Source: an uncultured delta proteobacterium (lineage in GTDB: Bacteria > Desulfobacterota > Binatia > UBA9968). Taken from it: a stretch of DNA of 64,000 bases. Position numbers and translations under genes: made by a program. The stretch lies in NCBI GenBank assembly GCA_963745035.1, contig CAVUVW010000025.1, positions 96,001 through 160,000 on the forward strand, in the 5' to 3' direction. This document shows positions 1 to 64,000 of the stretch, piece after piece. The first letter of the stretch is position 1; each line of letters starts with the position of its first letter. Under the pieces are notes generated by a model that ran no database searches, had not been told where the DNA came from, and was given only the letters and a program-made list of their open reading frames with translations.

Positions 1-924
1 CACGATTCCTAGCCCAGGCGCCGGTTGTCACCGCCTAAACCTAAGTCGGCGGGGGACTTTGGATTCTTGAAATAAACTGTCCAGAGAGCATCGTTCTCGA
101 AGACATAGAGTGAATCGGGGCTCAATTCATTATGTAGATTTGAGCTTACGATCCGTACTCTTGCCTCATGCTCTTTCTTTGGATTTACTCTTGCAAAACA
201 ACCAGTGTTGATCGCCATACGATGCGTAGCCGTGAATTGGGATAGGATCGAACGAAATCCTCGTTCTGAAAAAAGGGACGGCAGGGTTCGCTAGGTGACC
301 AACGGCGTTCTCCGAATTGGATGCCTTTACAAACGCCATCGCCTCCGGCTGGCTCAATCCGGCCACGACCTCGGTGACTCGCAACAATGGGTCTGTTAGC
401 GTGTGTTCGTTTGCGACAGACAAAAGCTCAAACCTGATAATGCAGAGGATCCGCATCCCAATCGATCTGAGCTGATCACGTGCCATGAATAAGAATTTAT
501 ATAAACCGGCAGATTGACAAGAGTCAAGTCAACGATGTGATCACGCGATGCTCGTTAGCGACGAAGGTATCAGCCGACGGAGTCTGTGGTATATTTACGA
601 ACAAGTGACCGTGACGGGTCCCGAGAGTGTAAGCGTGTTAGCGTGTTATAAAGAGAAGAGCGACGAGTCGGGTTCCATGGGAAACGCTGATGCGGAAGCT
701 CATCAATAAAGTCTGCCAGAAAAGAGGACTGCGGCGCCCGGGCTGGAGGGTTTTGGTGTATGGCGAATCTCAAGCGACTTCCGATTCGAATCCAGTTTGA
801 TATTCAGGGACGCTACAAACACCTCCACTGCCGAAGAAAGCGATAGACCTAAATTGAGTGCTTCGACCACGAAAAAGTTTGCAGCATCAGGACGAATCTC
901 GCCGGAACTCGTGTTAACGACCTT

Positions 925-2175
925 CTATAACGACGAACCCAAAGATCGAATTCGGCTGTGTTGAAAGGCGCAGCAATACGTTCGCGTACATTCCTCCACG
1001 AACTCTGTCCGGTCAAACTGTGCCAAAGTCATTACCTCCGGCAAATCTAAAAAACATAAAAGCTTTAATACGACCTGGCAGAGCAGCTCTATAAGTTCTT
1101 TGTATGGACGACGGTAAGATTGGTTAATCGTTCCCAATCGCCACAGCACCCGACTCAGCCTTTGATCATTTGGCGGATTTTTTGCCAGGGCAAACTCGTA
1201 TGTGAACATCGACGTCATGAGTGATCGAATATACGAGGATGAGACTCGCCGTCGCGCCTGAACGACCCGCCTTTTTTTCCACATCCGCGGCAGCATTCTC
1301 AACGCGTCGATTTTACCTCTAAAATATGGCACCCATTTCCCGTGCCGCAAGCATAGGTAACAAAACGAGCCGATCTCTTGCATTAGCTTGTGATGAGCGA
1401 ATCGGAGCATCAGAAGAGCCGGCATATTCTTAATCCACACGAACTCCAGATTTCGGGTGTGATAATAGACGTGCGTATCGCTGAGTCGTACCGAGGTCGC
1501 ATTGCCTTTATGGTGCACAATCGCATCCGGCACAAACACGCATTTCCAGCCAGCAAGCTGGGACCGAAAACTCAAGTCGACGTCTTCGTCATACAAAAAG
1601 AAATCCTCGTCCAGGAAACCAATTTCGTCAATCATCTTGCGCCGGTGCAGCGCGCCCGCGGCGCAAGCCGCAAAGACCGGTTCCAAGGAGCTGTGAGTAT
1701 TCAGGTCGGCGCCGTGGCCTCGGTTGAAACCCACCCCAGCGGATGTCATCCCGTCCCCTGCACTGTCAATACATTCGGTACCCGCGATGATGAGCTTGGA
1801 AGCAGAGATTCCTATTCTCCTGTCCCGGAGCATCGGCTTGAGCAGATTTTCCAACCAGCGATCGTCCGCACGAGTATCGTTATTGACGAGCGCGACGAAG
1901 TCCCCGTCTGATGCCTTCAGTCCTGCCGCATTGCCGCCGGTAAAACCGGTGTTTTCCCGGAGCTCAACGATTTTGACCTCGGGAAATTTTTCTTTGACGT
2001 AGTTTACGGACGAATCCGTCGAGCCGTTATCGACGAATATGATCTCCCGGTTCGCATACGTCTGTCGAGTAAGCGAGCTCAGACAATCCTCGAGAAATCG
2101 CTGGCCATTCCAGTTAACAACGATGATACTGACCTTCTTTTCCGCTTGCCTCGCAGACTGCTGAAAAAGACTCAT
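925..2175 (-). CDS. GT2 family glycosyltransferase; true stop probably at 1155 after a homopolymer frameshift near 1180
   Basis: Motifs VSIIVVNWNG, FVDNGSTD, ENTGFTGGN, LVNNDT, FFLYDEDVDL. The alternative frame gives ...LAKIRQMIKG* ending at 1155. Confidence 0.9.
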   Translation of the reverse strand: MSLFQQSARQAEKKVSIIVVNWNGQRFLEDCLSSLTRQTYANREIIFVDNGSTDSSVNYVKEKFPEVKIVELRENTGFTGGNAAGLKASDGDFVALVNNDTRADDRWLENLLKPMLRDRRIGISASKLIIAGTECIDSAGDGMTSAGVGFNRGHGADLNTHSSLEPVFAACAAGALHRRKMIDEIGFLDEDFFLYDEDVDLSFRSQLAGWKCVFVPDAIVHHKGNATSVRLSDTHVYYHTRNLEFVWIKNMPALLMLRFAHHKLMQEIGSFCYLCLRHGKWVPYFRGKIDALRMLPRMWKKRRVVQARRRVSSSYIRSLMTSMFTYEFALAKNPPNDQRLSRVLWRLGTINQSYRRPYKELIELLCQVVLKLLCFLDLPEVMTLAQFDRTEFVEECTRTYCCAFQHSRIRSLGSSL

Positions 2176-2281
2176 ATCCTTCGTTGCGCTCGATCGTCTC
2201 TCTACAACGTACTAGCTAAGTACGCCTCCGCTCGCCGGTTCTTCGCGCGCCTCGGCTCTGAGGTCTTTTTGAGCAGCCTGC
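2153..2281. mobile_element. MITE-like element of about 129 bp with imperfect terminal inverted repeats
   Basis: Left end GCAGACTGCTGAAAAAGACTCA (2153-2174) matches the reverse complement of the right end, GCAGGCTGCTCAAAAAGACCTCA (2259-2281). No transposase nearby. Confidence 0.55.
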
Positions 2282-2370
2282 AACCCGCGTTCTTAATCTT
2301 GCTAGTCATGGTTGCATGAGGTCGCGCCTTTCACAGTCCGGCGATTGTGAGCAACCGGCTTGCAGCAACG

Positions 2371-4524
2371 CTAATCTTGAAGTTGAAATACTTCAACCAG
2401 CCCAACTCCGGTTCCGCCGATGCCGGTGAGGTGAACCGTGTAGGCGCCCGGGTTTAAGGTGATGAGAATTGCCGACTCCGAAGTGCATCCCGGCGGCGCC
2501 GAAGATTGTCCCGGGTTCGGACGGCAAGGGTCAAGGCCTGTAGCAATTATTTGCGCAGCCCCGCCACAGCCAGCGCAGGAAGGTGAATCCTGCCAGTTAT
2601 CGTTCTCAGCTATGACAGCTTGCCCCGAAAAAAGACGCAACAAAGGATTTGCGAGCGCTCCGGGGACGAGAAAAGGCGCGGCTACCATCGAGGGTCCGCG
2701 GCCGCGCACCATCACGGTCTTCGGCGCGCTTCCGTCTATGACAAAGCCGCCGATCATCACGTTGGCCCCGGTCTGAACAGGACCTCTCGTCGAGATGTTC
2801 ACCAGCTGTGAGTTCGTAGCATCATCATCGGCATCGAACACTTCGACCAACCCGATTCCGGTACCACCATCGGCCCCGCTCAGGTGAACTGTATAGGCGC
2901 CCGGGCTGAGCGTGATCAGGATCGCCGATTCCAGAGCGCAACCTTGGCGGAGCCACCGCTGCCCCGGATTCGGTTGGCAAGGGTCTAAACCGGTGGCGGT
3001 AATTTGCGCTGCACTGCCACAAATGAAACCGGCGCAGGAGGGAGCATCCTGCCAGTTATCGTTCTGGGCAATTACAGTCTGGCCGGAAAAAAGCCGCAAG
3101 GACGGATTGGCCAGCACAGCGGGAACAAAAAAAGGCGCTCCTGACATCGAAGGACCGCGGCCGCGAACCAGAACGGTTTTGGGCCCATTCCCATCAATCA
3201 CGAACCCGCCAATCACCACGTTACTGCCGGTCTGCGCAAGGCTTCTGGTTGAGATGTTCACTAGTGTTGTGGCACTCGGCACGAACGGAGCCGCTCGAGA
3301 AATGACGAAGATCTTCCCTTGGAAAGAAAGAACGTAAAGCAAGCCGTCCGGTCCTACTTTGAGGTCCGTGATCCCCCCGAAATTCGTACCCAAAATAACT
3401 TCTTCTAGTTCGCCTGCATCGTCCGCCACCAGATCCGCGAGCGCCGGGTCGAAAAACAAAAATCCAGTGCGGGTGGGATTGGGCTTGAAGCGGTAAAGAT
3501 TGCCATTGTTGATGTCTCCGACGAAAACATCATTCTGATACTCTGCGCCCAACTGGCCGGAATTTAAAAACACAATGGCGGTCGGTCCTACGGAATTGAA
3601 CCACGAAAATTTGGGGTCAGAATAATGAGAGCCAGGGAAACTGACCAAATTCCCTACCCCTTGAGGATCACGTGAATCAGGCCCCATAATTTGTTCCCAG
3701 CCGCTATTAAAACCTGGCAGGACCAAGTTTATTTCATCATAAGCATTGGGACCGTTCTCAGTATCCCACAGCTCGCCGCTGAGTGGATCAAACGCGAAGC
3801 CGAAACCGTTGCGAATGCCGTAGGCATAATATTTGGCAAGATTACCGCCCTGAGCGAAAAACGGATTGTCGATAGGAATCGTACCGTCGTCGTTGAGCCG
3901 CAAGATTACACCGGTATCATCCGGAGCATCGCCTCCCGAAAAGTTTTGCAGCTGACCGTTTCGATTTAGATCTCCGATAACGATATACAGCTTGCCATCA
4001 GGACCGAAGAGTATCGTGCCTCCGTTGTGGTTCGCTCCAGGCAAGACCGGCAAAACGATGATCTGCGTGGGGTTGATTAACTTGCTGCCGTCCCATGTAT
4101 AGCGGAAAACACGGTTGTCCAGTGCCGAACCTTGGGTGTCCCCAGCGCTGCTACTCTGCGTATGGTAGAGATAAACGAATCCATTCGATGTAAAATTCGG
4201 ATGTAGCGCGATACCCAAAAGACCGCGCTCGGACGCATGATCCACATTCAGATTGAGCACCTCGCCGGGTTGGACCGTGCCGTTGATCACTCGCCGAACC
4301 CGCCCATCGCTTTTTTGCAAAACCAGCAAATCGTTGGGGCCGATGAATGCCATCGCGGTCGGCTGGCTCAACCCGCCGACGAGTTCGCTAACCCGCAGGT
4401 TGGGATCGGTTAAAGTCTGAGCGGAAACAACCGAACCAAAACTCCAGAACCAGATCAGTAGCCAACCGCAAGACCGTATTTTTAGTTTTCGCGCAATTTT
4501 CGACGGTCCTCCATTGCCGCCCAA
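2371..4524 (-). CDS. Secreted PQQ-dependent sugar dehydrogenase (GSDH beta-propeller) with two C-terminal NISTR repeats
   Basis: Signal peptide ending VSA-Q. GSDH motifs ERGLLGIALHP, NHNGGTILFGPDGKLY, YGIRN, DEINL. Repeats start LVNISTR at about 3264 and 2806. Exact start codon uncertain. Confidence 0.85.
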   Translation of the reverse strand: MGGNGGPSKIARKLKIRSCGWLLIWFWSFGSVVSAQTLTDPNLRVSELVGGLSQPTAMAFIGPNDLLVLQKSDGRVRRVINGTVQPGEVLNLNVDHASERGLLGIALHPNFTSNGFVYLYHTQSSSAGDTQGSALDNRVFRYTWDGSKLINPTQIIVLPVLPGANHNGGTILFGPDGKLYIVIGDLNRNGQLQNFSGGDAPDDTGVILRLNDDGTIPIDNPFFAQGGNLAKYYAYGIRNGFGFAFDPLSGELWDTENGPNAYDEINLVLPGFNSGWEQIMGPDSRDPQGVGNLVSFPGSHYSDPKFSWFNSVGPTAIVFLNSGQLGAEYQNDVFVGDINNGNLYRFKPNPTRTGFLFFDPALADLVADDAGELEEVILGTNFGGITDLKVGPDGLLYVLSFQGKIFVISRAAPFVPSATTLVNISTRSLAQTGSNVVIGGFVIDGNGPKTVLVRGRGPSMSGAPFFVPAVLANPSLRLFSGQTVIAQNDNWQDAPSCAGFICGSAAQITATGLDPCQPNPGQRWLRQGCALESAILITLSPGAYTVHLSGADGGTGIGLVEVFDADDDATNSQLVNISTRGPVQTGANVMIGGFVIDGSAPKTVMVRGRGPSMVAAPFLVPGALANPLLRLFSGQAVIAENDNWQDSPSCAGCGGAAQIIATGLDPCRPNPGQSSAPPGCTSESAILITLNPGAYTVHLTGIGGTGVGLVEVFQLQD

Positions 4525-4543
4525 TTAACATTTCTCCCCGAGT

Positions 4544-5359
4544 TCAACGTGCCTCGGTCTCTTCACGCATTTTGTCCCACAGAGCACACACTTCCCAATA
4601 AGATCCGATGGCCAAATCCTGAAGCACCTTGGGCGATCCAGCCGACTTCACAAGTTCTCTTTGAAACGGCTTCGGGCCATGGAAATGTACTATTTTCGCG
4701 CTCGCGTAATCTCCCCAGTAAGGCTTCCAGTTAAACTCGATCGGCAGACGATCCCATCCATGTCTACCGAAAAACTTTTTTCTCGGACTTTTGTAAAACC
4801 ATTGATACGCCGATTGGTCCCAGCACGGAAACTTCTCCAGATTTGAAATCACAAAGTCCCTGAATCTTTCATCCACCTGAACGAGATTTTCGAGATTCAT
4901 CAGCATAACACCCGTATTCATGTGCTGATAATCTTTTGGATTAAACTCAGGCGCAACGGCAAAGTAGCGGCACCCTATCTTCTTCAAGTCCCCAGCCACC
5001 TCTTTCATAAACATCACGTCACAATCCGTGTAGAGAACATAAGTATCATCCATGCCCAACTCATGGGTAATCTTAGGCAACTCGACGCGCAAAAAAGCGC
5101 CTGCGCCAATGGCGAGGATCTGCGGATCTTGTTTTTTTTGTGAAACCTCGCGGAGTTGATCAAAAAGCGGAGTCCGGCAAGGGATGATGACTACCTTCTG
5201 CTTCCGCAACCAATCTGTGAGCGCATTGTCTCTGCCGTCGTACAACAAATGTGGAACAAGTGACGTGTGTTTGAGCGCAGTATGAACCGCGACTTTGACC
5301 ATATCCGCATAGGGCAAAAATGTCGGACATAGCTCGTTTAAAGCAACAAACCATTTCAT
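4544..5359 (-). CDS. GT8-like glycosyltransferase
   Basis: Motifs FLRVELP, VLYTDCD (DxD), NTGVMLMNL, DQSAYQ, IVHFHGPKP. Confidence 0.8.
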   Translation of the reverse strand: MKWFVALNELCPTFLPYADMVKVAVHTALKHTSLVPHLLYDGRDNALTDWLRKQKVVIIPCRTPLFDQLREVSQKKQDPQILAIGAGAFLRVELPKITHELGMDDTYVLYTDCDVMFMKEVAGDLKKIGCRYFAVAPEFNPKDYQHMNTGVMLMNLENLVQVDERFRDFVISNLEKFPCWDQSAYQWFYKSPRKKFFGRHGWDRLPIEFNWKPYWGDYASAKIVHFHGPKPFQRELVKSAGSPKVLQDLAIGSYWEVCALWDKMREETEAR

Positions 5360-5480
5360 ACAATGTACGAGCTATCTGCCGAGCCATCTGGCTGATCGGA
5401 CAAATCGTGCGGCGGGGATTAGAACGGCCGAATGCTAGAACGGCGGCTGGAAAAACGCCAAAAAGGCATTAACCCTTTGT

Positions 5481-8400
5481 TTAGTTATGCTTATCTACAC
5501 TGAATCTACCCAACGAAGCTAATCTCGTGAGACGTTCTCGTATCTGCTGACCGATCACAGGCGGACTAAAAAGTCGCATAATGTCTTGCTCCGCTTTCGC
5601 GCCGATTTTTGCCGCCTCTTCCCGTTTTTCATAAACATACCGCATAAGATCCGCGGCATGGCTAACGTCGGGCTCCGCCCAGACCGAACCTAGCCGGTAT
5701 GGTCCGTAGTCTCGATCGAGCTCCACAAGACCGTATCTCACGAGAAAGCTGTTCGTGGGTGTCGTAAAGTCCATATTGCCGGAATAGGCAGTCGCTAGAA
5801 CAGGCTTTCTAAACTTCATAGCCTCGGCGATTGGGAGGCCAAAACCTTCCGAACGATGCAAAGACACGAAACAGTCACAAGCAACCAGCAGGTGATCGAT
5901 CTCCCAGCGACTAAAAACCCCGTCTATAACCCGAATATTGTTTTGATTTTGAGCTGACTCTAATATTGACCGGAGTGGAGCTTTATCGTTGCTCAAGTGA
6001 GAGCTTTTGACCACAAGCATAACGTCCTCGGCTTTTCCAAAAGCTTGTTTGAATGCTTCCACCGCTGCTACGGGATTCTTCCTCTCAATCGAACTGTGGA
6101 AATCGAACATTACAAGGAAAAGAAAGCGGTCGCATGGCAGCCCAAATCGGTCACACCCGGTCTCTTTGTCCACCATCATAGGAGCTGGGTTCAAAGCAGG
6201 AGGGATTCTAACAACTGGAATTGGCGACGCATGAGCGAGAGCCGCCTGAGTGAATTTGCTAGCGGTCCAGAGCTCGTCAAAGCATTCAAAACTTCCATAG
6301 TAGTCACTAGGGAAGCTTGCGAGCTCCCAGAACCAGTAACCCACATTAAATCGTTGTGCGAAGTACTCCCTTCCCTTGCGCACGCCAAACGTTGGAAGTT
6401 GGTCAGCATTGATATGAACTAGATTGATGTTATATGGGTTTTCATCTGAAAAACCCCCAGAAATCGAATCAACGTTCACTGCACCGGCATCATGCACATT
6501 ATTCATCACGTATGGGACAGACACTGCTTCCAATGCCCGCACCGTAGCACGCGCAGCTTCGCCCACACCTTTCTCTGACTCAAAGTAACCGGCCAAGTTA
6601 ATGCCAAAAGGCCGGGTCTGATGGGAGGGTGCCGTCGAAATCACTTGGGTCTGACGTGTTTCAGAGGAACGCCACGGCTTAGTGGCTCGTGGAGGAAACG
6701 AAAGCATGAACGGCTCTCGGCCAAGCGCCAAATTCAAGTTATAAGCCGGATCGTTCACCAGCAGCTCCTGCCAACGCCGTTTCATATAGCGGCTTTCGGC
6801 GTCGAAGCGATCCCGCTTCTCCGGAGTATCTTCGTAACCCCGACTCGCAGATTCGTGGTGATACAACTCCGCATAGGGCGTCCAGACGTTTCTGTAATGT
6901 TTCTCCGCAAGGCGCAAGCAAAAATCGACGTCATTAAATGCAATAGGCAAATTGTTTTCGTCGAGCCCGCCCACCTCCTCAAAGACCTGCCGGCGTACGA
7001 CTAGGCAGGCCGCGGTGACGCCGGATAGATTCTGACAGAGCAATGCTCGGGATCCCTGTCCGTGGTATCCGCGCCGAAAGTTCTTATAAGCATGACCGGC
7101 CACGCCGGGAGGCGGAAATCCAATACCCAAGACAACCCCCGCGTGCTGAATCGTGTCGTTCGGATAGTAAAGCATCGCCCCGACCGCGCCGATCTCGGGC
7201 TGAACCGCATAACTGACCATTTCGTCGAGCCAGTCGGGGGCGATAACTTCGAGATCATTGTTGAGCAATCCGATAATGTCTCCGCTTGCGCTTTGGACGG
7301 CCAGATTATTGATCGCCGCATAGTTAAAAGGAGCGTCATAGCGCAATACTCGGACTTTTCGCTCGCTCTCAAGCTGGGCTAAATATTCCAGCAGCTTCGG
7401 ATCATCCGACTGATTGTCGACGATAATGAGCTCGAAATTTCGATAGGTGGTTTTTGTATAAATACTCTCGACGCAGCGCCATAGCAGCGCGAAGCCGTTG
7501 CGGGTAGGAATGATCAGCGTGACCTTTGGCGGCGACTCGGGGAGAGAATACTTAATGCGCCAGTAGTGGTCCGCCACGGGCAGCACTTTGACTTTTTTCC
7601 CGATCCGCTCGAAGTGGGAAATAAGCGTCTGCTGCTGCGCTGCTCGCGCGTAACGCTTTTGCTCATCGCTCACGGCGGTAGACCCCTCGATGGCCCGCCA
7701 ATGATAGAGCAAATGCGGGATGTGGCGAATACGCGCCGCGGGGATTTCTTCTGTGACTCTCATCGCAAGATCCCAGTCCTGTGCGCCTTCGTAGCCGACG
7801 CGCAACCCGCCAAGCTCCCGGACGATGCGCGCGCGATAGACCGCCAGGTGGCAGATAAAGTTCTGCGCTGAAAAAAGCGCGGGGTTCCAGTCGGGTTTGA
7901 AATAGGGATTGTAGCGCCGCCCCTTTTCATCGATTTTGTCTTCGTCGCTATAGATCAGATCGGTGTCCCTAAACGTATTGAGCTCGACCGCTACCATATA
8001 CAACGCATGCTCGGAGAGTTCGTCGTCATGGTCGAGAAACGCAATAAATTCTCCCGTGGCGATCTCGATGGCGGTATTGGAAGCGGCGGAGATATGCCCA
8101 TTGTCGTGGCGAAACGCGACTTTAATGCGCGAATCCTTTGACGCATACTCTTGCAAAATTTCTTTCACAACTGGATCAAACGACGCGTCGTCGGCGATGC
8201 AGAGCTCCCAGTCGGGATAGAGCTGGCGTTGGGCCGACTCGATCGCCAGACGCAGCCATCGTTCTGAGGTGTTATAGACAGGCATAATTAAAGAGATCAT
8301 GGGTTTGTAGGACAATTGCGCAATATGCCGCCTGATCTCGTCGCGATCTGCGTCCGTCAAAGTATCGTATGTCGCTACCCAATCGGCATACTCGTAATTG

Positions 8401-8819
8401 ACTTCGATTTCGCTTTTGAGTTTCCGCCTCAAGCCGGCCAGCCCCTCTGTACGCAGGATTCGAAACGCCTTGGCCGCCGACCGCAGGAACGTGCGGCCGC
8501 TCAATCCCGACGCGCGACTTGTTCGCAGCACGACAATCTTGAACAGATCCCTTATGAGCTCATAGAACCTCAGACGCAGCGTTCCCTCCGCAAGCAGCTT
8601 GTTGCGCGCGCTTCGGCACTTGCCCAGCAGCGTCCAGCCCAAGCTGTTTTTGATCTCGTAGAGTTCAAACTCTATTGCGCTCCTCGTGGACAGCTCCTGT
8701 TGCAAGGAACGTTCTAATACCTGGATTTTTTTTCTCAGCTCGCACGCCGCTTTTTCGCTGTTATTCGGTTGCAATTCGTTATCCAGCATATCAACACTGA
8801 CGATACGATATTTTCCCAA
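5481..8819 (-). CDS. Multidomain glycosyltransferase: N-terminal coiled coil, GT2, GT2, GT4
   Basis: First GT2: ISLIMPVYN, ADDAS, LDHDD. Second GT2: LIIPTRN, VDNQSDD, LLNND, FNDVDFCL. GT4: SLHRSEGFGLPIAEAM. Confidence 0.9.
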   Translation of the reverse strand: MGKYRIVSVDMLDNELQPNNSEKAACELRKKIQVLERSLQQELSTRSAIEFELYEIKNSLGWTLLGKCRSARNKLLAEGTLRLRFYELIRDLFKIVVLRTSRASGLSGRTFLRSAAKAFRILRTEGLAGLRRKLKSEIEVNYEYADWVATYDTLTDADRDEIRRHIAQLSYKPMISLIMPVYNTSERWLRLAIESAQRQLYPDWELCIADDASFDPVVKEILQEYASKDSRIKVAFRHDNGHISAASNTAIEIATGEFIAFLDHDDELSEHALYMVAVELNTFRDTDLIYSDEDKIDEKGRRYNPYFKPDWNPALFSAQNFICHLAVYRARIVRELGGLRVGYEGAQDWDLAMRVTEEIPAARIRHIPHLLYHWRAIEGSTAVSDEQKRYARAAQQQTLISHFERIGKKVKVLPVADHYWRIKYSLPESPPKVTLIIPTRNGFALLWRCVESIYTKTTYRNFELIIVDNQSDDPKLLEYLAQLESERKVRVLRYDAPFNYAAINNLAVQSASGDIIGLLNNDLEVIAPDWLDEMVSYAVQPEIGAVGAMLYYPNDTIQHAGVVLGIGFPPPGVAGHAYKNFRRGYHGQGSRALLCQNLSGVTAACLVVRRQVFEEVGGLDENNLPIAFNDVDFCLRLAEKHYRNVWTPYAELYHHESASRGYEDTPEKRDRFDAESRYMKRRWQELLVNDPAYNLNLALGREPFMLSFPPRATKPWRSSETRQTQVISTAPSHQTRPFGINLAGYFESEKGVGEAARATVRALEAVSVPYVMNNVHDAGAVNVDSISGGFSDENPYNINLVHINADQLPTFGVRKGREYFAQRFNVGYWFWELASFPSDYYGSFECFDELWTASKFTQAALAHASPIPVVRIPPALNPAPMMVDKETGCDRFGLPCDRFLFLVMFDFHSSIERKNPVAAVEAFKQAFGKAEDVMLVVKSSHLSNDKAPLRSILESAQNQNNIRVIDGVFSRWEIDHLLVACDCFVSLHRSEGFGLPIAEAMKFRKPVLATAYSGNMDFTTPTNSFLVRYGLVELDRDYGPYRLGSVWAEPDVSHAADLMRYVYEKREEAAKIGAKAEQDIMRLFSPPVIGQQIRERLTRLASLGRFSVDKHN

Positions 8820-9291
8820 ATTGCCGATTTCTCTGAAACGTTCGCATCACAGGCAAACCACGGTCAAATGAGTGTAAAGCTCGTAACAATCCCAAACATT
8901 ATTCAATCGAGACGCGCGCGCAGGTCCGATCCAATACGTCAGATGAAGACGATCAACACGCGCTTTGGACTCAACTCGACTGCGGCTAGGGCGATTCAAG
9001 CACGTAGGAGCGCCCGGCTGCAAGACTGCCGGGGCAATCTCTGGCCTGTGAATCGTCACCCGATACGCCGTGGTCAAGCGGAGACCGCGATATCAGTGGG
9101 TTTCGCGTTTAAATTAAGCGGGAGAAATTAGAAAATGGCAACTGGCTTCGCCGACCTAAAGGAGAGGCCGTCGTGTGCGGGAACGTACCAGACAAAAGAT
9201 CCGAACGTTCAGCTAAACCAAGAACGCCGCGCTTTGAGGCGCAGCTTTGTCTTGCCTGTCCTTCATGAGGCCAACAAGACTGCTCGATAAC

Positions 9292-10668
9292 TCAATCTAT
9301 GTCGAAAATCTCGACCAATCCCACGCCGGTTCCGCCCCCTACTCCGCGAAGAATCGCGGTATACGCGCCCGGCGGCAAAGTCACCAGGAGCGCCGCCTCC
9401 TGCCGGCAGCCTGCGGGTGCCGATGTTTGACCCGGATTGGGCTGACAAGGATCCATGGCGACGGCTTTGATTTGTGCGGAACCGCCACAGGAAAAGCGCG
9501 CATCACAATCGGGCCTATCCTGCCAGTTATCGTTTTCAGCGATCACCCTGGAGCCGGAAAAAAGCTGCAGCCAAGGATTCGATAAAACGTTGCCGACAAA
9601 AAACGGCGCGCCAGCCATCGAAGGTCCGCGACCTCGGATAAGCACGGTTTTCGGCGCGGAGCCGGCAAGAATAACGCCGCCGATCATGACATCATCCGCC
9701 GATCGTATGATCGCACGGGTCGAAATATTCACCAGTTTGGACGGCTTGGCGCCGACGCCGATTTCAAAGACCTCGACCAAGCCTACTCCCGTCCCGCCGT
9801 TTACCCCGCTCAGGGCCGCGGTATAGGCGCCCGGAGGTAAGATCATCAGAATCGCTGATTCTAAGCTACACCCGCCGGGTGCCGCCGTTTGGCCTGGATT
9901 GGGTTGGCAGGGGTCCAGCCTTGTCGCGGTAATCTGCGCCGAAGCGCCGCAGACAAAGCGGGAATCACACTGCGGGCTATCCTGCCAATTGTCGTTCTTT
10001 GCGATCCGGGTCGAACCGGAAAACAGCTCCAAATGAGGATTTGATAACGTTCCCGGGACAAGAAACGGCTTCTCCCCCATCGACGGGCCACGACCGCGGA
10101 CCAGGACGACCGCCGGTTCATTGCCCTCGATGACAAATCCGCCGATCATCATCTGGTCGCCTTTCATGACCGACCCGCGCGTAGAACCAGAGTCGGAGTC
10201 GCTGGAAAGTGTAGATACCGTGTTGAAGCCGGACGTCCCGCCTGAGCCGCCCCCGCCAGTTGGCGTTGTTGGCGTCGTCGGTGTGGTGGGCGTGGTGGGT
10301 GTTGTTGGCGTTGTCGGCGTCGTCGGCGTGGTGGGCGTTGTTGGCGACGTTGGAACCGATGCGCAACTCACGTTGGTCGGATCCGAAGTGCCTGCGGAAT
10401 TAAACGCTCGCACCGTATAACAGTACGTCCGGCCGGCGGTTACCCCGGAGTCGGTGAATGACGTAACATTCGCGCCGACGCTCGCAAGCTGGCCGAAGCC
10501 TCCGTCGGCAGCCTTACGCTCGACTGTGAACCCACTTTCGTTGTGCGAATTATCTTGCCAGGCAAGGCGAAGGCTCGCCGCCTCGGCTCCATCGGCGAGC
10601 ATCACACCGGCGGTCAGCAGCGCGGCAGTGGTGACAACAGTTCGACATAGAGAATTGATACGGATCAT
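9292..10668 (-). CDS. Secreted protein: signal peptide, fibronectin type III domain, (PTT)n linker, two NISTR repeats
   Basis: Signal ending AEA-A. FN3 motifs LAWQDNSHNESGFTVERK and YCYTVRAFNSAGTS. SD AGGAGG upstream of the ATG. Confidence 0.85.
   Translation of the reverse strand: MIRINSLCRTVVTTAALLTAGVMLADGAEAASLRLAWQDNSHNESGFTVERKAADGGFGQLASVGANVTSFTDSGVTAGRTYCYTVRAFNSAGTSDPTNVSCASVPTSPTTPTTPTTPTTPTTPTTPTTPTTPTTPTGGGGSGGTSGFNTVSTLSSDSDSGSTRGSVMKGDQMMIGGFVIEGNEPAVVLVRGRGPSMGEKPFLVPGTLSNPHLELFSGSTRIAKNDNWQDSPQCDSRFVCGASAQITATRLDPCQPNPGQTAAPGGCSLESAILMILPPGAYTAALSGVNGGTGVGLVEVFEIGVGAKPSKLVNISTRAIIRSADDVMIGGVILAGSAPKTVLIRGRGPSMAGAPFFVGNVLSNPWLQLFSGSRVIAENDNWQDRPDCDARFSCGGSAQIKAVAMDPCQPNPGQTSAPAGCRQEAALLVTLPPGAYTAILRGVGGGTGVGLVEIFDID
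10259..10348 (-). repeat. Degenerate 9-bp tandem repeat encoding a Pro-Thr-Thr linker
   Basis: Translation PTSPTTPTTPTTPTTPTTPTTPTTPTTPT, with synonymous variation between units. Confidence 0.9.
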
Positions 10669-10718
10669 CTCAGTAACCCTCCTGCGCCTTCGCGATCCGC
10701 AGCCTTGAGGTTACTGAG
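10669..10718 (-). promoter_or_regulatory. Hairpin sequestering the ribosome-binding region; likely riboswitch expression platform
   Basis: mRNA CUCAGUAACC (10718-10709) pairs perfectly with GGUUACUGAG (10678-10669), directly before the AUG. An inner CUGCG/CGCAG stem overlaps the SD AGGAGG. Confidence 0.7.
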
Positions 10719-10719
10719 G

Positions 10720-10810
10720 TCGCCAGGCAACCCTGCTACCGTATTCCCGAAGGAACTTAGGCCAGTGGCTTTGCGTCCCACCCTTTCGAGTGGTTTGCCC
10801 TTTTCTAGCT
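10720..10810 (-). ncRNA. Cyclic di-GMP-I (GEMM-I) riboswitch
   Basis: Minus strand reads AGGGCAAACCACUCGAAAGGGUGGGACGCAAAGCCACUGGCCUAAG...GGUAGCAGGGUUGCC. This matches the GEMM-I consensus (GAAA tetraloop, GACGCAAAGCC junction, CUAA receptor). The G20 and C92 equivalents are present. Confidence 0.95.
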
Positions 10811-10834
10811 TTGAATTTTCTTTGAGCCTGCTAC

Positions 10835-10850
10835 CGCAATCCTCATACCA
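10835..10850 (-). promoter_or_regulatory. Putative sigma54 promoter of the riboswitch transcript
   Basis: TGGTATGAGGATTGCG has GG-N10-GC spacing. The predicted start (about 10824) lies just 5' of the aptamer. Confidence 0.65.
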
Positions 10851-11208
10851 GCCGATTGCATTCTATTCGAAGCCCTGAACGGTCTGAAACTGCGGCGGTT
10901 TGCTCTTAGCGAGCAAACTTACAAAATCCCAAAAAGCCGCCTGCCGAGCAATCCTTGTGCGGTTGAACAATCTTGTAAATGAGGCGGGGCGCGAAAAGCG
11001 AGGTCTTGAAACAGGACTCCGTGCGTGGCGAAGTCCTTAATCTCTGGGCAGAGATTTCACCGCTGAAGAAGTTCTTTCGCAAATTTTGCTAAGCTTGCAC
11101 ACGAATTTCCAGAACTTCTACCCAACGATTTTAGTCATCTCCATCACCGTGCCGCCGATAGCGGTCCGGTAAGACGCATCTTTCTCCGCTTGTGACTGGC
11201 CGGAAAAA

Positions 11209-14185
11209 TCAATCGATCTCGAATACCTCCACCATCCCAATTCCCGTTCCGCCTGCCACGTCGGTAACGATCGCGGTGTAGGCTCCCGGAGGCAAGCTCA
11301 CCACCATGGCCGACTCTTGCGCGCAATTGTCCGGCGGGGTCGCTTGACCCGGGTTGGGCTCGCAGGGATTCAAACCGGCGGCGATAATTTCTGCCGGCTG
11401 AAGATCTTGCCAGTTATCGTTGGACGCGATCACGGTCGAGCCGGAAAATAGTCGCAGAAAAGGATTCGGCAAAGTGCCGGGTACGAAGAACGGCGCACCC
11501 GCCATCGACGGCCCGCGCGCTCGCAATCCGACGGTTTTAACACTGCTCCCTTCAATGACAAAACCACCTATCAATACGTTATCGCCGGTCTCAACTCGCC
11601 CACGCGTAGAGATATTGATCAATTCGGATGGGCTCACACCCCCATCAGCTTCAAACACTTCAATCAACCCGATTCCGGTTGCGCCACCGAACCCGCTTTG
11701 AATTGCCGTATAGGCTCCCGGCGGCAGGGTGATCAAGATCGCCGACTCCTGGGTGCATCCAGGGGGAGCCGCCGATTGCCCCGGATTAGGTTCGCAAGGA
11801 CCCAAAGCCGTGGCGGCAATGTCCGCAGGTCCGCCACAGGCGAATCCCGTATTCGCGCATAGTGGGTCGCTAGTTTGCCAATCATCGTTCTGGGCTATGA
11901 CGGTTGAGCCGGAAAATAGCCGTAAAAACGGATTCGCTAACGTTCCGGGAATAAAAAATGGGGCGCCGCCCATCGAAGGTCCACGCGCCCGTATCAAAAC
12001 CGACTTGGGCGCGAGCCCTTCTATAATAAAACCGCCGATCATCACGCTGTCGCCCGTCAGTACGCGGACCCGTGTAGAGAGGTTGCTCAATGCCACAACC
12101 GCAGCATCATCATTGGCGATGGTTCCCATTCCCTGGCCATCGGCAATTGAAGCATTGCTCGAGCTGGTGAGATTCACAAAGAAGGTTTCATTCGCCTCAA
12201 TTGCCGTGTCCCCGTTAACGACGACCGTAATGTTCTTGGACGTTTCCCCAGGATTGAATGTTAGAAGCCCCGAGTTGCTTACATAGTCGTTCCCGGCTGT
12301 CGCCGTGCCATTGGCGGTCGCGAAATTCACTGTTATTGTCTGCGCAGTAGCCGTGGAAAACGTGACCGTAAACACCGCATTCACCGTACCTGAATTGCCC
12401 TCCGTCACAGTCACGTCGGAAATTGTAAGGCTTGGCAGAAAAGCGGCGTCAGCCTGGATAAGCCCGAATCCGTTGTCGTTATCGAATCCCGGCGCGCCCA
12501 TGTTGATCGCGGCGTTTTCCAGCTTGGCATAGACCTCAAACGGTGTCAGGCTCGGCTGATTTTCAAGCAGTAGCGCGGCAACCCCGGCCGCGTGCGGCGC
12601 CGCTGCGGACGTGCCAAAGAAATTAGGAAATAAAGTTCCATCAGTATCGGTCCCAAAGAACGTCGTGTCCGCGCCGTCCGGCGCGACGATCTCGGGCTTA
12701 CCCGCGCGTAAGTCGGGCGGAGCAAGGCGATTACCTGTCGGACCGAACAGGATGGGCGTCGTTCCTGCGGATGAAAAGGAATTCAAAACGGGCGGAGACA
12801 CGCCAAACGCGGGGGTATTTACGTACGCGGCTGCTCCGACGGCTTCCGCGCCCGCGGCATTGGCATGACCGTAGAGCGTGCCGCTATTGGTCGCGAACTC
12901 TTGGATTGTCCCGTCGAATCCGAACAGGACATACTTCATGAGCGCCGGGTTTGGTCCCTCGAAATTCGTGATCATGATATTGAAATCGGCAGTGGCGCCC
13001 GTGGTATTCACAAACGACAAAAACTCACTCGGGTCGCCCGTGCCGCCCGAGGCGGCAACGTTTCCGAGGGCGCTCTGGGCCAACACTTGAGTCGCGGTCG
13101 CGTTCAGTATGTAAACGTCAATATCGTTCGGCGATCCTGGAGCGCCGCTCACGGAGAAAGACGGAGAGTCCCACTGAAAGATCATGAGAAACCCCGCGTT
13201 GTTGGGTAAGGTAATCCGCTGGAAGACGTCCGTCCCGTTATCGCTGAAGTTGTGCGCGATGCCGCCAAAAAAAAACGGAGATCCGAACTCTCCGGATTTG
13301 AACACGGGCCCCGGTCGAAAGGCGCTCACGTAGGCGTTGCGGCCATTGTTACCCGCCGATGAAAAGTAAGACACCCCCGCGGCGACCACACTGTCGACGG
13401 CCTGGGCGATGATTCCGTCCTGGAACATCGGCTCAGCCGGATAGATGACATCATCGACGATGACTTTCGCGCCGCTGTTTTTGAGCGCGACGATATTGTT
13501 CGCGAAGTTTGCCTGTCCTCGCGAAAGCGGTCGCAAATGCGAGGGAAGCTCCGGGAGCGACGTCGTGAACGATCTGCAGCATCGCCCGACCCTCATCAGT
13601 GCCGGACGAGCTACAGCCCGGCTCTTCCTGAAGCACGGTTACAGGCGGGAGATCGCCGCTCGTCATGTCCGCCCCGGCGCCACCCAGGCAGTTGAAACTA
13701 TCCGACAGCACTCCGACCATGACGCCGGACCCGGTGACCCCAAACGTTGTGCGCGCCACGCTGGAGCGCTGCGCTGCGTCGCCTTGGCTGGTCACGCTGC
13801 CCACGTTGGTGATCGCCAGCGGCGGCCGGGCAAATTGCAAACTCCTTAACGTCGCCAGATTGGCAATACTGGATACCGGCAGGTGACCCGAGACAATGCG
13901 ACCGAACGCTACGGCATCCACCATGCCCAGTCTCATTAACTCAGACCTGAGCTCGTTGACGTCGTCGGCCGCAGTCGCGTCGATTGCCACCCGATTGTTA
14001 TCGACAAGCGGGACTAAAGGATCTTGCGAGGTGAAAGGACGCGTGCTTCGTTGCGCCAAATATGACGCATACCGCTCGTTGAGACGCGCCAGGCTGGGGC
14101 TCAGCTTGTTCACGGGCTTGCGCATCTGCGCGTTGGCGCCGCCGGTAAAAAATACGAGCAAACCGATAAGGAGCCAACGTGTCAT
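11209..14185 (-). CDS. Secreted subtilase-fold peptidase (S8/S53-like, Glu in place of catalytic His) with prodomain, Calx-beta domain and two NISTR repeats; frameshift near 13520
   Basis: ORF 13451-14185 carries the signal, prodomain, VGVLSDSF and TDEGRAMLQIVHDVAPGA. ORF 11209-13596 continues with SSAGN, FFGTSAAAPHAAG, the Calx-beta motif LTISDVTVTEGNSG...DTAIEANETF, and the repeats. Confidence 0.85.
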
Positions 14186-14201
14186 GCAAAACCTCTTTCT
14201 C

Positions 14202-14675
14202 TTAGAAGTTCCACGACCCGGGTCCCCTCGGCAAAATCGTACGAGGTCGGCTTTTCTGCGTTAAACCGACCGCAGGTCTGGCGAAATTTAGACTGGATAG
14301 GCTTGTCAACTTGGGAATAGAAGAGATCGGCAACTGGCCGGACACCATGCGACCGAAGGTTACCGAGTTTTGCATGCCAAAAGCAACAAGATCGGCCTGC
14401 AGGGCGCTCGCTTCGCCGGCCGCCACGGCGTCTATAATGACCCGACCATCAACGATTTGGAGGAGCGTATTGCTGGAGCGAAAGGCGTTTTTGCCTTTGG
14501 ACGCCAAATGCGCAGAATACTCGTCGTGCAGAGCGATCAATTCCGGCGCTATTTTCGACGCGCGATCGCCTTTAGCTTGAGCGGAGCGGGACTCTGTTGA
14601 TGCGGTAGATGCGCAGCCTCCGGCCCAAGGAATCACTAACGCTACAAAAAGCGGCAGCCACAATGTCATGAGCAA
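14202..14675 (-). CDS. Lipoprotein homologous to the prodomain of the downstream peptidase
   Basis: Hydrophobic signal with lipobox-like AGG-C. RVIIDA...FGMQNSVTFGRMVSGQLPISSIPKLTSLSSLNFARP aligns with the prodomain RVAIDA...LGMVDAVAFGRIVSGHLPVSSIANLATLRSLQFARP. Confidence 0.85.
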   Translation of the reverse strand: MLMTLWLPLFVALVIPWAGGCASTASTESRSAQAKGDRASKIAPELIALHDEYSAHLASKGKNAFRSSNTLLQIVDGRVIIDAVAAGEASALQADLVAFGMQNSVTFGRMVSGQLPISSIPKLTSLSSLNFARPAVGLTQKSRPRTILPRGPGSWNF

Positions 14676-14916
14676 CCTTTGACGGCAGTAAAGTTCATCG
14701 GCTTCCGCGGTTTTCCGACGGAGGAAAATATGTTGAATTGGATCCGGCGGTCGCCGGTGACGTCAAATTGCGCGCCGCATCACCCAATACTTATTTCTGA
14801 CCATGACCGCTTGCCAGGACTTTCCATCGAGATTTTCACGGGATTGTTACCACAAGCACTATCTTTCGTATATTGAAAAATAGTAGACCATATATCATAG
14901 ACGTTTAGGCCAAGAT

Positions 14917-15813
14917 ATGCGCCCACGATCACTGCGGCTATCGATCATTATCCCGACAAAAAACCGCGCCTGGATTCTGTCCGAGCTGTTGGAGAGCATC
15001 ACCAGGACGGAGGAGATCGAAGAACTTTGCCCGGAGGTCATCGTCGCCGACAATAACTCGGATGACGACACGCGCGATGTCGTCGCCTCGGCGGCCGAGA
15101 GTTTTGCGACTGAGCTGCGGGTATTGGGAGTCGCAACGCCTGGAAAGTCGGCGGCGCTCAACGGCGCGGTCAAGTCGGCAACGGGCGACTTGATCGCGTT
15201 CCTGGACGACGACGTGATCGTCGACAAGACTTGGCTCGTGGCGGTGAGCGGTTTTTTTCGCTGCGGCGAGTATCAAGCGGCGCAGGGGTTGATCGGGCTA
15301 CAGGCGCCGGCGAAGGACGATCCGGAAATCCTCAAGCTGGTCGAGCGCTACCGCACGATTCCGAAACTCGATTACGAGCCCGATCTAAAAACCGTGCATT
15401 CGTTGAACGGCGCGAATTTCTTTGTGACGCGCGAGGTGTTCGAGCGGGTCGGCGGCTTTGACGAGCGCCTCGGACCGGGCGCCTCGGGCACATCGGAAGA
15501 CGTCGATTTTGCGCGCCGCCTGGCGCGCGCCAACGTCACCATCGGCTACGCGCCCGAGGCGATCGTGTATCACCGCGTCGACCGCGATCGTCTGACGGAA
15601 GAATATTTCAAACAAAGCCACAAGCGCCAAGGCGTCAGCCGTTTCGTGATGCGCCGGCGCGGCGCCGCGGCGATCGCGTTCGATCTCGCGCGCGCCACCG
15701 CCCAATACGCCTACTACAGCGCAATGGGGACGGAGCGCAACCGCTATCGGAGCAAGGGACGCATCTATCACTACATCGGCATGATGCAGGCGATGCACAA
15801 CCACCGCCGATAG
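14917..15813 (+). CDS. GT2 family glycosyltransferase
   Basis: Motifs SIIIPTKNR, VADNNSDD, AFLDDD, GGFDERLGPG, SEDVDF. Confidence 0.9.
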   Translation: MRPRSLRLSIIIPTKNRAWILSELLESITRTEEIEELCPEVIVADNNSDDDTRDVVASAAESFATELRVLGVATPGKSAALNGAVKSATGDLIAFLDDDVIVDKTWLVAVSGFFRCGEYQAAQGLIGLQAPAKDDPEILKLVERYRTIPKLDYEPDLKTVHSLNGANFFVTREVFERVGGFDERLGPGASGTSEDVDFARRLARANVTIGYAPEAIVYHRVDRDRLTEEYFKQSHKRQGVSRFVMRRRGAAAIAFDLARATAQYAYYSAMGTERNRYRSKGRIYHYIGMMQAMHNHRR

Positions 15814-15846
15814 ACGGCGGAAAGCGGCAGCGGCCTGCATCCCGCC

Positions 15847-18198
15847 CTAGCGATTGAGCGAGCTTCTGGTATTTCCCAGGCCCAACAGGCTAAAAGCGAA
15901 GTTAAAGCTCGTCTTCGCCGGATTGACGTCGCGTTGGACGCCGAAGGTCGCAGTCCAACACTCGCAGAACGACAGGAACTTGGTAACGACGCGAAAGCCG
16001 ATGAAGCGCGAATCGCGCGCATCATACGTGCTGTTCAACTGCATGAGCAGATTGTCGGTCAGGTGATAGAACATGGAGCCACCGATGTTGCCGACCGTAT
16101 TTCTGTCGAAACCGGTTACCGGACAGCGCGGGTCGAGGGGGTGAACCACACAGTCGGCGGGTTGGTCGAGGTCGATGTTGGCGTCGTCGGCGAGAAAACT
16201 GTTGGGGCCGCGGCGCAAGTAGTGATAACTCAGACTGAGCGAGTTAGGCCGGTTAAAATCGGGATCGAGGGTGCGGCGCAGCATCGGCCGCGGATCAAGG
16301 ATACTGAAGGTCAGTCGGGCTTGGGTGATTTGCCAGGCTCCCGGGTCGACGCCGCCGTCAAAGGCCACGTTGATGTAGGGCAGCGGCGTAGAGCGCAAAT
16401 TGATGTCGAGGTCTGATAGACTATCGCCGCCGTTTCTTTCCTTATCAATATCGTAACTCAGCGCTACTCGAAGCGATCCCATACGTAGCACATCGCCGAT
16501 CACCCCCGAACTCAAAAGTTCCGCGTCGCCCTCCGTCGAGGACGGCGCCGAGAGTCCGGTGGAAGTCTTGCCCCACAGCCGGTTGGTGAGCGCGAACGTC
16601 AGGACGTTGCGCCGCCTGATGCGATCGACGTCGTCCATGATCGGGATATTGTTCTGGGTGACAGACGGCACGAACAGATAACTCAGCTCGGGCTCGATCA
16701 CGTGCTTCACGCGGCTCAGTCCGAGCTTATTGAAATTAAATATCCGGCTGAGGGATGTGCCGACGTTGCCTCGCAGCTCGATCAACTCGCGGGAAATATT
16801 CCGATCCGATGACTTGACTGGTGAATACAGGTGATAGATGGTCCCGCGGGGGGCAGCGCTGAGCGCTCCAAAAAAACGCGACCCCAGGCGAAACGGCACC
16901 AAGAACTCCGGCCTCAAATCCAAGCGTACGCCGTCGCCCCCTTCGCGCCGAATATAATTGACCCCCTCCGCCCGCCAGCGGAACTCGAGAGGAAAACCGC
17001 TGAGGAAGCGGCGTCCCCAGAACGCGAGCTGCGGCGTGCGCTGCAGGGTGCCGGCGTCGGGCTGAATGAAGTCCTGATAGAAATTCCACTCGCCTTTGAA
17101 AAACGTATCGCCCCAGCTCTTGAACGTGCCGAAGCGCGATTCGCTGAAGCGGCTGCGCCGGATGTCCGATTCCCGGCGACCGGAAACGTCGAAGCGATCC
17201 ATCAGCTCGCGCGTAAAGAGATCGTCCCCATAGGCCGCAAAGTCGCTGAAGGTCAGCCAATCGGAAGGCGTCGTGTAGCGATGCGACCCGATGATGCTCC
17301 AGCGGTCTTGGGGTATTGTTTGATCGGCGATCGTGCGATTGACCACATCGCTTTGCTCGTTCTGGCGCATGTGCTCGTTGAAATAGGACGCGTGGATTTG
17401 AAAGTCCGATTCGCGATCGAAGATCGTGCGATACTCGCCCATGAAACCGAAACGCGTCCGGGTTTCGATATCGAACTCGACGGTGGCATCGGAGCTTTTC
17501 GAAATCGCCCAGAAAAACGGCTGCTGGAAGCGAAATCCGTCTTCCGAGGAGTGCCCGAAGCGGGGAAACAGAAAGCCGGTCTGGCGTTCGGTATTGAGCG
17601 GAAAGTAGCCGTACGGAAGATAGAAGACCGGCACATCGAAAACATAGAAGTAGCTGTTCTTGACCGTGCCGACGCCGTCGAGCGCGAGATCCAACTGCTC
17701 GGCGAAAAATTTCCACGAAGGCCGTCCGGATTCGCAGAAGCAGGTCGTGAAAAATCCGTCGTCGACGTGATAGGTCTGGCCGCCGAATTTTTCGAAGCGC
17801 CGTCCCGACATGCTGATATGTCCCTGCTCGAGAAACAGGTCGCCGTTCTCGATCACGCCGGTTTCCTGCCCTAGGTTAAACCGCATCGAGTCGGCCGACT
17901 TGACCTTCCACTCCGGATCATCGACGCTCACATTGCCTTTGGCTTCGACCTCCTGCGTCGCGTTGTTGAAGCGGACCTCGTCGGCCCTGAGAGTCGTGCC
18001 CTCGCGCTTGATCTCCACGTTGCCGCCGGCTTCGATTTCATTCGCGCCGGTGGTCGACAATCGATCCGCCTTGAGATTGATTTCGCTGTCCGGCGAGCGC
18101 GCGCCGCCGATGCCGAATTGCGCCGCTCGCAGCGGGCAAGCGACGGTCAAGCCGCCCACGGCAAGCGCTGCGATCAGGAAACCGATCTTCAGATTCAT
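15847..18198 (-). CDS. lptD: LPS assembly outer-membrane protein LptD
   Basis: Own ATG at 18198 with signal MNLKIGFLIAAL. OstA-like N-terminal domain. Motifs FTTC, VPVFYLPY, RQTGFLFP, PFFWAIS, KHVIEP and C-terminal CW. Confidence 0.85.
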   Translation of the reverse strand: MNLKIGFLIAALAVGGLTVACPLRAAQFGIGGARSPDSEINLKADRLSTTGANEIEAGGNVEIKREGTTLRADEVRFNNATQEVEAKGNVSVDDPEWKVKSADSMRFNLGQETGVIENGDLFLEQGHISMSGRRFEKFGGQTYHVDDGFFTTCFCESGRPSWKFFAEQLDLALDGVGTVKNSYFYVFDVPVFYLPYGYFPLNTERQTGFLFPRFGHSSEDGFRFQQPFFWAISKSSDATVEFDIETRTRFGFMGEYRTIFDRESDFQIHASYFNEHMRQNEQSDVVNRTIADQTIPQDRWSIIGSHRYTTPSDWLTFSDFAAYGDDLFTRELMDRFDVSGRRESDIRRSRFSESRFGTFKSWGDTFFKGEWNFYQDFIQPDAGTLQRTPQLAFWGRRFLSGFPLEFRWRAEGVNYIRREGGDGVRLDLRPEFLVPFRLGSRFFGALSAAPRGTIYHLYSPVKSSDRNISRELIELRGNVGTSLSRIFNFNKLGLSRVKHVIEPELSYLFVPSVTQNNIPIMDDVDRIRRRNVLTFALTNRLWGKTSTGLSAPSSTEGDAELLSSGVIGDVLRMGSLRVALSYDIDKERNGGDSLSDLDINLRSTPLPYINVAFDGGVDPGAWQITQARLTFSILDPRPMLRRTLDPDFNRPNSLSLSYHYLRRGPNSFLADDANIDLDQPADCVVHPLDPRCPVTGFDRNTVGNIGGSMFYHLTDNLLMQLNSTYDARDSRFIGFRVVTKFLSFCECWTATFGVQRDVNPAKTSFNFAFSLLGLGNTRSSLNR

Positions 18199-19524
18199 TT
18201 GGATGGGTTCAGGGGCTGCGCAGAGCGCGGTAGAAACTGGGCGCCGTTCGGGCGCGTGGCGATTTCTTCGACCATGGGACGGACTTCGCCCAACAAGTAC
18301 AACGATCCGGCGACGACGATCACATCCTCCTCGTTGGGCTTCATCCACTAGCGCGCGCAACGCCGCCCGGGAGTCGAAAATCACCCGATGAGGAATCGCT
18401 GCGCCGAGCTTTTCCGCCAACTGTAGGGGATCGGCGCTTCGTTCCATATCGACCTTCGTGAAAATCACTTCGTCCACCACCGGCACGAGCGAACGGAGCA
18501 TCAATTCCCACTCCTTGTCGGCCATGGTCGCAAACAGCAGCCGGACGCATCGGCCCTGACGGAAGGCGGTCAATTCGTCGACCAGCGCTTTTACGCCCTC
18601 GGGATTATGGGCGCCGTCAAGAATCACCGTCGGCCGTTCGAGCATGACGTCCAAGCGGCCCGGCCAGCGCACTTGCTTCAACGCCTCGCGCAGCGTGCTC
18701 TCGCTCACCGGAAATTGCCCGGCGATCAGTTCCAGGGCCGCCAGTGCCACCGACGCATTGGCCCTTTGATGACGCCCGCGCAGGCCAAGTTCCAAATTCA
18801 AAAAATGCTGTTTTATGCCTGTATAATCGAAGAGTCGGTCATCTTTCAAGGAAAATTTGAAATCGCTCCCCAGCGAGTATGCCGGCGCGCGCTGTCCGGC
18901 GGCGAGGTTTCGTAACAACTCGGAAACTTCCACAGAGACCTTGCCGATCACGGCCGGAATTTCCGGCTTGATGATGCCGCCCTTTTCGCGCGCGATGGAG
19001 ATCTCGTCCGGACCGAGATACGCCTCGTGATCCTTGGAGATCGTGGTGATCGCCGAGACGATCGGTGTGATCACGTTGGTGGCGTCGAGGCGGCCGCCCA
19101 AACCGACTTCGACGACCGCGACTTCGGCGCGGCGTCGGGCAAAATAAATAAAGGCCATGACGGTGACGAACTCAAAAAATGTGAGCGGCACATCGGCAGC
19201 GGCGGTCGCGCGCCGGATCTCTTCGGCGATCGCGACCACCTCGTCCTGCGTGATCTCATCGCCGTCGATCCGGATGCGCTCGGTGAAGGAAACCAAATGG
19301 GGCGATGTGTAGAGCGCCGTCCGATAGCCGGCGCGCGATAAAATGCCGTGCAGCATCGCGGCGGTCGATCCTTTGCCGTTGGTGCCGGCGATATGGATCG
19401 ATGGACAGGCGTTTTCCGGTTGGTCGAAGAGCGTGAGCGCGCGCTGCATGCGATCGAGGCGCAGATCGATCATCCCGCCGCGCAAATTATAGATTCTTTG
19501 AAGCGTCTCCGCGTAGCTGTCCAT
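18195..19524 (-). CDS. folC: Folylpolyglutamate/dihydrofolate synthase; frameshift near 18335
   Basis: Motifs HIAGTNGKGST, YTSPHL, EVGLGGRLDATN, WPGR, LDGAHN. The shifted frame gives EDVIVVAGSLYLLGEV...NPSK*, with the stop overlapping the lptD ATG. Confidence 0.92.
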
Positions 19525-19609
19525 GGCCTCCCCGCGGGAGATTGATCAAGCGGAATTCGAGGCAGGCGGAGCGCCGCCTGCAAGCCGCGCCGGCTCGGAG
19601 CCCAGGAGT

Positions 19610-20443
19610 TCACGGCGATGGCGGACGGCGTCCGCCGCGCCGAGCGCGCCGGATCGCCGTCTTAAGCTGCCCGATAAAAGCTCCCGCCTCTCTTGCCTTC
19701 GCGTTGCCCCCTTTGGCCTTTTCGATTCTTTCGACCAGGGCGCTGCCAACGACGGCGGCGTCGGCGAAGCCGGCGATCCACGCGGCCTGCTTCGGCGTCG
19801 AGATGCCGAAACCGACCCCCACCGGCAGCGCCGAAACTTTGCGCACCCGCTCCACCTGCGCGCGCAGGCCGTTCTCCAAAGAGCGGCGCGCGCCGGTGAC
19901 GCCGGTGACCGAAACGTAGTAAATAAAGCCGCGCCCCTTGCGCGCCACCAGACGGAGACGTTCCGCGCCGCTGGTCGGCGACAACAGAAAGATCAAGTCG
20001 AGTCCGGCGGCGTCGGTCCAGCATTGCAGCTCGCCGCTCTCTTCCGGCGGCAGATCGACGCAGAGCACGCCGTCGGCGCCGGCGGCGGCGGCCTGGCGGG
20101 CGAATGCCTTCACGCCGAAGCGAAAAATCGGATTGAAGTAACCGAACAGCACCACCGGCACGTTGGAGCCGGCGCGAAACTCGCGCACCAGGCGAAAGAT
20201 CGCGGGCAAGGAAATCGGACCGTTTTTGAGCGCGCGCTCCGACGCGCGCTGGATCGTCGGGCCGTCGGCGGTCGGATCGGAAAACGGAATGCCCAGCTCG
20301 ATGCAGTCGGCGCCGCTCCGTTCCAGGGCGCGCATGATCTTGAGCGTGGTCGCGAGATCGGGATCACCGGCGGTGATAAAAGGAATCAGCGCCGCTTCGC
20401 CGCGCGCTTTCGCATCGGCAAAAATTTTTCCAATCCGGCTCAT
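19610..20443 (-). CDS. trpA: Tryptophan synthase alpha chain
   Basis: Motifs ELGIPFSDPTADGPTIQ, YYVSVTGVTG, VGFGIS. Confidence 0.97.
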   Translation of the reverse strand: MSRIGKIFADAKARGEAALIPFITAGDPDLATTLKIMRALERSGADCIELGIPFSDPTADGPTIQRASERALKNGPISLPAIFRLVREFRAGSNVPVVLFGYFNPIFRFGVKAFARQAAAAGADGVLCVDLPPEESGELQCWTDAAGLDLIFLLSPTSGAERLRLVARKGRGFIYYVSVTGVTGARRSLENGLRAQVERVRKVSALPVGVGFGISTPKQAAWIAGFADAAVVGSALVERIEKAKGGNAKAREAGAFIGQLKTAIRRARRGGRRPPSP

Positions 20444-20450
20444 GGTAATC

Positions 20451-20546
20451 GTTCAACGGTTAAACCGTTCAAGGTTTCGACATTTCAATGCAGGCTCCTG
20501 AGTAAAATTAGCGTCCCTTGAACTGTTGAACCGTTAAACCTTGAAC
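20451..20546. repeat. Intergenic imperfect inverted repeat built from short TTGAACCG-like units
   Basis: GTTCAACGGTTAAACCGTTCAAGG (20451-20474) is approximately the reverse complement of CCTTGAACTGTTGAACCGTTAAAC (20516-20539). Confidence 0.6.
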
Positions 20547-20553
20547 GGACAAT

Positions 20554-21730
<1,177 letters not shown>

Positions 21731-21750
<20 letters not shown>

Positions 21751-22361
21751 CGATAAAGTCTTTGAGTTTTGCATGATCCTTCATACCCGGGCGGGACTCC
21801 ACGCCGCTGCAAACGTCGACACCGAAGGGACGAACTCGCCGGATCGCAGCGCCGACATTTTCCACCCGCAGCCCGCCGGAGAGAATAAGCTTGGCGGCAT
21901 CGCAGCCCTCGACCCATTCCCAGGGAAACGTCGTCTCCCGAGCCGCCGTAGCCCGCCGTCCAGGAATCGAGCAGATAAAAATCCGCCGGGAAATCGTTCA
22001 TGCCGGCGAGCCCATCCCGCCCTTTCAGACGGAAGGCCTTGATGATTTTCATATTCCAGCCGCGGCAATACTCCGCGCTCTCCTCGCCATGGAACTGCAA
22101 GCCACGGTACGCCTGGCGCCCGTCAACAAGCTTTGCCGAGCCGATCACGTCGGCGACATTTTCTCGGCTTTCGTTGACGAACAAGGCAACGTTGAACGAC
22201 TCGGCGGGCAAGCGCTCGATAATCTGCCGCGCCTGCTCCGGCGCGATTGCCCGCGGGCTCGGCGCATAGAAATTAAACCCGAGCATGTCGGCACCGAACT
22301 CCAGCGCCTTCTCCGCGTCCTCCATGGTCGTGATCCCGCAAACTTTGATTTTAACAGCCAT
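21731..22361 (-). CDS. trpF: Phosphoribosylanthranilate isomerase; frameshift near 21930
   Basis: Motifs KIKVCGIT and QFHGEES. The shifted frame continues LILSGGL...[16 protein letters not shown]. Confidence 0.92.
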
Positions 22362-22382
22362 GGCAAATGCAGTTCAGAGTCC

Positions 22383-22426
22383 AGTGCTGAGTGCCGAGAA
22401 AGGATTTTGACTCAGCACTCAGCACT
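22383..22426. repeat. Inverted heptamer (CTCAGCA)n intergenic repeat
   Basis: AGTGCTGAGTGCCGAG and CTCAGCACTCAGCACT are complementary at 15 of 16 positions. Confidence 0.65.
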
Positions 22427-22433
22427 TTTTACC

Positions 22434-23213
22434 TCAGTCCTCCAAAAGCTCTTTGAGCTTTTCCCCCGGCGCCGGCGCGCGCATCAGCGATTCGCCGATG
22501 AGAAAAACGTGAATGCCGCATTTTTCGACCCGGCGGATTTGCTCCAGGCTATCGATGCCGCTTTCGCATATCGCCGGTATGTCCGGCGGCAGCAGCGGCG
22601 CCAGGCGCTCGGTCACCGCCAAATCGACGGCGAAGGTCTTGAGATCGCGATTGTTGATGCCGATCACCTGAGCGCCGGCATCGCGGGCCGCGGCCAATTC
22701 CTGCTCCGTATGAACTTCGACGAGCACATCCAAGCCGAGCGCGCGCGCCTGGGCGCCGAGCTCGCGCATCAGAGACGCTTCGAGCATCGCTGCAATCAGC
22801 AGCACCGCGTCCGCGCCGTAGCTCTTGGCCTCGATCAACTGGTACGGATCGAGGGTAAAATCCTTGCGTAAAAGCGGCGCCTGGACTGCGCCGCGAATCT
22901 CGGCCAGGTCATCCAGGCTGCCCTGAAAAAACCGCTCCTCGGTCAACACCGAGATCGCGCTGGCGCCGTGCGCCTCGTACTCCCGGGCGATCGCCACCGG
23001 ATCAAAATCGGCGCGGATCAGTCCCTTGGACGGTGAAGCCTTCTTCACCTCGGCGATGATCCGCCGCCGGCTCCCACCCAAGCTGCGGGCGAAGCCCCGC
23101 GTCGCGGCGTGGAACAACGGCCGGTCGCGCAACGCCTCGACCGGTGCCTCGCGCCGGCGGCGCTCGATAACGCCGCGCACGTGATCGGCGATGGTGGCGA
23201 GAATCTCAGACAT
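22434..23213 (-). CDS. trpC: Indole-3-glycerol phosphate synthase
   Basis: Motifs IAEVKKASPSKG, LRKDF, GINNRDL, ESGI, LIGESLM. Confidence 0.97.
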   Translation of the reverse strand: MSEILATIADHVRGVIERRRREAPVEALRDRPLFHAATRGFARSLGGSRRRIIAEVKKASPSKGLIRADFDPVAIAREYEAHGASAISVLTEERFFQGSLDDLAEIRGAVQAPLLRKDFTLDPYQLIEAKSYGADAVLLIAAMLEASLMRELGAQARALGLDVLVEVHTEQELAAARDAGAQVIGINNRDLKTFAVDLAVTERLAPLLPPDIPAICESGIDSLEQIRRVEKCGIHVFLIGESLMRAPAPGEKLKELLED

Positions 23214-23222
23214 GCCGGCAGA

Positions 23223-24239
23223 TCAAGCGGCGTTGGTCAGCTCGACCAATTGCTCGAGTTTCCGGCGGGCTTTGGCGCCGTCAATGGCTTCCGCCGCCAA
23301 ACAGACGCCGTCCTGCATGGTCGCGGCGCGGCCGCTGATGTAAAGCGCGGCGCCGCTGTTGAGTAGCACCACGTCCCGCGCCGGCCCCTTTTTACCGTCG
23401 AGAACGCCGCGCACGATCAGCGCGCTCTGTTCGGCGTTGCCGCCGTGCAAGTCTTCCAGCCGGCAGCGCTTGAAACCGAACTGCTCCGGCTCCACGGTGT
23501 ACTCTTTCACTTCGCCGTCGCGCAGCTCGGCGACTTTGGTCGGGCCGCAGAGAGAAATTTCGTCCAGCCCTTCCAGGCCATGTACTACCATGGCGCGGGC
23601 GCTGCCCAAATTCTTGAGCACCCGGGCGATCACGGCGACCAGCTCGCCGCTGTAGATGCCGAGAAGCTGGTGGCTGGCCATGGCCGGGTTGGTCAGCGGG
23701 CCGAGAATGTTGAAGATCGTCCGGATGCCGATATCGCGGCGCGGCTGCACCGCATACTTCATCGCCTCGTGCAGCAGCGGCGCGAACAGAAAGCCGATGC
23801 CGATTTCGGCGATGCAGCGCTCGACCTTTTCTCTGGGCGCGTCGACTTTCACGCCCAAGGCGCCGAGCACGTCGGCGCTGCCGGACTGGCTTGAAACCGA
23901 GCGATTGCCGTGCTTGGCGACGTGCACCCCGGCGCCCGCCAAAACGAAAGCCGAGGTCGTCGAGATGTTGAACGTGCCCTTCTGATCGCCGCCCGTGCCG
24001 CAGGTGTCGAGAACGGTCCTGGCGCTGACGTTTACCCGGTGCGCCTTTTCGCGCATCACGCGCGCCGCGCCGGTGATCTCGTCGACCGTCTCGCCTTTCA
24101 TACGGAGAGCGGTCAGGAAAGCCGCCACCTGCAGCGGCGTTGCCTCGCCGGTCATGATCTGGTTCATGACCTCGACTGTTTCCGCTTCGGAGAGATCGAT
24201 GCGGTTGACGAGCTTATCGATGGCCTGGCGAATTTCCAT
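23223..24239 (-). CDS. trpD: Anthranilate phosphoribosyltransferase
   Basis: Motifs [32 protein letters not shown]. Confidence 0.97.
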
Positions 24240-24253
24240 GCGGATTTTGCGGC

Positions 24254-24964
24254 TCAGCGGCTGGCGGCAAAAGCTTTAGGATAGTTTTCCTTGGTCCGCA
24301 GCAACTCGGCCATCTTGTCGGCTTCATCGCGTGAGTTGTACCTGCCGACGTTGACTCGATACCAGCTTTTGCCCTGATTCTGGACCTCCGTGACATACGC
24401 GTTGTAGCCCTTATTTTTCAGGCGATCAACGATCTGCTTAGCCGCGCTCTCGTCGGGAAACGCGTTCACCTGGGTGCGCCAGCTCTTCTTCTGATTGGCA
24501 TCGGCGGTTTCCGCCGCCCCCGTTTTCTTGACTGTTTCCGCCGCCGGAGCGGCCCTCTCGGTTTTTTTCTCGGCGATTTTTGCGCCGGCCTGGCTTTCGT
24601 TTTTCGCGCCGGCGCCATTCTTCGTCCCGGTCTTGGAAGCTTTCTCGGCGAGCTTCGGCGCCGCCGGCGGTTCATTGGGCGCTGTCGCGGCCACAGGCTG
24701 GGTAGGCAGCGACTCGTTGAACGTGAACTCGGTTTTCGACGGCGGAGCCGGCGCGGCGCTGGACTCGGCGGCGCTGGGCTTGATGGGAATCTTGACCAGC
24801 GGCTCTTCTTTTTTCAGGAGCCTTCTTCCCTCGATCCCTTTGCCGACAAACACGCCGAGCACGAAGATGATCAGCGAAGCCGCGGTAAATGCCGCGCCCA
24901 GCAAGATCATCTGGCTGCGGCTGAAGTAAAAGCGGCCGTCTTTGCCTCTGCGATTTTCCGCCAT
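24254..24964 (-). CDS. SPOR-domain cell division protein (FtsN/DedD-like)
   Basis: N-terminal TM helix, Ala/Pro/Lys linker, C-terminal QVNAF...WYRVNVG. Lies directly after argS. Confidence 0.85.
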
Positions 24965-24995
24965 GAATGTTCCCTCGCCCTTCTCTGGAGCTTTT

Positions 24996-26678
24996 CTAAT
25001 CGTCCGCTTCCGGGCGCGCCGCCATTTTCATCGGCGCGTCGATGCCGAGAATTTCGAGCCCGCGGCGCACCGTCTTCTGCACGTTTTCAACCAGTAGCAA
25101 GCGCGCTCCGGTGAGCTCGATATCTTCGGAAATGACCCGCTGCCGGTTGTAGTAGCGATGAAATTCGCCGGCGAGATCCAAAAGATGAAACACCAGGCGA
25201 TGGGGTTCGAGCTCTCGCACGCTATCTTCCAGGACATCGTTGAACTGAATCATCTTGCGGATGAGCTCGATTTCTTCGGCGAGATCCAGACGCTCCACCG
25301 CCGCCGTCCTCGGCTCGCCCGTGGCCGCGCCGCTCTTGCGCGCTTGCTCCAAGATGCTCGCCACCCGGGCGTGCGCGTACTGCACGTAAAAAACCGGGTT
25401 CTCGCTCGACTGCTTCTTGGCGAGATCCAGGTCGAAGTCGAGATGGCTGTCCGCTTTGCGCATCAAAAAGAAAAACCGCGCGGCGTCGCTTCCGACTTCC
25501 TCGATCACTTCTTCGAGAGACACGAACTCGCCGGTGCGCTTGCCCATGCGTACCGGCTCGCCGCCCCGGCTAAGCTGAACCATCTGCACCAACACCACCC
25601 GCAAAATCTCCGGATCGTAGCCCAACCCCTGCATCGCGGCTTTGAGCCGCGGCACGTAGCCGTGGTGATCGGCGCCCCAGACGTTGATCAGCTTGCGGTA
25701 GTTCCGCGCAAACTTGTTGCGATGATAGGCGATGTCGCTGGCGAAATAGGTGAGCTCGCCGTCGCTTTTGACCACCGTCCGATCCTTGTCGTCGCCGAAC
25801 TGCGTCGATCGATACCATTCGGCGCCGTCCTGCGAATAGAGCAGGCCCCGCGCGCGCATTTCCTCCATGGCTTGCGCGACTTCGCCACGCTCGCGCATGG
25901 CTTTTTCGCTGAAAAACGTATCAAAGACGATGCCGAAGCCGCGCAGCTGGTCGCGAATCGTATCGAGCAGCGCCCGGCCGCCGTACTCGCGGAAAAACAC
26001 CCGGGCCGCTTCGTGATCCTGACGCAAGTATTTGTCGCCCTGTTTCCGCCGGATCGCGGCGGCCACGTCCTTGACGTAGTCGCCCGGGTAACCGCCCTCG
26101 GGAAGCGGCACCGATTCGCCGAACAACTCGCGATAGCGTGCCTCGATCGAGAGCGCGAGATTCTCCATCTGGTTGCCGGCGTCGTTGACATAATACTCGC
26201 GCTCGACTTGGAAGCCGGTGGCTTGGTGCAGCCGCGCCAGCACATCGCCGATGACGGCGACTCTCCCGTGGCCGACGTGCAGCGGCCCGGTGGGATTGAC
26301 GCTGGCGAACTCGACCTGAACTTTCTCGCCGTGGCCGAGATCGATACGCGCATGGGCCCCGGCGGCGATCTCGCGCAGTCTTTCAAAATAAAACTTCGGC
26401 GCGAAGGTAAAATTCAAAAATCCCGGTCCGGCGATCTCCGCGCGCGCGAGAATGGATTCGGGGTCCTCGAGGTTCCTGAGAATGGTCTCGGCGATCATGC
26501 GCGGCGGTTTTTTCGCGCTCTTCGCCCAAAGCATCGCGACGTTGGTCGCCAAGTCGCCGAACTCGCGCTGCTTCGGCGCTTCGAGAAGCAAAGGGGGGAG
26601 CTCTGGCAAAGTCAGCTCTCCCTCCTTGGAGACCTTCTCGATCGCTCGGGTCAAAAGATCCCTAAGGTGACTTTGCAT
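24996..26678 (-). CDS. argS: Arginine--tRNA ligase
   Basis: Motifs VEFASVNPTGPLHVGHGR, WGADHHGY, MGKRTG, NPVFYVQYAHAR. Confidence 0.97.
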   Translation of the reverse strand: MQSHLRDLLTRAIEKVSKEGELTLPELPPLLLEAPKQREFGDLATNVAMLWAKSAKKPPRMIAETILRNLEDPESILARAEIAGPGFLNFTFAPKFYFERLREIAAGAHARIDLGHGEKVQVEFASVNPTGPLHVGHGRVAVIGDVLARLHQATGFQVEREYYVNDAGNQMENLALSIEARYRELFGESVPLPEGGYPGDYVKDVAAAIRRKQGDKYLRQDHEAARVFFREYGGRALLDTIRDQLRGFGIVFDTFFSEKAMRERGEVAQAMEEMRARGLLYSQDGAEWYRSTQFGDDKDRTVVKSDGELTYFASDIAYHRNKFARNYRKLINVWGADHHGYVPRLKAAMQGLGYDPEILRVVLVQMVQLSRGGEPVRMGKRTGEFVSLEEVIEEVGSDAARFFFLMRKADSHLDFDLDLAKKQSSENPVFYVQYAHARVASILEQARKSGAATGEPRTAAVERLDLAEEIELIRKMIQFNDVLEDSVRELEPHRLVFHLLDLAGEFHRYYNRQRVISEDIELTGARLLLVENVQKTVRRGLEILGIDAPMKMAARPEADD

Positions 26679-26987
26679 GGCGTCCTTTAATCATCTAATC
26701 ATCGCTGCCGCCGCCGCGCGGTAAAAACTAACGGATGTGCCGCTATCATTGAGAGTTTAAGGAATGGCCGCCGCTACCGACGCCAATTTAACGCAATGGT
26801 TTCATCCGTGCAAATCGCTCTCTGCGCTGCCTTGCCGCCGCTTTCACGCTGCGCGGCAGCAAATCGAATGGGGGGCCGCCACGGCGGGAGCCCGGTGAGA
26901 GAGCGCCAAAAGCGCCGACGGAGTGAGCGCAGCGCTGGTGGCCAATGGACGCCGCGCGCAGCTTTGATGCCCATTGCCAAGCGGGCA

Positions 26988-27527
26988 TCAGCGCAGCGAC
27001 AGAAATTTCGCTGGGATGAACTCGGCGAGATAGAGCGGCCCGGACAGATAAAAGCGCACGCCTTCGCGCTGCGCCACCGCGACGTCGATCTCGATGATCG
27101 ACGGCGCCGGATCGTGGCGACGCGCCACGGATTCGGCCTCTTCGGCGCTGACGCTTAGATGAACATATTGGCGATCGCGCGGCTTGAGGCCGCCACGCAG
27201 CATCGACTGCGCCAGATCGCGCGCCGCGCCGTAGTAGAGTTTCGCCGGCGCGTGCTCGGCCGCCTCGCCGAGCTCCACCGAAAACGAGTGGCCGTAGGTC
27301 GCCCGCACCTTGCCATCGACAAGCTCAAAGCGTTTTTTCTCCGCGCCGCTGATCACCGCCTCGATCTGCTCTTCGGTGACGTCGTAATAGCGCTCCTGCA
27401 GTAGCTCGACCACGTCGCCCCAGTCGACGAAGCCGCGCTTGTCGAACACCAGCGGATACTCTTTGGGCCGGTGGCGCAAAAGATAGGTGAGAAACCGCGA
27501 AATGCGCTCCGGTGGTAAACCGGCCAT
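26988..27527 (-). CDS. kptA: RNA 2'-phosphotransferase (Tpt1/KptA family)
   Basis: Motifs SRFLTYLLRH, KKRF, RATYGHS, RQYVHLS. Confidence 0.88.
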   Translation of the reverse strand: MAGLPPERISRFLTYLLRHRPKEYPLVFDKRGFVDWGDVVELLQERYYDVTEEQIEAVISGAEKKRFELVDGKVRATYGHSFSVELGEAAEHAPAKLYYGAARDLAQSMLRGGLKPRDRQYVHLSVSAEEAESVARRHDPAPSIIEIDVAVAQREGVRFYLSGPLYLAEFIPAKFLSLR

Positions 27528-27530
27528 GGA

Positions 27531-28415
27531 TCAAACACCCCGCTTTTGTCCGGTGATCACGTCGTATACGTTGCAGGCGATACCGGTGGCTTCGTAGTCG
27601 TCCATGCCGGTCGCCTGCGCGATCGAAAACATCTGATACGCCAGCGCGACGAACGGCATCGGCACTTCCATCTCGCGCGCCATGTCCAAGCCGAAACCGA
27701 CGTCTTTCGGCATCCACGACTTGCGCGGTTTATACTTGCGGCTGACGACGATCTCCATGATGCGGTCGATGGCGACCGAATCCTGCGCCGAGTTTTTGAG
27801 AATCGTGCGAAAAGTGTCTTCGCTGAGCCCGCCTTTTTTCAGCCACGCGCAGATCTCGGCCAGGGTCAGGTGGGTCACCGCGGCGAACATCGCCATGGCG
27901 TTCTTCACGAGCTTGGCGTTGCCGAGCTCGCCGACATAGAGAATCTTGTTGCCCATCGCTTGGAACACCGCCTGGTGTTCATCGAAGACTGCCTTGGAGC
28001 CGGAAAGCCAAAGCGACAGAGTGCCGGCGGCGGCCGCTTCTTCGACGCCGCCCGCCGAGCCGTCGAGTATGGTCCAGCCCTTTTTTACCAGCTCGGCATT
28101 GACCCCGACAATGGTCTTCTTGTCGATGCTGCTGAAATCGATCCAGAGCTTGGCGCCGCTCGCCGCCTCGTGCAATCCGCCGGGGCCGAGCCCCACCGCG
28201 CGCACCGCTTCGTTGTATGGAAGCATGGAAAACACGATCTCGCAGGATTCCGCGACCGCCTTCGGCGATTCTTTGAAGACAGCGCCTCGGCTTTCCAGCC
28301 CCGTGGCCTGTTCGCGGCGGAGGTCGTTGACGACGAGCTTGTTGCCCGCCTTGAGCAGATTTCCCGCCATGCCGCTGCCCATGCCGCCGGTGCCGATAAA
28401 TCCAAGAGTCTTCAT
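27531..28415 (-). CDS. NAD(P)-dependent beta-hydroxyacid dehydrogenase family protein
   Basis: Motifs GFIGTGGMG, AKLVKN (catalytic Lys region), KDVGFG. Confidence 0.85.
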   Translation of the reverse strand: MKTLGFIGTGGMGSGMAGNLLKAGNKLVVNDLRREQATGLESRGAVFKESPKAVAESCEIVFSMLPYNEAVRAVGLGPGGLHEAASGAKLWIDFSSIDKKTIVGVNAELVKKGWTILDGSAGGVEEAAAAGTLSLWLSGSKAVFDEHQAVFQAMGNKILYVGELGNAKLVKNAMAMFAAVTHLTLAEICAWLKKGGLSEDTFRTILKNSAQDSVAIDRIMEIVVSRKYKPRKSWMPKDVGFGLDMAREMEVPMPFVALAYQMFSIAQATGMDDYEATGIACNVYDVITGQKRGV

Positions 28416-28445
28416 TTTTTGCCTCCGCAAAAGAAAATGTGTTGC

Positions 28446-28826
28446 CTATTTGTCTACGATGCGTACGCCCGCCGGCCAGAGCACCAAGACCACCGTCTCG
28501 CCCACCGCGCGCGGCGTGTGCACCGAATGGGCGTCGAGAAAAACGATCTCGCCTTGGCTGTACTCGCCGGTCTCGTCAGCAATGCGGCCTTTGAGAACCA
28601 GATAGAACTCGCCGCCGAGATGCTCGTGCTTTACGAATGCGTCGGTCGCGCCGGCGGCGATCCGATAGAGCACCAGCTCGCGCGGCCCTTCGCGCGCCAG
28701 GCGCGACATCGAAAGGCCATTGCCGAAATCGCGCCACGGCAGCCGCTCAAGCGCCGCATCGTCGAGCTCCAAGCGCAAAAAATCGCTCAAGGACCGGCGC
28801 AGCACGGCGACGGGATCATCTTTCAT
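28446..28826 (-). CDS. Cupin-domain protein (ChrR-like)
   Basis: Motifs HEHLGGEFYLVLKG and SVHTP. Confidence 0.75.
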   Translation of the reverse strand: MKDDPVAVLRRSLSDFLRLELDDAALERLPWRDFGNGLSMSRLAREGPRELVLYRIAAGATDAFVKHEHLGGEFYLVLKGRIADETGEYSQGEIVFLDAHSVHTPRAVGETVVLVLWPAGVRIVDK

Positions 28827-28938
28827 CGGGCTTAGATATCACGACCCACTGGTGAACAAAAGATCGCGCCGGCCGGAAACGGCGCTCCTTGCCCCGCCTG
28901 TGAATGGCAAGCGGCGGCGCTTCGCGCCGGCGGGCGAA

Positions 28939-29367
28939 TCAAAACCCGCAATCGGCGGGCGCAACCTCGATGGTGGCGATATGCCGCTTTTCTTTGTCGA
29001 AATAGGAATAGCGCAAAGTGACGCCTTCCTTGAGAAAGCCGTCGCGCGTTTCCGGCCGGTTGCAGGCTCCCTGAACGATTTTCTGCTTGGCCCCGGCGGC
29101 AAATTTTTGATGATCCAGTTGGCCGACGGAATATTTCACCAGGCGATAGTTATACACCAGCATCGCGTATCCGGCCGTGGACGGCAGCAGCTCGGTTTCG
29201 GCGTCGATCATCACCGGCACCGAGCGATTGATCTCGGCGGCGATCTTGTTCAAATACTCCGCTGAACGAGGGTCTCTTGGGGTGCTCAAATAGGCCGGCA
29301 ACACCCACCAAACGAGCAGCCCGACGGCAACTCCGCCGGCCAACCACACAAGAGTCTTGTTTTTCAT
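28939..29367 (-). CDS. Hypothetical membrane-anchored periplasmic protein
   Basis: N-terminal TM helix, AAEINRSVPVMIDAET, two Cys residues. Fits the run of minus-strand genes. Confidence 0.65.
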   Translation of the reverse strand: MKNKTLVWLAGGVAVGLLVWWVLPAYLSTPRDPRSAEYLNKIAAEINRSVPVMIDAETELLPSTAGYAMLVYNYRLVKYSVGQLDHQKFAAGAKQKIVQGACNRPETRDGFLKEGVTLRYSYFDKEKRHIATIEVAPADCGF

Positions 29368-29405
29368 CGATTACGCGTCCCGCTCTGAAAGCGGAGACGA
29401 GAACA

Positions 29406-30989
29406 TTACTCTCCCAAAACGAGCAAATGCCAGGTCGTGTCCCCCAGCGTGTTGCGTGCGATGATCGACTCGGCCGCCATCGCCGGCAACTTCCGCAGCG
29501 CGCGCTCCTTTACTAAAACATAACTCTTTTCGCCGGCATCGCGAAGTCTGGCGATTTCCGCGGGCGCATCGAGCACCGGAATTTTTTCCCGCCGCGCGTA
29601 GTAGTTGAAGTCGTTGGTCGTGTCCTCGTAGACGTAGAGCGGCGCCGCCGCGGGCACCCGCCGGTTGATCTCCGCGGCGAACTGCCGGTGCGATTTGAAC
29701 GGTTCCAGACGGGGAAACACCCAAAAGGCAGCGGTGACGGTCAACAACAGCATCATCGCGCCGAGGGAGATAGCGACCGGCTCCGGGCGTCGCCGCAAGA
29801 TGAGCGCAGTAGCCGCCAAACCGCCGGACGCCGCGACGATGGTTGAGGGTAAAAGCAGCCAGAAAAACTCCGGGCGCAGAGTCCATACTGCTATCGGAAG
29901 CGCCAGGCCGGCGAGCGCGACCGAGCCGAAGAAGATCACCGCGAACCAGAGTTTAAGGCCGCCGCCGGCCCAGTCTTGCGCCGCCAGATCATTTAGATAA
30001 TTCGCCACCAGCAGCGCCAGCGGCGGGAATAGTGGCAGTAAATAAAGATCCCGTTTGGTGGCCGAGAGCAAAAAAAATGTTAAGACCACGGCGAACCACA
30101 GGAAAAAAAACTGCGCTTGGGGATGGTTCCACGACAGCCGATAGCTGCGACCCGCGGTGGCCGGGATCAAGAACGCCGTCCAGGGAAGAAAATCCGCGGG
30201 GAAAGTGGTCAAATAATAGTAAAAAGGCTGATGGTGCCCCGTTCCAACGACGTAGCGCTGGAGATGATGAACGTAGAGGAAATCGATGACCCACTTGCCT
30301 TCACTGGCGCGGCTCGCCAGGTAAAACCACGGTCCCGCCACCGCGGCGAAGAGCGGGATGCCCAGCGGCAGCTTGGCCGCTCGTAGGAGGCTCCAGTCGC
30401 GGCGCGCGATCATGAACGCGATCAACAGCAGAGCCGGCAAGACGATGCCGATCAGCCCCTTCGTCAAGGTCGCCAGCGCCATGAAGACATAGGCCGGCAG
30501 GATTTCATTGGGCCCGCCCCGGCGCAAAAGCGCGCGCGCGCCGAAATAGATCGTCAGCAAAAAGAACCAGCTAAAGAGCAGGTCCACGTGCGCCCAGCGC
30601 GCTTCCCAGATCACGCGAAACGAAGTGGCGATTACCAGCGCCGCGAGCGCGCCGACGCGCGCGGAATAAAAATCGCGGCCGATGAAGTATGTCGTCAAGA
30701 CAAAACCGACCCCACCCAGAGCGGCGGGCAAGCGCACCGCCCACTCGCTCACTCCGCCCGATAGCTTGGCGGCGAGCAGCGCCATCCAGAAGTATAGAAT
30801 TGGTTTGTCCGTATAGAGCGCGCCGTTGATCGTGGGCACGACCCATTCACCTTTGGCGAACATCACGCGCACGATCTCGGCATAGCGCGGCTCCACCGGC
30901 GCCCAGAGATCGCGCGCGCCGAGCCCGGGGAAAAAGAGCAGCAGCGCAAAGCAGAACACGCTTGCGGGATAATACCTGTGAAGATTCAA
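29406..30989 (-). CDS. ArnT/PMT-like GT-C membrane glycosyltransferase
   Basis: Motifs EPRYAEIVRVM, DKPILYFW, LATLTKG, HHQPFYYY, KRDLYLLP. Many TM segments. Confidence 0.88.
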   Translation of the reverse strand: MNLHRYYPASVFCFALLLFFPGLGARDLWAPVEPRYAEIVRVMFAKGEWVVPTINGALYTDKPILYFWMALLAAKLSGGVSEWAVRLPAALGGVGFVLTTYFIGRDFYSARVGALAALVIATSFRVIWEARWAHVDLLFSWFFLLTIYFGARALLRRGGPNEILPAYVFMALATLTKGLIGIVLPALLLIAFMIARRDWSLLRAAKLPLGIPLFAAVAGPWFYLASRASEGKWVIDFLYVHHLQRYVVGTGHHQPFYYYLTTFPADFLPWTAFLIPATAGRSYRLSWNHPQAQFFFLWFAVVLTFFLLSATKRDLYLLPLFPPLALLVANYLNDLAAQDWAGGGLKLWFAVIFFGSVALAGLALPIAVWTLRPEFFWLLLPSTIVAASGGLAATALILRRRPEPVAISLGAMMLLLTVTAAFWVFPRLEPFKSHRQFAAEINRRVPAAAPLYVYEDTTNDFNYYARREKIPVLDAPAEIARLRDAGEKSYVLVKERALRKLPAMAAESIIARNTLGDTTWHLLVLGE

Positions 30990-31101
30990 TCCGAAGAACC
31001 GCGACGCTGGTGTTAATCATCCTTAGCAGCGGCGCGGTGTTTTTGCCAGGATTTTAGCCGTACAGAGATGTCGTCCAGGTGAGCCAGACCTGGCCCCAAC
31101 C

Positions 31102-31138
31102 AAAAAAAACGGGGAACGGCATCTCACCGCTCCCCGTT
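31102..31138 (-). terminator. Rho-independent terminator after the porin gene
   Basis: AACGGGGAGCGG-UGAGAUG-CCGUUCCCCGUU followed by a U-run. Confidence 0.85.
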
Positions 31139-31158
31139 CGGACGAACAGTCAAAGCGC

Positions 31159-32380
31159 TTAGAACGCGTAGATCAGCTGCGCCGCCAAGGTCGTCTGATT
31201 TTTGTCGGCCCGGCTCGATCCCTTTTTGAAGAAGGCCTCGTCCGCCCAGTCCTGGCGAACTTCCATCCGGCCGAGGAGCATCTTGGTGAATTTATAGGAA
31301 CCCGTCAGAGTGATTTCGGCTAACGTCTGTTGCGCATGGGTACCCGAGAAATTTCCGCCCAAACGCGCGCCGTCACGGTCTTTGAAGAACTCCCCGCGCA
31401 ACGCCGTGGTGAAACGATCAGTCCAGCCATAGGAAACGATTCCGGCCAATCCATGCCACATCGCATCGCGAGTGCCACCCAAAGACGCGTCTTCTTCCTT
31501 ACCGTAGCTATACTCAAGAATGATCGCGAGCGGGTCGAACGGCTTGATGGTCGCCACATGGCTCATGACAAAACGCTGATCGCCCGTGTTGCTGCGCTGC
31601 TCGGGTCCGAAGATGAAGTTACTGGCCAACGCAGAACTGATCGATCGGCGTAAAGTTAAATCCCCACATGCCGGAAGGCTGTCTATTGTTGTCTCTGGGA
31701 TTGTCCCAGCCGGTCACTACGCCGGCGTTGATCGACAGCGTCTTAAGCACCGGATACGTGAAAAGCATACCGAGATGGCGAATCGGTATGGCAAAGTTGA
31801 AAAGGAACGATCGGGAAAAATTATCGTTATAGGCGCCCGGATTGGGGAGAATTTCGGTCCCCAGAGTTGTCACGAAGAGGCCGCCCTTCACGCCAATCCC
31901 CTCGCCAACGGGAATAGTTGTCGTTAAATAGGCCTCACGCACCTCGGCCGACGGCTCGCTGGTCAGCGATTTGCCCCACAGGGTCGCTTCGCGCAGGAGC
32001 TCGCCACTCCGGCCGAAGTCGCCGGAAAGGCGGAACCCCACGCCCCAGTCTTTCTCGGGCTTTTCCACGTACAGATGAAGATAGTTGAAAACCACTCTGT
32101 TGTGGTCCTTGTCGAAGTACCTGCCGCTGATATCGTTCGGGCTTTTCGGCTCGTTAAAGCTCCATTGGTAGCTGGTATCCAGGAAGCCGCCCATGCTGAG
32201 CCCCACGGCCTTCTCCAGCGCCCCTTTGCTTTCGGCGATTTGTTTGTCCAGCAGGCCGACGCTGCCGTCCAGGCTCAACCAGCCGGGGCCGAGCGGCTTA
32301 TCGTCCTGCGCGCGCACCGCTCCGGTCGTCAGGAAAACCAGCGCGAGGGATAGAAAGATCCTTGCCATCTGTCGCTTCAT
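31159..32380 (-). CDS. Outer-membrane beta-barrel (putative porin, BBP2/OmpL-like); frameshift near 31630
   Basis: SD GAGGAGG, signal ending VRA-Q, amphipathic strands, motifs YNDNFSRSFLF and LRGEFFKD, C-terminal LIYAF. Confidence 0.8.
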
Positions 32381-32460
32381 CGAGTGAACCTCCTCAAAGT
32401 TAGCTGAGATACTAAGCCGCATTGAGCGACACCGCAAACCCAAAAACCTCGATTTTACAC

Positions 32461-32476
32461 AGCAATAAAAATGCCA
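32461..32476 (-). promoter_or_regulatory. sigma54 promoter of the porin gene
   Basis: TGGCATTTTTATTGCT matches the TGGCAY-N5-TTGCW consensus. Confidence 0.8.
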
Positions 32477-32672
32477 TGAGACGACGATCCCTCGGCGCGT
32501 CGTAACAAGCTTGAAACTAAAAATTATTCTCTTCGAGCTCGGCGGCTAAAATATCGCTGTCGCCTAGAAGTTAATCATCCCTGTCTAATTTCTAGGCGCT
32601 CCGATGCCGCGCGACACTCCAGCGGCTTTTCCAGCTCGCATAAACCGGCACGGCTGTGAATTCGCGCCTCGG

Positions 32673-34883
32673 TCAATTGTCTTCGAGGGGAAAATCCCAG
32701 ATTTTGCGCACGCGCACGGCGCAGGCTTTGAGTTCCGGTTGGCGCGACAGCGGATCGCGCGCGGCGATCGTCAGATTGTTCGCGGCCTTAAAAAAGCCGC
32801 CGTCGCGCCCCCAATGAAACGGCAGAAAACACGTCCCGCTGACGATCTCCTCGGTGACCCGGCACTGCGCCACGACTTTGCCCCGGCGCGAAAAAATCTC
32901 GACGAAATCGGCGTCTTGGATGCCGTGCGCTCGGGCATCGCCGCGGTTGATCTCGAGGATCGGGTCGGGCGCGTACCTGCGCAGCGCGGGGTTTTTTCCC
33001 GTGCGGGTCATGGTGTGCCAGTGATATTTGGAGCGGCCGGTGGTCAGCCACAGCGGATACTCGGCATCCGGCGCTTCGACCGGCTCGGCATGCTCGACGG
33101 CGACAAAGCACGCTTTGCCGTCGGGCGTCGGGAACTTCATGTCCTCGTACAACCGCGCCGCGCCGGCCGCCCGGCCGCTCGGGCACGGCCACTGCAGCGG
33201 CCCTTCATTTTTCAGCCGGCGGTAATTGACGCCCGAGTAATCGCAAAAACTATTCGCCGTCAGCGCGGCAAACTCGTCGAAGATTTCCTCGGCGCCGGAG
33301 TAGTCGAACGCCGCGCCAACTCCCAGCGCCGTGGCGAAGAGCGCAATGATCTTCCAATCGGGCAAAGCCTTGCCAGGCGGCTCGACCAGCTTCGGCATGT
33401 AGGTGATGCGCCGCTCGGAGTTGGTCATCACGCCCTCTTTTTCGCTCCACTGCGCCGCCGGCAAGATCGCGTGCGCGAAGCGGCTGGTCGCGGTCGGATG
33501 GTAGGCGTCTTGAACGACCACCAATTCTGCTTGCCTGAGCGCCTTCTCGATGAGGTCGGTGTCCGGCACGGAAACCGCGGGATTGGTGCAGAGAATCCAG
33601 ATCGCCTTGAGTTTGCCTTGCGCGAGCGCTTCGAACTGTTCGAGCGCGGCAAGCCCCGGCTCCGGCGCGATGCTGCCGCGCGGCACACGCCAAAAGTGTT
33701 CAACCATTTCGCGGTCGCGCGCATCGGCCACGCTGCGGTAACCCGGCAGTAAGTGCGAGAGGCCGCCGACTTCCCGCCCGCCCATCGCATTGGGCTGGCC
33801 GGTGAGCGAAAACGGCCCCGAGCCGGGCTTGCCGATCTTGCCCGTGGCGAGGTGGAGATTGTGAATCGCGTTGTTCTTGCGCACGCCCACCGAGCTTTGA
33901 TTGATCCCCATGCTCCAGAGCGACAGCGCGCTTTTCGACATGGCGAAGATCAATGCCGCCTCGACGATCAGACATTCGGCGACGCCGCAGATCTCGGCGG
34001 CCCGGTGGGGCGGGTATTGCTTGACGGTTTCCTTGAGCTCGCGAAAGCCGCGGGTGTGGCCGGCGATGAACTCGCCATCGGTCAAGTTTTGCTCGATCAA
34101 GACCGCGAGCATGGCGTTCAGCAGCGCGATGTCGCTTCCCGGCCGGATCGGCAGATGTAGATCGGCGAAATCGGCGGTCTCCGTGCGCCGGGGGTCGACG
34201 GCAATGATGGTGACTTTCTTGGGCTCAGCCAGCTTGCGTTGCTTGATGCGCTTAAAAATCACCGGATGACAGTCGGCGGCATTGGTGCCGATCAGCAGGA
34301 AGCAATCGGCGCAATCGATGTCGGCGTACGATGCCGGCGGCCCGTCCGAGCCGAAAGAGACTTTGTAGCCGAAGGCCGCCGACGCCATGCACAGCCGCGA
34401 GTTGGTGTCGAAGTTGTTCGTGCCGAGAAACCCTTTGGCGAGCTTGTTGGCGACGTAATACTCCTCGGTCGTCAACTGCCCGGAGCCGTAAAACGCGACG
34501 GCTTCCGGACCATGCTCGTCGATGATGGCGCGAAAACGCCGGGCGAGATAGTTCATCGTTTGTCCCCAGCTCGCGCGCTTGAAGTCACCGTCCTGGCAGG
34601 CTCGTATGTGCGGATAGAGCAAGCGGTCGCTGGTTTTCAAAGTTTCCGGCAGATAGACCGCTTTGAGACAGAGATCGCCCCGGCTTGATGGATGATCCAG
34701 ATCACCCTTGATGCGCGTTACCGCGCCTGCTTGAACTTTCGCCAGAAGACCGCAGCCGACACCGCAATACGGGCAATATGACTTTTCCCAATGCGTGCTG
34801 ACGTTGCTTTCCACGAAATTTGGCTCGCCACTCGACCTGTTTAGGGAGCGATATCGAAAGAAGGTGGAGTTGCTTTGTGCCAA
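32673..34883 (-). CDS. narB: Assimilatory nitrate reductase, NarB-type molybdoenzyme (likely start GTG at 34814)
   Basis: 4Fe-4S motif CPYCGVGCG...LC, Mo ligand TNSRLCMAS, LTGQPNAMGGRE, QPELKACAV. No C-terminal BFD-like domain. Confidence 0.9.
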   Translation of the reverse strand: MAQSNSTFFRYRSLNRSSGEPNFVESNVSTHWEKSYCPYCGVGCGLLAKVQAGAVTRIKGDLDHPSSRGDLCLKAVYLPETLKTSDRLLYPHIRACQDGDFKRASWGQTMNYLARRFRAIIDEHGPEAVAFYGSGQLTTEEYYVANKLAKGFLGTNNFDTNSRLCMASAAFGYKVSFGSDGPPASYADIDCADCFLLIGTNAADCHPVIFKRIKQRKLAEPKKVTIIAVDPRRTETADFADLHLPIRPGSDIALLNAMLAVLIEQNLTDGEFIAGHTRGFRELKETVKQYPPHRAAEICGVAECLIVEAALIFAMSKSALSLWSMGINQSSVGVRKNNAIHNLHLATGKIGKPGSGPFSLTGQPNAMGGREVGGLSHLLPGYRSVADARDREMVEHFWRVPRGSIAPEPGLAALEQFEALAQGKLKAIWILCTNPAVSVPDTDLIEKALRQAELVVVQDAYHPTATSRFAHAILPAAQWSEKEGVMTNSERRITYMPKLVEPPGKALPDWKIIALFATALGVGAAFDYSGAEEIFDEFAALTANSFCDYSGVNYRRLKNEGPLQWPCPSGRAAGAARLYEDMKFPTPDGKACFVAVEHAEPVEAPDAEYPLWLTTGRSKYHWHTMTRTGKNPALRRYAPDPILEINRGDARAHGIQDADFVEIFSRRGKVVAQCRVTEEIVSGTCFLPFHWGRDGGFFKAANNLTIAARDPLSRQPELKACAVRVRKIWDFPLEDN

Positions 34884-35800
34884 TCATCGTCGAAGGTAAT
34901 TGGCGCCTGCGGCGCACGGTACTTGCGCCGGAAGCGATTGAAACCGGTGTATTTTTCGATGACGAACAATTCGTCTGGCGTTGCCGCCTGTCGCGCTACC
35001 GGGTCAACGCCCGGCGTCCGGCCGTGGCCGGCGCGCTCTTCGAGAAACGTGAGCAGGTGTCCACGCGCGGCCTGGTAGCGCGGAGCATCGACGATGCTCA
35101 GTCGCTCCCGCGGCCGGACGAAGGGAACCGTGACGATTTCCCCGACGGTCGCCGCCGGCCCGTTGGTCATGAGCACGATGCGGTCGGCCAGCAGCAGCGC
35201 CTCATCGACGTCGTGGGTGACCATGAGTACGGTTTTGCGCTCGCTTTCCCACAACCGCATCAGCTCGTCCTGCAACTCCATGCGCGTGATGACGTCGAGC
35301 AAGCTAAACGGCTCGTCGAGGAGCAGCACTTTGGGCTCCAGAGCGAAGGCTCGGGCGATGCCGACCCGCTGTCGCATGCCCGCGGAGAGTTCTTCCGGGT
35401 AGCAGTTCGCGATGTCGTTGAGGCCCACCAAGGCGAGGTACTTGTCGGCGATTTCGCTGCGGTTCCTTCGGCTCGATCTTTCATTGACTTGCTCAACCGC
35501 AAGCAGCACGTTTTCTCTGGCGGTCAACCACGGCAGCAATGCCGGCGACTGAAACACCACGCCGCGATCGAGCCCGGGACCGACAACTTCCTTGCCCGCG
35601 ATGATCACACCGCCTTCGCTCGCTTCGTTCAGGCCCATGGTGATCGACAGCACGGTAGACTTGCCGCAGCCCGAATGGCCGATGATGCAGACAAACTCTC
35701 CTTCGGTCACCCGCAAGTTGAAATCCTTGACGATCACCGAGCGCCCCTGCTCGGTATCGTAGCTCTTGCCCAACTGAGTGAGTTCGAGAAATGGCATCAT
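34841..35800 (-). CDS. nrtD: Nitrate ABC transporter ATP-binding subunit
   Basis: Motifs IGHSGCGKST, LSAGMRQRVG, LLDEPF, MMTNGP-like LMTNGPAA. Confidence 0.88.
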   Translation of the reverse strand: MMPFLELTQLGKSYDTEQGRSVIVKDFNLRVTEGEFVCIIGHSGCGKSTVLSITMGLNEASEGGVIIAGKEVVGPGLDRGVVFQSPALLPWLTARENVLLAVEQVNERSSRRNRSEIADKYLALVGLNDIANCYPEELSAGMRQRVGIARAFALEPKVLLLDEPFSLLDVITRMELQDELMRLWESERKTVLMVTHDVDEALLLADRIVLMTNGPAATVGEIVTVPFVRPRERLSIVDAPRYQAARGHLLTFLEERAGHGRTPGVDPVARQAATPDELFVIEKYTGFNRFRRKYRAPQAPITFDDDWHKATPPSFDIAP

Positions 35801-36657
35801 TGCGAAATTCCTTCCAGCGCTAATTGAGTTGCGCGCTTGCGCCGGGCAGGTCTTTGGTTCGAACCTTTTTGTCCCGCGACGAGAATGCCCACAGTCTCGC
35901 GCCGCGCCTTTTGATAATCCGCGCCGCGGCCAACTTCGGCGCGCGAGCGCGGGTGCGGCGTCGCGATGCGCACCGGCGGTCCGAGGGTCGCGCCAGGACT
36001 CGAAGTCAGCGTGTAAATCGTATCGGCAAGCAAGATCGCCTCATCGATATCGTTGGTGATCATCACCACCGTCTTTTGGGTTTCCATCCAGATGCGCGCC
36101 AGCTCTTCCTGCAACGTACCGCGGGTCAGCGCGTCGAGGGCGCTGAATGGTTCGTCCATCAGCAGCACCTTAGGGTCCATCGCCAGGCCGCGGGCCACCG
36201 CCACTCGCTGGCGCATGCCGCCGGAAAGCTCGCGCGGCCGCTTGCCGGAGGCGTTGCTGAGATTCACCAGCTTGATGTAATGCTCCGTGCGCTCACGTTT
36301 GTCTTTTTCCGCCAGATGCGGCGCCACCGCATCGACGGCGAGATGGATGTTTTCGTAGACCGTCATCCAGGGCAGCAGTGAATAGTTTTGAAAAACGATG
36401 CCGCGCTCCGGGCCCGGACCTTGAATCGCTTTGCCTTCGAGCAAGATCTCGCCGTGATCCGGTTCCATCAAACCGGCGATCAGCGAGATCAAAGTCGTCT
36501 TGCCGGCGCCGGAGCGGCCGACGATACAAACGAACTCCCGTTCTTCGATGGCGAGGTTGATGTCGCGCAGCACGGGCAGCACGTTCGCCGATTGGGCTTT
36601 GCCTCTGCCGTGGAATCCCTTGCTCACGCCGCAAATTTCCAGAAAAGCCATGCGCAT
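35797..36657 (-). CDS. nrtC: Nitrate ABC transporter ATP-binding subunit without a C-terminal regulatory domain
   Basis: Motifs GRSGAGKTT, FQNYSLLPW, LSGGMRQR, MITNDIDEA. Confidence 0.85.
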   Translation of the reverse strand: MRMAFLEICGVSKGFHGRGKAQSANVLPVLRDINLAIEEREFVCIVGRSGAGKTTLISLIAGLMEPDHGEILLEGKAIQGPGPERGIVFQNYSLLPWMTVYENIHLAVDAVAPHLAEKDKRERTEHYIKLVNLSNASGKRPRELSGGMRQRVAVARGLAMDPKVLLMDEPFSALDALTRGTLQEELARIWMETQKTVVMITNDIDEAILLADTIYTLTSSPGATLGPPVRIATPHPRSRAEVGRGADYQKARRETVGILVAGQKGSNQRPARRKRATQLALEGISQ

Positions 36658-36660
36658 TCC

Positions 36661-37434
36661 TCAGGCGGTTTTGAACCGGCGCTCGACCACGCCCATTAAC
36701 CGGTCCAGCGCGAAGCCGATCAGGCCAATGGTGATGATCGACAAGAGAATGTGCGAATAGACCAGGCTGTTGTATTCCTGCCAGAGAAAACCGCCGACGC
36801 CAGGAGCACCGGTGAGCATTTCCGAAGCGACGATGACCAGCCACGCCAAACCGAGGGACAGACGATAGCCGGTAAACACATAAGGCAGCGATCCCGGAAT
36901 GATGATGCGCCGCAAGGTTTTCAGCCAGGAGAGTTTGAGCACCCGCCCAACGTTCAGATATTCCGGGTTGATGCTGCGTACGCCTACGGCCGTGTTGATC
37001 ACGGTCGGCCACATGGCACAAAGCGCGATCGTGAAGATCGCCGCGGGCTCCGACTGCCGGAAGATAACCAAGCCCAGCGGCAGCCAGGCCAAGGGCGAGA
37101 TCGGCCGCAGGATTTGGATCACTGGATCGAACGATTTGTAAAAGAACGTCGACAATCCCAGGAGAAAGCCGATGGGCGTGCCAATCGCAATCGCCAGCAA
37201 GAAGCCCTTGGCGACGCGCATGAGACTCAGAAACGCGAAACGTCCGATGCCCTGGTTCATTTCGCCGTCTTTGAAAAACGGGTTGAGGATATACTGCTTG
37301 CTCTCTTCCCAGGTTTTCAGCGGCGACGGCAGATCCAGCGCCACGGTTGTGCTGATCATTGTCCAGAGGAGCAGCGTAAAGCCGATCCCTAGGAAAGGAA
37401 GAAACAGAGTAGCGAGATCGAGTCGTTTGGCCAT
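36661..37434 (-). CDS. nrtB: Nitrate ABC transporter permease
   Basis: Motifs LRPISPLAWLP, WPTVINTAVG, AWLVIVASEML. Confidence 0.92.
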   Translation of the reverse strand: MAKRLDLATLFLPFLGIGFTLLLWTMISTTVALDLPSPLKTWEESKQYILNPFFKDGEMNQGIGRFAFLSLMRVAKGFLLAIAIGTPIGFLLGLSTFFYKSFDPVIQILRPISPLAWLPLGLVIFRQSEPAAIFTIALCAMWPTVINTAVGVRSINPEYLNVGRVLKLSWLKTLRRIIIPGSLPYVFTGYRLSLGLAWLVIVASEMLTGAPGVGGFLWQEYNSLVYSHILLSIITIGLIGFALDRLMGVVERRFKTA

Positions 37435-37445
37435 GTTTTGTCCTT

Positions 37446-38729
37446 TCAGACGAGATTATGGACGGCGAATTTTTTCGCGTACTCTTCCGGCTTGGCCGGG
37501 TCGAACTCGATGCCGTCGAAGAGCGTCTCTCTCTTCATGTCTTCCTTGGGTACCGAGATGCTCATCTCCTTCGCGACCTCGCGAAAGATGTCCGGACGAT
37601 GAACTTTGTCGACAACCCCCTTGTAATCGGGCGCTCCCTTCACCATGCCCCAACGGCGGAACTGCGACAGCCACCAAACGCCGTGAGACTTTAGCGGAAA
37701 ATTGGTGTTGCGCACGAAGAACGTCATGTAGTTGGGATCCTTTTCTTTGCGTCCATCGCCGTAGTCATAGTCGCCGAGCATGCGGCCGAGAATGATTTCC
37801 TTTTGCGTGTTGATGTACTGCGGCTTCGACACTACCTCGGCCATGTGCGCGCGGTTTTCCAGCTTATCGATGTGCTGGCTCGATTCGAGCATCGCGCGTA
37901 GGATCGCTTTGACCGTCTTGGGATTCTTGTCGGCGAACTCCTCGGTGAACGCGAGAACCTTTTCCGGATGGTCTTTCCACAACTGCTGTGTGGTGATCGC
38001 GGTGAAGCCGATGCCGTCGGCGATCGCCCGGGCGTTCCATGGCTCGCCGACGCAGAACCCGTCCATCTTGCCCACCTTCATGTTCGCGACCATCTGCGCC
38101 GGCGGTATGGTGATGAGCGTCACGTCCTTGTCCGGATTGATGCCGCCGGAGCCGAGCCAATAGCGCATCCACATGGCGTGAGTTCCGGGAGGGAAAGTCA
38201 TGGCGAAAGTCATCGGGCTGCCCGCCTTCTTGGCTTGCTCGGCCAACGGCTTGATCGCCTGCGGCGTCTTGGCGCCCTTGGCCAGCAACTCTTTGTCCAA
38301 CGTGATCGCCTGCCCGTTGCGATTGAGATAAAAGGGAATGATCATCGGTTTTTGCGGCGAGCCGAGCAGTCCCATAGTCGACGCGTAAGGCATGCCGATG
38401 AGCATATGCGTCGCCTGATTTTCTCCCAACGTGAGCCGGTCGCGAATGACGGCCCAGGACGCTTCCTTCGAAATGGTCGACTCGATGCCGTATTTCTTGA
38501 ACAGGCCGAGCTCGTGCGCCATGACGATGGAAGAGCAATCCGTAAGCGCGATGATGCCGAAGCGAACTTTGGTCGTCTCCGGCGCATCCGCGGCGTACAC
38601 ACCGCCCACCCATCCCTTCGGCATGCCGACGAGGAAGGCGCCCACCGCACCCCCGGAGATCTTGAGAAAATTCCGCCGGTTTATTTTTCCAGTTTTGACG
38701 AATTGGTTTTTTCTAGCCACGATCCTCAT
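37446..38729 (-). CDS. nrtA: CmpA/NrtA-family substrate-binding protein with Tat signal
   Basis: Twin-arginine motif NRRNFLK. Motifs IALTDC, NRNGQAIT, FAMTFPPGTH, FCVGEPWN, WKDHPEK. Confidence 0.92.
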   Translation of the reverse strand: MRIVARKNQFVKTGKINRRNFLKISGGAVGAFLVGMPKGWVGGVYAADAPETTKVRFGIIALTDCSSIVMAHELGLFKKYGIESTISKEASWAVIRDRLTLGENQATHMLIGMPYASTMGLLGSPQKPMIIPFYLNRNGQAITLDKELLAKGAKTPQAIKPLAEQAKKAGSPMTFAMTFPPGTHAMWMRYWLGSGGINPDKDVTLITIPPAQMVANMKVGKMDGFCVGEPWNARAIADGIGFTAITTQQLWKDHPEKVLAFTEEFADKNPKTVKAILRAMLESSQHIDKLENRAHMAEVVSKPQYINTQKEIILGRMLGDYDYGDGRKEKDPNYMTFFVRNTNFPLKSHGVWWLSQFRRWGMVKGAPDYKGVVDKVHRPDIFREVAKEMSISVPKEDMKRETLFDGIEFDPAKPEEYAKKFAVHNLV

Positions 38730-40583
38730 CCCTCCACCGTAACTTGTTCACCCTGCGCCACCAGCCGAAAGACTTTCACCTTCAAGCTCGGATCCGTCGA
38801 ACAAGCGCCGGTTTTCAAGTCGAATTTATAGCCGTGCAGCGGACAGACGACCTCGCCGCCCTCGATCCAGCCCTTGCACAATTGGCCCCCTTCGTGCGGG
38901 CAAATGTTTTGAATGCCGTAGAGTTTTCCGTCGTTTTTGAAGACCGCCATCTCTTCTCCTTTCACGCGCACCAGTTTCGCCGCGCCTTCGGCGATCTCAT
39001 CGCCGCGAAACGATGTCTTTGCCGCTTTGGTATCCGCAGGAGGTGGCTGCGTACCCAGCGCGGGTGGCTGGGAAATTTTGCGCAACTGTTGTCGCATCGC
39101 TTTGAAAGCGCCGTGCTTCGCCAGCCCGGCGATGGCGTCGGGCAAGTCCTCACACGGCACGTCTTCGAGAATCTTGATTGGAAAGTTGGCTTCGATGCCC
39201 GCGGCGCCGGCGGCGAAGACGTCCACCGCTTCGACCACTTCGCCGTTGATCTTGACGTTCTTTCCGAGGAGACCGATGTCCGAAACGGTGTGGTTGCCGC
39301 AGCTCGCCGGGCAGCCCGACCAGTGCATGCGCAGCGGCTGGGTCTTGCCGAGTTTGGCTTCCAGATGGCGCGCAGTCTTGAGCGCCCATCCCTTGGTGTC
39401 GATCAAGGCGAAATGGCAGTAATCCATCCCCGTGCAGCTCACCAGACCGCGCATGACCTCCGAGGGATCGTAGCGCAGCTCCTCAAGCACGGGCTCTTCC
39501 GTGAGCGCGCCGATCCTGGAATCCGGCACGTTCGGAATAATGATGTTCTGGCCGACCGTGAGCCGAAGCTGGCCACTGCCGTAGTTTTCTGCCAAGTCTG
39601 CGATGCGCAGCATCTGCTCCGAGGTTATGCGTCCGACCGGCACGGCGAGACCGACGTAGTTGAGTCCCTGCTGCTTCTGGCGCAACACCCCGACGTGATC
39701 GGTGTGCTTCTGCGCGCGTTCATCCTTTCCCGCTGCTGTGAGCGGGCGGTCGACGCGGCGCTCCAATTCGGCGCGAAACTTTTCGATACCCCAGTTCTCG
39801 ATCAAGAACGCCAAACGCGCCTTGGTGCGCAGCTCGCGGCGCGCCGTGGTCGCGAAAGATCATGACGATGTGGCTGCACAGCACAGCGGCCTCCTCCGGC
39901 GTCACGAAGAGGTTGAGCGGTGAGGCCATGCGAAAGCCGCCCGAGCCGAGCTTGCCGCCCACCGCGATGTTGAACCCGCACAGCTCGATCCCGCTGATTT
40001 CCTTGGTCGCAGGCGTCAAAGCCAGATCCTGCGACTCCGCGTGGGTGCAAACCTCTTTGCACGCGGTGATCGTGACGTTGAACTTGCGCGGCAGATTGGT
40101 GAACGCTTTGTTGCCGACGAAGATTTGCGTGAACTCGCGCACCACGCCCGAGGCGTCGAACAGCTCGTTGGGCGTGAGACCGGCGACGGGGCAGCCGATC
40201 ACGCCGCGGATATTATCCATGCCGGTCTGCAGCGAGATCAGCTCGACAGCCGCGAGCCGCTCCCAGATTTCCGGCACGTCGGCAATCGTGAACCAGCGCA
40301 GTTGAATCTGCTGGCGGGTGGTGATGTCGGCGAAGCCCTTGCCGTATTGGCCGCTGATTTGCCCGATGGCGCGGAGCTGCGTCGCGCTCAGGATGCCGTT
40401 GGGAATGCGCAGGCGCATCATGAAATGGCCGGGGGTTTGCCGCCGGAAAAACACGCCGGCCCACTTGAGGCGCTCCTTGTCGCCTTCGGTGATCGCCTGC
40501 CATCCCTCGGCCGCGTACCGCGGCACATCGCCGAGGATTTCCAGCCCATCCTTTTCTTTTTTGTATTCTTCGATCTTATTCAT
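38726..40583 (-). CDS. nirA: Ferredoxin-type nitrite reductase fused to a C-terminal Rieske domain; frameshift near 39830
   Basis: Motifs MNKIEEYK, FMMRLRIPNG, ITTRQQIQL, NLPRKFN. Siroheme/4Fe-4S ligands CTGMDYC and GCPASC. In-frame Rieske motifs CPH and CPLH. Confidence 0.9.
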
Positions 40584-40832
40584 GATCTCGCGAGCGCCGG
40601 TTCAAACCACAATGCGTTCGACATACGATGGCTATTTCCATAGCGGCCAGGATTTGCTGCGGAGCCGGCCGGCGCGGTTTGGCCTGGAAACTTCCAGATC
40701 GAAGCAGCGCGCCATCTCCAGCACGGGCAGCTTGGGGATGTCCCGATCGGCCTGATCGCCGAACACTTCCGCCAGGAAAAGAATGTTCTCGAAAATCTTT
40801 CCGCTTGTTCTTTTTGCCCGCGCTTTTGCCAT
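40576..40832 (-). CDS. Small hypothetical protein heading the nir operon (66 aa as read; about 85 aa if frameshifted)
   Basis: SD AAGGAG lies 7 nt before the ATG at 40832. An alternative frame (QQILAAMEIAIVCRTHC...DHE*) ends overlapping the nirA start. Confidence 0.55.
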
Positions 40833-40846
40833 TTACGGCTCCTTGC

Positions 40847-40918
40847 AAAAATAAAAAGGCGCTCCATCGGATAACCGATGAGCGCCTTTGCTCAGCGAAT
40901 GCGTCGTCGCGTTCGCTG
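40847..40918 (-). promoter_or_regulatory. ANTAR-binding dual-hairpin leader overlapping an intrinsic terminator
   Basis: Hairpin 1 is CAGCGAA-C-GC[GACGAC]GC-A-UUCGCUG. Hairpin 2 is GAGC[AAAGGC]GCUC. Terminator is AAAGGCGCUCAUCGG/CCGAUGGAGCGCCUUU followed by UUAUUUUU. Confidence 0.85.
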
Positions 40919-40927
40919 TTATGAATG

Positions 40928-40943
40928 AGCAATCGTTATGCCA
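40928..40943 (-). promoter_or_regulatory. sigma54 promoter of the nir operon
   Basis: TGGCATAACGATTGCT. Predicted +1 (about 40917) falls at the base of hairpin 1. Confidence 0.85.
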
Positions 40944-41046
40944 TGGACAAATGGAAATAAACCGACGTGATTCTGCCCTTTCGCGCCTGCGGCGTATCTC
41001 ACTGCCTGCGGCGAAGTCAGGCGCTGCTTAGATAAGCGGCAGTCAC

Positions 41047-41634
41047 TCAATTTTTGTCTCCCTTCATAAATCCACCGGCCAAGATAATTGCCTGGGCGAC
41101 TTCAACCATCGGTTTGCGCATATTCATGCTGGCTTTCTTGATCAAGGTGTACGCTTGATCTTCCGACAGATGGCGCTGCTGCATGATCAATCCCTTGGCG
41201 CGCTCGATGACTTTTCGCGCTTCCAAGGTTTCTTTCAGACTGGAGTTTTCCGCGCGCAGCGCGAGGAAATCCTGAAAACGTATGATCGCCAGCTCGACCG
41301 CAGGGCTGAGCTGTTCGGCCCTCAGCGGCTTGACGAGATAACCCATCACTCCGGCGCGTTTGGCGCGCTCGACCGTCGCCTCGTCACAGTGGCTGGTGAT
41401 GAGAACGATCGGCACGGGATGCGACCGCATGACGTCGTGAGAAGCTTCGATGCCGTCAACGTCGGACAGTCCCACGGCCATTAAAATAACGTCGGGAACC
41501 GCCCTGCGCGCCAGCGCCAGCGCAGTTTTGCCGCTTGCGCCCTCGCCCGCGATCTCGTATCCGCCGCTATTTAGGATCGAAAAAAGATGCCGGCGCGAGG
41601 GTGGATGATCATCTATGACCACGACCCTTCTCAT
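41047..41634 (-). CDS. REC-ANTAR antiterminator (NasT/AmiR-like) with a pseudo-receiver domain
   Basis: ANTAR motif RKVIERAKGLIM...AYTLIKKASMN. The receiver has VIDD and YLVKP but reads PDVILMA at the phospho-Asp position. Confidence 0.88.
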   Translation of the reverse strand: MRRVVVIDDHPPSRRHLFSILNSGGYEIAGEGASGKTALALARRAVPDVILMAVGLSDVDGIEASHDVMRSHPVPIVLITSHCDEATVERAKRAGVMGYLVKPLRAEQLSPAVELAIIRFQDFLALRAENSSLKETLEARKVIERAKGLIMQQRHLSEDQAYTLIKKASMNMRKPMVEVAQAIILAGGFMKGDKN

Positions 41635-42377
41635 GGGTCCGCTTGGCCTCCGTCTCCCTTGCGGTTACGCGACCGGCAGTTGCGTCGAACAAATTCTGAG
41701 AGGAATCTCTCGCCGTAGTATTTCAAATTGGGCGCATAGCTCTGCGTGTCGGCGATGATCTTGTCGGGAAGCACGTAGGGAGCCGCGGCTAGATCCTTGG
41801 AGCGCTCGTTGATCCACCGCTCAATCATGCGCGGCGTCACTTCGAGGTGGAACTGCAAGCCGTAGATGCTCTTGCCGACGCGAAAAGCCTGGGTGCTGTA
41901 GTGCGCCGAAGAAGCCAGACGAATTGCGCCGGCCGGCAAATCGAAGCCATCGGCGTGCCATTGGAACACGGTGGCGTTTTCCGGCAGATAGCCGAGCAGC
42001 GAGTCCATCTGCCCGTGCGGCGTGATGGATATCGGACTCCAGCCGATTTCCCTGACCGCGCCGTGAAAAACTTGTGTTCCAAGAGCCTCAGCCAGGAGAT
42101 GCGCGCCGAAACAAACGCCGAGGATCGGCACCGCTTCGTCGATCGCCGCGCGAATGATGCGTTTTTCCCAGCGCAGAAATGGAAAGTCGGCTTCGTCATC
42201 CACGCTCATGGAGCCGCCGAGAACGATTACGGCACTGACATTTTCCAATTCCCCCGCCGGCAACTCGCCGTGGAACAAGCGAAAAATTCGAAAATCCGTT
42301 CCTTGCTTTTCCAGTACCTCGGCGAAAAAGCCGAGATCCTCGAGCGGATCGTGCTGAAAAACCAGGACCTCTGACAT
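41631..42377 (-). CDS. Class I glutamine amidotransferase-like protein
   Basis: Motifs VLGGSM, ILGVCFGA (Cys), FQWH, LQFHLE (His-x-Glu). Stop overlaps the ANTAR gene start (ATGA). Confidence 0.9.
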   Translation of the reverse strand: MSEVLVFQHDPLEDLGFFAEVLEKQGTDFRIFRLFHGELPAGELENVSAVIVLGGSMSVDDEADFPFLRWEKRIIRAAIDEAVPILGVCFGAHLLAEALGTQVFHGAVREIGWSPISITPHGQMDSLLGYLPENATVFQWHADGFDLPAGAIRLASSAHYSTQAFRVGKSIYGLQFHLEVTPRMIERWINERSKDLAAAPYVLPDKIIADTQSYAPNLKYYGERFLSEFVRRNCRSRNRKGDGGQADP

Positions 42378-42395
42378 GGATCGTGCCGAGTAATA

Positions 42396-42462
42396 AGTGC
42401 TGAGGACTGAGGTTGCGTCGCAATTTCTCACCTCAGCCCTTTACCGCTCAGTCCTCAGTCCT
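42396..42462. repeat. Inverted heptamer (CTCAGTC)n intergenic repeat, related to the one at 22383
   Basis: Arms AGTGCTGAGGACTGAG and CTCAGTCCTCAGTCCT. Confidence 0.6.
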
Positions 42463-42491
42463 ACTTCTCCGCTGCTTGTACCTTGCGCAAT

Positions 42492-42526
42492 GGCGGTGCT
42501 GCGGTGGAGGTCACCGCAGCACCGCC
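42492..42526. other. Perfect 15-bp GC-rich stem-loop after amtB with no U-tract
   Basis: GGCGGTGCTGCGGTG-GAGGT-CACCGCAGCACCGCC. Confidence 0.75.
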
Positions 42527-42554
42527 CAGGAGACCACGCGGCTCAACCGAAATA

Positions 42555-44148
42555 TTAGACAGTTCCCTTGGAAAGCTCCGCCGCGCCGTAAGGCGCGGTT
42601 GATCCCGCCATTTTCCCCGATGGGTCAACCAGAGCGGAACCGCGCGCGGCCACCGTCACGAAATCAGGATAGGCGACGTTGCCGTGCTCGCCGATATCGA
42701 GGCCTTCGATCTCTTCGTCCGCCGGCACGCGGATGCCGACGGTCGCCGCGATGATTTTCCAGAAAATCAGCGATACGGTGAAGACAAATGCGCCTACACC
42801 CACGACGCCGACAAGCTGCTTCATCAGCAGCGCCGCGCCGCCGCCGAAGAACAAACCGTTGCCGGTGGTGTTGGGCGTGAAATGATCCTGCGCGAACAAT
42901 CCCACGCACAACGTGCCGAAGATACCGCAGACCAGGTGCACCGAAGTGGCGCCGACCGGATCGTCGATCTTGATCTTGTCGAAAAACAGCACCGAGACAA
43001 CAACCAAAAATCCGGCGATCAAGCCGATGATGAGCGAGCTGGGAATGCTTACGAAGGCGCAGCCGGCGGTGATCGCGACAAGCCCCGCCAGAGCGCCGTT
43101 GAGAATCATGCTGAGATCAGGCTTGCCCAAGAGCAACCATGCGGTGAGCGAAGCGGAAATGGCTGCCGCCGCTCCGGCGGTGTTGGTCGCCACGGCGATG
43201 CGTCCGATAGCGCCGGCATCCGCAGCCATGGTGCTGCCTGGATTGAAACCAAACCAGCCGAACCAGAGAACGAACACACCGAGAGTCGCCAAAGCCATGC
43301 TGTGGCCGGGAAGCGGCAAGGCTTTACCATCTTTGCTGTACTTGCCGATGCGCGGGCCGAGCACGATAATGCCCGCCAACGCGGCCCAGCCGCCCACCGA
43401 ATGCACCACCGTCGAACCGGCGAAGTCGAACATGCCGAGCTTGGCCACCCAACCACCGCCCCAGATCCAGTGGCCGGTGATCGGATAGATGATGCCGACC
43501 ATCAAAAAGGTGAAAATGTAGAAGGAGCCGAATTTGATGCGCTCGGCGACGGCGCCGGAGACGATGGTCGCCGCCGTGCCGGCGAAAACCAGCTGGAAGA
43601 AAAACTTCGTCCACAGCGGCACGCCCGTCCAGTTAAGCGCGGAGTACACTCCCTTGTAGGCATCGCCCATGGCGGGACTATTGTCGGCTCCGCCGACAAA
43701 CCAAAGCCCCTGAGTTCCCATGAACGCATTGCCGTCGCCGAACATCAGTCCCCAGCCGAGCGCCAAAAAAGCCAGAGAAGAAGCCGCGAAGACGATAAAG
43801 TTCTTGGCCAAAATTGTGACGGCGTTTTTCGCTCGACAAAGGCCGGACTCGACCGTCGCGAAGCCTAGGTTCATGAAGAAGACCAACATGCCCGCGATCA
43901 AGCGTCCACATGGTGTCCATCGCTACCTTGGCGCCGCCGATCTGCTCCAATAGTCCTTGTGTGAACTGCGCCGGCGCCGCACCCGGATCTTCTTTCTTCG
44001 CTTCAGCCGCCGGCGCTGCGGCGGGCGCTTCCACTTTGGACGGCTCACTCGGCGGCGGCTCCTGCGCGCGCGCAACGCTCGTGACGAGGAATATTCCCAA
44101 CAAGGCCGTCAACGACGCGAACGCTAAATATTTCTTTGCCTGCTTCAT
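42555..44148 (-). CDS. amtB: Ammonium transporter; frameshift near 43905
   Basis: Motifs FAGTAATIVSGAVAER, DFAGSTVVH, WFGFNPGS, DDPVGATSVH (twin His). The signal/N-terminal part lies in ORF 43678-44148. Confidence 0.95.
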
Positions 44149-44183
44149 TGTTTTCTCCCTCCTCGGAGTTTTGAGCTGATTTC

Positions 44184-44636
<453 letters not shown>

Positions 44637-44835
44637 CTAGTCGGTGAATTCTTTACAGATTCTTTACGATGGTGACGAGGCGGGCTTTGCGGAACTTCAT
44701 AGAGGCTGCTCAGAAATTAAGCCTGCCGCCTAAATTTCATGCAGCACGAAATGGATCAGGACGGTGTTGTGCGATCTAAACGTTAAGGTAGCAGTAAGGC
44801 GCTACTGTGTCACGACTGGGTGAGAAGCTTTTTGC

Positions 44836-44867
44836 GGGGCACGGCGCCCGGCGGGACGCCGTGCCCC
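44836..44867. repeat. REP-like palindrome
   Basis: GGGGCACGGCG...CGCCGTGCCCC forms an 11-bp stem. Single copy in the window. Confidence 0.5.
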
Positions 44868-44919
44868 TATCCCGACGTCCTGCACAGGAGGCACACACTG
44901 AACAGGGAATCCGAATCGA

Positions 44920-45105
44920 TTAGAGCTCGTCTTTATGGTTTCGCGCGAGTGCCTCGATTTGATCGGCAACTTCACGAAGCTCGCGCGCCAAACCTTGGAA
45001 CCCGTCGCTGATCACTTCCGTCGATGCCGTCGTATAGTGCACATGTACTAACGATTCGGGTCCAAGACTGACTTCCCACTTTTTTCCTGAATGGCTGTCA
45101 TCCAT
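44920..45105 (-). CDS. Hypothetical protein (61 aa)
   Basis: SD-like GAAGGA upstream and an amphipathic C-terminal helix. No family recognised. Confidence 0.4.
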   Translation of the reverse strand: MDDSHSGKKWEVSLGPESLVHVHYTTASTEVISDGFQGLARELREVADQIEALARNHKDEL

Positions 45106-45312
45106 TGTTTCGTTCCTTCACTGGCGCATTTTCGAATCAAATCGGCCCTCTCCACATGTTTGGCGGCGGACTCGGTCACCGATTTAAAACCGATAGCAAT
45201 GTCTCTCGATCAGTGGTGATCGACAAAAGTAGCTGGCTGTCTGAAGACCTGAAAAGGCGGAGATGGCTGGCTGTAAAATTTTTCTTCCAACGCTTCGACT
45301 GACGCGCGAATG

Positions 45313-45603
45313 TTATTGGTCCTCCGTTACCTTTGCCGGCAGAGGAACCGCGCTCGACTCGCAGGCCTTGATCTGCCAGCGGACCGCACGCCCGCAGTAT
45401 TCCTGCGCGATCGCCGATTCCATACTCGGGTCGTAGCGGAGCGCAAGAATCAGATAGTGCAGCGCAATCGCCATGGCGATCTTTTCACCCGGCGTCTTCG
45501 CGTGCTTCTCTTCGAGCCAAATGGTCGCCGTATGAATCGTCTCCACCGGGAAACGCTCCGTATGTCGATATAAATCCCAAGCTTTCTTTACTAGAAGATC
45601 CAT
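45313..45603 (-). CDS. Hypothetical protein (96 aa)
   Basis: Starts 4 nt after the upstream ORF stop, with protein-like composition. Confidence 0.45.
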   Translation of the reverse strand: MDLLVKKAWDLYRHTERFPVETIHTATIWLEEKHAKTPGEKIAMAIALHYLILALRYDPSMESAIAQEYCGRAVRWQIKACESSAVPLPAKVTEDQ

Positions 45604-45626
45604 CGCTCACCTGCCGATCTGCGGAA

Positions 45627-46302
45627 TCATTTCTCGTTCCAGCGGAGGCCGTCCTGTTGCACGAACGACAGCGACGAAATATGCCGCGTGCGATTGAATT
45701 TTTCGCTGCCGTTGCCGCCGGGCTTTTCTTCGAAGTGGGTGACCTCCAACACGTACCGCCCCGCCCATGGGGTCGGCAGCGTCACCTGACCCTTGGCATC
45801 GGTGGTCAACGGTTTCTGCCATTTGGCGGGTCCGACGATGGTCACTTCGGCTTTTGACAGCGGCGCGCCGAGAAAGAAAAGCGTCATCGTATTGCCGTTG
45901 GCAGCGGTGGGTACCAACTCCAAGTCGAGCTTCGCTGCGGTCTCGCGTTCGGCCCGCTTTGGCGTAATAGATGGTTTTCGTTGCGCCGCCTTTCTCTTTG
46001 TCCTCGCGCGCCGGCATGCTGCTCTCGACCAGGCGCACATCGCCGCTCCCTTTGAGTTGAATCTCCAGATGATTTTCGTTCCTTTTGATCGGCAGCGGCT
46101 CGCCGCCGGCGAGGAAGACGCGCGGTGCTTTGATGCGATCGAGCATTCCCCCGCTTTTTTCGCGGATGTCATCGATCCACTCTCCGAGGTACGCGCGCGC
46201 CGGTCCGTCGCCGTCGCGCTCGAGCCAGACGTAGTGAGCGCGCGCCTGAGTACTCATCAAAGAGGCGGCAAACAAAATGAGCAGCGTAAACCACTTCGCC
46301 AT
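45627..46302 (-). CDS. Periplasmic DUF4198-like protein; frameshift near 45955
   Basis: Signal ending ARA-H, HYVWLE, YYAK, then LELVP...TDAKGQVTLPTPWAGRYVLE. Confidence 0.7.
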
Positions 46303-46321
46303 GAGCGTTCCTCCTGCGAAT

Positions 46322-48129
46322 TTAGGCCGTCAAGGCAGCGCGCTCTTGCTGCTGCAGTGTTGCGGCCACGCCGTCGAACCAATGCTTGGACGGCACGTCG
46401 TATTCAGCGTCGCAATCAACCCGCGGGTAAAGTCGAATGCCGCCGTGCCGTTCCAACGCCGCGTCGAGATCTCGGCCGCACTTGCAGAACTGATCGTAAG
46501 TCGTGTTGCCGAGCGCGAGCACGGAAAACTTGACGCCACGCAGATCGAGACCATTGCCGCGCACCACTGCTTCCCAAAAGGGCGCGGCATCATCGGGCGG
46601 CTCGCCGTCGCCATAAGTGCTCATGATGAACAGCACGCAGCTTGCTTGGCTCAGGACATCGGGCTGACAATGCGCCATGTCGCGCACACGCGCGACTATG
46701 CCTTGGCCGCGCAGTTTTGCGGCGAGCCGGTTTGCCAACCGCTCGGCGTTGCCGGTCACCGTGCCGTAGAGAATCAGCGGCGCATCGTCGTTGAACGGCG
46801 CGCTCCAGTCAGTGCGAGCCTCTTCGTGTCCGTTCTGGGCATGTCCGTTGGTGAAGCTGGTTGCTTGTTCCATGGCGGCGGTCGTGAGCTCCTTTGCTGT
46901 CTCAGAAATTTGCGGCACGGCTGATGAAGGAATGGACTGAATTTCGACAGGTGCGGTTTCGTAAGGAACGGTGGGCGCATCTTCGGCATCGCGTTTTCGG
47001 TAGCGGAAGCGCCGCCATGCCATCGCCACGCCGGTCCATACCAGGAAGCAGCCACCGAGCGACGCTAGACCGGCGACGGTCTGACCGATAAACCCGAGCG
47101 CTTCACCGGTGTGAAGGCCGCGCACCCAGACGCGGAGTTTGCGGCCGGTGCTGGCGGCGGCGTAGGGTTCCCACTTCACGATTTCGGCACTGGCTTGATT
47201 CAGCGTGAGCTGCGAGCGCGCGAAGATGTGCGGCGCGCTCGGTTCCTGGATCAAGACATTGATTGGCCCGTCGCCGCCTGGCGGCAGGCGCAGCATCATC
47301 ATGACCCAACCCGGAGCTTGCTGCTCGGCGCGGGCGAGAAAGGCATCGAAGCTTGCCAGCGGTTTGCGCTCGCGCGCCTCGCCTTCGCCGCGCCGCTGCT
47401 GCGCTTGAGCCATAGGACCACTCGCCGCTCTGCGGCGGCGGCTCGCTGCCGGTCAACGTATAAAGGAGATCGTTGGCCCACGGATAAGACATGACCGCAG
47501 CGGTGAGGGTCAGCACCACCAGCACGCCGGATGACCAGAAACCGATAACGTTGTGCCAATTCCAATCGCGTGCTTTGCCGCGCAGGCGAGGATTGAAAAG
47601 GAGGCTGGATTTCAATCCTCGCCAGTGCCAACTGCGCGGCCACCAGAGATAAACTCCGGTGATGGCAAGCCAAAAGAAAGCAAGATTGCAGGCACCGGTG
47701 ATGGCGCGCCCGGTGGCGCGCCCTTCGCCTTCCATGCCGAGCCAGCGGTGCCAATCGATCACGTCGTGAAACCAGTCGTGCAGCTTAGAGCCCTTGCCCA
47801 GGACTGCGCCGCTATAGGGGTTGACGTAGATCGCACCCTCGCGGCCGAAGCCGACGGCGACGGCGGCTGTCGGCTCGTTGCGCAGGACTACGCCCGTGGG
47901 GCGGGCATTCGGGATTTTGCGCGCGGGCGGCGGCTACGATTTGATCCAGGCTCAGCTTCGCCGCGCCGGCCGGCGGCACCACTTCACGCACGTCACGCTC
48001 GGCGTACTCGACCATTTGGTGCTCGTACATGAGAATCACGCCGGTGGCCGACATGAGGAAAATCACCGCCCCGGCGACCACGCCAGCGATCAGATGAGAC
48101 CAGAAAAGGATTTTATGCAGCAGCTTCAT
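46322..48129 (-). CDS. PepSY-associated TM protein (PiuB-like) fused to a flavodoxin domain; frameshifts near 47900 and 47420
   Basis: His-bearing TM motifs FWSHL, DWHRWL, NWHNVIG, GLHTG. Flavodoxin motifs LYGTVTGNAE, STYGDGEPP, ALGNTTYDQFC are in frame with the last TM helix. Confidence 0.8.
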
Positions 48130-48142
48130 GCCTCTCCCGGAG

Positions 48143-48673
48143 CTAGTCGGCCTTGCCCGCCTGCAAAACCCCCAGCTCGCTACGCAGCCAGTCGCGCAAA
48201 ATTTCCTTCTCGTAGCGCAACGGGTCCTCACGCGGATAGTCGACGCGCAGTTGATAGTCGAGATCCGTCAGTTGGCGTTGACCTTCCTTGATGATTTGGT
48301 CGCCGGCATCGACGACGCGGAACTCGAATGCGATGCGCGGCGGATAAATGCTCTTGTTCACGCGCACGTGCTCGAACTGGGGGCCGCGGAAGAGCTCGAA
48401 ATCACCAGCCAGATCGATATCGGTGATCTTGATCTCGAGGCGCATGGGCTCGGGCAGATACCGCGTACCGGTAGCCGCAATGAAGCGTTGCAGTTGCAGC
48501 AGGATCGCGGGCGAGCTCCTCTCGGTCTTCGCGTAACCGGCATCAGTGAACCCGTCCGGCTTGACGAAGACGACCGAAACTCGGGCGGGAGTCTCCGGCT
48601 CCGACGCTACGGCCGGCGCGCCTGCCGCCACAATCATCGCCGTCAAAAACCAACTGAGCAAAATGGTTCTCAT
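48143..48673 (-). CDS. DUF3016-family periplasmic protein
   Basis: Motifs PDGFTD, ITDIDLAG, YPPRI, LRYEK...DW. Confidence 0.8.
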   Translation of the reverse strand: MRTILLSWFLTAMIVAAGAPAVASEPETPARVSVVFVKPDGFTDAGYAKTERSSPAILLQLQRFIAATGTRYLPEPMRLEIKITDIDLAGDFELFRGPQFEHVRVNKSIYPPRIAFEFRVVDAGDQIIKEGQRQLTDLDYQLRVDYPREDPLRYEKEILRDWLRSELGVLQAGKAD

Positions 48674-48677
48674 ACTC

Positions 48678-49358
48678 TCAAACCTCCGCGAAGCGCCGCA
48701 GCAAATTGTGATAGCAGTTGGTCAGCTCGACGACAGCGCCGTGATTGGGTACCGCTTGATTCACCTTGTTGATGGCCATGTCGAGATCGAAGAGCAGGGT
48801 ACGATTGCCGTCGTCGCGCACCATGCTTTGTACCCAGAAAAAGGACGCGAGCCGGATGCCGCGCGTCACGGGCTTGACGTGGTGCAGGCTGCTCGCCGGA
48901 TAGACCACCATGTCGCCGGCGGGAAGCTTGACCGCGTGCGCGCCGTACACATCGTCGATCACCAACTCGCCGCCGTCGTAGTCTTCCGGTGCGCTCAAAA
49001 ACAGCGTTGCGGAGATATCCGTGCGCACGCGCAGCGGCGTGCCGGGAATTTGCCGGATCGAGTTGTCCAGATGAGCGCCGAACGATTCGCCGCCTTCGTA
49101 GCGATTGAAAAGCGGCGGGAACACCCGCAGCGGCAAGGTCGCCGTAATGAACAGCGGGTTGCGCTCCAGGGCTCCCACAATCATGTCGCCCAACTCGCGC
49201 GCTTCCGTACTGTTCTCCGGAAGCTGGCGGTTGTCTTTGACCTGAGACGATTGATGCCCCGCCGTCACCCGGCCGTCGACCCAGCTCGCGCGGTTCATCA
49301 CTTCGCGGCAGCGCGCGACCTGCTCGGAGTTGAGGACATGGGGTACTTGGACGATCAT
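48678..49358 (-). CDS. piuC: PKHD-type Fe(II)/2OG dioxygenase (PiuC/YbiX)
   Basis: Motifs [48 protein letters not shown]. Confidence 0.92.
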
Positions 49359-49374
49359 CTTTCCTAGAAGCTCC

Positions 49375-51547
49375 CTAAAACCTGAAACTCGCGGTGCCGA
49401 TGAACGTGCGTCCGGCGGCAGGAAGTACGTGAGCCGGATGTGTGTTCTCGTAATGATGGTCATTGGTGAAGTTGAGTGCGTTGAGACGCAACTGGATTTT
49501 CGGTGTTATGTTGTACGCGATAGTCGAGTCCCATCTGACATAGCCAGGCGCGCGGTTCGTGTTATCGGCGTTCGCATATCGACTGCCAACGTAAGTCGGA
49601 CCGCCGCCAATCTGAAACTTCTCGAGGAAGTCATAGGTGGTCCAGAAAGTCGCACTATGCTGCGGCACGTTTGCGAGTTCTTTGCCGACGTTGGATGGAG
49701 TCGTCGATTTGACCTGTTCGGTGTCCAGGTAAGTGTAGCTGGCGAAAACATTTAATCCGGTAAAAACCCGGCCGGCGACGCTCAGTTCGAAGCCTTGGGA
49801 GCGCTGTTTGCCGTCCGTAACGTTCGGCAAGGTGGGATCGATGGGATTCGGCACGCGGGCGTTATCCTTGTTGATCCGGAATACCGCTGCTTGAACGTTG
49901 AGCGCTCCCTGAAAGAACTGCAACTTCGTACCGAATTCGAACATTTCATTTTCTTCGGGCGGAACGCCGTCAGTCGTATTTGTGACAGTGAGAGCCTCCG
50001 CCGACGGATTAAACGAAGTGGCATAGGAAAAATAGATGCTCTGATTAGCCCATGGGTGGAAGATCAAGCCGCCGCGATAGCTGAACTCCTTGTCGATCTG
50101 GCTGCGGTCCGCGTTGGTCGCTAGTTTATCGTCTACGTCCGCGCCGAAATAATCCCAGCGCACGCCGCCGACGACTTCAAAGTATTCGTTGAGCTTGATC
50201 TGATCGGCGGCATAAATGCCGAAGCCGGTCGCCGTGACATCCGAATTGAAGTTAGGCGCCGTGGCCGGTAGCAGCGGCGCATTGTTGTCCGGGTCGAGTA
50301 TCGGAGTCGGCCCAGCCGCGTTCTTGTTCCAGCGCTTCGCGTCGTTTGTTTCGTGGGAAACTTCAATGCCGCTATTGAGAGTATGTTTGAAGCTCCACGT
50401 ATCGAATTTGGCGATGAGGTCGGTCTGGTTGGTCAAAATAGTTTCCTGCGTCTCTCGATTTGGTCGGTTACGATTGACGTTTACTCCCACAAGGGAAGGG
50501 GGAACAGGCGTTCCCGCGATGCGCGGTGGGGTGACACCGGCATCGCGATTGACGAGCGTAAACCGCATATTATTGCGCAAACTCAATTGATCATTGAAAC
50601 GATGATCGAATCTCACATTACCGACATTGGTAAAGGTGCGCTCATGATCGACCTTGGGAAAGCCAAAGAAAGTGTCCCGGTCGATTTTCGGCGGCTCGCC
50701 AAAAATGTAAGGATGTCCGTAGTCGGGAACATTGTCCTCGTATTGGCCGAGATAGCTGATGATGACCTGAGTGGGTCTACCCAAACCGAAAGCGAACGAA
50801 GGGGCAAATCCAAACCGCATGCCTTCAATGTCGTCGCGCTCCACTACATCCAGTCTTTGAGCCATGCCGTTGAGACGGAAGGCCATGGAATCGCCCACCG
50901 GCTGGTTGACATCGATGGTCCCTCGGACATAAAGACCGCTCCCCATCCCGAAGGTGCCGCTATAGGCAGGGTCGAGAAGCGGCGTTTTGCTCACTTGGTT
51001 GATGATGCCGCCGGTGGAGCCGCGCCCGAAATAGAAGGATGAGGGGCCCTTCAGAACTTCCACCGCTTCGAGATTAAACACGTCGCGAATGTAGGAACCC
51101 TGATCATGCACGCCGTCAAGATACATGTCGTTGCGGGTGCTGAAACCGCGCAAGGTAAAACTGTCACCTTGCGCGCCGCCACCTTCGCCCGGCTGCAATG
51201 CCGATGCCCGACACGTTTCGAAGAGCGTCCTTGAGACTCCAGCCGGCCTGTTCTTCGATCAGCTTGCGCGGAACGATGGTGATCGATTGCGGCACGTCTT
51301 GGAGCGGCACTGGTATACGCGACAGCGAAGATGTCGGCGGCACATACGGGTTGGTCTGGTCTTGCACCACCACCTGCGGCAAAGTGAACGTTTCTTCTTT
51401 CTTCGGCTCCGCGGCAATCGCGTTGCTCGCCAACGCGAAACTGAAAGCCACCGCTCGCCCGACTCCTTCCCCAGCCGCAAGGCTGATTTTGCGGAGCGCC
51501 TTCTCGCACTGTCTTCTATCGTTGGCGCGTTTTTCTTGTCGACTCAT
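49375..51547 (-). CDS. TonB-dependent siderophore receptor (Fiu/PiuA-like); frameshift near 51195
   Basis: TonB box-like TLPQVVV, plug [10 protein letters not shown]...[24 protein letters not shown]-terminal FRF. Confidence 0.92.
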
Positions 51548-51617
51548 GATTCCTCCAGGTTGTGTTTTTCGCTGGCTGGCATGAGTCGTCTCATATGCTG
51601 GCTGGCTGGTTAATACT

Positions 51618-51809
51618 TCACTTTGTCAAAATCAGCTTGCCGTTTTTGGTGATGCGCAAGTTGTATTCTTCGTCATGATGCACGATTACGATTTCGCTGT
51701 TGCCCTGAAAAAGCCGCTGGCTCTCGATGCGCGGCTTTCTTCCGGCCGCGGTCGAGGTCGCCGCACCGGCAGGCGCCTCCGACGCGAAATTCATTCGGCT
51801 TTCTGCCAT
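51618..51809 (-). CDS. hemP: Hemin uptake protein HemP/HmuP
   Basis: Motif IESQRLF...YNLRITKNGKLILTK. Confidence 0.88.
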   Translation of the reverse strand: MAESRMNFASEAPAGAATSTAAGRKPRIESQRLFQGNSEIVIVHHDEEYNLRITKNGKLILTK

Positions 51810-51817
51810 CGAATTCC

Positions 51818-52644
51818 TCAATGCAGCTCGAATTTCACCGGTAGCATGACCCAGACCGATACCGGATCTTTGCCGCGCTTCGCCGGCTCGAACAGCCATT
51901 TCTTGACCGCTTCCGTCGCCGCCAGATCGAGATCGCGAAAGCCGGCCGACTGTTCGACAAGCACCTCGCCGACCCTGCCGTTTTCCAGCACGCGCACGCG
52001 CAGTGTCGTCACGCCTTGAGCGCCCGCTCTTCTCGCGGACTCCGGATAGCGCGGCTTCACCTGGTAGCCGCCAAGGGGTCGAGCCAACCCTGAAAGCGCC
52101 TCTCCCGAACCCGAACCGCCGCCGGTGCCGTCGCCCTTGGCGCCCCGTCCCAAACCTGCCTTGCCTTTTCCGCCCCCGCCGCCGGCCACTCCGACATCGC
52201 CCCGGTCAAAGAGATTGCCGGCGCCGGCCGCGCTGCCTTCGGCCTCGGCCGCTTTGGAGCCGGTATTCAAGCCGGCCATGGCAGTGCCGAGCGTTTTCCA
52301 GCAGCGACGCAAGCGGCTGGGGCTCTTCGACCGGCTTCTCTTTGATCTCTTCCTTCGTATTGCCGGTCGGCGGCAGCGGAGCTGGTTTCGAAAACCGGCT
52401 TCGATAACAACTTTGGCGCCGTGATGTTTTGCGGCTTGGGTTTTGGTTTCGGCGCCGGCGGTGGAGGGGGCGGCGCGACTTCAATTTTCTTTGGTTGCTC
52501 GACCCGCGGTACGTCGATCAACTCGATGGGCACGGTGACCGGCTTGATCGGTTTGGCGTGAATGATCAGCGCGGCGATGGGAATCAGCCCCAAATGAATC
52601 AACGACGACGCTGTGAAGGATGGAATCAGCCAGCGCTCGTTCAT
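51818..52644 (-). CDS. tonB: Energy transducer TonB; two frameshifts in the Pro-rich region
   Basis: TM helix with SSLIHL, Pro/Lys-rich linker, C-terminal PRYPESARRAG...LPVKF. Confidence 0.88.
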
Positions 52645-53054
52645 TTTTTCTGCTCCTTGGGTTTCACCGCGATCGCCATCTTGGCGACGTTGGCGGCGCG
52701 CGCGATATCCATGACCTCGACCACTTGACCATGCGCCACGCCGTCGTCGGCGTTGATAACGACCAGCATGTCGGCATTCTTCGCGAGCTGCTGTTTCAAG
52801 GCATCGCTGAGCGCAGCCCTGTCGATAGCCTGCTGGTTGAGAAACAGCCGCCCGTCCTTGTCGATCGTGATTGCCGCGCTTTCAGCAGGCGCTTGCTGAC
52901 CCGAGGCGGCCTTGGGCAGATTGACCGGCATGCCCTTGAACTGAGTCATCGACAGGGTCGAGATCATGAAAAAGACCAGCAGAAAGAAGATCGTGTCGAT
53001 CATCGGAATGATCTCGATGCGCGCTTTCTTGATGCTGCGGCGTTGCAGGCGCAT
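52641..53054 (-). CDS. exbD: Biopolymer transport protein ExbD
   Basis: Motifs IIPMIDTIFFLLVFFM, VNLPKA, INADDGV. Confidence 0.92.
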   Translation of the reverse strand: MRLQRRSIKKARIEIIPMIDTIFFLLVFFMISTLSMTQFKGMPVNLPKAASGQQAPAESAAITIDKDGRLFLNQQAIDRAALSDALKQQLAKNADMLVVINADDGVAHGQVVEVMDIARAANVAKMAIAVKPKEQKK

Positions 53055-53663
53055 CAGTGTTTCCCCGCGTGCTCGTGTAACAGCAGCTCGAGGGACGAGC
53101 TGTAGTGCTCCATGGCGTCCATTTCTTTCTCCACTCGGACGCTGAAGTAGTTGTAAGGAATCAGAGTCAAGATCGCGATCAGAAGGCCTGTAGCCGTGGC
53201 GATAAGCGCCTCGGCAACGCCGCCGGTGACGGCGTGCGGCTGCCCCATGCCGGCCTCCGACATGATATCGAAAGAACCGATCATGCCGACGACGGTGCCG
53301 AGCAGGCCGAGCAGCGGCGCCAAGGTGACGATCGTGTCCAACGTGCCGAGCCGGCTCTTGAGCGCGGGGACCTGTGCCTGCGCGGCGGCTTCCATGGCCT
53401 TGGCGGGCGCGGGGTTGCGATGCGCCAGTCCGGCGACAAGCACGCGCGCGATCGGATGCGGCGACTCCTTGCCGAGCTTCATGGCTTTGTCAAATTCACC
53501 GGCCTCGACCAGGCCGAGCATGCTTTGCAACGGTCCGTTGCGATTTGATTCTGGCCCAGAAGAACAGGCGCTCGATGGTGAGCGCGAGTGAGATGAGCGA
53601 GCAGGCGAGCAGCGGAATCATTACGATGCCGCCTTTGACGATGATGGAAACGACTTCGGACAT
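53054..53663 (-). CDS. exbB: MotA/TolQ/ExbB proton channel; frameshift near 53530
   Basis: Motifs GGIVMIPLLACS, APLLGLLGTVVGM, AEALIATATGL. Confidence 0.92.
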
Positions 53664-53665
53664 TG

Positions 53666-53878
53666 CTATTGGACCAGACCTTTCTTGAGAGCGGGATGAT
53701 GATCGATTAGCGCGCGCTCGGCGCCCTCCGCCACGCTCTGCATGGCGATGCCGAGATCGCGGAGATCCTCGCGCGAGATATGCAGAATGACGTTGCCGTA
53801 ATGAAAGTGAGCGGTATCCTCGCTGCAGTTGCAAAGCGAAACCGACCATCTGCCTTCGGGTGATTTGATTCCATGCAT
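53666..53878 (-). CDS. Small Cys/His-containing hypothetical protein (70 aa), first gene of the tonB operon
   Basis: SD GGAGG. Stop lies 2 nt before the exbB ATG. Motif LCNC-x5-HFH. Confidence 0.7.
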   Translation of the reverse strand: MHGIKSPEGRWSVSLCNCSEDTAHFHYGNVILHISREDLRDLGIAMQSVAEGAERALIDHHPALKKGLVQ

Positions 53879-53890
53879 GGTGACCTCCGC

Positions 53891-53944
53891 AAAATAAAAA
53901 AGCCCGGAACACCCGCTGAAAATGTTTCAGCGAAACCCCGGGCT
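53891..53944 (-). terminator. Terminator-like hairpin in the 5' leader of the tonB operon
   Basis: AGCCCGGGG-UUU-CGCUGAAA-CAU-UUUCAGCG-GGUG-UUCCGGGCU followed by UUUUUAUUUU. Confidence 0.7.
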
Positions 53945-53973
53945 CTGGATTCTCGATCGCTGGCCGCTACGTG

Positions 53974-54036
53974 GTTCGTTTATCGAAATATAAATTATTT
54001 GTCAAGCCTAATGAATAATTATTAGCTACAGCTAAA
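53974..54036 (-). promoter_or_regulatory. sigma70 promoter with two 16-bp operator-like boxes
   Basis: -35 TTGACA at 54000-54005. Boxes GTTCGTTTATCGAAAT (53974-53989) and ATTAGCTACAGCTAAA (54021-54036). Confidence 0.65.
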
Positions 54037-54253
54037 TCTAATCTATAAGTTGTTGATCAATATTAGTTATCTATATTTCTCTGCATCACTGGGGCGGAGC
54101 GGAATCACCACGCGTGCGCTTGCAGCGGCGGCATTTGATCTCGACCCCGTCCGGCACCACGCGCGCCAGCAGGCTGCCGCAATGGCAGCGCAGCGCATCA
54201 TTTTCGCGCATCGCCGTCTCTCGACTGCCGCTCGCCTTGTCTCGCGCGCGCAT

Positions 54254-56215
54254 CTACGCCACCGCCTTCCGGCGTTCGAGCGCCATCCATAGCGAGCTGG
54301 CGATAAACACGCAGAGCAACAGCGCCTGCGCCGCCAGGGTCTCCATCGTCGGATAGATGCCGAGCACCGGCACGGCAGGTGGAAAATCGAGCGGCGTCGC
54401 CGGAACCCAGCCGGCCGCCTGCAACTGATTGATGCCGGTGCCGGCGAAGATAAAAGCCATGATGTAGAGCAGAGTACCGGTGCCGGCGAAGAAGTATTTG
54501 AGCGGCATGCGCAGGCCGAGTTTGAAGATCGCAAAGGTCGCCGCGAGCATGGCAATGAGACCCGCGGCGAAGCCGAAGAGGATGGCATTGTGGCTGTTCT
54601 GGTTTTGCAGCCAGAGCGCCTGATAGAAAAGCACCACCTCGAAGGCTTCGCGATACACGGCGAAGAAAGAGATGCCGACCAAGCCAAGAATGCTCTTGCT
54701 CGAAAGCACGTTTTGGACTTTGTCCTGGATGAACGCCTGCCAGCGCCTGGCTTCGCTGCGCGTGTGCAGCCAGTAGCCGACGTAGAAGAGCGCCGCCGCG
54801 GCGAAGATCGAGATGAAGCCCTCCATGCTTTCGCGATGCTGGCCGCTGAACGTGAGCACCGTCTGGGCGGCGAGCCAGGTGACGACCCCGGCCAAGAGCG
54901 CGAGGATCCAGCCGAAGTGGATGTAGCGAACGGCGTGCGTCGCGCCCATGACTCGAAGCATGGCGATGATGGCGGCGAGAATCAGCGCCGCCTCGAGACC
55001 TTCGCGCAAAATGATCAGCGCCGAATTGAGAAACGCATAGTAGCCGGCGAAATCACTGGTCTCGCCCAGCATCTGCGCCGCCCGGTCTAGTCCGGTCTCG
55101 ATCTCCAGGCGCTGCTTGTGAATCTCGTCCTTCGAAACTCCCTGGCGGATCGAATTGCGAAACTGCGTGAACTGGGCTTCGAGAGATCGTCCCAGAGATG
55201 CGTCCTTGGCGAAGAGCGCCGGCTCGGCCATTTCGAAGCCGTCGAGGTAGGCCTCTATCGCTTTCTGATAGGCTTTCTCTTTGTCGCCTTGGCTGTAGAT
55301 CGTCGCGGCTTCGCCGAGCAGGGTACGGGCGATCAGCAGCGGATCGGTGGATTTCTTCTCCAAAAGGCCGCGCCTGAGATAGGCGAGCATTTCATTTACC
55401 GGCGCACCCGGGAGACTTTTCTTGATTTTCTCGGTGAGCTCATCATCGGACGAGGTCGCCAAGGTCGCAATGCTCGTAAGATCGGCCGGCGGGGTTTTGC
55501 CCTTCAGCCATGCCTCCCCCGTATTGGCCGCATCGGCGGGAAATCGCAGCGCCATCACGTAGAAGGCGACTTGCCAGCGCTGGTCGTCCGGCAGCGCCGC
55601 GAAAGACGCCATCGCCGTGTTGTCGATGCCGAACGTGGTGGTGTTATAGACTTTGAAAGGCGAGAGCCCCGCCATGAAATCCGCGTCGGTGAAATTGGCC
55701 GGCGGCGGGGTCTTTGGATTCATCGACTCGCGGCCGGGACCGTCGCCTTTGCCGCTGTCGCCGTGGCACTGCGCGCAATTCTGCATGTAAACTGGTTTCG
55801 CGCCCGCGAAGTTGGGCAGCGCATTGGGGTAAGTCGCGATGGAGTAGGTCTTGATCAAGCGCTCTTTGATCTGCTGCGCCAACTGCGGCACCGCGTCGTC
55901 GCCGGTCTTGTTTTTTATGTGCGCGGCGAGCGCGTGTAGATCTTTTTCGATGCCCGCCTTGTCGCCTTCGGCGGATTTGAGCTGCTTGAACAGCTCCAGG
56001 CTGCGCGCGGAAAACTCGGTCATCTCCGTATACTCGTCCGCGTTGACGACTTTGCCGTCTTGCACGGCGTTCCGATAATCGCCGCCGATATAGTCGATCA
56101 AAGCGACGACCCTTTTCGCCTCGTCGGCCGCCCACAAAGCGGGGCTGTGCGCCAAGAGCATCAGCAAGGCGCCGAGGAGCGCTTTCCTGCTGCGGGAACA
56201 AATAGTTGGCACCAT
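54254..56215 (-). CDS. Cytochrome c / FTR1-family iron permease (PbrT-like)
   Basis: Heme motif CAQCH, FTR1 motifs REGLE and REAFE, N-terminal LIDYIGGDY...EYTEM. Confidence 0.92.
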   Translation of the reverse strand: MVPTICSRSRKALLGALLMLLAHSPALWAADEAKRVVALIDYIGGDYRNAVQDGKVVNADEYTEMTEFSARSLELFKQLKSAEGDKAGIEKDLHALAAHIKNKTGDDAVPQLAQQIKERLIKTYSIATYPNALPNFAGAKPVYMQNCAQCHGDSGKGDGPGRESMNPKTPPPANFTDADFMAGLSPFKVYNTTTFGIDNTAMASFAALPDDQRWQVAFYVMALRFPADAANTGEAWLKGKTPPADLTSIATLATSSDDELTEKIKKSLPGAPVNEMLAYLRRGLLEKKSTDPLLIARTLLGEAATIYSQGDKEKAYQKAIEAYLDGFEMAEPALFAKDASLGRSLEAQFTQFRNSIRQGVSKDEIHKQRLEIETGLDRAAQMLGETSDFAGYYAFLNSALIILREGLEAALILAAIIAMLRVMGATHAVRYIHFGWILALLAGVVTWLAAQTVLTFSGQHRESMEGFISIFAAAALFYVGYWLHTRSEARRWQAFIQDKVQNVLSSKSILGLVGISFFAVYREAFEVVLFYQALWLQNQNSHNAILFGFAAGLIAMLAATFAIFKLGLRMPLKYFFAGTGTLLYIMAFIFAGTGINQLQAAGWVPATPLDFPPAVPVLGIYPTMETLAAQALLLCVFIASSLWMALERRKAVA

Positions 56216-56227
56216 GGAAGTCACGGC

Positions 56228-56259
56228 ATTCGTATATGCAAATGAAAAAAGTTTGTCAA
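56228..56259 (-). promoter_or_regulatory. sigma70 promoter with 16-bp operator box
   Basis: TTGACA at 56254-56259. Box ATTCGTATATGCAAAT (56228-56243) covers the -10 position. Confidence 0.65.
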
Positions 56260-56435
56260 ATCATCCGACGCTTCACAACCGGCACTCTTTTTGGCGCTTA
56301 GCTTCGGCTATCGGGATGCTCGTAAATCCAAGCAAAATAACTGCGAGGCGGGCTTTAGAAAATTTTCAGAAGTAACCCGGACGCTTCCGCGGGTTGAGGG
56401 ATCATGCTGCTCACCGCAAAGAACTGGAACGGGGG

Positions 56436-58130
56436 CTAGGACGACTTATTGAGACTCGAGCGGGCGATCTGGCGCGAGAGCAGGATGAGCGGCAGCAAAG
56501 CGATGCCCACCATCACCAGCGACGGCACGGCGGCTTCGGCAATGCGCTCGTCTTTGGCGAGATTATAGGCTTCGACCGCCAAGGTATCGAAGTTGAACGG
56601 CCGCATAGCGAAGGTGGCGGGCAGTTCTTTCATGACGTCGACGAACACGAGCAGCGCCGCGGTGGCGAGACTGCCCCACACGATCGGCACGTGCACGCGC
56701 GCCAGGGTGCGCGCCGGCGAGAGGCCGAGGCTGCGCGCGGCGTCGTCCATCGACAGCGTCACCCGCGTGAGCCCGGCCTCGACGGTTTGAAACGCGACGG
56801 CGAGAAAGCGCACGACGTAGGCGTAGACCAGCGCGGTCATCGAACCGGTGAGCAGCAGGCCGGTCTTGATACCGAATTGCTCTTGCGTCCAGGCGGCGAG
56901 GAGATTATCGAATTTTCCCAGTGGTAAGAGAATGCCGACGGCGATGACCGCGCCGGGGAGAGCATAGCCGAGCACGGCGAGCCGGTTGGCGCCGTGGACC
57001 AGCGGATGCTTGACGGTCCGCGCGGCATAGGCGAGCAGCAAGGCCACGATCACGGCGGCCAGGGCGGCGACTCCGGCCAAGGTGAAGGTGTTCATTACCA
57101 ATCCGTAGATCCGCGCGCTGAAGCGCGCGAGAGGGTCGGCGGCGGCAAGCTTGATCAGGACCGCGGCGGGCACGAGAAACCCGAAGGTGACGGGGACAGC
57201 GCAGGTGATCCAAGCGGCCGCGGCGGCGCCGCCGCGCAGCGGTTGAGGCGGCATCGGCGTGCGCTTGGCTGCATAGCGGGCACCGCCCCGATGCCGCCGC
57301 TCCAAAGAAAGCATCAGAAGGACGAATACCAAAAGGCAGGTGGCGAGTTGACCCGCCGCAACCGGGTCGCCGAGCGACAACCAGGCGCGATAGATGCCGG
57401 CGGTGAACGTATTTACGGCGAAGTAGGACACCGTGCCGAAGTCGGCGAGCGCCTCCATGAGCGCCAAGGCGGTGCCGGCGACGATGCCGGTGCGCGCCAG
57501 CGGCAGTGCCACTCGCCAGAATCTGCCCCAGGCACCGTAGCCGGCGAGCCGCGCCGCTTCCATGGTCGTGCGCGACTGTTCGAGAAAGGCGTTACGCGCC
57601 AGTAGATAGACGTAGGGGTAAAGCGCGAACGACAACATAGCCGCAGCGCCGGGCAGGGAGCGGATCTCCGGAAACCAATACTCGCGCACTTTCCAGCCGG
57701 TGAGATCGCGCAGCAGTGCCTGCACCGGTCCGGCCGCCTGCAGCCAGTCTGTATAAGCGTAAGCCATGACGTAGGCCGGCATCGCCAGCGGCAGGAGCAG
57801 CGCCCACTCAAGAAACCGTTGGCCGGGAAAGCGATAGGCGGTGACTAGCCAGGCCGCGCTCACTCCAAAAAAGATCACCCCCACCGCCACCAGAGAAATC
57901 AACAGCAGTGTGTTCCAGATGTACTCGGGTAGAACGGTGGATAGAAGATGGGGCCAGGTGGCTTCGCTCGGTAGAAAGACGTTGAACACGACCGCGGCGA
58001 TGGGCGCGAGCACGAGTACTGCGGTGAGCACCGACACCCGACCCAGCCAGCCGAGCCGGGCGACGGTGAGACCGTTGGAGATCCGGTCAAGGACAGCGAC
58101 GGCGCCGGTCATCGTTCGCGGTGAGTCCAA
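56436..58130 (-). CDS. fbpB: Fe(III) ABC transporter permease
   Basis: Motifs LPLAMPAYV, LYPYVYL, EALADFG, DVMKELPAT, FDTLAV. Confidence 0.9.
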   Translation of the reverse strand: MDSPRTMTGAVAVLDRISNGLTVARLGWLGRVSVLTAVLVLAPIAAVVFNVFLPSEATWPHLLSTVLPEYIWNTLLLISLVAVGVIFFGVSAAWLVTAYRFPGQRFLEWALLLPLAMPAYVMAYAYTDWLQAAGPVQALLRDLTGWKVREYWFPEIRSLPGAAAMLSFALYPYVYLLARNAFLEQSRTTMEAARLAGYGAWGRFWRVALPLARTGIVAGTALALMEALADFGTVSYFAVNTFTAGIYRAWLSLGDPVAAGQLATCLLVFVLLMLSLERRHRGGARYAAKRTPMPPQPLRGGAAAAAWITCAVPVTFGFLVPAAVLIKLAAADPLARFSARIYGLVMNTFTLAGVAALAAVIVALLLAYAARTVKHPLVHGANRLAVLGYALPGAVIAVGILLPLGKFDNLLAAWTQEQFGIKTGLLLTGSMTALVYAYVVRFLAVAFQTVEAGLTRVTLSMDDAARSLGLSPARTLARVHVPIVWGSLATAALLVFVDVMKELPATFAMRPFNFDTLAVEAYNLAKDERIAEAAVPSLVMVGIALLPLILLSRQIARSSLNKSS

Positions 58131-58151
58131 GCCGGCATGGATATGCCTTGG

Positions 58152-59207
58152 CTATTTCCAGCCGACTTTGTCGGCGATGCGCTGAGCGGCGGCTTGGGAT
58201 TTGCCGAGGTTCGCCAGCGGCAGCGAATCGGTTTTGAATTGACCTAGCGATTCGAGAGCCGGGTTATTCAGCTTGGCGCCTTTGACGATTGGCCACTCGT
58301 TGTTCCCGTTGGCGAACAGGGTCTGCGCCGAGTCGCTCGCCAGGTATTCGAGGAATTTGACCCCGGCGTCCCGATTCGGCGCACTCTGCAGCAGGCCGCC
58401 GCCGGAGATATTGATGTGGGTGCCGCGGTCCGCCTGGTTGGGCCAAATGATGCCCACTTTTTCGACCAGGGCCCGCTCTTCTGGTTTCTCCGAGCGCATC
58501 ATACGGAGATAATAGTAATGATTGGAGATCGCGATGGAGCACTCGCCGACCTCAACCCCTTTGAGTTGGTCGGTATCGCCTCCCCGCGGCGGCCGGGCGA
58601 GATTCGCCGTGACGCCACGCGCCCAGTCCGTGGCTTTCTCTTCGCCAAGATGGCTGATCAGGCTGGATATCAGCGAAAGATTATAAGGATGGCTGCTGGG
58701 ACGAACGCAAATCTGACCTTTCCACTTGGCGTTGGCCAGATCCTCGTAACGCGCCAGTTCGGCCGGCTTGATTTTGCTTTTGTCGTAAGCGATCACACGC
58801 GCGCGCGCGGAGAAGCCGAACCACTTGTTGTCGGCGCCGCGCGACGCGGCCGGTATGCGCTTGTCGATCGTCTCTGATTTCAGCGGCGCGAAGATGCCGG
58901 CTTGCTCGGCGCGCCAGAGGCGGGCGGCGTCCACGGTCAAAAAGACGTCCGCCGGGCTATTGGCACCTTCCGCTTTGATGCGCTCGAAAAGCGCGTCCTC
59001 GCCGCCTTCGATACGGTTGATCTTGATGCCGGTCGCTTTGGTATAGCCGGTGTAAAACGCCTCGTCGGTCGAGTAGTGCCGCGCGGTATAAAGGTTGAGC
59101 ACTTTTTCTTGGGCGGCCGATTCACCGGCAAAGAAGGCGGCGAAGACGAACATTGCGGCGAACAAAGTCTTCGCGCGCGCTTGACCCGGTTCCGTTAAAA
59201 ATTGCAT
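58152..59207 (-). CDS. fbpA: Fe(III) ABC transporter substrate-binding protein (FutA/FbpA)
   Basis: Motifs YTARHY, SPADVFLTVDA, GGDTDQL, NHYY (Tyr ligands), GTHINISG. SD AGGAGG. Confidence 0.9.
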   Translation of the reverse strand: MQFLTEPGQARAKTLFAAMFVFAAFFAGESAAQEKVLNLYTARHYSTDEAFYTGYTKATGIKINRIEGGEDALFERIKAEGANSPADVFLTVDAARLWRAEQAGIFAPLKSETIDKRIPAASRGADNKWFGFSARARVIAYDKSKIKPAELARYEDLANAKWKGQICVRPSSHPYNLSLISSLISHLGEEKATDWARGVTANLARPPRGGDTDQLKGVEVGECSIAISNHYYYLRMMRSEKPEERALVEKVGIIWPNQADRGTHINISGGGLLQSAPNRDAGVKFLEYLASDSAQTLFANGNNEWPIVKGAKLNNPALESLGQFKTDSLPLANLGKSQAAAQRIADKVGWK

Positions 59208-59311
59208 TGCTAGATCCTCCTGAGCCAATGCTCCGAAAAATGTTTAGGAGCGGACAATATCAATTGTAAGACGATGGCACTGGTTCACTTTTGTATCACC
59301 CAAAACTCGAT

Positions 59312-59343
59312 ATTCGAATAGTGAAATAATATATCTTTGTCAA
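59312..59343 (-). promoter_or_regulatory. sigma70 promoter with 16-bp operator box
   Basis: TTGACA at 59338-59343. Box ATTCGAATAGTGAAAT (59312-59327). Confidence 0.65.
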
Positions 59344-59563
59344 GACCGACCAAAGTTCTGCTAACGTGCGTTCCGCCAAGGTCGTACCGTGCCAATAGCT
59401 GCCACAGAGCGATGTGATCTCATCTCCAGGACCGCTGCCTGCGGCGAAGTTTCTCATTAATATGAAATGAATAGAGGTGAGCCGACGGCTTGAGGAGAAT
59501 CGTCGCTAAGGCGAACTGACGCTCGGCGCCACGGACGCTATCCCTTGCGCGTAATTACCTTGC

Positions 59564-60616
59564 TTAGTTGCCGTTCTCAGTGGACGGGACAGGGAAGACG
59601 ACGACGTTGGGCAGATGGACTTCTACGGGGACTTGGTGCCCCACCGGCCAGTGAACGGGCCGGCGCTGCTCCAAATGGACGGTCGATCCGGAAGGAAGAC
59701 GCAGCCGGTAAAGAATCTCACCGCCGAGAAACTCACGCTCCTCCACGGTGGCCAGGATGCCGCCAGCTTTGGTATTCACCGACTCGTGCCGAATCATCAC
59801 TTTCACAGGTCCGGCGGGGAAATCAGGCGGCGAAGGAAAAACGCCTATCTCGGTACGGACCTCGCTCCCCAAAATCACTCCCGGAATGAAATCCGCATGG
59901 CCGACAAAGTTGGCGACGAAGGGCGTGGTCGGTGAATAGTAAATGTCCTCCGGCGTGCCGACTTGCTGGACTTCACCGTTTCGGATCACGGCGACCTGGT
60001 CGGCCATCCCGAGGGCTTCTTCCTGGTCGTGGGTGACAAGCACCGCTGCCGTACCCAAATGGCGCAAGATTCGCGCGACTTCCCGGCGCATCTGCGGCCG
60101 CAGATCGGGATCCAAACCGTTAAAGGGCTCATCCAGAAGAACCACACCGGGGCGCGGGGCGAGCGCCCGCGCCAAAGCGACGCGCTGCTGTTGACCACCG
60201 GACAACTCGTGCGGATAGCGCTCGCCGTAGGGAAACAGCTCAGTCAACCGCAGCAGCTCTTCGACCCGACTTTGACGAGCGCTTTTACTGCCGTTGCGCA
60301 GGCCGAAGCGCACGTTTTGCGCCACGGTCAAGTGCGGGAAGAGGGCGTAGTCTTGGAAAACCATGCCGACGCCGCGTTCTTCAGCGGGCACCCAAACGGC
60401 GGCGGCGACGTCGACCATTGCGCGGTCGTTAATAACGACTCGTCCCTCGTCCGGACGCTCGAATCCGGCAATCAGCCTGAGCAGCGTCGTCTTGCCCGAA
60501 CCGGACGGGCCCAGGAGAGCGAGGATTTCGCCAGAGGCAACCTGCAAGTCGCAATTTTTTACCGCGACGGTTTGGTCGTAACGCTTGCTGACGCGATGGA
60601 CTTCGATGACCGCCAT
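59564..60616 (-). CDS. fbpC: Fe(III) ABC transporter ATP-binding subunit
   Basis: Motifs GPSGSGKTT, FQDYALFPHL, LSGGQQQR, THDQEEA, TOBE tail. Adjacent to fbpAB. Confidence 0.85.
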   Translation of the reverse strand: MAVIEVHRVSKRYDQTVAVKNCDLQVASGEILALLGPSGSGKTTLLRLIAGFERPDEGRVVINDRAMVDVAAAVWVPAEERGVGMVFQDYALFPHLTVAQNVRFGLRNGSKSARQSRVEELLRLTELFPYGERYPHELSGGQQQRVALARALAPRPGVVLLDEPFNGLDPDLRPQMRREVARILRHLGTAAVLVTHDQEEALGMADQVAVIRNGEVQQVGTPEDIYYSPTTPFVANFVGHADFIPGVILGSEVRTEIGVFPSPPDFPAGPVKVMIRHESVNTKAGGILATVEEREFLGGEILYRLRLPSGSTVHLEQRRPVHWPVGHQVPVEVHLPNVVVFPVPSTENGN

Positions 60617-60715
60617 GGGTGCCCCGTCCGGGATAAATACCTGAAACAGGTGGACAGTTCCAGATGACCGTTCGCGCTTCGCTCCCCTTTCGCACGGTGA
60701 AGAAGAAATCCGCGT

Positions 60716-60760
60716 GTTCGCCCAGGCTAACTTGAACTTCACATATTCCTGCAATAACAT
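60716..60760 (+). promoter_or_regulatory. Putative promoter of the DtxR-family gene with adjacent operator box
   Basis: Box GTTCGCCCAGGCTAAC (60716-60731) is followed by TTGAAC-N17-TAACAT. Confidence 0.5.
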
Positions 60761-60832
60761 GCCGTCGTTGTTCGAAGAGGATTCGACAGCAAAAACCCAA
60801 GCCGCGTTTTTCGCTGAGGAATTGTCACGCTA

Positions 60833-61498
60833 ATGGAACCGCATAAAGTAACGCACGCGCTGGAGGATTATCTGAAGGCGATCTACCAGCTTTCAGAGGA
60901 AGCGCGTCCGGTGATCGCCGCGCGGATCGCCGCGGAGACAGGCGTGTCCGCGTCGACGATTTTCGCCACTTTGCGCCGTCTGGCCAAAGAAGGCTATGTG
61001 ACCATCAACCGACGCAAGGAAATTCACTTGACCAACGACGGCAAACGGGTCGCGGAGAACATTGTCCGGCGCCATTTTCTGACCGAGCGGTTTCTTACCG
61101 ACTTGCTGGGGCTCGATTGGGTCAAGGCGCACCAGGAAGCGCATCGCCTCGAACATGCGATCTCTCAAGAAGTGGAGGAGCGCCTGGCAAAATTGCTCAG
61201 CCACCCGACCACCTGTCCGCACGGCAATCCGATCCCCGGAGCAAGCAAGACCCCGGCTCCGAAGACCATGCCGCTCAATGAAGCCGTCGATGGACAGCAT
61301 GTCGAGCTCGATTATATTACCGAGGGAGGAGAGCGAGATGTGCGGCTCTTAAGCTATCTGCAGGATCATGGACTGCGGCCGGGCGCGAAAGTTCATGTAG
61401 TCGATGTTGCGCCCTCACTCGGCATGATGACCTTGAAGGTAGACGGCGATCAGTTTTCGTTGGGGATTGAGGCGGCCAAGAAAATCCGCGTCCATTGA
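60833..61498 (+). CDS. DtxR/IdeR/MntR-family metal-dependent repressor with FeoA domain
   Basis: Motifs EDYLKAIY, RRHFLTERFL, HQEAHRLEH, CPHGNPIP, C-terminal GLRPGA FeoA/SH3 domain. Confidence 0.92.
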   Translation: MEPHKVTHALEDYLKAIYQLSEEARPVIAARIAAETGVSASTIFATLRRLAKEGYVTINRRKEIHLTNDGKRVAENIVRRHFLTERFLTDLLGLDWVKAHQEAHRLEHAISQEVEERLAKLLSHPTTCPHGNPIPGASKTPAPKTMPLNEAVDGQHVELDYITEGGERDVRLLSYLQDHGLRPGAKVHVVDVAPSLGMMTLKVDGDQFSLGIEAAKKIRVH

Positions 61499-61521
61499 AC
61501 GCGAACCTTGGCGTTAATTTT

Positions 61522-61800
61522 TTAAGAATCGTCCGGAATAACTTGCGCCGCTTGCGAGACCGACTCTGCGCCGGTTTCCCGTTCGGCCAATTCACCGGTG
61601 AGAAATTCGATTTGATCGCCGATGCGCGCGTCGCGGTCGATCAAGATCACGTCCTGCCCTTTGAACCGGCAGCTGCCACTCCTGGCGCGATACCCCGACT
61701 CGCGCAGAAGCTTCTCGGTGCGCACCTGGATATTGCGCCGCCGGGCGCTGAGAATGAGGTCCTGCAGACGGGCTTCCTGTTTGTTTTTTGGCGGGGCCAT
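61522..61800 (-). CDS. Hypothetical protein (92 aa)
   Basis: Protein-like sequence VRTEKL...SGSCRFKGQDVILID. Fills the gap between two plus-strand genes. Confidence 0.6.
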   Translation of the reverse strand: MAPPKNKQEARLQDLILSARRRNIQVRTEKLLRESGYRARSGSCRFKGQDVILIDRDARIGDQIEFLTGELAERETGAESVSQAAQVIPDDS

Positions 61801-61967
61801 CGATGGATAAATCGCTCAGCGGATTATCTACAAATTCTCCTCTTTTGTAAACTGTCTCGAGGGTTTTTCCTTGCAAAAAGGACGTTCCCTGTTATCGTAC
61901 ACGCGCGGAGTCGTCCGTTTATTGAGCGGGATCGTGTCGTCACTCGGTCGCCTAATCGGAGGTAGAT

Positions 61968-62804
61968 ATGTTTAAGAACGTCCTGGTGCCGGTGGACGGT
62001 TCGGAACATTCGCAGGCGGCGGTCGACTACGCGCTTTGGATCACGCAAAAATTCGACGGCACGCTGTTCGGCCAGCATATTGTCGACACCATCTCCCTCG
62101 AAGGGACGTTTTTTCACGACATCTCCGGTTCTCTCGGGTTCGAGCCTTATCTGGATTTCTCCAGCAAGATGCGCGAAATCCTCGACGAGCGCGGCAAGAC
62201 CATCCTCGACGACTTCGCCGCCCGCTGCGAGAAGCAAAAAGTTCGCTACACGACTTTTCTCGACATGGGTCTGATCGCCAACGAAATCTGCGAGCGCGCC
62301 AAGGTCGCCGATCTGGTGGTGATCGGCCACCGCGGCGTCAACGAGGAATTCTCGACCGGCCTGCTCGGCACGACCGCGGAAACCATCACCCGAAAATGCC
62401 CGCGGCCGATTTTCGTTTCGACCAAGCAATTCACCTCCATTGAAAACCCGCTGCTGGCTTACGACGGCAGCCAGCGCGCCAGCTCGGCGATGGAGTCGGC
62501 CGCCGAATTCTGCGCGAGACTCGGTCTGCCGCTCACCGTGCTCACGGTCGCCAAGGACGACGCCATCGCGCGCAATAATCTCCAGCAGGCACGCTCGTAT
62601 CTGTCCAGTTACGCGATCGAAACCAGTTATGAAAGCGTGCAGGGCTATCCGGAGCAAAAAATCATTGAGCATCTCGTAAACCACCGTCATGACCTGCTTT
62701 TCATCGGCGCCTACGGTCACCGGCGGATCATCGAAATGGTTCTCGGCAGCACGACCGAGTACGTGCTGCGCAACGCTCCGTGCCCGGTGTTTCTCAATCG
62801 ATAA
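61968..62804 (+). CDS. Tandem universal stress protein
   Basis: Motifs VLVPVDGS, DLVVIGHRG, LGTTAE, LAYDGS, GAYGH, LGSTTEYVLR. Confidence 0.92.
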   Translation: MFKNVLVPVDGSEHSQAAVDYALWITQKFDGTLFGQHIVDTISLEGTFFHDISGSLGFEPYLDFSSKMREILDERGKTILDDFAARCEKQKVRYTTFLDMGLIANEICERAKVADLVVIGHRGVNEEFSTGLLGTTAETITRKCPRPIFVSTKQFTSIENPLLAYDGSQRASSAMESAAEFCARLGLPLTVLTVAKDDAIARNNLQQARSYLSSYAIETSYESVQGYPEQKIIEHLVNHRHDLLFIGAYGHRRIIEMVLGSTTEYVLRNAPCPVFLNR

Positions 62805-62822
62805 TTCAAGGTTCCAAACACC

Positions 62823-63629
62823 GTGAAATTTCTTGCTGCCGCCGTTCAGATGGTCGCCTCCGATGACAAGGCGGCCAATCTGAAAGAAGCCGAGCGCTGG
62901 GTGCGCCGAGCCGCAGGCCAAGGAGCCAGCCTCGTTGCGCTGCCGGAAGTTTTCATCTGGCGCGGCGGCAAAAAGTCGGAGAGGGAAAACGCCGAAGCGA
63001 TTGCCGGCCCGACGTCGGACGCCATGGCGGCGCTCGCCGCCGAGTTAAAAATCTATCTCCTCGCCGGATCGATTCTTGAAGCGATTCCCGGGAGCGAAAA
63101 GTCTTTCAACACGAGCCTACTCTTCGATCGGTCCGGCAAGATCGTCGCCGCCTACCGGAAGATCCATCTTTTCGATGTCGATCTCGCCAACGGCTTGTCG
63201 CTGCGCGAATCCGCCACGCGCGCCCATGGCGAAGCCGTCGCCGTGGCGCGAAGCGAGCTTTGCGCGATGGGGCTGAGCGTCTGCTACGATCTCCGTTTTC
63301 CCGAGCTTTATCGCGACTTGGCGAGAGAAGGAGCGGAGCTTATTTTCGTGCCCGCGGCGTTCACCGCGTTTACCGGAGCGGCACATTGGCGCCCATTGCT
63401 GCGCGCCCGCGCGATCGAAAATCAAGTTTATGTCGTCGCGCCGGCCCAGTTTGGTCAGAGCCGCGCCAGCTTCGAAACCCACGGCCACACGATGATCGTC
63501 GATCCGTGGGGAAAAATTCTCGCTGAGCTGGCCGACGGTGCCGGGATCGTCACTGCCGAAATTGATTTGGATTACCTGGAGAAAGTGCGCGCCGAGCTGC
63601 CGGCGTTGAAGCATCGAAGGCTGATTTGA
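62823..63629 (+). CDS. Carbon-nitrogen hydrolase (Nit1/deaminated glutathione amidase-like)
   Basis: Glu-Lys-Cys triad in LPE, YRKIHLFD, VCYDLRFPE. Also RARAIENQ and GHTMIVDPWG. Confidence 0.9.
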   Translation: MKFLAAAVQMVASDDKAANLKEAERWVRRAAGQGASLVALPEVFIWRGGKKSERENAEAIAGPTSDAMAALAAELKIYLLAGSILEAIPGSEKSFNTSLLFDRSGKIVAAYRKIHLFDVDLANGLSLRESATRAHGEAVAVARSELCAMGLSVCYDLRFPELYRDLAREGAELIFVPAAFTAFTGAAHWRPLLRARAIENQVYVVAPAQFGQSRASFETHGHTMIVDPWGKILAELADGAGIVTAEIDLDYLEKVRAELPALKHRRLI

Positions 63630-63716
63630 CCTGCAATTCAAGCGCCTCGGTCGGAATTTGCAACCGGCCGAGTGCTGCCTCGCAATCGGTAAGGTGCCCT
63701 GCTCTCGAAGCGGCGA

Positions 63717-64000
63717 CTAAGGATCGTGATAATTAGTCTCGTTGTGCTGGATCGTGTTTACGAAAAATAGCGCGAGCGGCCGTCCGGCGATCTTCGCCAA
63801 ATTGAGCAGGCGAGCGACCGCTTCGCTTCTAGGAAAAACCGTTCGATAGCCCAAGCTCTCGTAGGCGCTTTTCTCGGGCAGGTTTCGCGCGTAGATGATC
63901 GCCGCGTGATCGCCGATCAGATTCGCGGCTAAACTTCGCGCCAGCGGCAGGCCCTGGCCCGCATTGTTGCCGAAAAGCACGTAATCGACCGCGCCGTCCA
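63717..64000 (-). CDS. C-terminal part of an unidentified protein running off the window
   Basis: Open frame reaching the window edge. No recognisable motif. Confidence 0.4.
   Translation of the reverse strand, partial: DGAVDYVLFGNNAGQGLPLARSLAANLIGDHAAIIYARNLPEKSAYESLGYRTVFPRSEAVARLLNLAKIAGRPLALFFVNTIQHNETNYHDP

Follow-up and report, generated by a model that had tools for sequence, protein, structure and literature searches.

A REC-ANTAR regulator with Ala at the phospho-acceptor position, encoded in overlap with a class I GATase, precedes a nitrate-assimilation operon in a Candidatus Binatia genome

Gene content of the locus

The window, a stretch of 64,000 nucleotides on contig C25 of a Candidatus Binatia MAG from a soil bacterium (completeness 92.6%), carries the unit glnK-amtB-GATase-ANTAR followed by genes of nitrate assimilation, all on the minus strand (Table 1). 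As the original prediction stated, glnK and amtB lie upstream of the GATase gene on the same strand, and the GATase and ANTAR genes overlap at an ATGA junction, which is read directly in the sequence: the GATase stop codon TGA (41633-41631) shares bases with the ANTAR start codon ATG (41634-41632). The usual unit in relatives is glnK-amtB-(glnK)-glnA-GATase-ANTAR, with a hairpin at the same spot, separating glnA from the GATase gene; in some relatives a T-run follows this hairpin. The order nrtABCD and the position of narB are likewise kept in relatives; nrtA was recognized by Pfam NMT1_2 and TAT_signal, and nrtB, nrtC and nrtD were named from reading their translations.

Two genes of the locus are interrupted in the assembly. 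The amtB frame is split by an apparent 1-nt insertion near 43902; comparison with other sequencing runs in the form of assembled Logan contigs showed that the X6 and X18 contigs are one base shorter at 43902/43903, and without the extra base amtB becomes a single frame of 530 aa. An extra base at 39841, where the X6 contig is one base shorter, divides nirA, whose corrected frame encodes 618 aa. A pattern scan of the amtB-GATase spacer gave no sigma54 or other promoter match, so that no sigma54 match stands directly before the GATase-ANTAR pair. The single result of an Rfam scan of positions 30000-47000 was an sRNA match below threshold (26.4 bits vs. a gathering score of 70); neither the spacer nor the nitrate-operon leader showed a glutamine riboswitch or any other known element.

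Table 1. Features of the nitrogen locus, in order of transcription, with positions in the window
Feature	Position	Strand	Evidence
sigma54-type -24/-12 match TGGCACCGCCGTTGCT before glnK	44592..44607	-	exact TGGCAYN5TTGCW
glnK (PII)	44184..44522	-	Pfam P-II, 116.9 bits
amtB, two frames in the window	42555..44148	-	Pfam Ammonium_transp, 397 bits
amtB-GATase spacer, two strong hairpins	42378..42554	-	sequence
GATase	41631..42377	-	PF00117, PRK07053, triad
REC-ANTAR gene	41047..41634	-	Pfam Response_reg and ANTAR
sigma54-type match TGGCATAACGATTGCT of the nitrate operon	40928..40943	-	exact TGGCAYN5TTGCW
Hairpin P1, 6-bp stem, hexaloop GACGAC, G at loop position 4	40897..40914	-	alignment A4
Hairpin P2, GAGC-AAAGGC-GCTC, GnfR-type motif core GCAAAGGCGC	40880..40893	-	
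Intrinsic terminator GGCGCTCATCGG-TTAT-CCGATGGAGCGCC, then T-run	40847..40886	-	
Conserved 66-aa ORF with Shine-Dalgarno, between terminator and nirA	40632..40832	-	
nirA, ferredoxin-nitrite reductase, C-terminal Rieske domain	38726..40583	-	Pfam NIR_SIR_ferr, NIR_SIR, Rieske
nrtA (Tat signal), nrtB, nrtC, nrtD, nitrate ABC transporter	34841..38729	-	
narB/nasA-type assimilatory nitrate reductase	32673..34883	-	named from reading translation

The GATase is a class I protein of 248 aa (PF00117, 62 bits) that matches NCBIfam PRK07053 with 207 bits, under the model cut-off of 250, and PF07722 (Peptidase C26/PuuD-type) only in part (residues 69-104, 23.5 bits vs. a cut-off of 20.5); some homologues are named 'gamma-glutamyl-gamma-aminobutyrate hydrolase family' by NCBI. 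It aligns over nearly its full length with the solved structures TM1158 (1o1y), 9xfs, 3m3p and 3l7n (E 4.8e-36 to 3.5e-20), which have the GxCxG nucleophile elbow and HxE motif in common with it; the names given by their depositors convey no function, and no ANTAR partner is described for them in the sources consulted. The Cys-His-Glu triad, originally reported as intact, aligns with those of TM1158 and 9xfs, and its residues C89, H177 and E179 are invariant in 39/39 ANTAR-adjacent homologues. The protein stands alone, with no fused synthase domain and no synthase-type neighbour evident in the gene tables. A second GATase paralogue lies on contig C14, where no link to nitrogen genes was seen; the translations of its neighbours read as an Fpg-type glycosylase, a transporter, and SPFH/NfeD-like and nitroreductase-like proteins.

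The regulator and the leader of the nitrate operon

The genome contains a single ANTAR gene. Its product (195 aa) combines a receiver domain (PF00072, Response_reg, residues 4-113, 77 bits vs. a Pfam cut-off of 30.2) with an ANTAR domain (PF03861, residues 133-184, 75.5 bits vs. 27.3). The closest solved structures are Rv1626 (1s8n, 'putative antiterminator', E 1.6e-38) and 6wsh (E 4e-37), which we take to be PdtaR and EutV, respectively, and both matches cover the receiver, the linker helix and the ANTAR domain. The 47 solved sequences that match at E<=1e-8 do not include AmiR, and the receiver appears nearer to the PdtaR/EutV/GnfR type than to AmiR. Many close homologues are labelled 'response regulator NasT' by JGI. 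Its domains, together with the RNA motif and the sigma54-type promoter match downstream, place the regulator as a putative GnfR-type antiterminator.

HMMER alignments of the segment 'PDVILMAVGL' confirm the predicted Ala at the phospho-acceptor position: Ala53 aligns with the acceptor Asp of Rv1626/1s8n, 6wsh, a CheY and VraR. The protein thus departs from the canonical receiver, which has an acceptor Asp at the end of beta3, and also from Rv1626 and 6wsh, in which that Asp is kept. The remaining receiver residues D8, D9, T80 and K102 are retained, also across the Ala clade, and an Asp at +5 from the Ala (D58; GL-x-D-x-DG) occurs in the window protein as well as in the majority of the Ala-type rows printed. 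Ala was found in 23/23 orthologues among 60 Binatia relatives and in 18/138 aligned 50%-identity representatives (query counted); among 80 loci, the position is Ala in 39, Ser in 3 and Asp in 38, and the Ala/Ser clade spans Binatia, Methylomirabilota/NC10 and Rokubacteria. A sequencing error, which had been a concern, can be dismissed because Ala (Ser at three loci) marks the whole clade; an independent RNA-library contig is also identical over 41443-41593, spanning the Ala codon (41476-41478). RNA-library contigs overlap parts of both the ANTAR and the GATase genes, but such assembled contigs are no proof of transcription and reveal neither transcript ends nor read-through nor levels.

The claim that the cluster encodes neither a histidine kinase nor a NasS/AmiC-type partner was borne out. 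All 68 HATPase_c matches of the genome fall outside contig C25, and no kinase was linked in any locus examined. Just one NMT1_2 protein reaches NrtA grade genome-wide, namely the Tat-signal NrtA that the cluster itself encodes (317.7-319.5 bits); the next best of >150 matches scores 85 bits, leaving no NasS-grade paralogue, although at 92.6% completeness the absence of NasS is not proven. A NIT-domain search gave no match in the genome and none in control genomes either, so it carries little weight.

In line with the proposed link to the nitrate operon, the ANTAR gene precedes a leader and terminator situated before nirA. P2 overlaps the 5' arm of the terminator, and the window copy of P1 contains one C-A mismatch. 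Across 15 Binatia leaders, 91.6% of the cells in P1 and P2 are paired, vs. 28-49% when the alignment is slid, with 4 compensatory pairs; the corresponding figures for the terminator, which was found by eye and alignment since the stem/loop limits of a simple scan excluded it, are 94.8%, 28-53% and 3. As a sequence match, GAGCAAAGGCGCTC in the window overlaps the terminator stem in the way expected of a GnfR site, and the relatives L031, L056 and L057 carry GGCAAAGGCGCC, with the full CAGGCAAAGGCGCC in L031. The 66-aa ORF matches no Pfam family, and copies 52-77% identical to it occur in 8/80 loci.

Genome-wide, the core motif has 143 matches, two of them with a terminator behind, in the nirA leader and on contig C16. 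The leader of the small ORF-nirA-nrtABCD-narB operon appears to be the sole recognisable target in the genome, and the ANTAR protein probably opens the terminator before the nitrate-assimilation genes. Exact sigma54 matches number three in the window, before glnK, the nirA leader and a porin gene, all nitrogen-related, and that of the nitrate operon is found at the same place in Binatia relatives. With up to one mismatch allowed there are 5 matches, a number reached by 29/100 shuffles and therefore not above chance, so that the weight of these matches rests on their placement and their conservation in relatives.

Conservation and possible meaning of the GATase-ANTAR pairing

A survey of GATase-ANTAR adjacency was positive both in Binatia, with the ATGA overlap, and in a distant class, with the reverse gene order. 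Among the 60 Binatia relatives, which are not independent samples, 19 have both genes, 4 ANTAR only, 4 GATase only and 33 neither. The GATase gene directly precedes ANTAR in 18 of the 23 ANTAR-bearing relatives, and, counting the window, the overlap recurs in 18/19 Binatia loci. In the remaining locus, in genome G029, the two genes are fused in frame (442 aa), a case considered as a Rosetta stone and rejected: the exact protein is recorded from one contig only, its 90% cluster contains separate 248-aa and 194-aa proteins, and it stands alone. It may reflect either an indel of the assembly or a fusion of very recent date. A search for GATase-REC-ANTAR fusions among longer proteins gave 33 hits, none with an ANTAR or GATase domain, which is weak evidence.

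In an uncultured class labelled 'Deltaproteobacteria' or Thermodesulfobacteriota (here the delta class), the order is ANTAR>GATase and the regulator keeps its Asp. This arrangement occurs in 30/38 Asp-type loci, with 4 of the 8 misses at contig ends. When the class was searched from the GATase, 88/96 genomes contained it; ANTAR lies directly upstream in 28 of the 30 best loci and, in tables read by eye, in 42 of 58 further genomes, for a total of ~70/88. The other 16 of those 58 are without a linked pair, and for at least 8 of them the sole ANTAR entry listed is a 43-45% paralogue on a different contig. In 27/30 loci a sigma54 match stands before ANTAR, and a second one, together with a GnfR motif, lies behind the GATase in 22/30; with this layout the GATase is co-expressed with the regulator and not placed behind the terminator. 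The adjacent GATases of Binatia and of the delta class belong to different branches of the family, so recruitment could have happened twice.

The cross-lineage pairing hints at a link between GATase and regulator. The original prediction put the GATase in the slot of the regulator's partner, by a logic analogous to that of AmiC-AmiR and NasS-NasT: it may sense or hydrolyse glutamine or a gamma-glutamyl compound and gate antitermination of the nitrate operon. In generalised form, the GATase would bind or modify GnfR-type REC-ANTAR regulators and gate antitermination in step with the glutamine pool of the cell. The Ala, the missing NasS and kinase, the leader and the adjacency all stood; the reasoning from Ala to a required partner and thence to the upstream gene did not. 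Asp-type regulators are paired with the GATase no less strongly, and the pairing does not track the Ala substitution. Conservation of the pair in two distant lineages in opposite gene orders, its tightness in Binatia, its own co-expressed unit in the delta class and the possible double recruitment all speak for a partnership. Against it, four Binatia genomes (93-100% complete; one of them, G005, unpublished) retain the GATase orthologue behind amtB although an ANTAR domain is missing from the whole genome, which speaks against a dedicated sensor; the same four have no nirA match either, and the regulator travels with its nitrate target. The delta-class genomes without a linked pair, the isolation of the G029 fusion and the invariance of the triad, which is expected of an enzyme under selection, point the same way, and we regard the partnership as a doubtful possibility.

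In its specific form, the partnership would have the PRK07053/TM1158-type GATase, produced from one small operon with the regulator, bind to the receiver or act on it covalently at high glutamine and thereby shut off antitermination of nitrogen-scavenging operons, a proposal we advance only tentatively. If it is true, the operons switched off would be nirA-nrt-narB in Binatia and porin-amtB-glnK in the delta class. The GATase would then supply the missing signal input, GnfK being sensorless and the Binatia/Methylomirabilota branch having presumably lost phosphorylation, and regulators that bind RNA would gain an enzyme-fold sensor of a new kind.

The Ala/Ser-type genes either come last, behind glnA, amtB, glnK, a porin gene or the GATase gene, or follow a sigma54 match of their own. 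In 25 informative Ala/Ser-type loci (Methylomirabilota, Rokubacteria and some Binatia) no GATase stands beside the regulator, a further count against partnership; in 16 of them ANTAR directly follows a glnA, amtB, glnK or porin gene, and 4 more have their own sigma54 match instead. The slot upstream of the regulator, read originally as that of a dedicated partner, is thus mostly held in sibling lineages by other nitrogen genes or a porin. PII proteins and feedback-inhibited glutamine synthetase bind regulators in other bacteria, and GlnK or glutamine synthetase might bind the pseudo-receiver directly, the GATase being a mere neighbour. The flanking of the Ala-type regulator by glnK or glutamine synthetase genes in every lineage, the composition of the GATase-less loci and the start of the window unit with glnK agree with this idea, yet shared sigma54/NtrC control explains the adjacency of glnK, amtB and glnA equally well, and we consider direct binding improbable. 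Less plausible still is that the receiver is phosphorylated, or binds a small phospho-donor or ligand, at a non-canonical site such as the +5 Asp through an unlinked kinase: the retained pocket residues and that Asp, together with HATPase_c matches elsewhere in the genome, would allow it, but no linked kinase occurs in the loci examined and we know of no precedent in the REC-ANTAR family.

A candidate cascade and its relation to known systems

The reading that we favour, with moderate confidence, is a feed-forward cascade driven by sigma54, in which the antiterminator acts independently of phosphorylation. The GATase and ANTAR genes would form the tail of a nitrogen-limitation unit, glnK-amtB-GATase-ANTAR; co-transcription with glnK-amtB is an assumption, the spacer having strong hairpins and no promoter match. 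Upon nitrogen limitation, an NtrC-type activator would fire the sigma54 promoters before glnK and the nitrate operon, and the antiterminator would be produced from the final cistron through translational coupling to the GATase. It would then bind the hexaloop hairpins P1 and P2, the latter carrying the GnfR motif and sharing bases with the terminator stem, and with the terminator blocked RNA polymerase would read into nirA. The clade-wide replacement of the phospho-Asp by Ala suggests that this activity is independent of phosphorylation. It would most likely be set by the amount of protein made, which would turn the circuit into a feed-forward cascade, one step beyond that of Geobacter. The GATase is predicted to be an active enzyme of the nitrogen regulon that hydrolyses glutamine or gamma-glutamyl compounds, and would also have a function independent of the regulator.

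Several observations sit uneasily with this cascade, among them the number of sigma54 matches, which does not exceed chance, and the spacer with its hairpins and no promoter match. D8, D9, T80 and K102 are under evident constraint, which is odd for a chemically idle site; a ligand or partner could still act there, and D58 could in principle serve as an alternative acceptor. Expression-level control by itself supplies no nitrate- or nitrite-specific signal of the kind found in the NasR and NasS-NasT systems. Nor does the cascade need a link to the GATase as tight and as widely conserved as the one observed.

ANTAR antitermination is known for nitrate assimilation (NasR, NasS-NasT) and for nitrogen fixation (GnfK-GnfR). 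Literature searches yielded only NasS-NasT and GnfR papers as relevant, with no prior description of the Ala clade or of GATase-ANTAR pairing; cyanobacterial genome papers that also surfaced were set aside by their titles. Relative to the literature searched, three points are new: there is a large GnfR-like clade in which the acceptor is replaced by Ala (rarely Ser) and the rest of the pocket is kept; this clade appears to govern nitrate assimilation, without a nitrate sensor that can be recognised, in soil bacteria that are abundant and uncultured; and GnfR-type regulators of two distant lineages almost always share their operon with a stand-alone class I GATase. The pairing offers a concrete and cheap function hypothesis for a widespread 'orphan' GATase family with several unexplained structures, and bears on how GnfR-type regulators sense nitrogen status. 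If the GATase acts only as an enzyme, what remains is a commonplace operon of the nitrogen regulon whose pseudo-receiver is unusual.

The nearest parallel is GnfK/GnfR of Geobacter sulfurreducens, where, in the passages of Ueki & Lovley 2010 (PMC2995071) drawn on here, GnfR is likewise a REC-ANTAR regulator of nitrogen genes and binds CAGGCAANGGCGCC, overlapping terminators, after the phosphorylation by GnfK that it needs for RNA binding; GnfK is without a sensor domain. The same passages place GnfR and its targets behind RpoN (-24/-12) promoters, for which the window has pattern matches only, and put CAGGCAANGGCGCC over the leader terminator, the position occupied in the window by the core GCAAAGGCGC. 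Geobacter targets described there include a hypothetical-protein-glnK-amtB operon, resembling the delta-class loci. The two systems differ in that GnfR keeps the acceptor Asp and a kinase and targets nif (PMC2995071), whereas the window protein has Ala, no HATPase_c match on its contig and a predicted target in nitrate assimilation. The word 'amidotransferase' occurs 0 times in the main text of PMC2995071, which thus mentions no GATase partner.

NasS-NasT of Paracoccus denitrificans and Azotobacter resembles the system predicted in the window in its REC-ANTAR antiterminator acting on a nitrate-assimilation leader and, as the consulted sections of PMC3795266 describe it, is regulated by protein-protein contact and not by a kinase. 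In contrast, the window genome has no cytoplasmic NrtA-like NasS, a GATase fills the upstream slot, and the cluster contains no recognisable nitrate or nitrite sensor. In AmiR of Pseudomonas aeruginosa, according to the relevant passages of PMC3795266 and PMC2995071, an unphosphorylated receiver-like domain is held by the ligand-binding AmiC encoded next to it. AmiR is without the conserved residues of receivers generally, whereas in the window protein only the Asp is replaced; AmiC has a periplasmic-binding-protein fold, whereas the gene upstream of the window regulator encodes a class I GATase.

The regulator and its acceptor position

The genes of interest all lie on the minus strand of the window according to gene calls and domain searches (see table), within a genome of 7.43 Mb in 28 contigs that is 92.6% complete with 5.8% contamination. 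The single ANTAR gene of this genome encodes a regulator of 195 aa with Response_reg and ANTAR domains by domain search. HMMER alignments with solved structures place its Ala53 (PDVILMAVGL) opposite the phospho-acceptor Asp of Rv1626 (1s8n), 6wsh, a CheY and VraR; receiver residues D8, D9, T80 and K102 are retained. The alanine noticed in the original prediction is real: it is kept in 23 of 23 orthologues (50–79% identity) found among 60 same-order relatives, a conclusion that holds without the one orthologue from an unpublished genome (G035), and an independent RNA-library contig is identical to the window over 41443–41593, Ala codon included.

When 1.84 billion 50%-identity representatives were searched and the query was aligned with 137 of the best 150 matches (sequences above 420 aa being left out), Ala was found in 18 of 138 rows, query counted, with the signature [ML]A[VI]GLxDxDG, and Asp in 109, within [ML]D[VI]KMP. 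Among the best 80 loci of a one-genome-per-species scan, the acceptor residue was Ala in 39, Asp in 38 and Ser (LMSVGL) in three regulators of the Ala clade (loci L097, L099 and L101). The Ala/Ser type occurs in records labelled Binatia, Methylomirabilota/NC10, Rokubacteria and some "Deltaproteobacteria". Alanine at this position is a clade character.

The predicted absence of a histidine kinase and of NasS was borne out in this 92.6% complete genome: none of its 68 HATPase_c matches falls on the window's contig, and the cluster's Tat-signal NrtA is the sole NMT1_2 match to reach NrtA/NasS level (319.5 bits, next 85 bits). With more than 150 matches, this substrate-binding-protein family is unusually expanded in the genome.

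Features of the nitrogen cluster, in transcription order
Feature	Coordinates	Strand	Remark
glnK	44184-44522	-	first in transcription order
amtB	42555-44148	-	after glnK
amtB-GATase spacer		-	177 nt, two hairpins (sequence)
GATase gene	41631-42377	-	after spacer
REC-ANTAR gene	41047-41634	-	after GATase gene
Region between REC-ANTAR gene and nirA		-	463 nt
sigma54-type exact match TGGCATAACGATTGCT	40928-40943	-	pattern, downstream of ANTAR stop
Hairpin P1	40897-40914	-	hexaloop; after sigma54-type match
Hairpin P2	40880-40893	-	GAGC-AAAGGC-GCTC; after P1
Intrinsic terminator	40847-40886	-	T-run included; 5' arm shares bases with P2
nirA	38726-40583	-	C-terminal Rieske domain
nrtA, nrtB, nrtC, nrtD	34841-38729	-	Tat signal on nrtA product
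Assimilatory nitrate reductase gene	32673-34883	-
Beta-barrel porin gene		-	after assimilatory nitrate reductase gene

In the window, amtB and nirA are each broken across two frames. Independent-run contigs have one base fewer at 43902/43903 and at 39841, and without the extra bases the frames close to give proteins of 530 aa (AmtB) and 618 aa (NirA); position 44156 is listed beside these breaks, and scattered frame breaks are present in relatives too. The two breaks are probably assembly errors rather than pseudogenes and, lying outside the GATase and ANTAR genes, leave both untouched. Across 41114–42126, a contig of the independent sequencing run X6 differs from the window by one letter, with no gap.

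Leader RNA and predicted promoters of the nitrate operon

ANTAR targets typically consist of two hexaloop hairpins, the second in competition with a terminator. Over 15 Binatia leaders, 91.6% of cells in P1 and P2 were paired vs. 28–49% with slid partners (four pairs changed on both sides), and 94.8% in the terminator vs. 28–53% (three pairs changed on both sides); as the sample is small and related, this gives modest support for the pairing. P2 contains the core of the GnfR site CAGGCAANGGCGCC. Ueki & Lovley (PMC2995071) described this site upstream of Geobacter nitrogen genes, where it overlaps leader terminators, and demonstrated its binding by the REC-ANTAR antiterminator GnfR. The full motif CAGGCAAAGGCGCC is present in one relative (L031), and the leaders of loci L056 and L057 carry GGCAAAGGCGCC. 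The core motif occurs 143 times in the window's genome, where base composition predicts about 57, and is followed by a terminator-like structure in two cases, the nirA leader and a site on contig C16. Because of the leader architecture, the core motif and its near-unique combination with a terminator, we read the regulator as a putative GnfR-type antiterminator, with the nitrate-assimilation operon as its only evident target in the genome.

Exact sigma54-pattern matches occur three times in the window, ahead of glnK (44592–44607), the nirA leader and the porin gene (32461–32476). Since the pattern is not enriched as a count, the argument for these putative promoters rests on their placement and recurrence in relatives. 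A pattern search of the window found no match in the amtB-GATase spacer, where the two hairpins are strong. Most Binatia relatives carry glnA in the interval from amtB to the GATase gene, with a hairpin, sometimes bearing a T-run, at the glnA-GATase junction. Transcription of the GATase and ANTAR genes thus probably depends on read-through from the nitrogen-limitation unit that precedes them.

Several further features accompany the operon. A 66-aa ORF with a strong Shine-Dalgarno and no Pfam family lies between the terminator and nirA (40632–40832, minus strand), and copies of 52–77% identity occupy the same place in 8 of 80 loci, in some cases ahead of a porin gene rather than nirA. At about 40990–41035 (minus strand), preceding the nirA sigma54 match, the repeated element TAAGCAG ... 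GCAGGCAG, present in relatives as CTCTAGGCAG-N16-TAGGCA, is possibly a candidate site for an enhancer-binding activator. A Rieske [2Fe-2S] domain (Pfam Rieske, 65 bits) at the C-terminus of the nitrite reductase (38726–39814, minus strand) gives this protein the look of a NirA-NirD-like fusion. Downstream of narB, the BBP2/OmpL-like porin gene (31159–32443, minus strand) seems to be broken into pieces of 274 and 156 aa, where relatives have about 401 aa; porins of this family also come after amtB-GATase in genomes lacking the nitrate cluster.

Pairing of GATase and ANTAR genes in Binatia and beyond

The GATase (248 aa) is a class I enzyme of the stand-alone PRK07053/TM1158 type. Its predicted Cys-His-Glu triad is intact (C89, H177, E179) and unchanged in 39 of 39 ANTAR-adjacent GATases, and the overlap of its stop with the ANTAR start reads ATGA, as had been proposed. 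Residue 93 (42097–42099, minus strand), in the CxGxQ stretch past the catalytic Cys, is His in the window vs. Gln in at least 35 of 39 homologues (GVCFGAHLL vs. GVCLGAQLL); this Gln is presumably important for glutamine binding.

The survey of adjacency that the original prediction called for shows conservation in Binatia, the GATase gene lying directly upstream of the regulator in 18 of 23 regulator-bearing relatives. Among the five misses, one has no more than 214 nt of sequence on the upstream side, two (G037, G055) have an unrelated gene there, and in another (G008) a frameshifted ANTAR gene lies apart from the GATase; the last, the unpublished G035, shows a glnA-ANTAR arrangement. The ATGA overlap recurs in 18 of 19 Binatia loci, window counted. 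In the 19th (L051 9296-10624, minus strand, in relative G029), the two genes are fused in frame at the usual overlap, giving 442 aa. Either a genuine fusion of recent date or an indel error could explain this: a single contig is on record, near-identical relatives have separate proteins, and the 90% cluster holds only separate proteins.

Both genes are found in 19 of the 60 Binatia relatives, ANTAR only in 4, an orthologous GATase only in 4 and neither in 33, counts that come from related and so non-independent samples. In the GATase-only genomes (G005, unpublished, G013, G023 and G033; 93–100% complete), amtB-GATase is followed by a porin gene, a uroporphyrin-methyltransferase-like gene (translation reading) or no recognised gene; a genome domain search found no ANTAR domain in these four, and nirA was not found in them. 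The GATase thus keeps its place beside amtB/glnA, and the regulator is present or absent together with its putative target operon, a conclusion that holds without G005.

Among the best 80 loci, a GATase gene precedes the ANTAR gene in 11 Ala-type loci, all Binatia-like (including L110, an over-long ORF call). A further 31 Ala/Ser-type loci lack a neighbouring GATase, and six of these have less than 400 nt upstream. In the 25 informative ones, glnA, amtB, glnK or a porin gene lies directly upstream in 16, four have their own sigma54 match, and five belong to neither group. In six Ala-type loci without GATase (L098, L103, L111, L112, L031 and L035), the gene after the regulator encodes an NrtA-like protein only 33–35% identical to that of the window; in L031 and L035 this protein has an N-terminal extension of about 60 residues before the Tat signal, and nrtB-/nrtD-like genes follow. 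The regulator may here control another transporter, possibly one for another substrate.

The adjacency also extends beyond Binatia, in an unexpected order: the GATase gene lies immediately downstream of the ANTAR gene in 30 of 38 Asp-type loci, at distances of -4 to 217 nt. Contig ends account for four of the eight misses, and L123, additional to the 30, has an ORF call for the GATase that is too long and runs into the ANTAR gene. The records carry the labels Deltaproteobacteria or Thermodesulfobacteriota, and five of their genomes measure 2.0–3.0 Mb. A sigma54 match lies upstream of the ANTAR gene in 27 of the 30 loci, and a second match with the GnfR motif follows the GATase gene, before porin/amtB/glnK, in 22. 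In four Asp-type loci read in detail, the upstream gene is glycogen-synthase-like by translation reading, and no adjacent kinase was found. In this uncultured class the GATase is present in 88 of 96 genomes, mostly in single copy. In 28 of the 30 best GATase loci the gene just upstream, on the same strand, encodes an ANTAR protein, and by-eye coordinate comparison places the pair on one contig and strand within about 360 nt in 42 of the remaining 58 genomes; overall, and partly by eye, the pair is linked in about 70 of 88. Most of these genomes hold a second REC-ANTAR paralogue, about 40–45% identical, on a contig other than that of the GATase. In a maximum-likelihood tree with a midpoint root only, GATases of this class group with a second, unlinked Binatia paralogue and not with the ANTAR-linked Binatia group (support 95/80), so the two adjacencies may have arisen separately.

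Control of the regulator and comparison with known systems

For the Ala clade we lean towards the simplest explanation, an expression-driven cascade that would have lost the kinase step, the regulator being no more than an addition to a nitrogen-limitation operon. It follows a suggestion published for Geobacter (PMC2995071), in which GnfK, the kinase, lacks a sensor domain and expression from the master sigma54 system is proposed to drive the cascade.

Conservation of a gene pair is frequently a sign of joint function. The GATase-ANTAR pair is retained across phyla in both orders with close spacing, and its GATase is predicted to be transcribed with the regulator rather than behind the terminator, a pattern that lends real support to a functional link. 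The pairing reaches further than the original prediction could have seen; the connection to the alanine did not hold, since the pairing is strongest with Asp-type regulators and the link is thus independent of Ala. That the GATase acts as the sensor of the regulator, as this pairing might suggest, is nevertheless rather doubtful, because neither protein needs the other: the GATase persists without ANTAR, most Ala-type regulators have no GATase neighbour, and the catalytic residues of the enzyme are strictly constrained. Control of the regulator by GlnK or GS is improbable, and its non-canonical phosphorylation very improbable indeed.

Literature searches on ANTAR/NasT receiver domains and aspartate, and on GSU2823, found nothing. 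Those joining ANTAR, glutamine amidotransferase and nitrate assimilation gave only two cyanobacterial genome papers, irrelevant by title, those on NasT and NasS with phosphorylation nine papers including PMC3795266, and those on GnfR with ANTAR, or ANTAR with amtB, glnK, antitermination or sigma-54, only PMC2995071. Nothing was found on GnfR and glutamine amidotransferase; the gnfR neighbourhood and alignment may be shown in the supplements of PMC2995071.

The best solved matches of the regulator are Rv1626 and 6wsh, both with Asp, and AmiR is absent among the 47 solved sequences matching it at E ≤ 1e-8. The locus differs from NasS-NasT and AmiC-AmiR in having neither a NasS nor an AmiC, and resembles GnfK/GnfR and NasS-NasT/NasR in its sigma54-type promoter match and predicted leader antitermination. 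Although the regulator departs from GnfR in the phospho-activation that defines the latter, the two share domain architecture and RNA motif.
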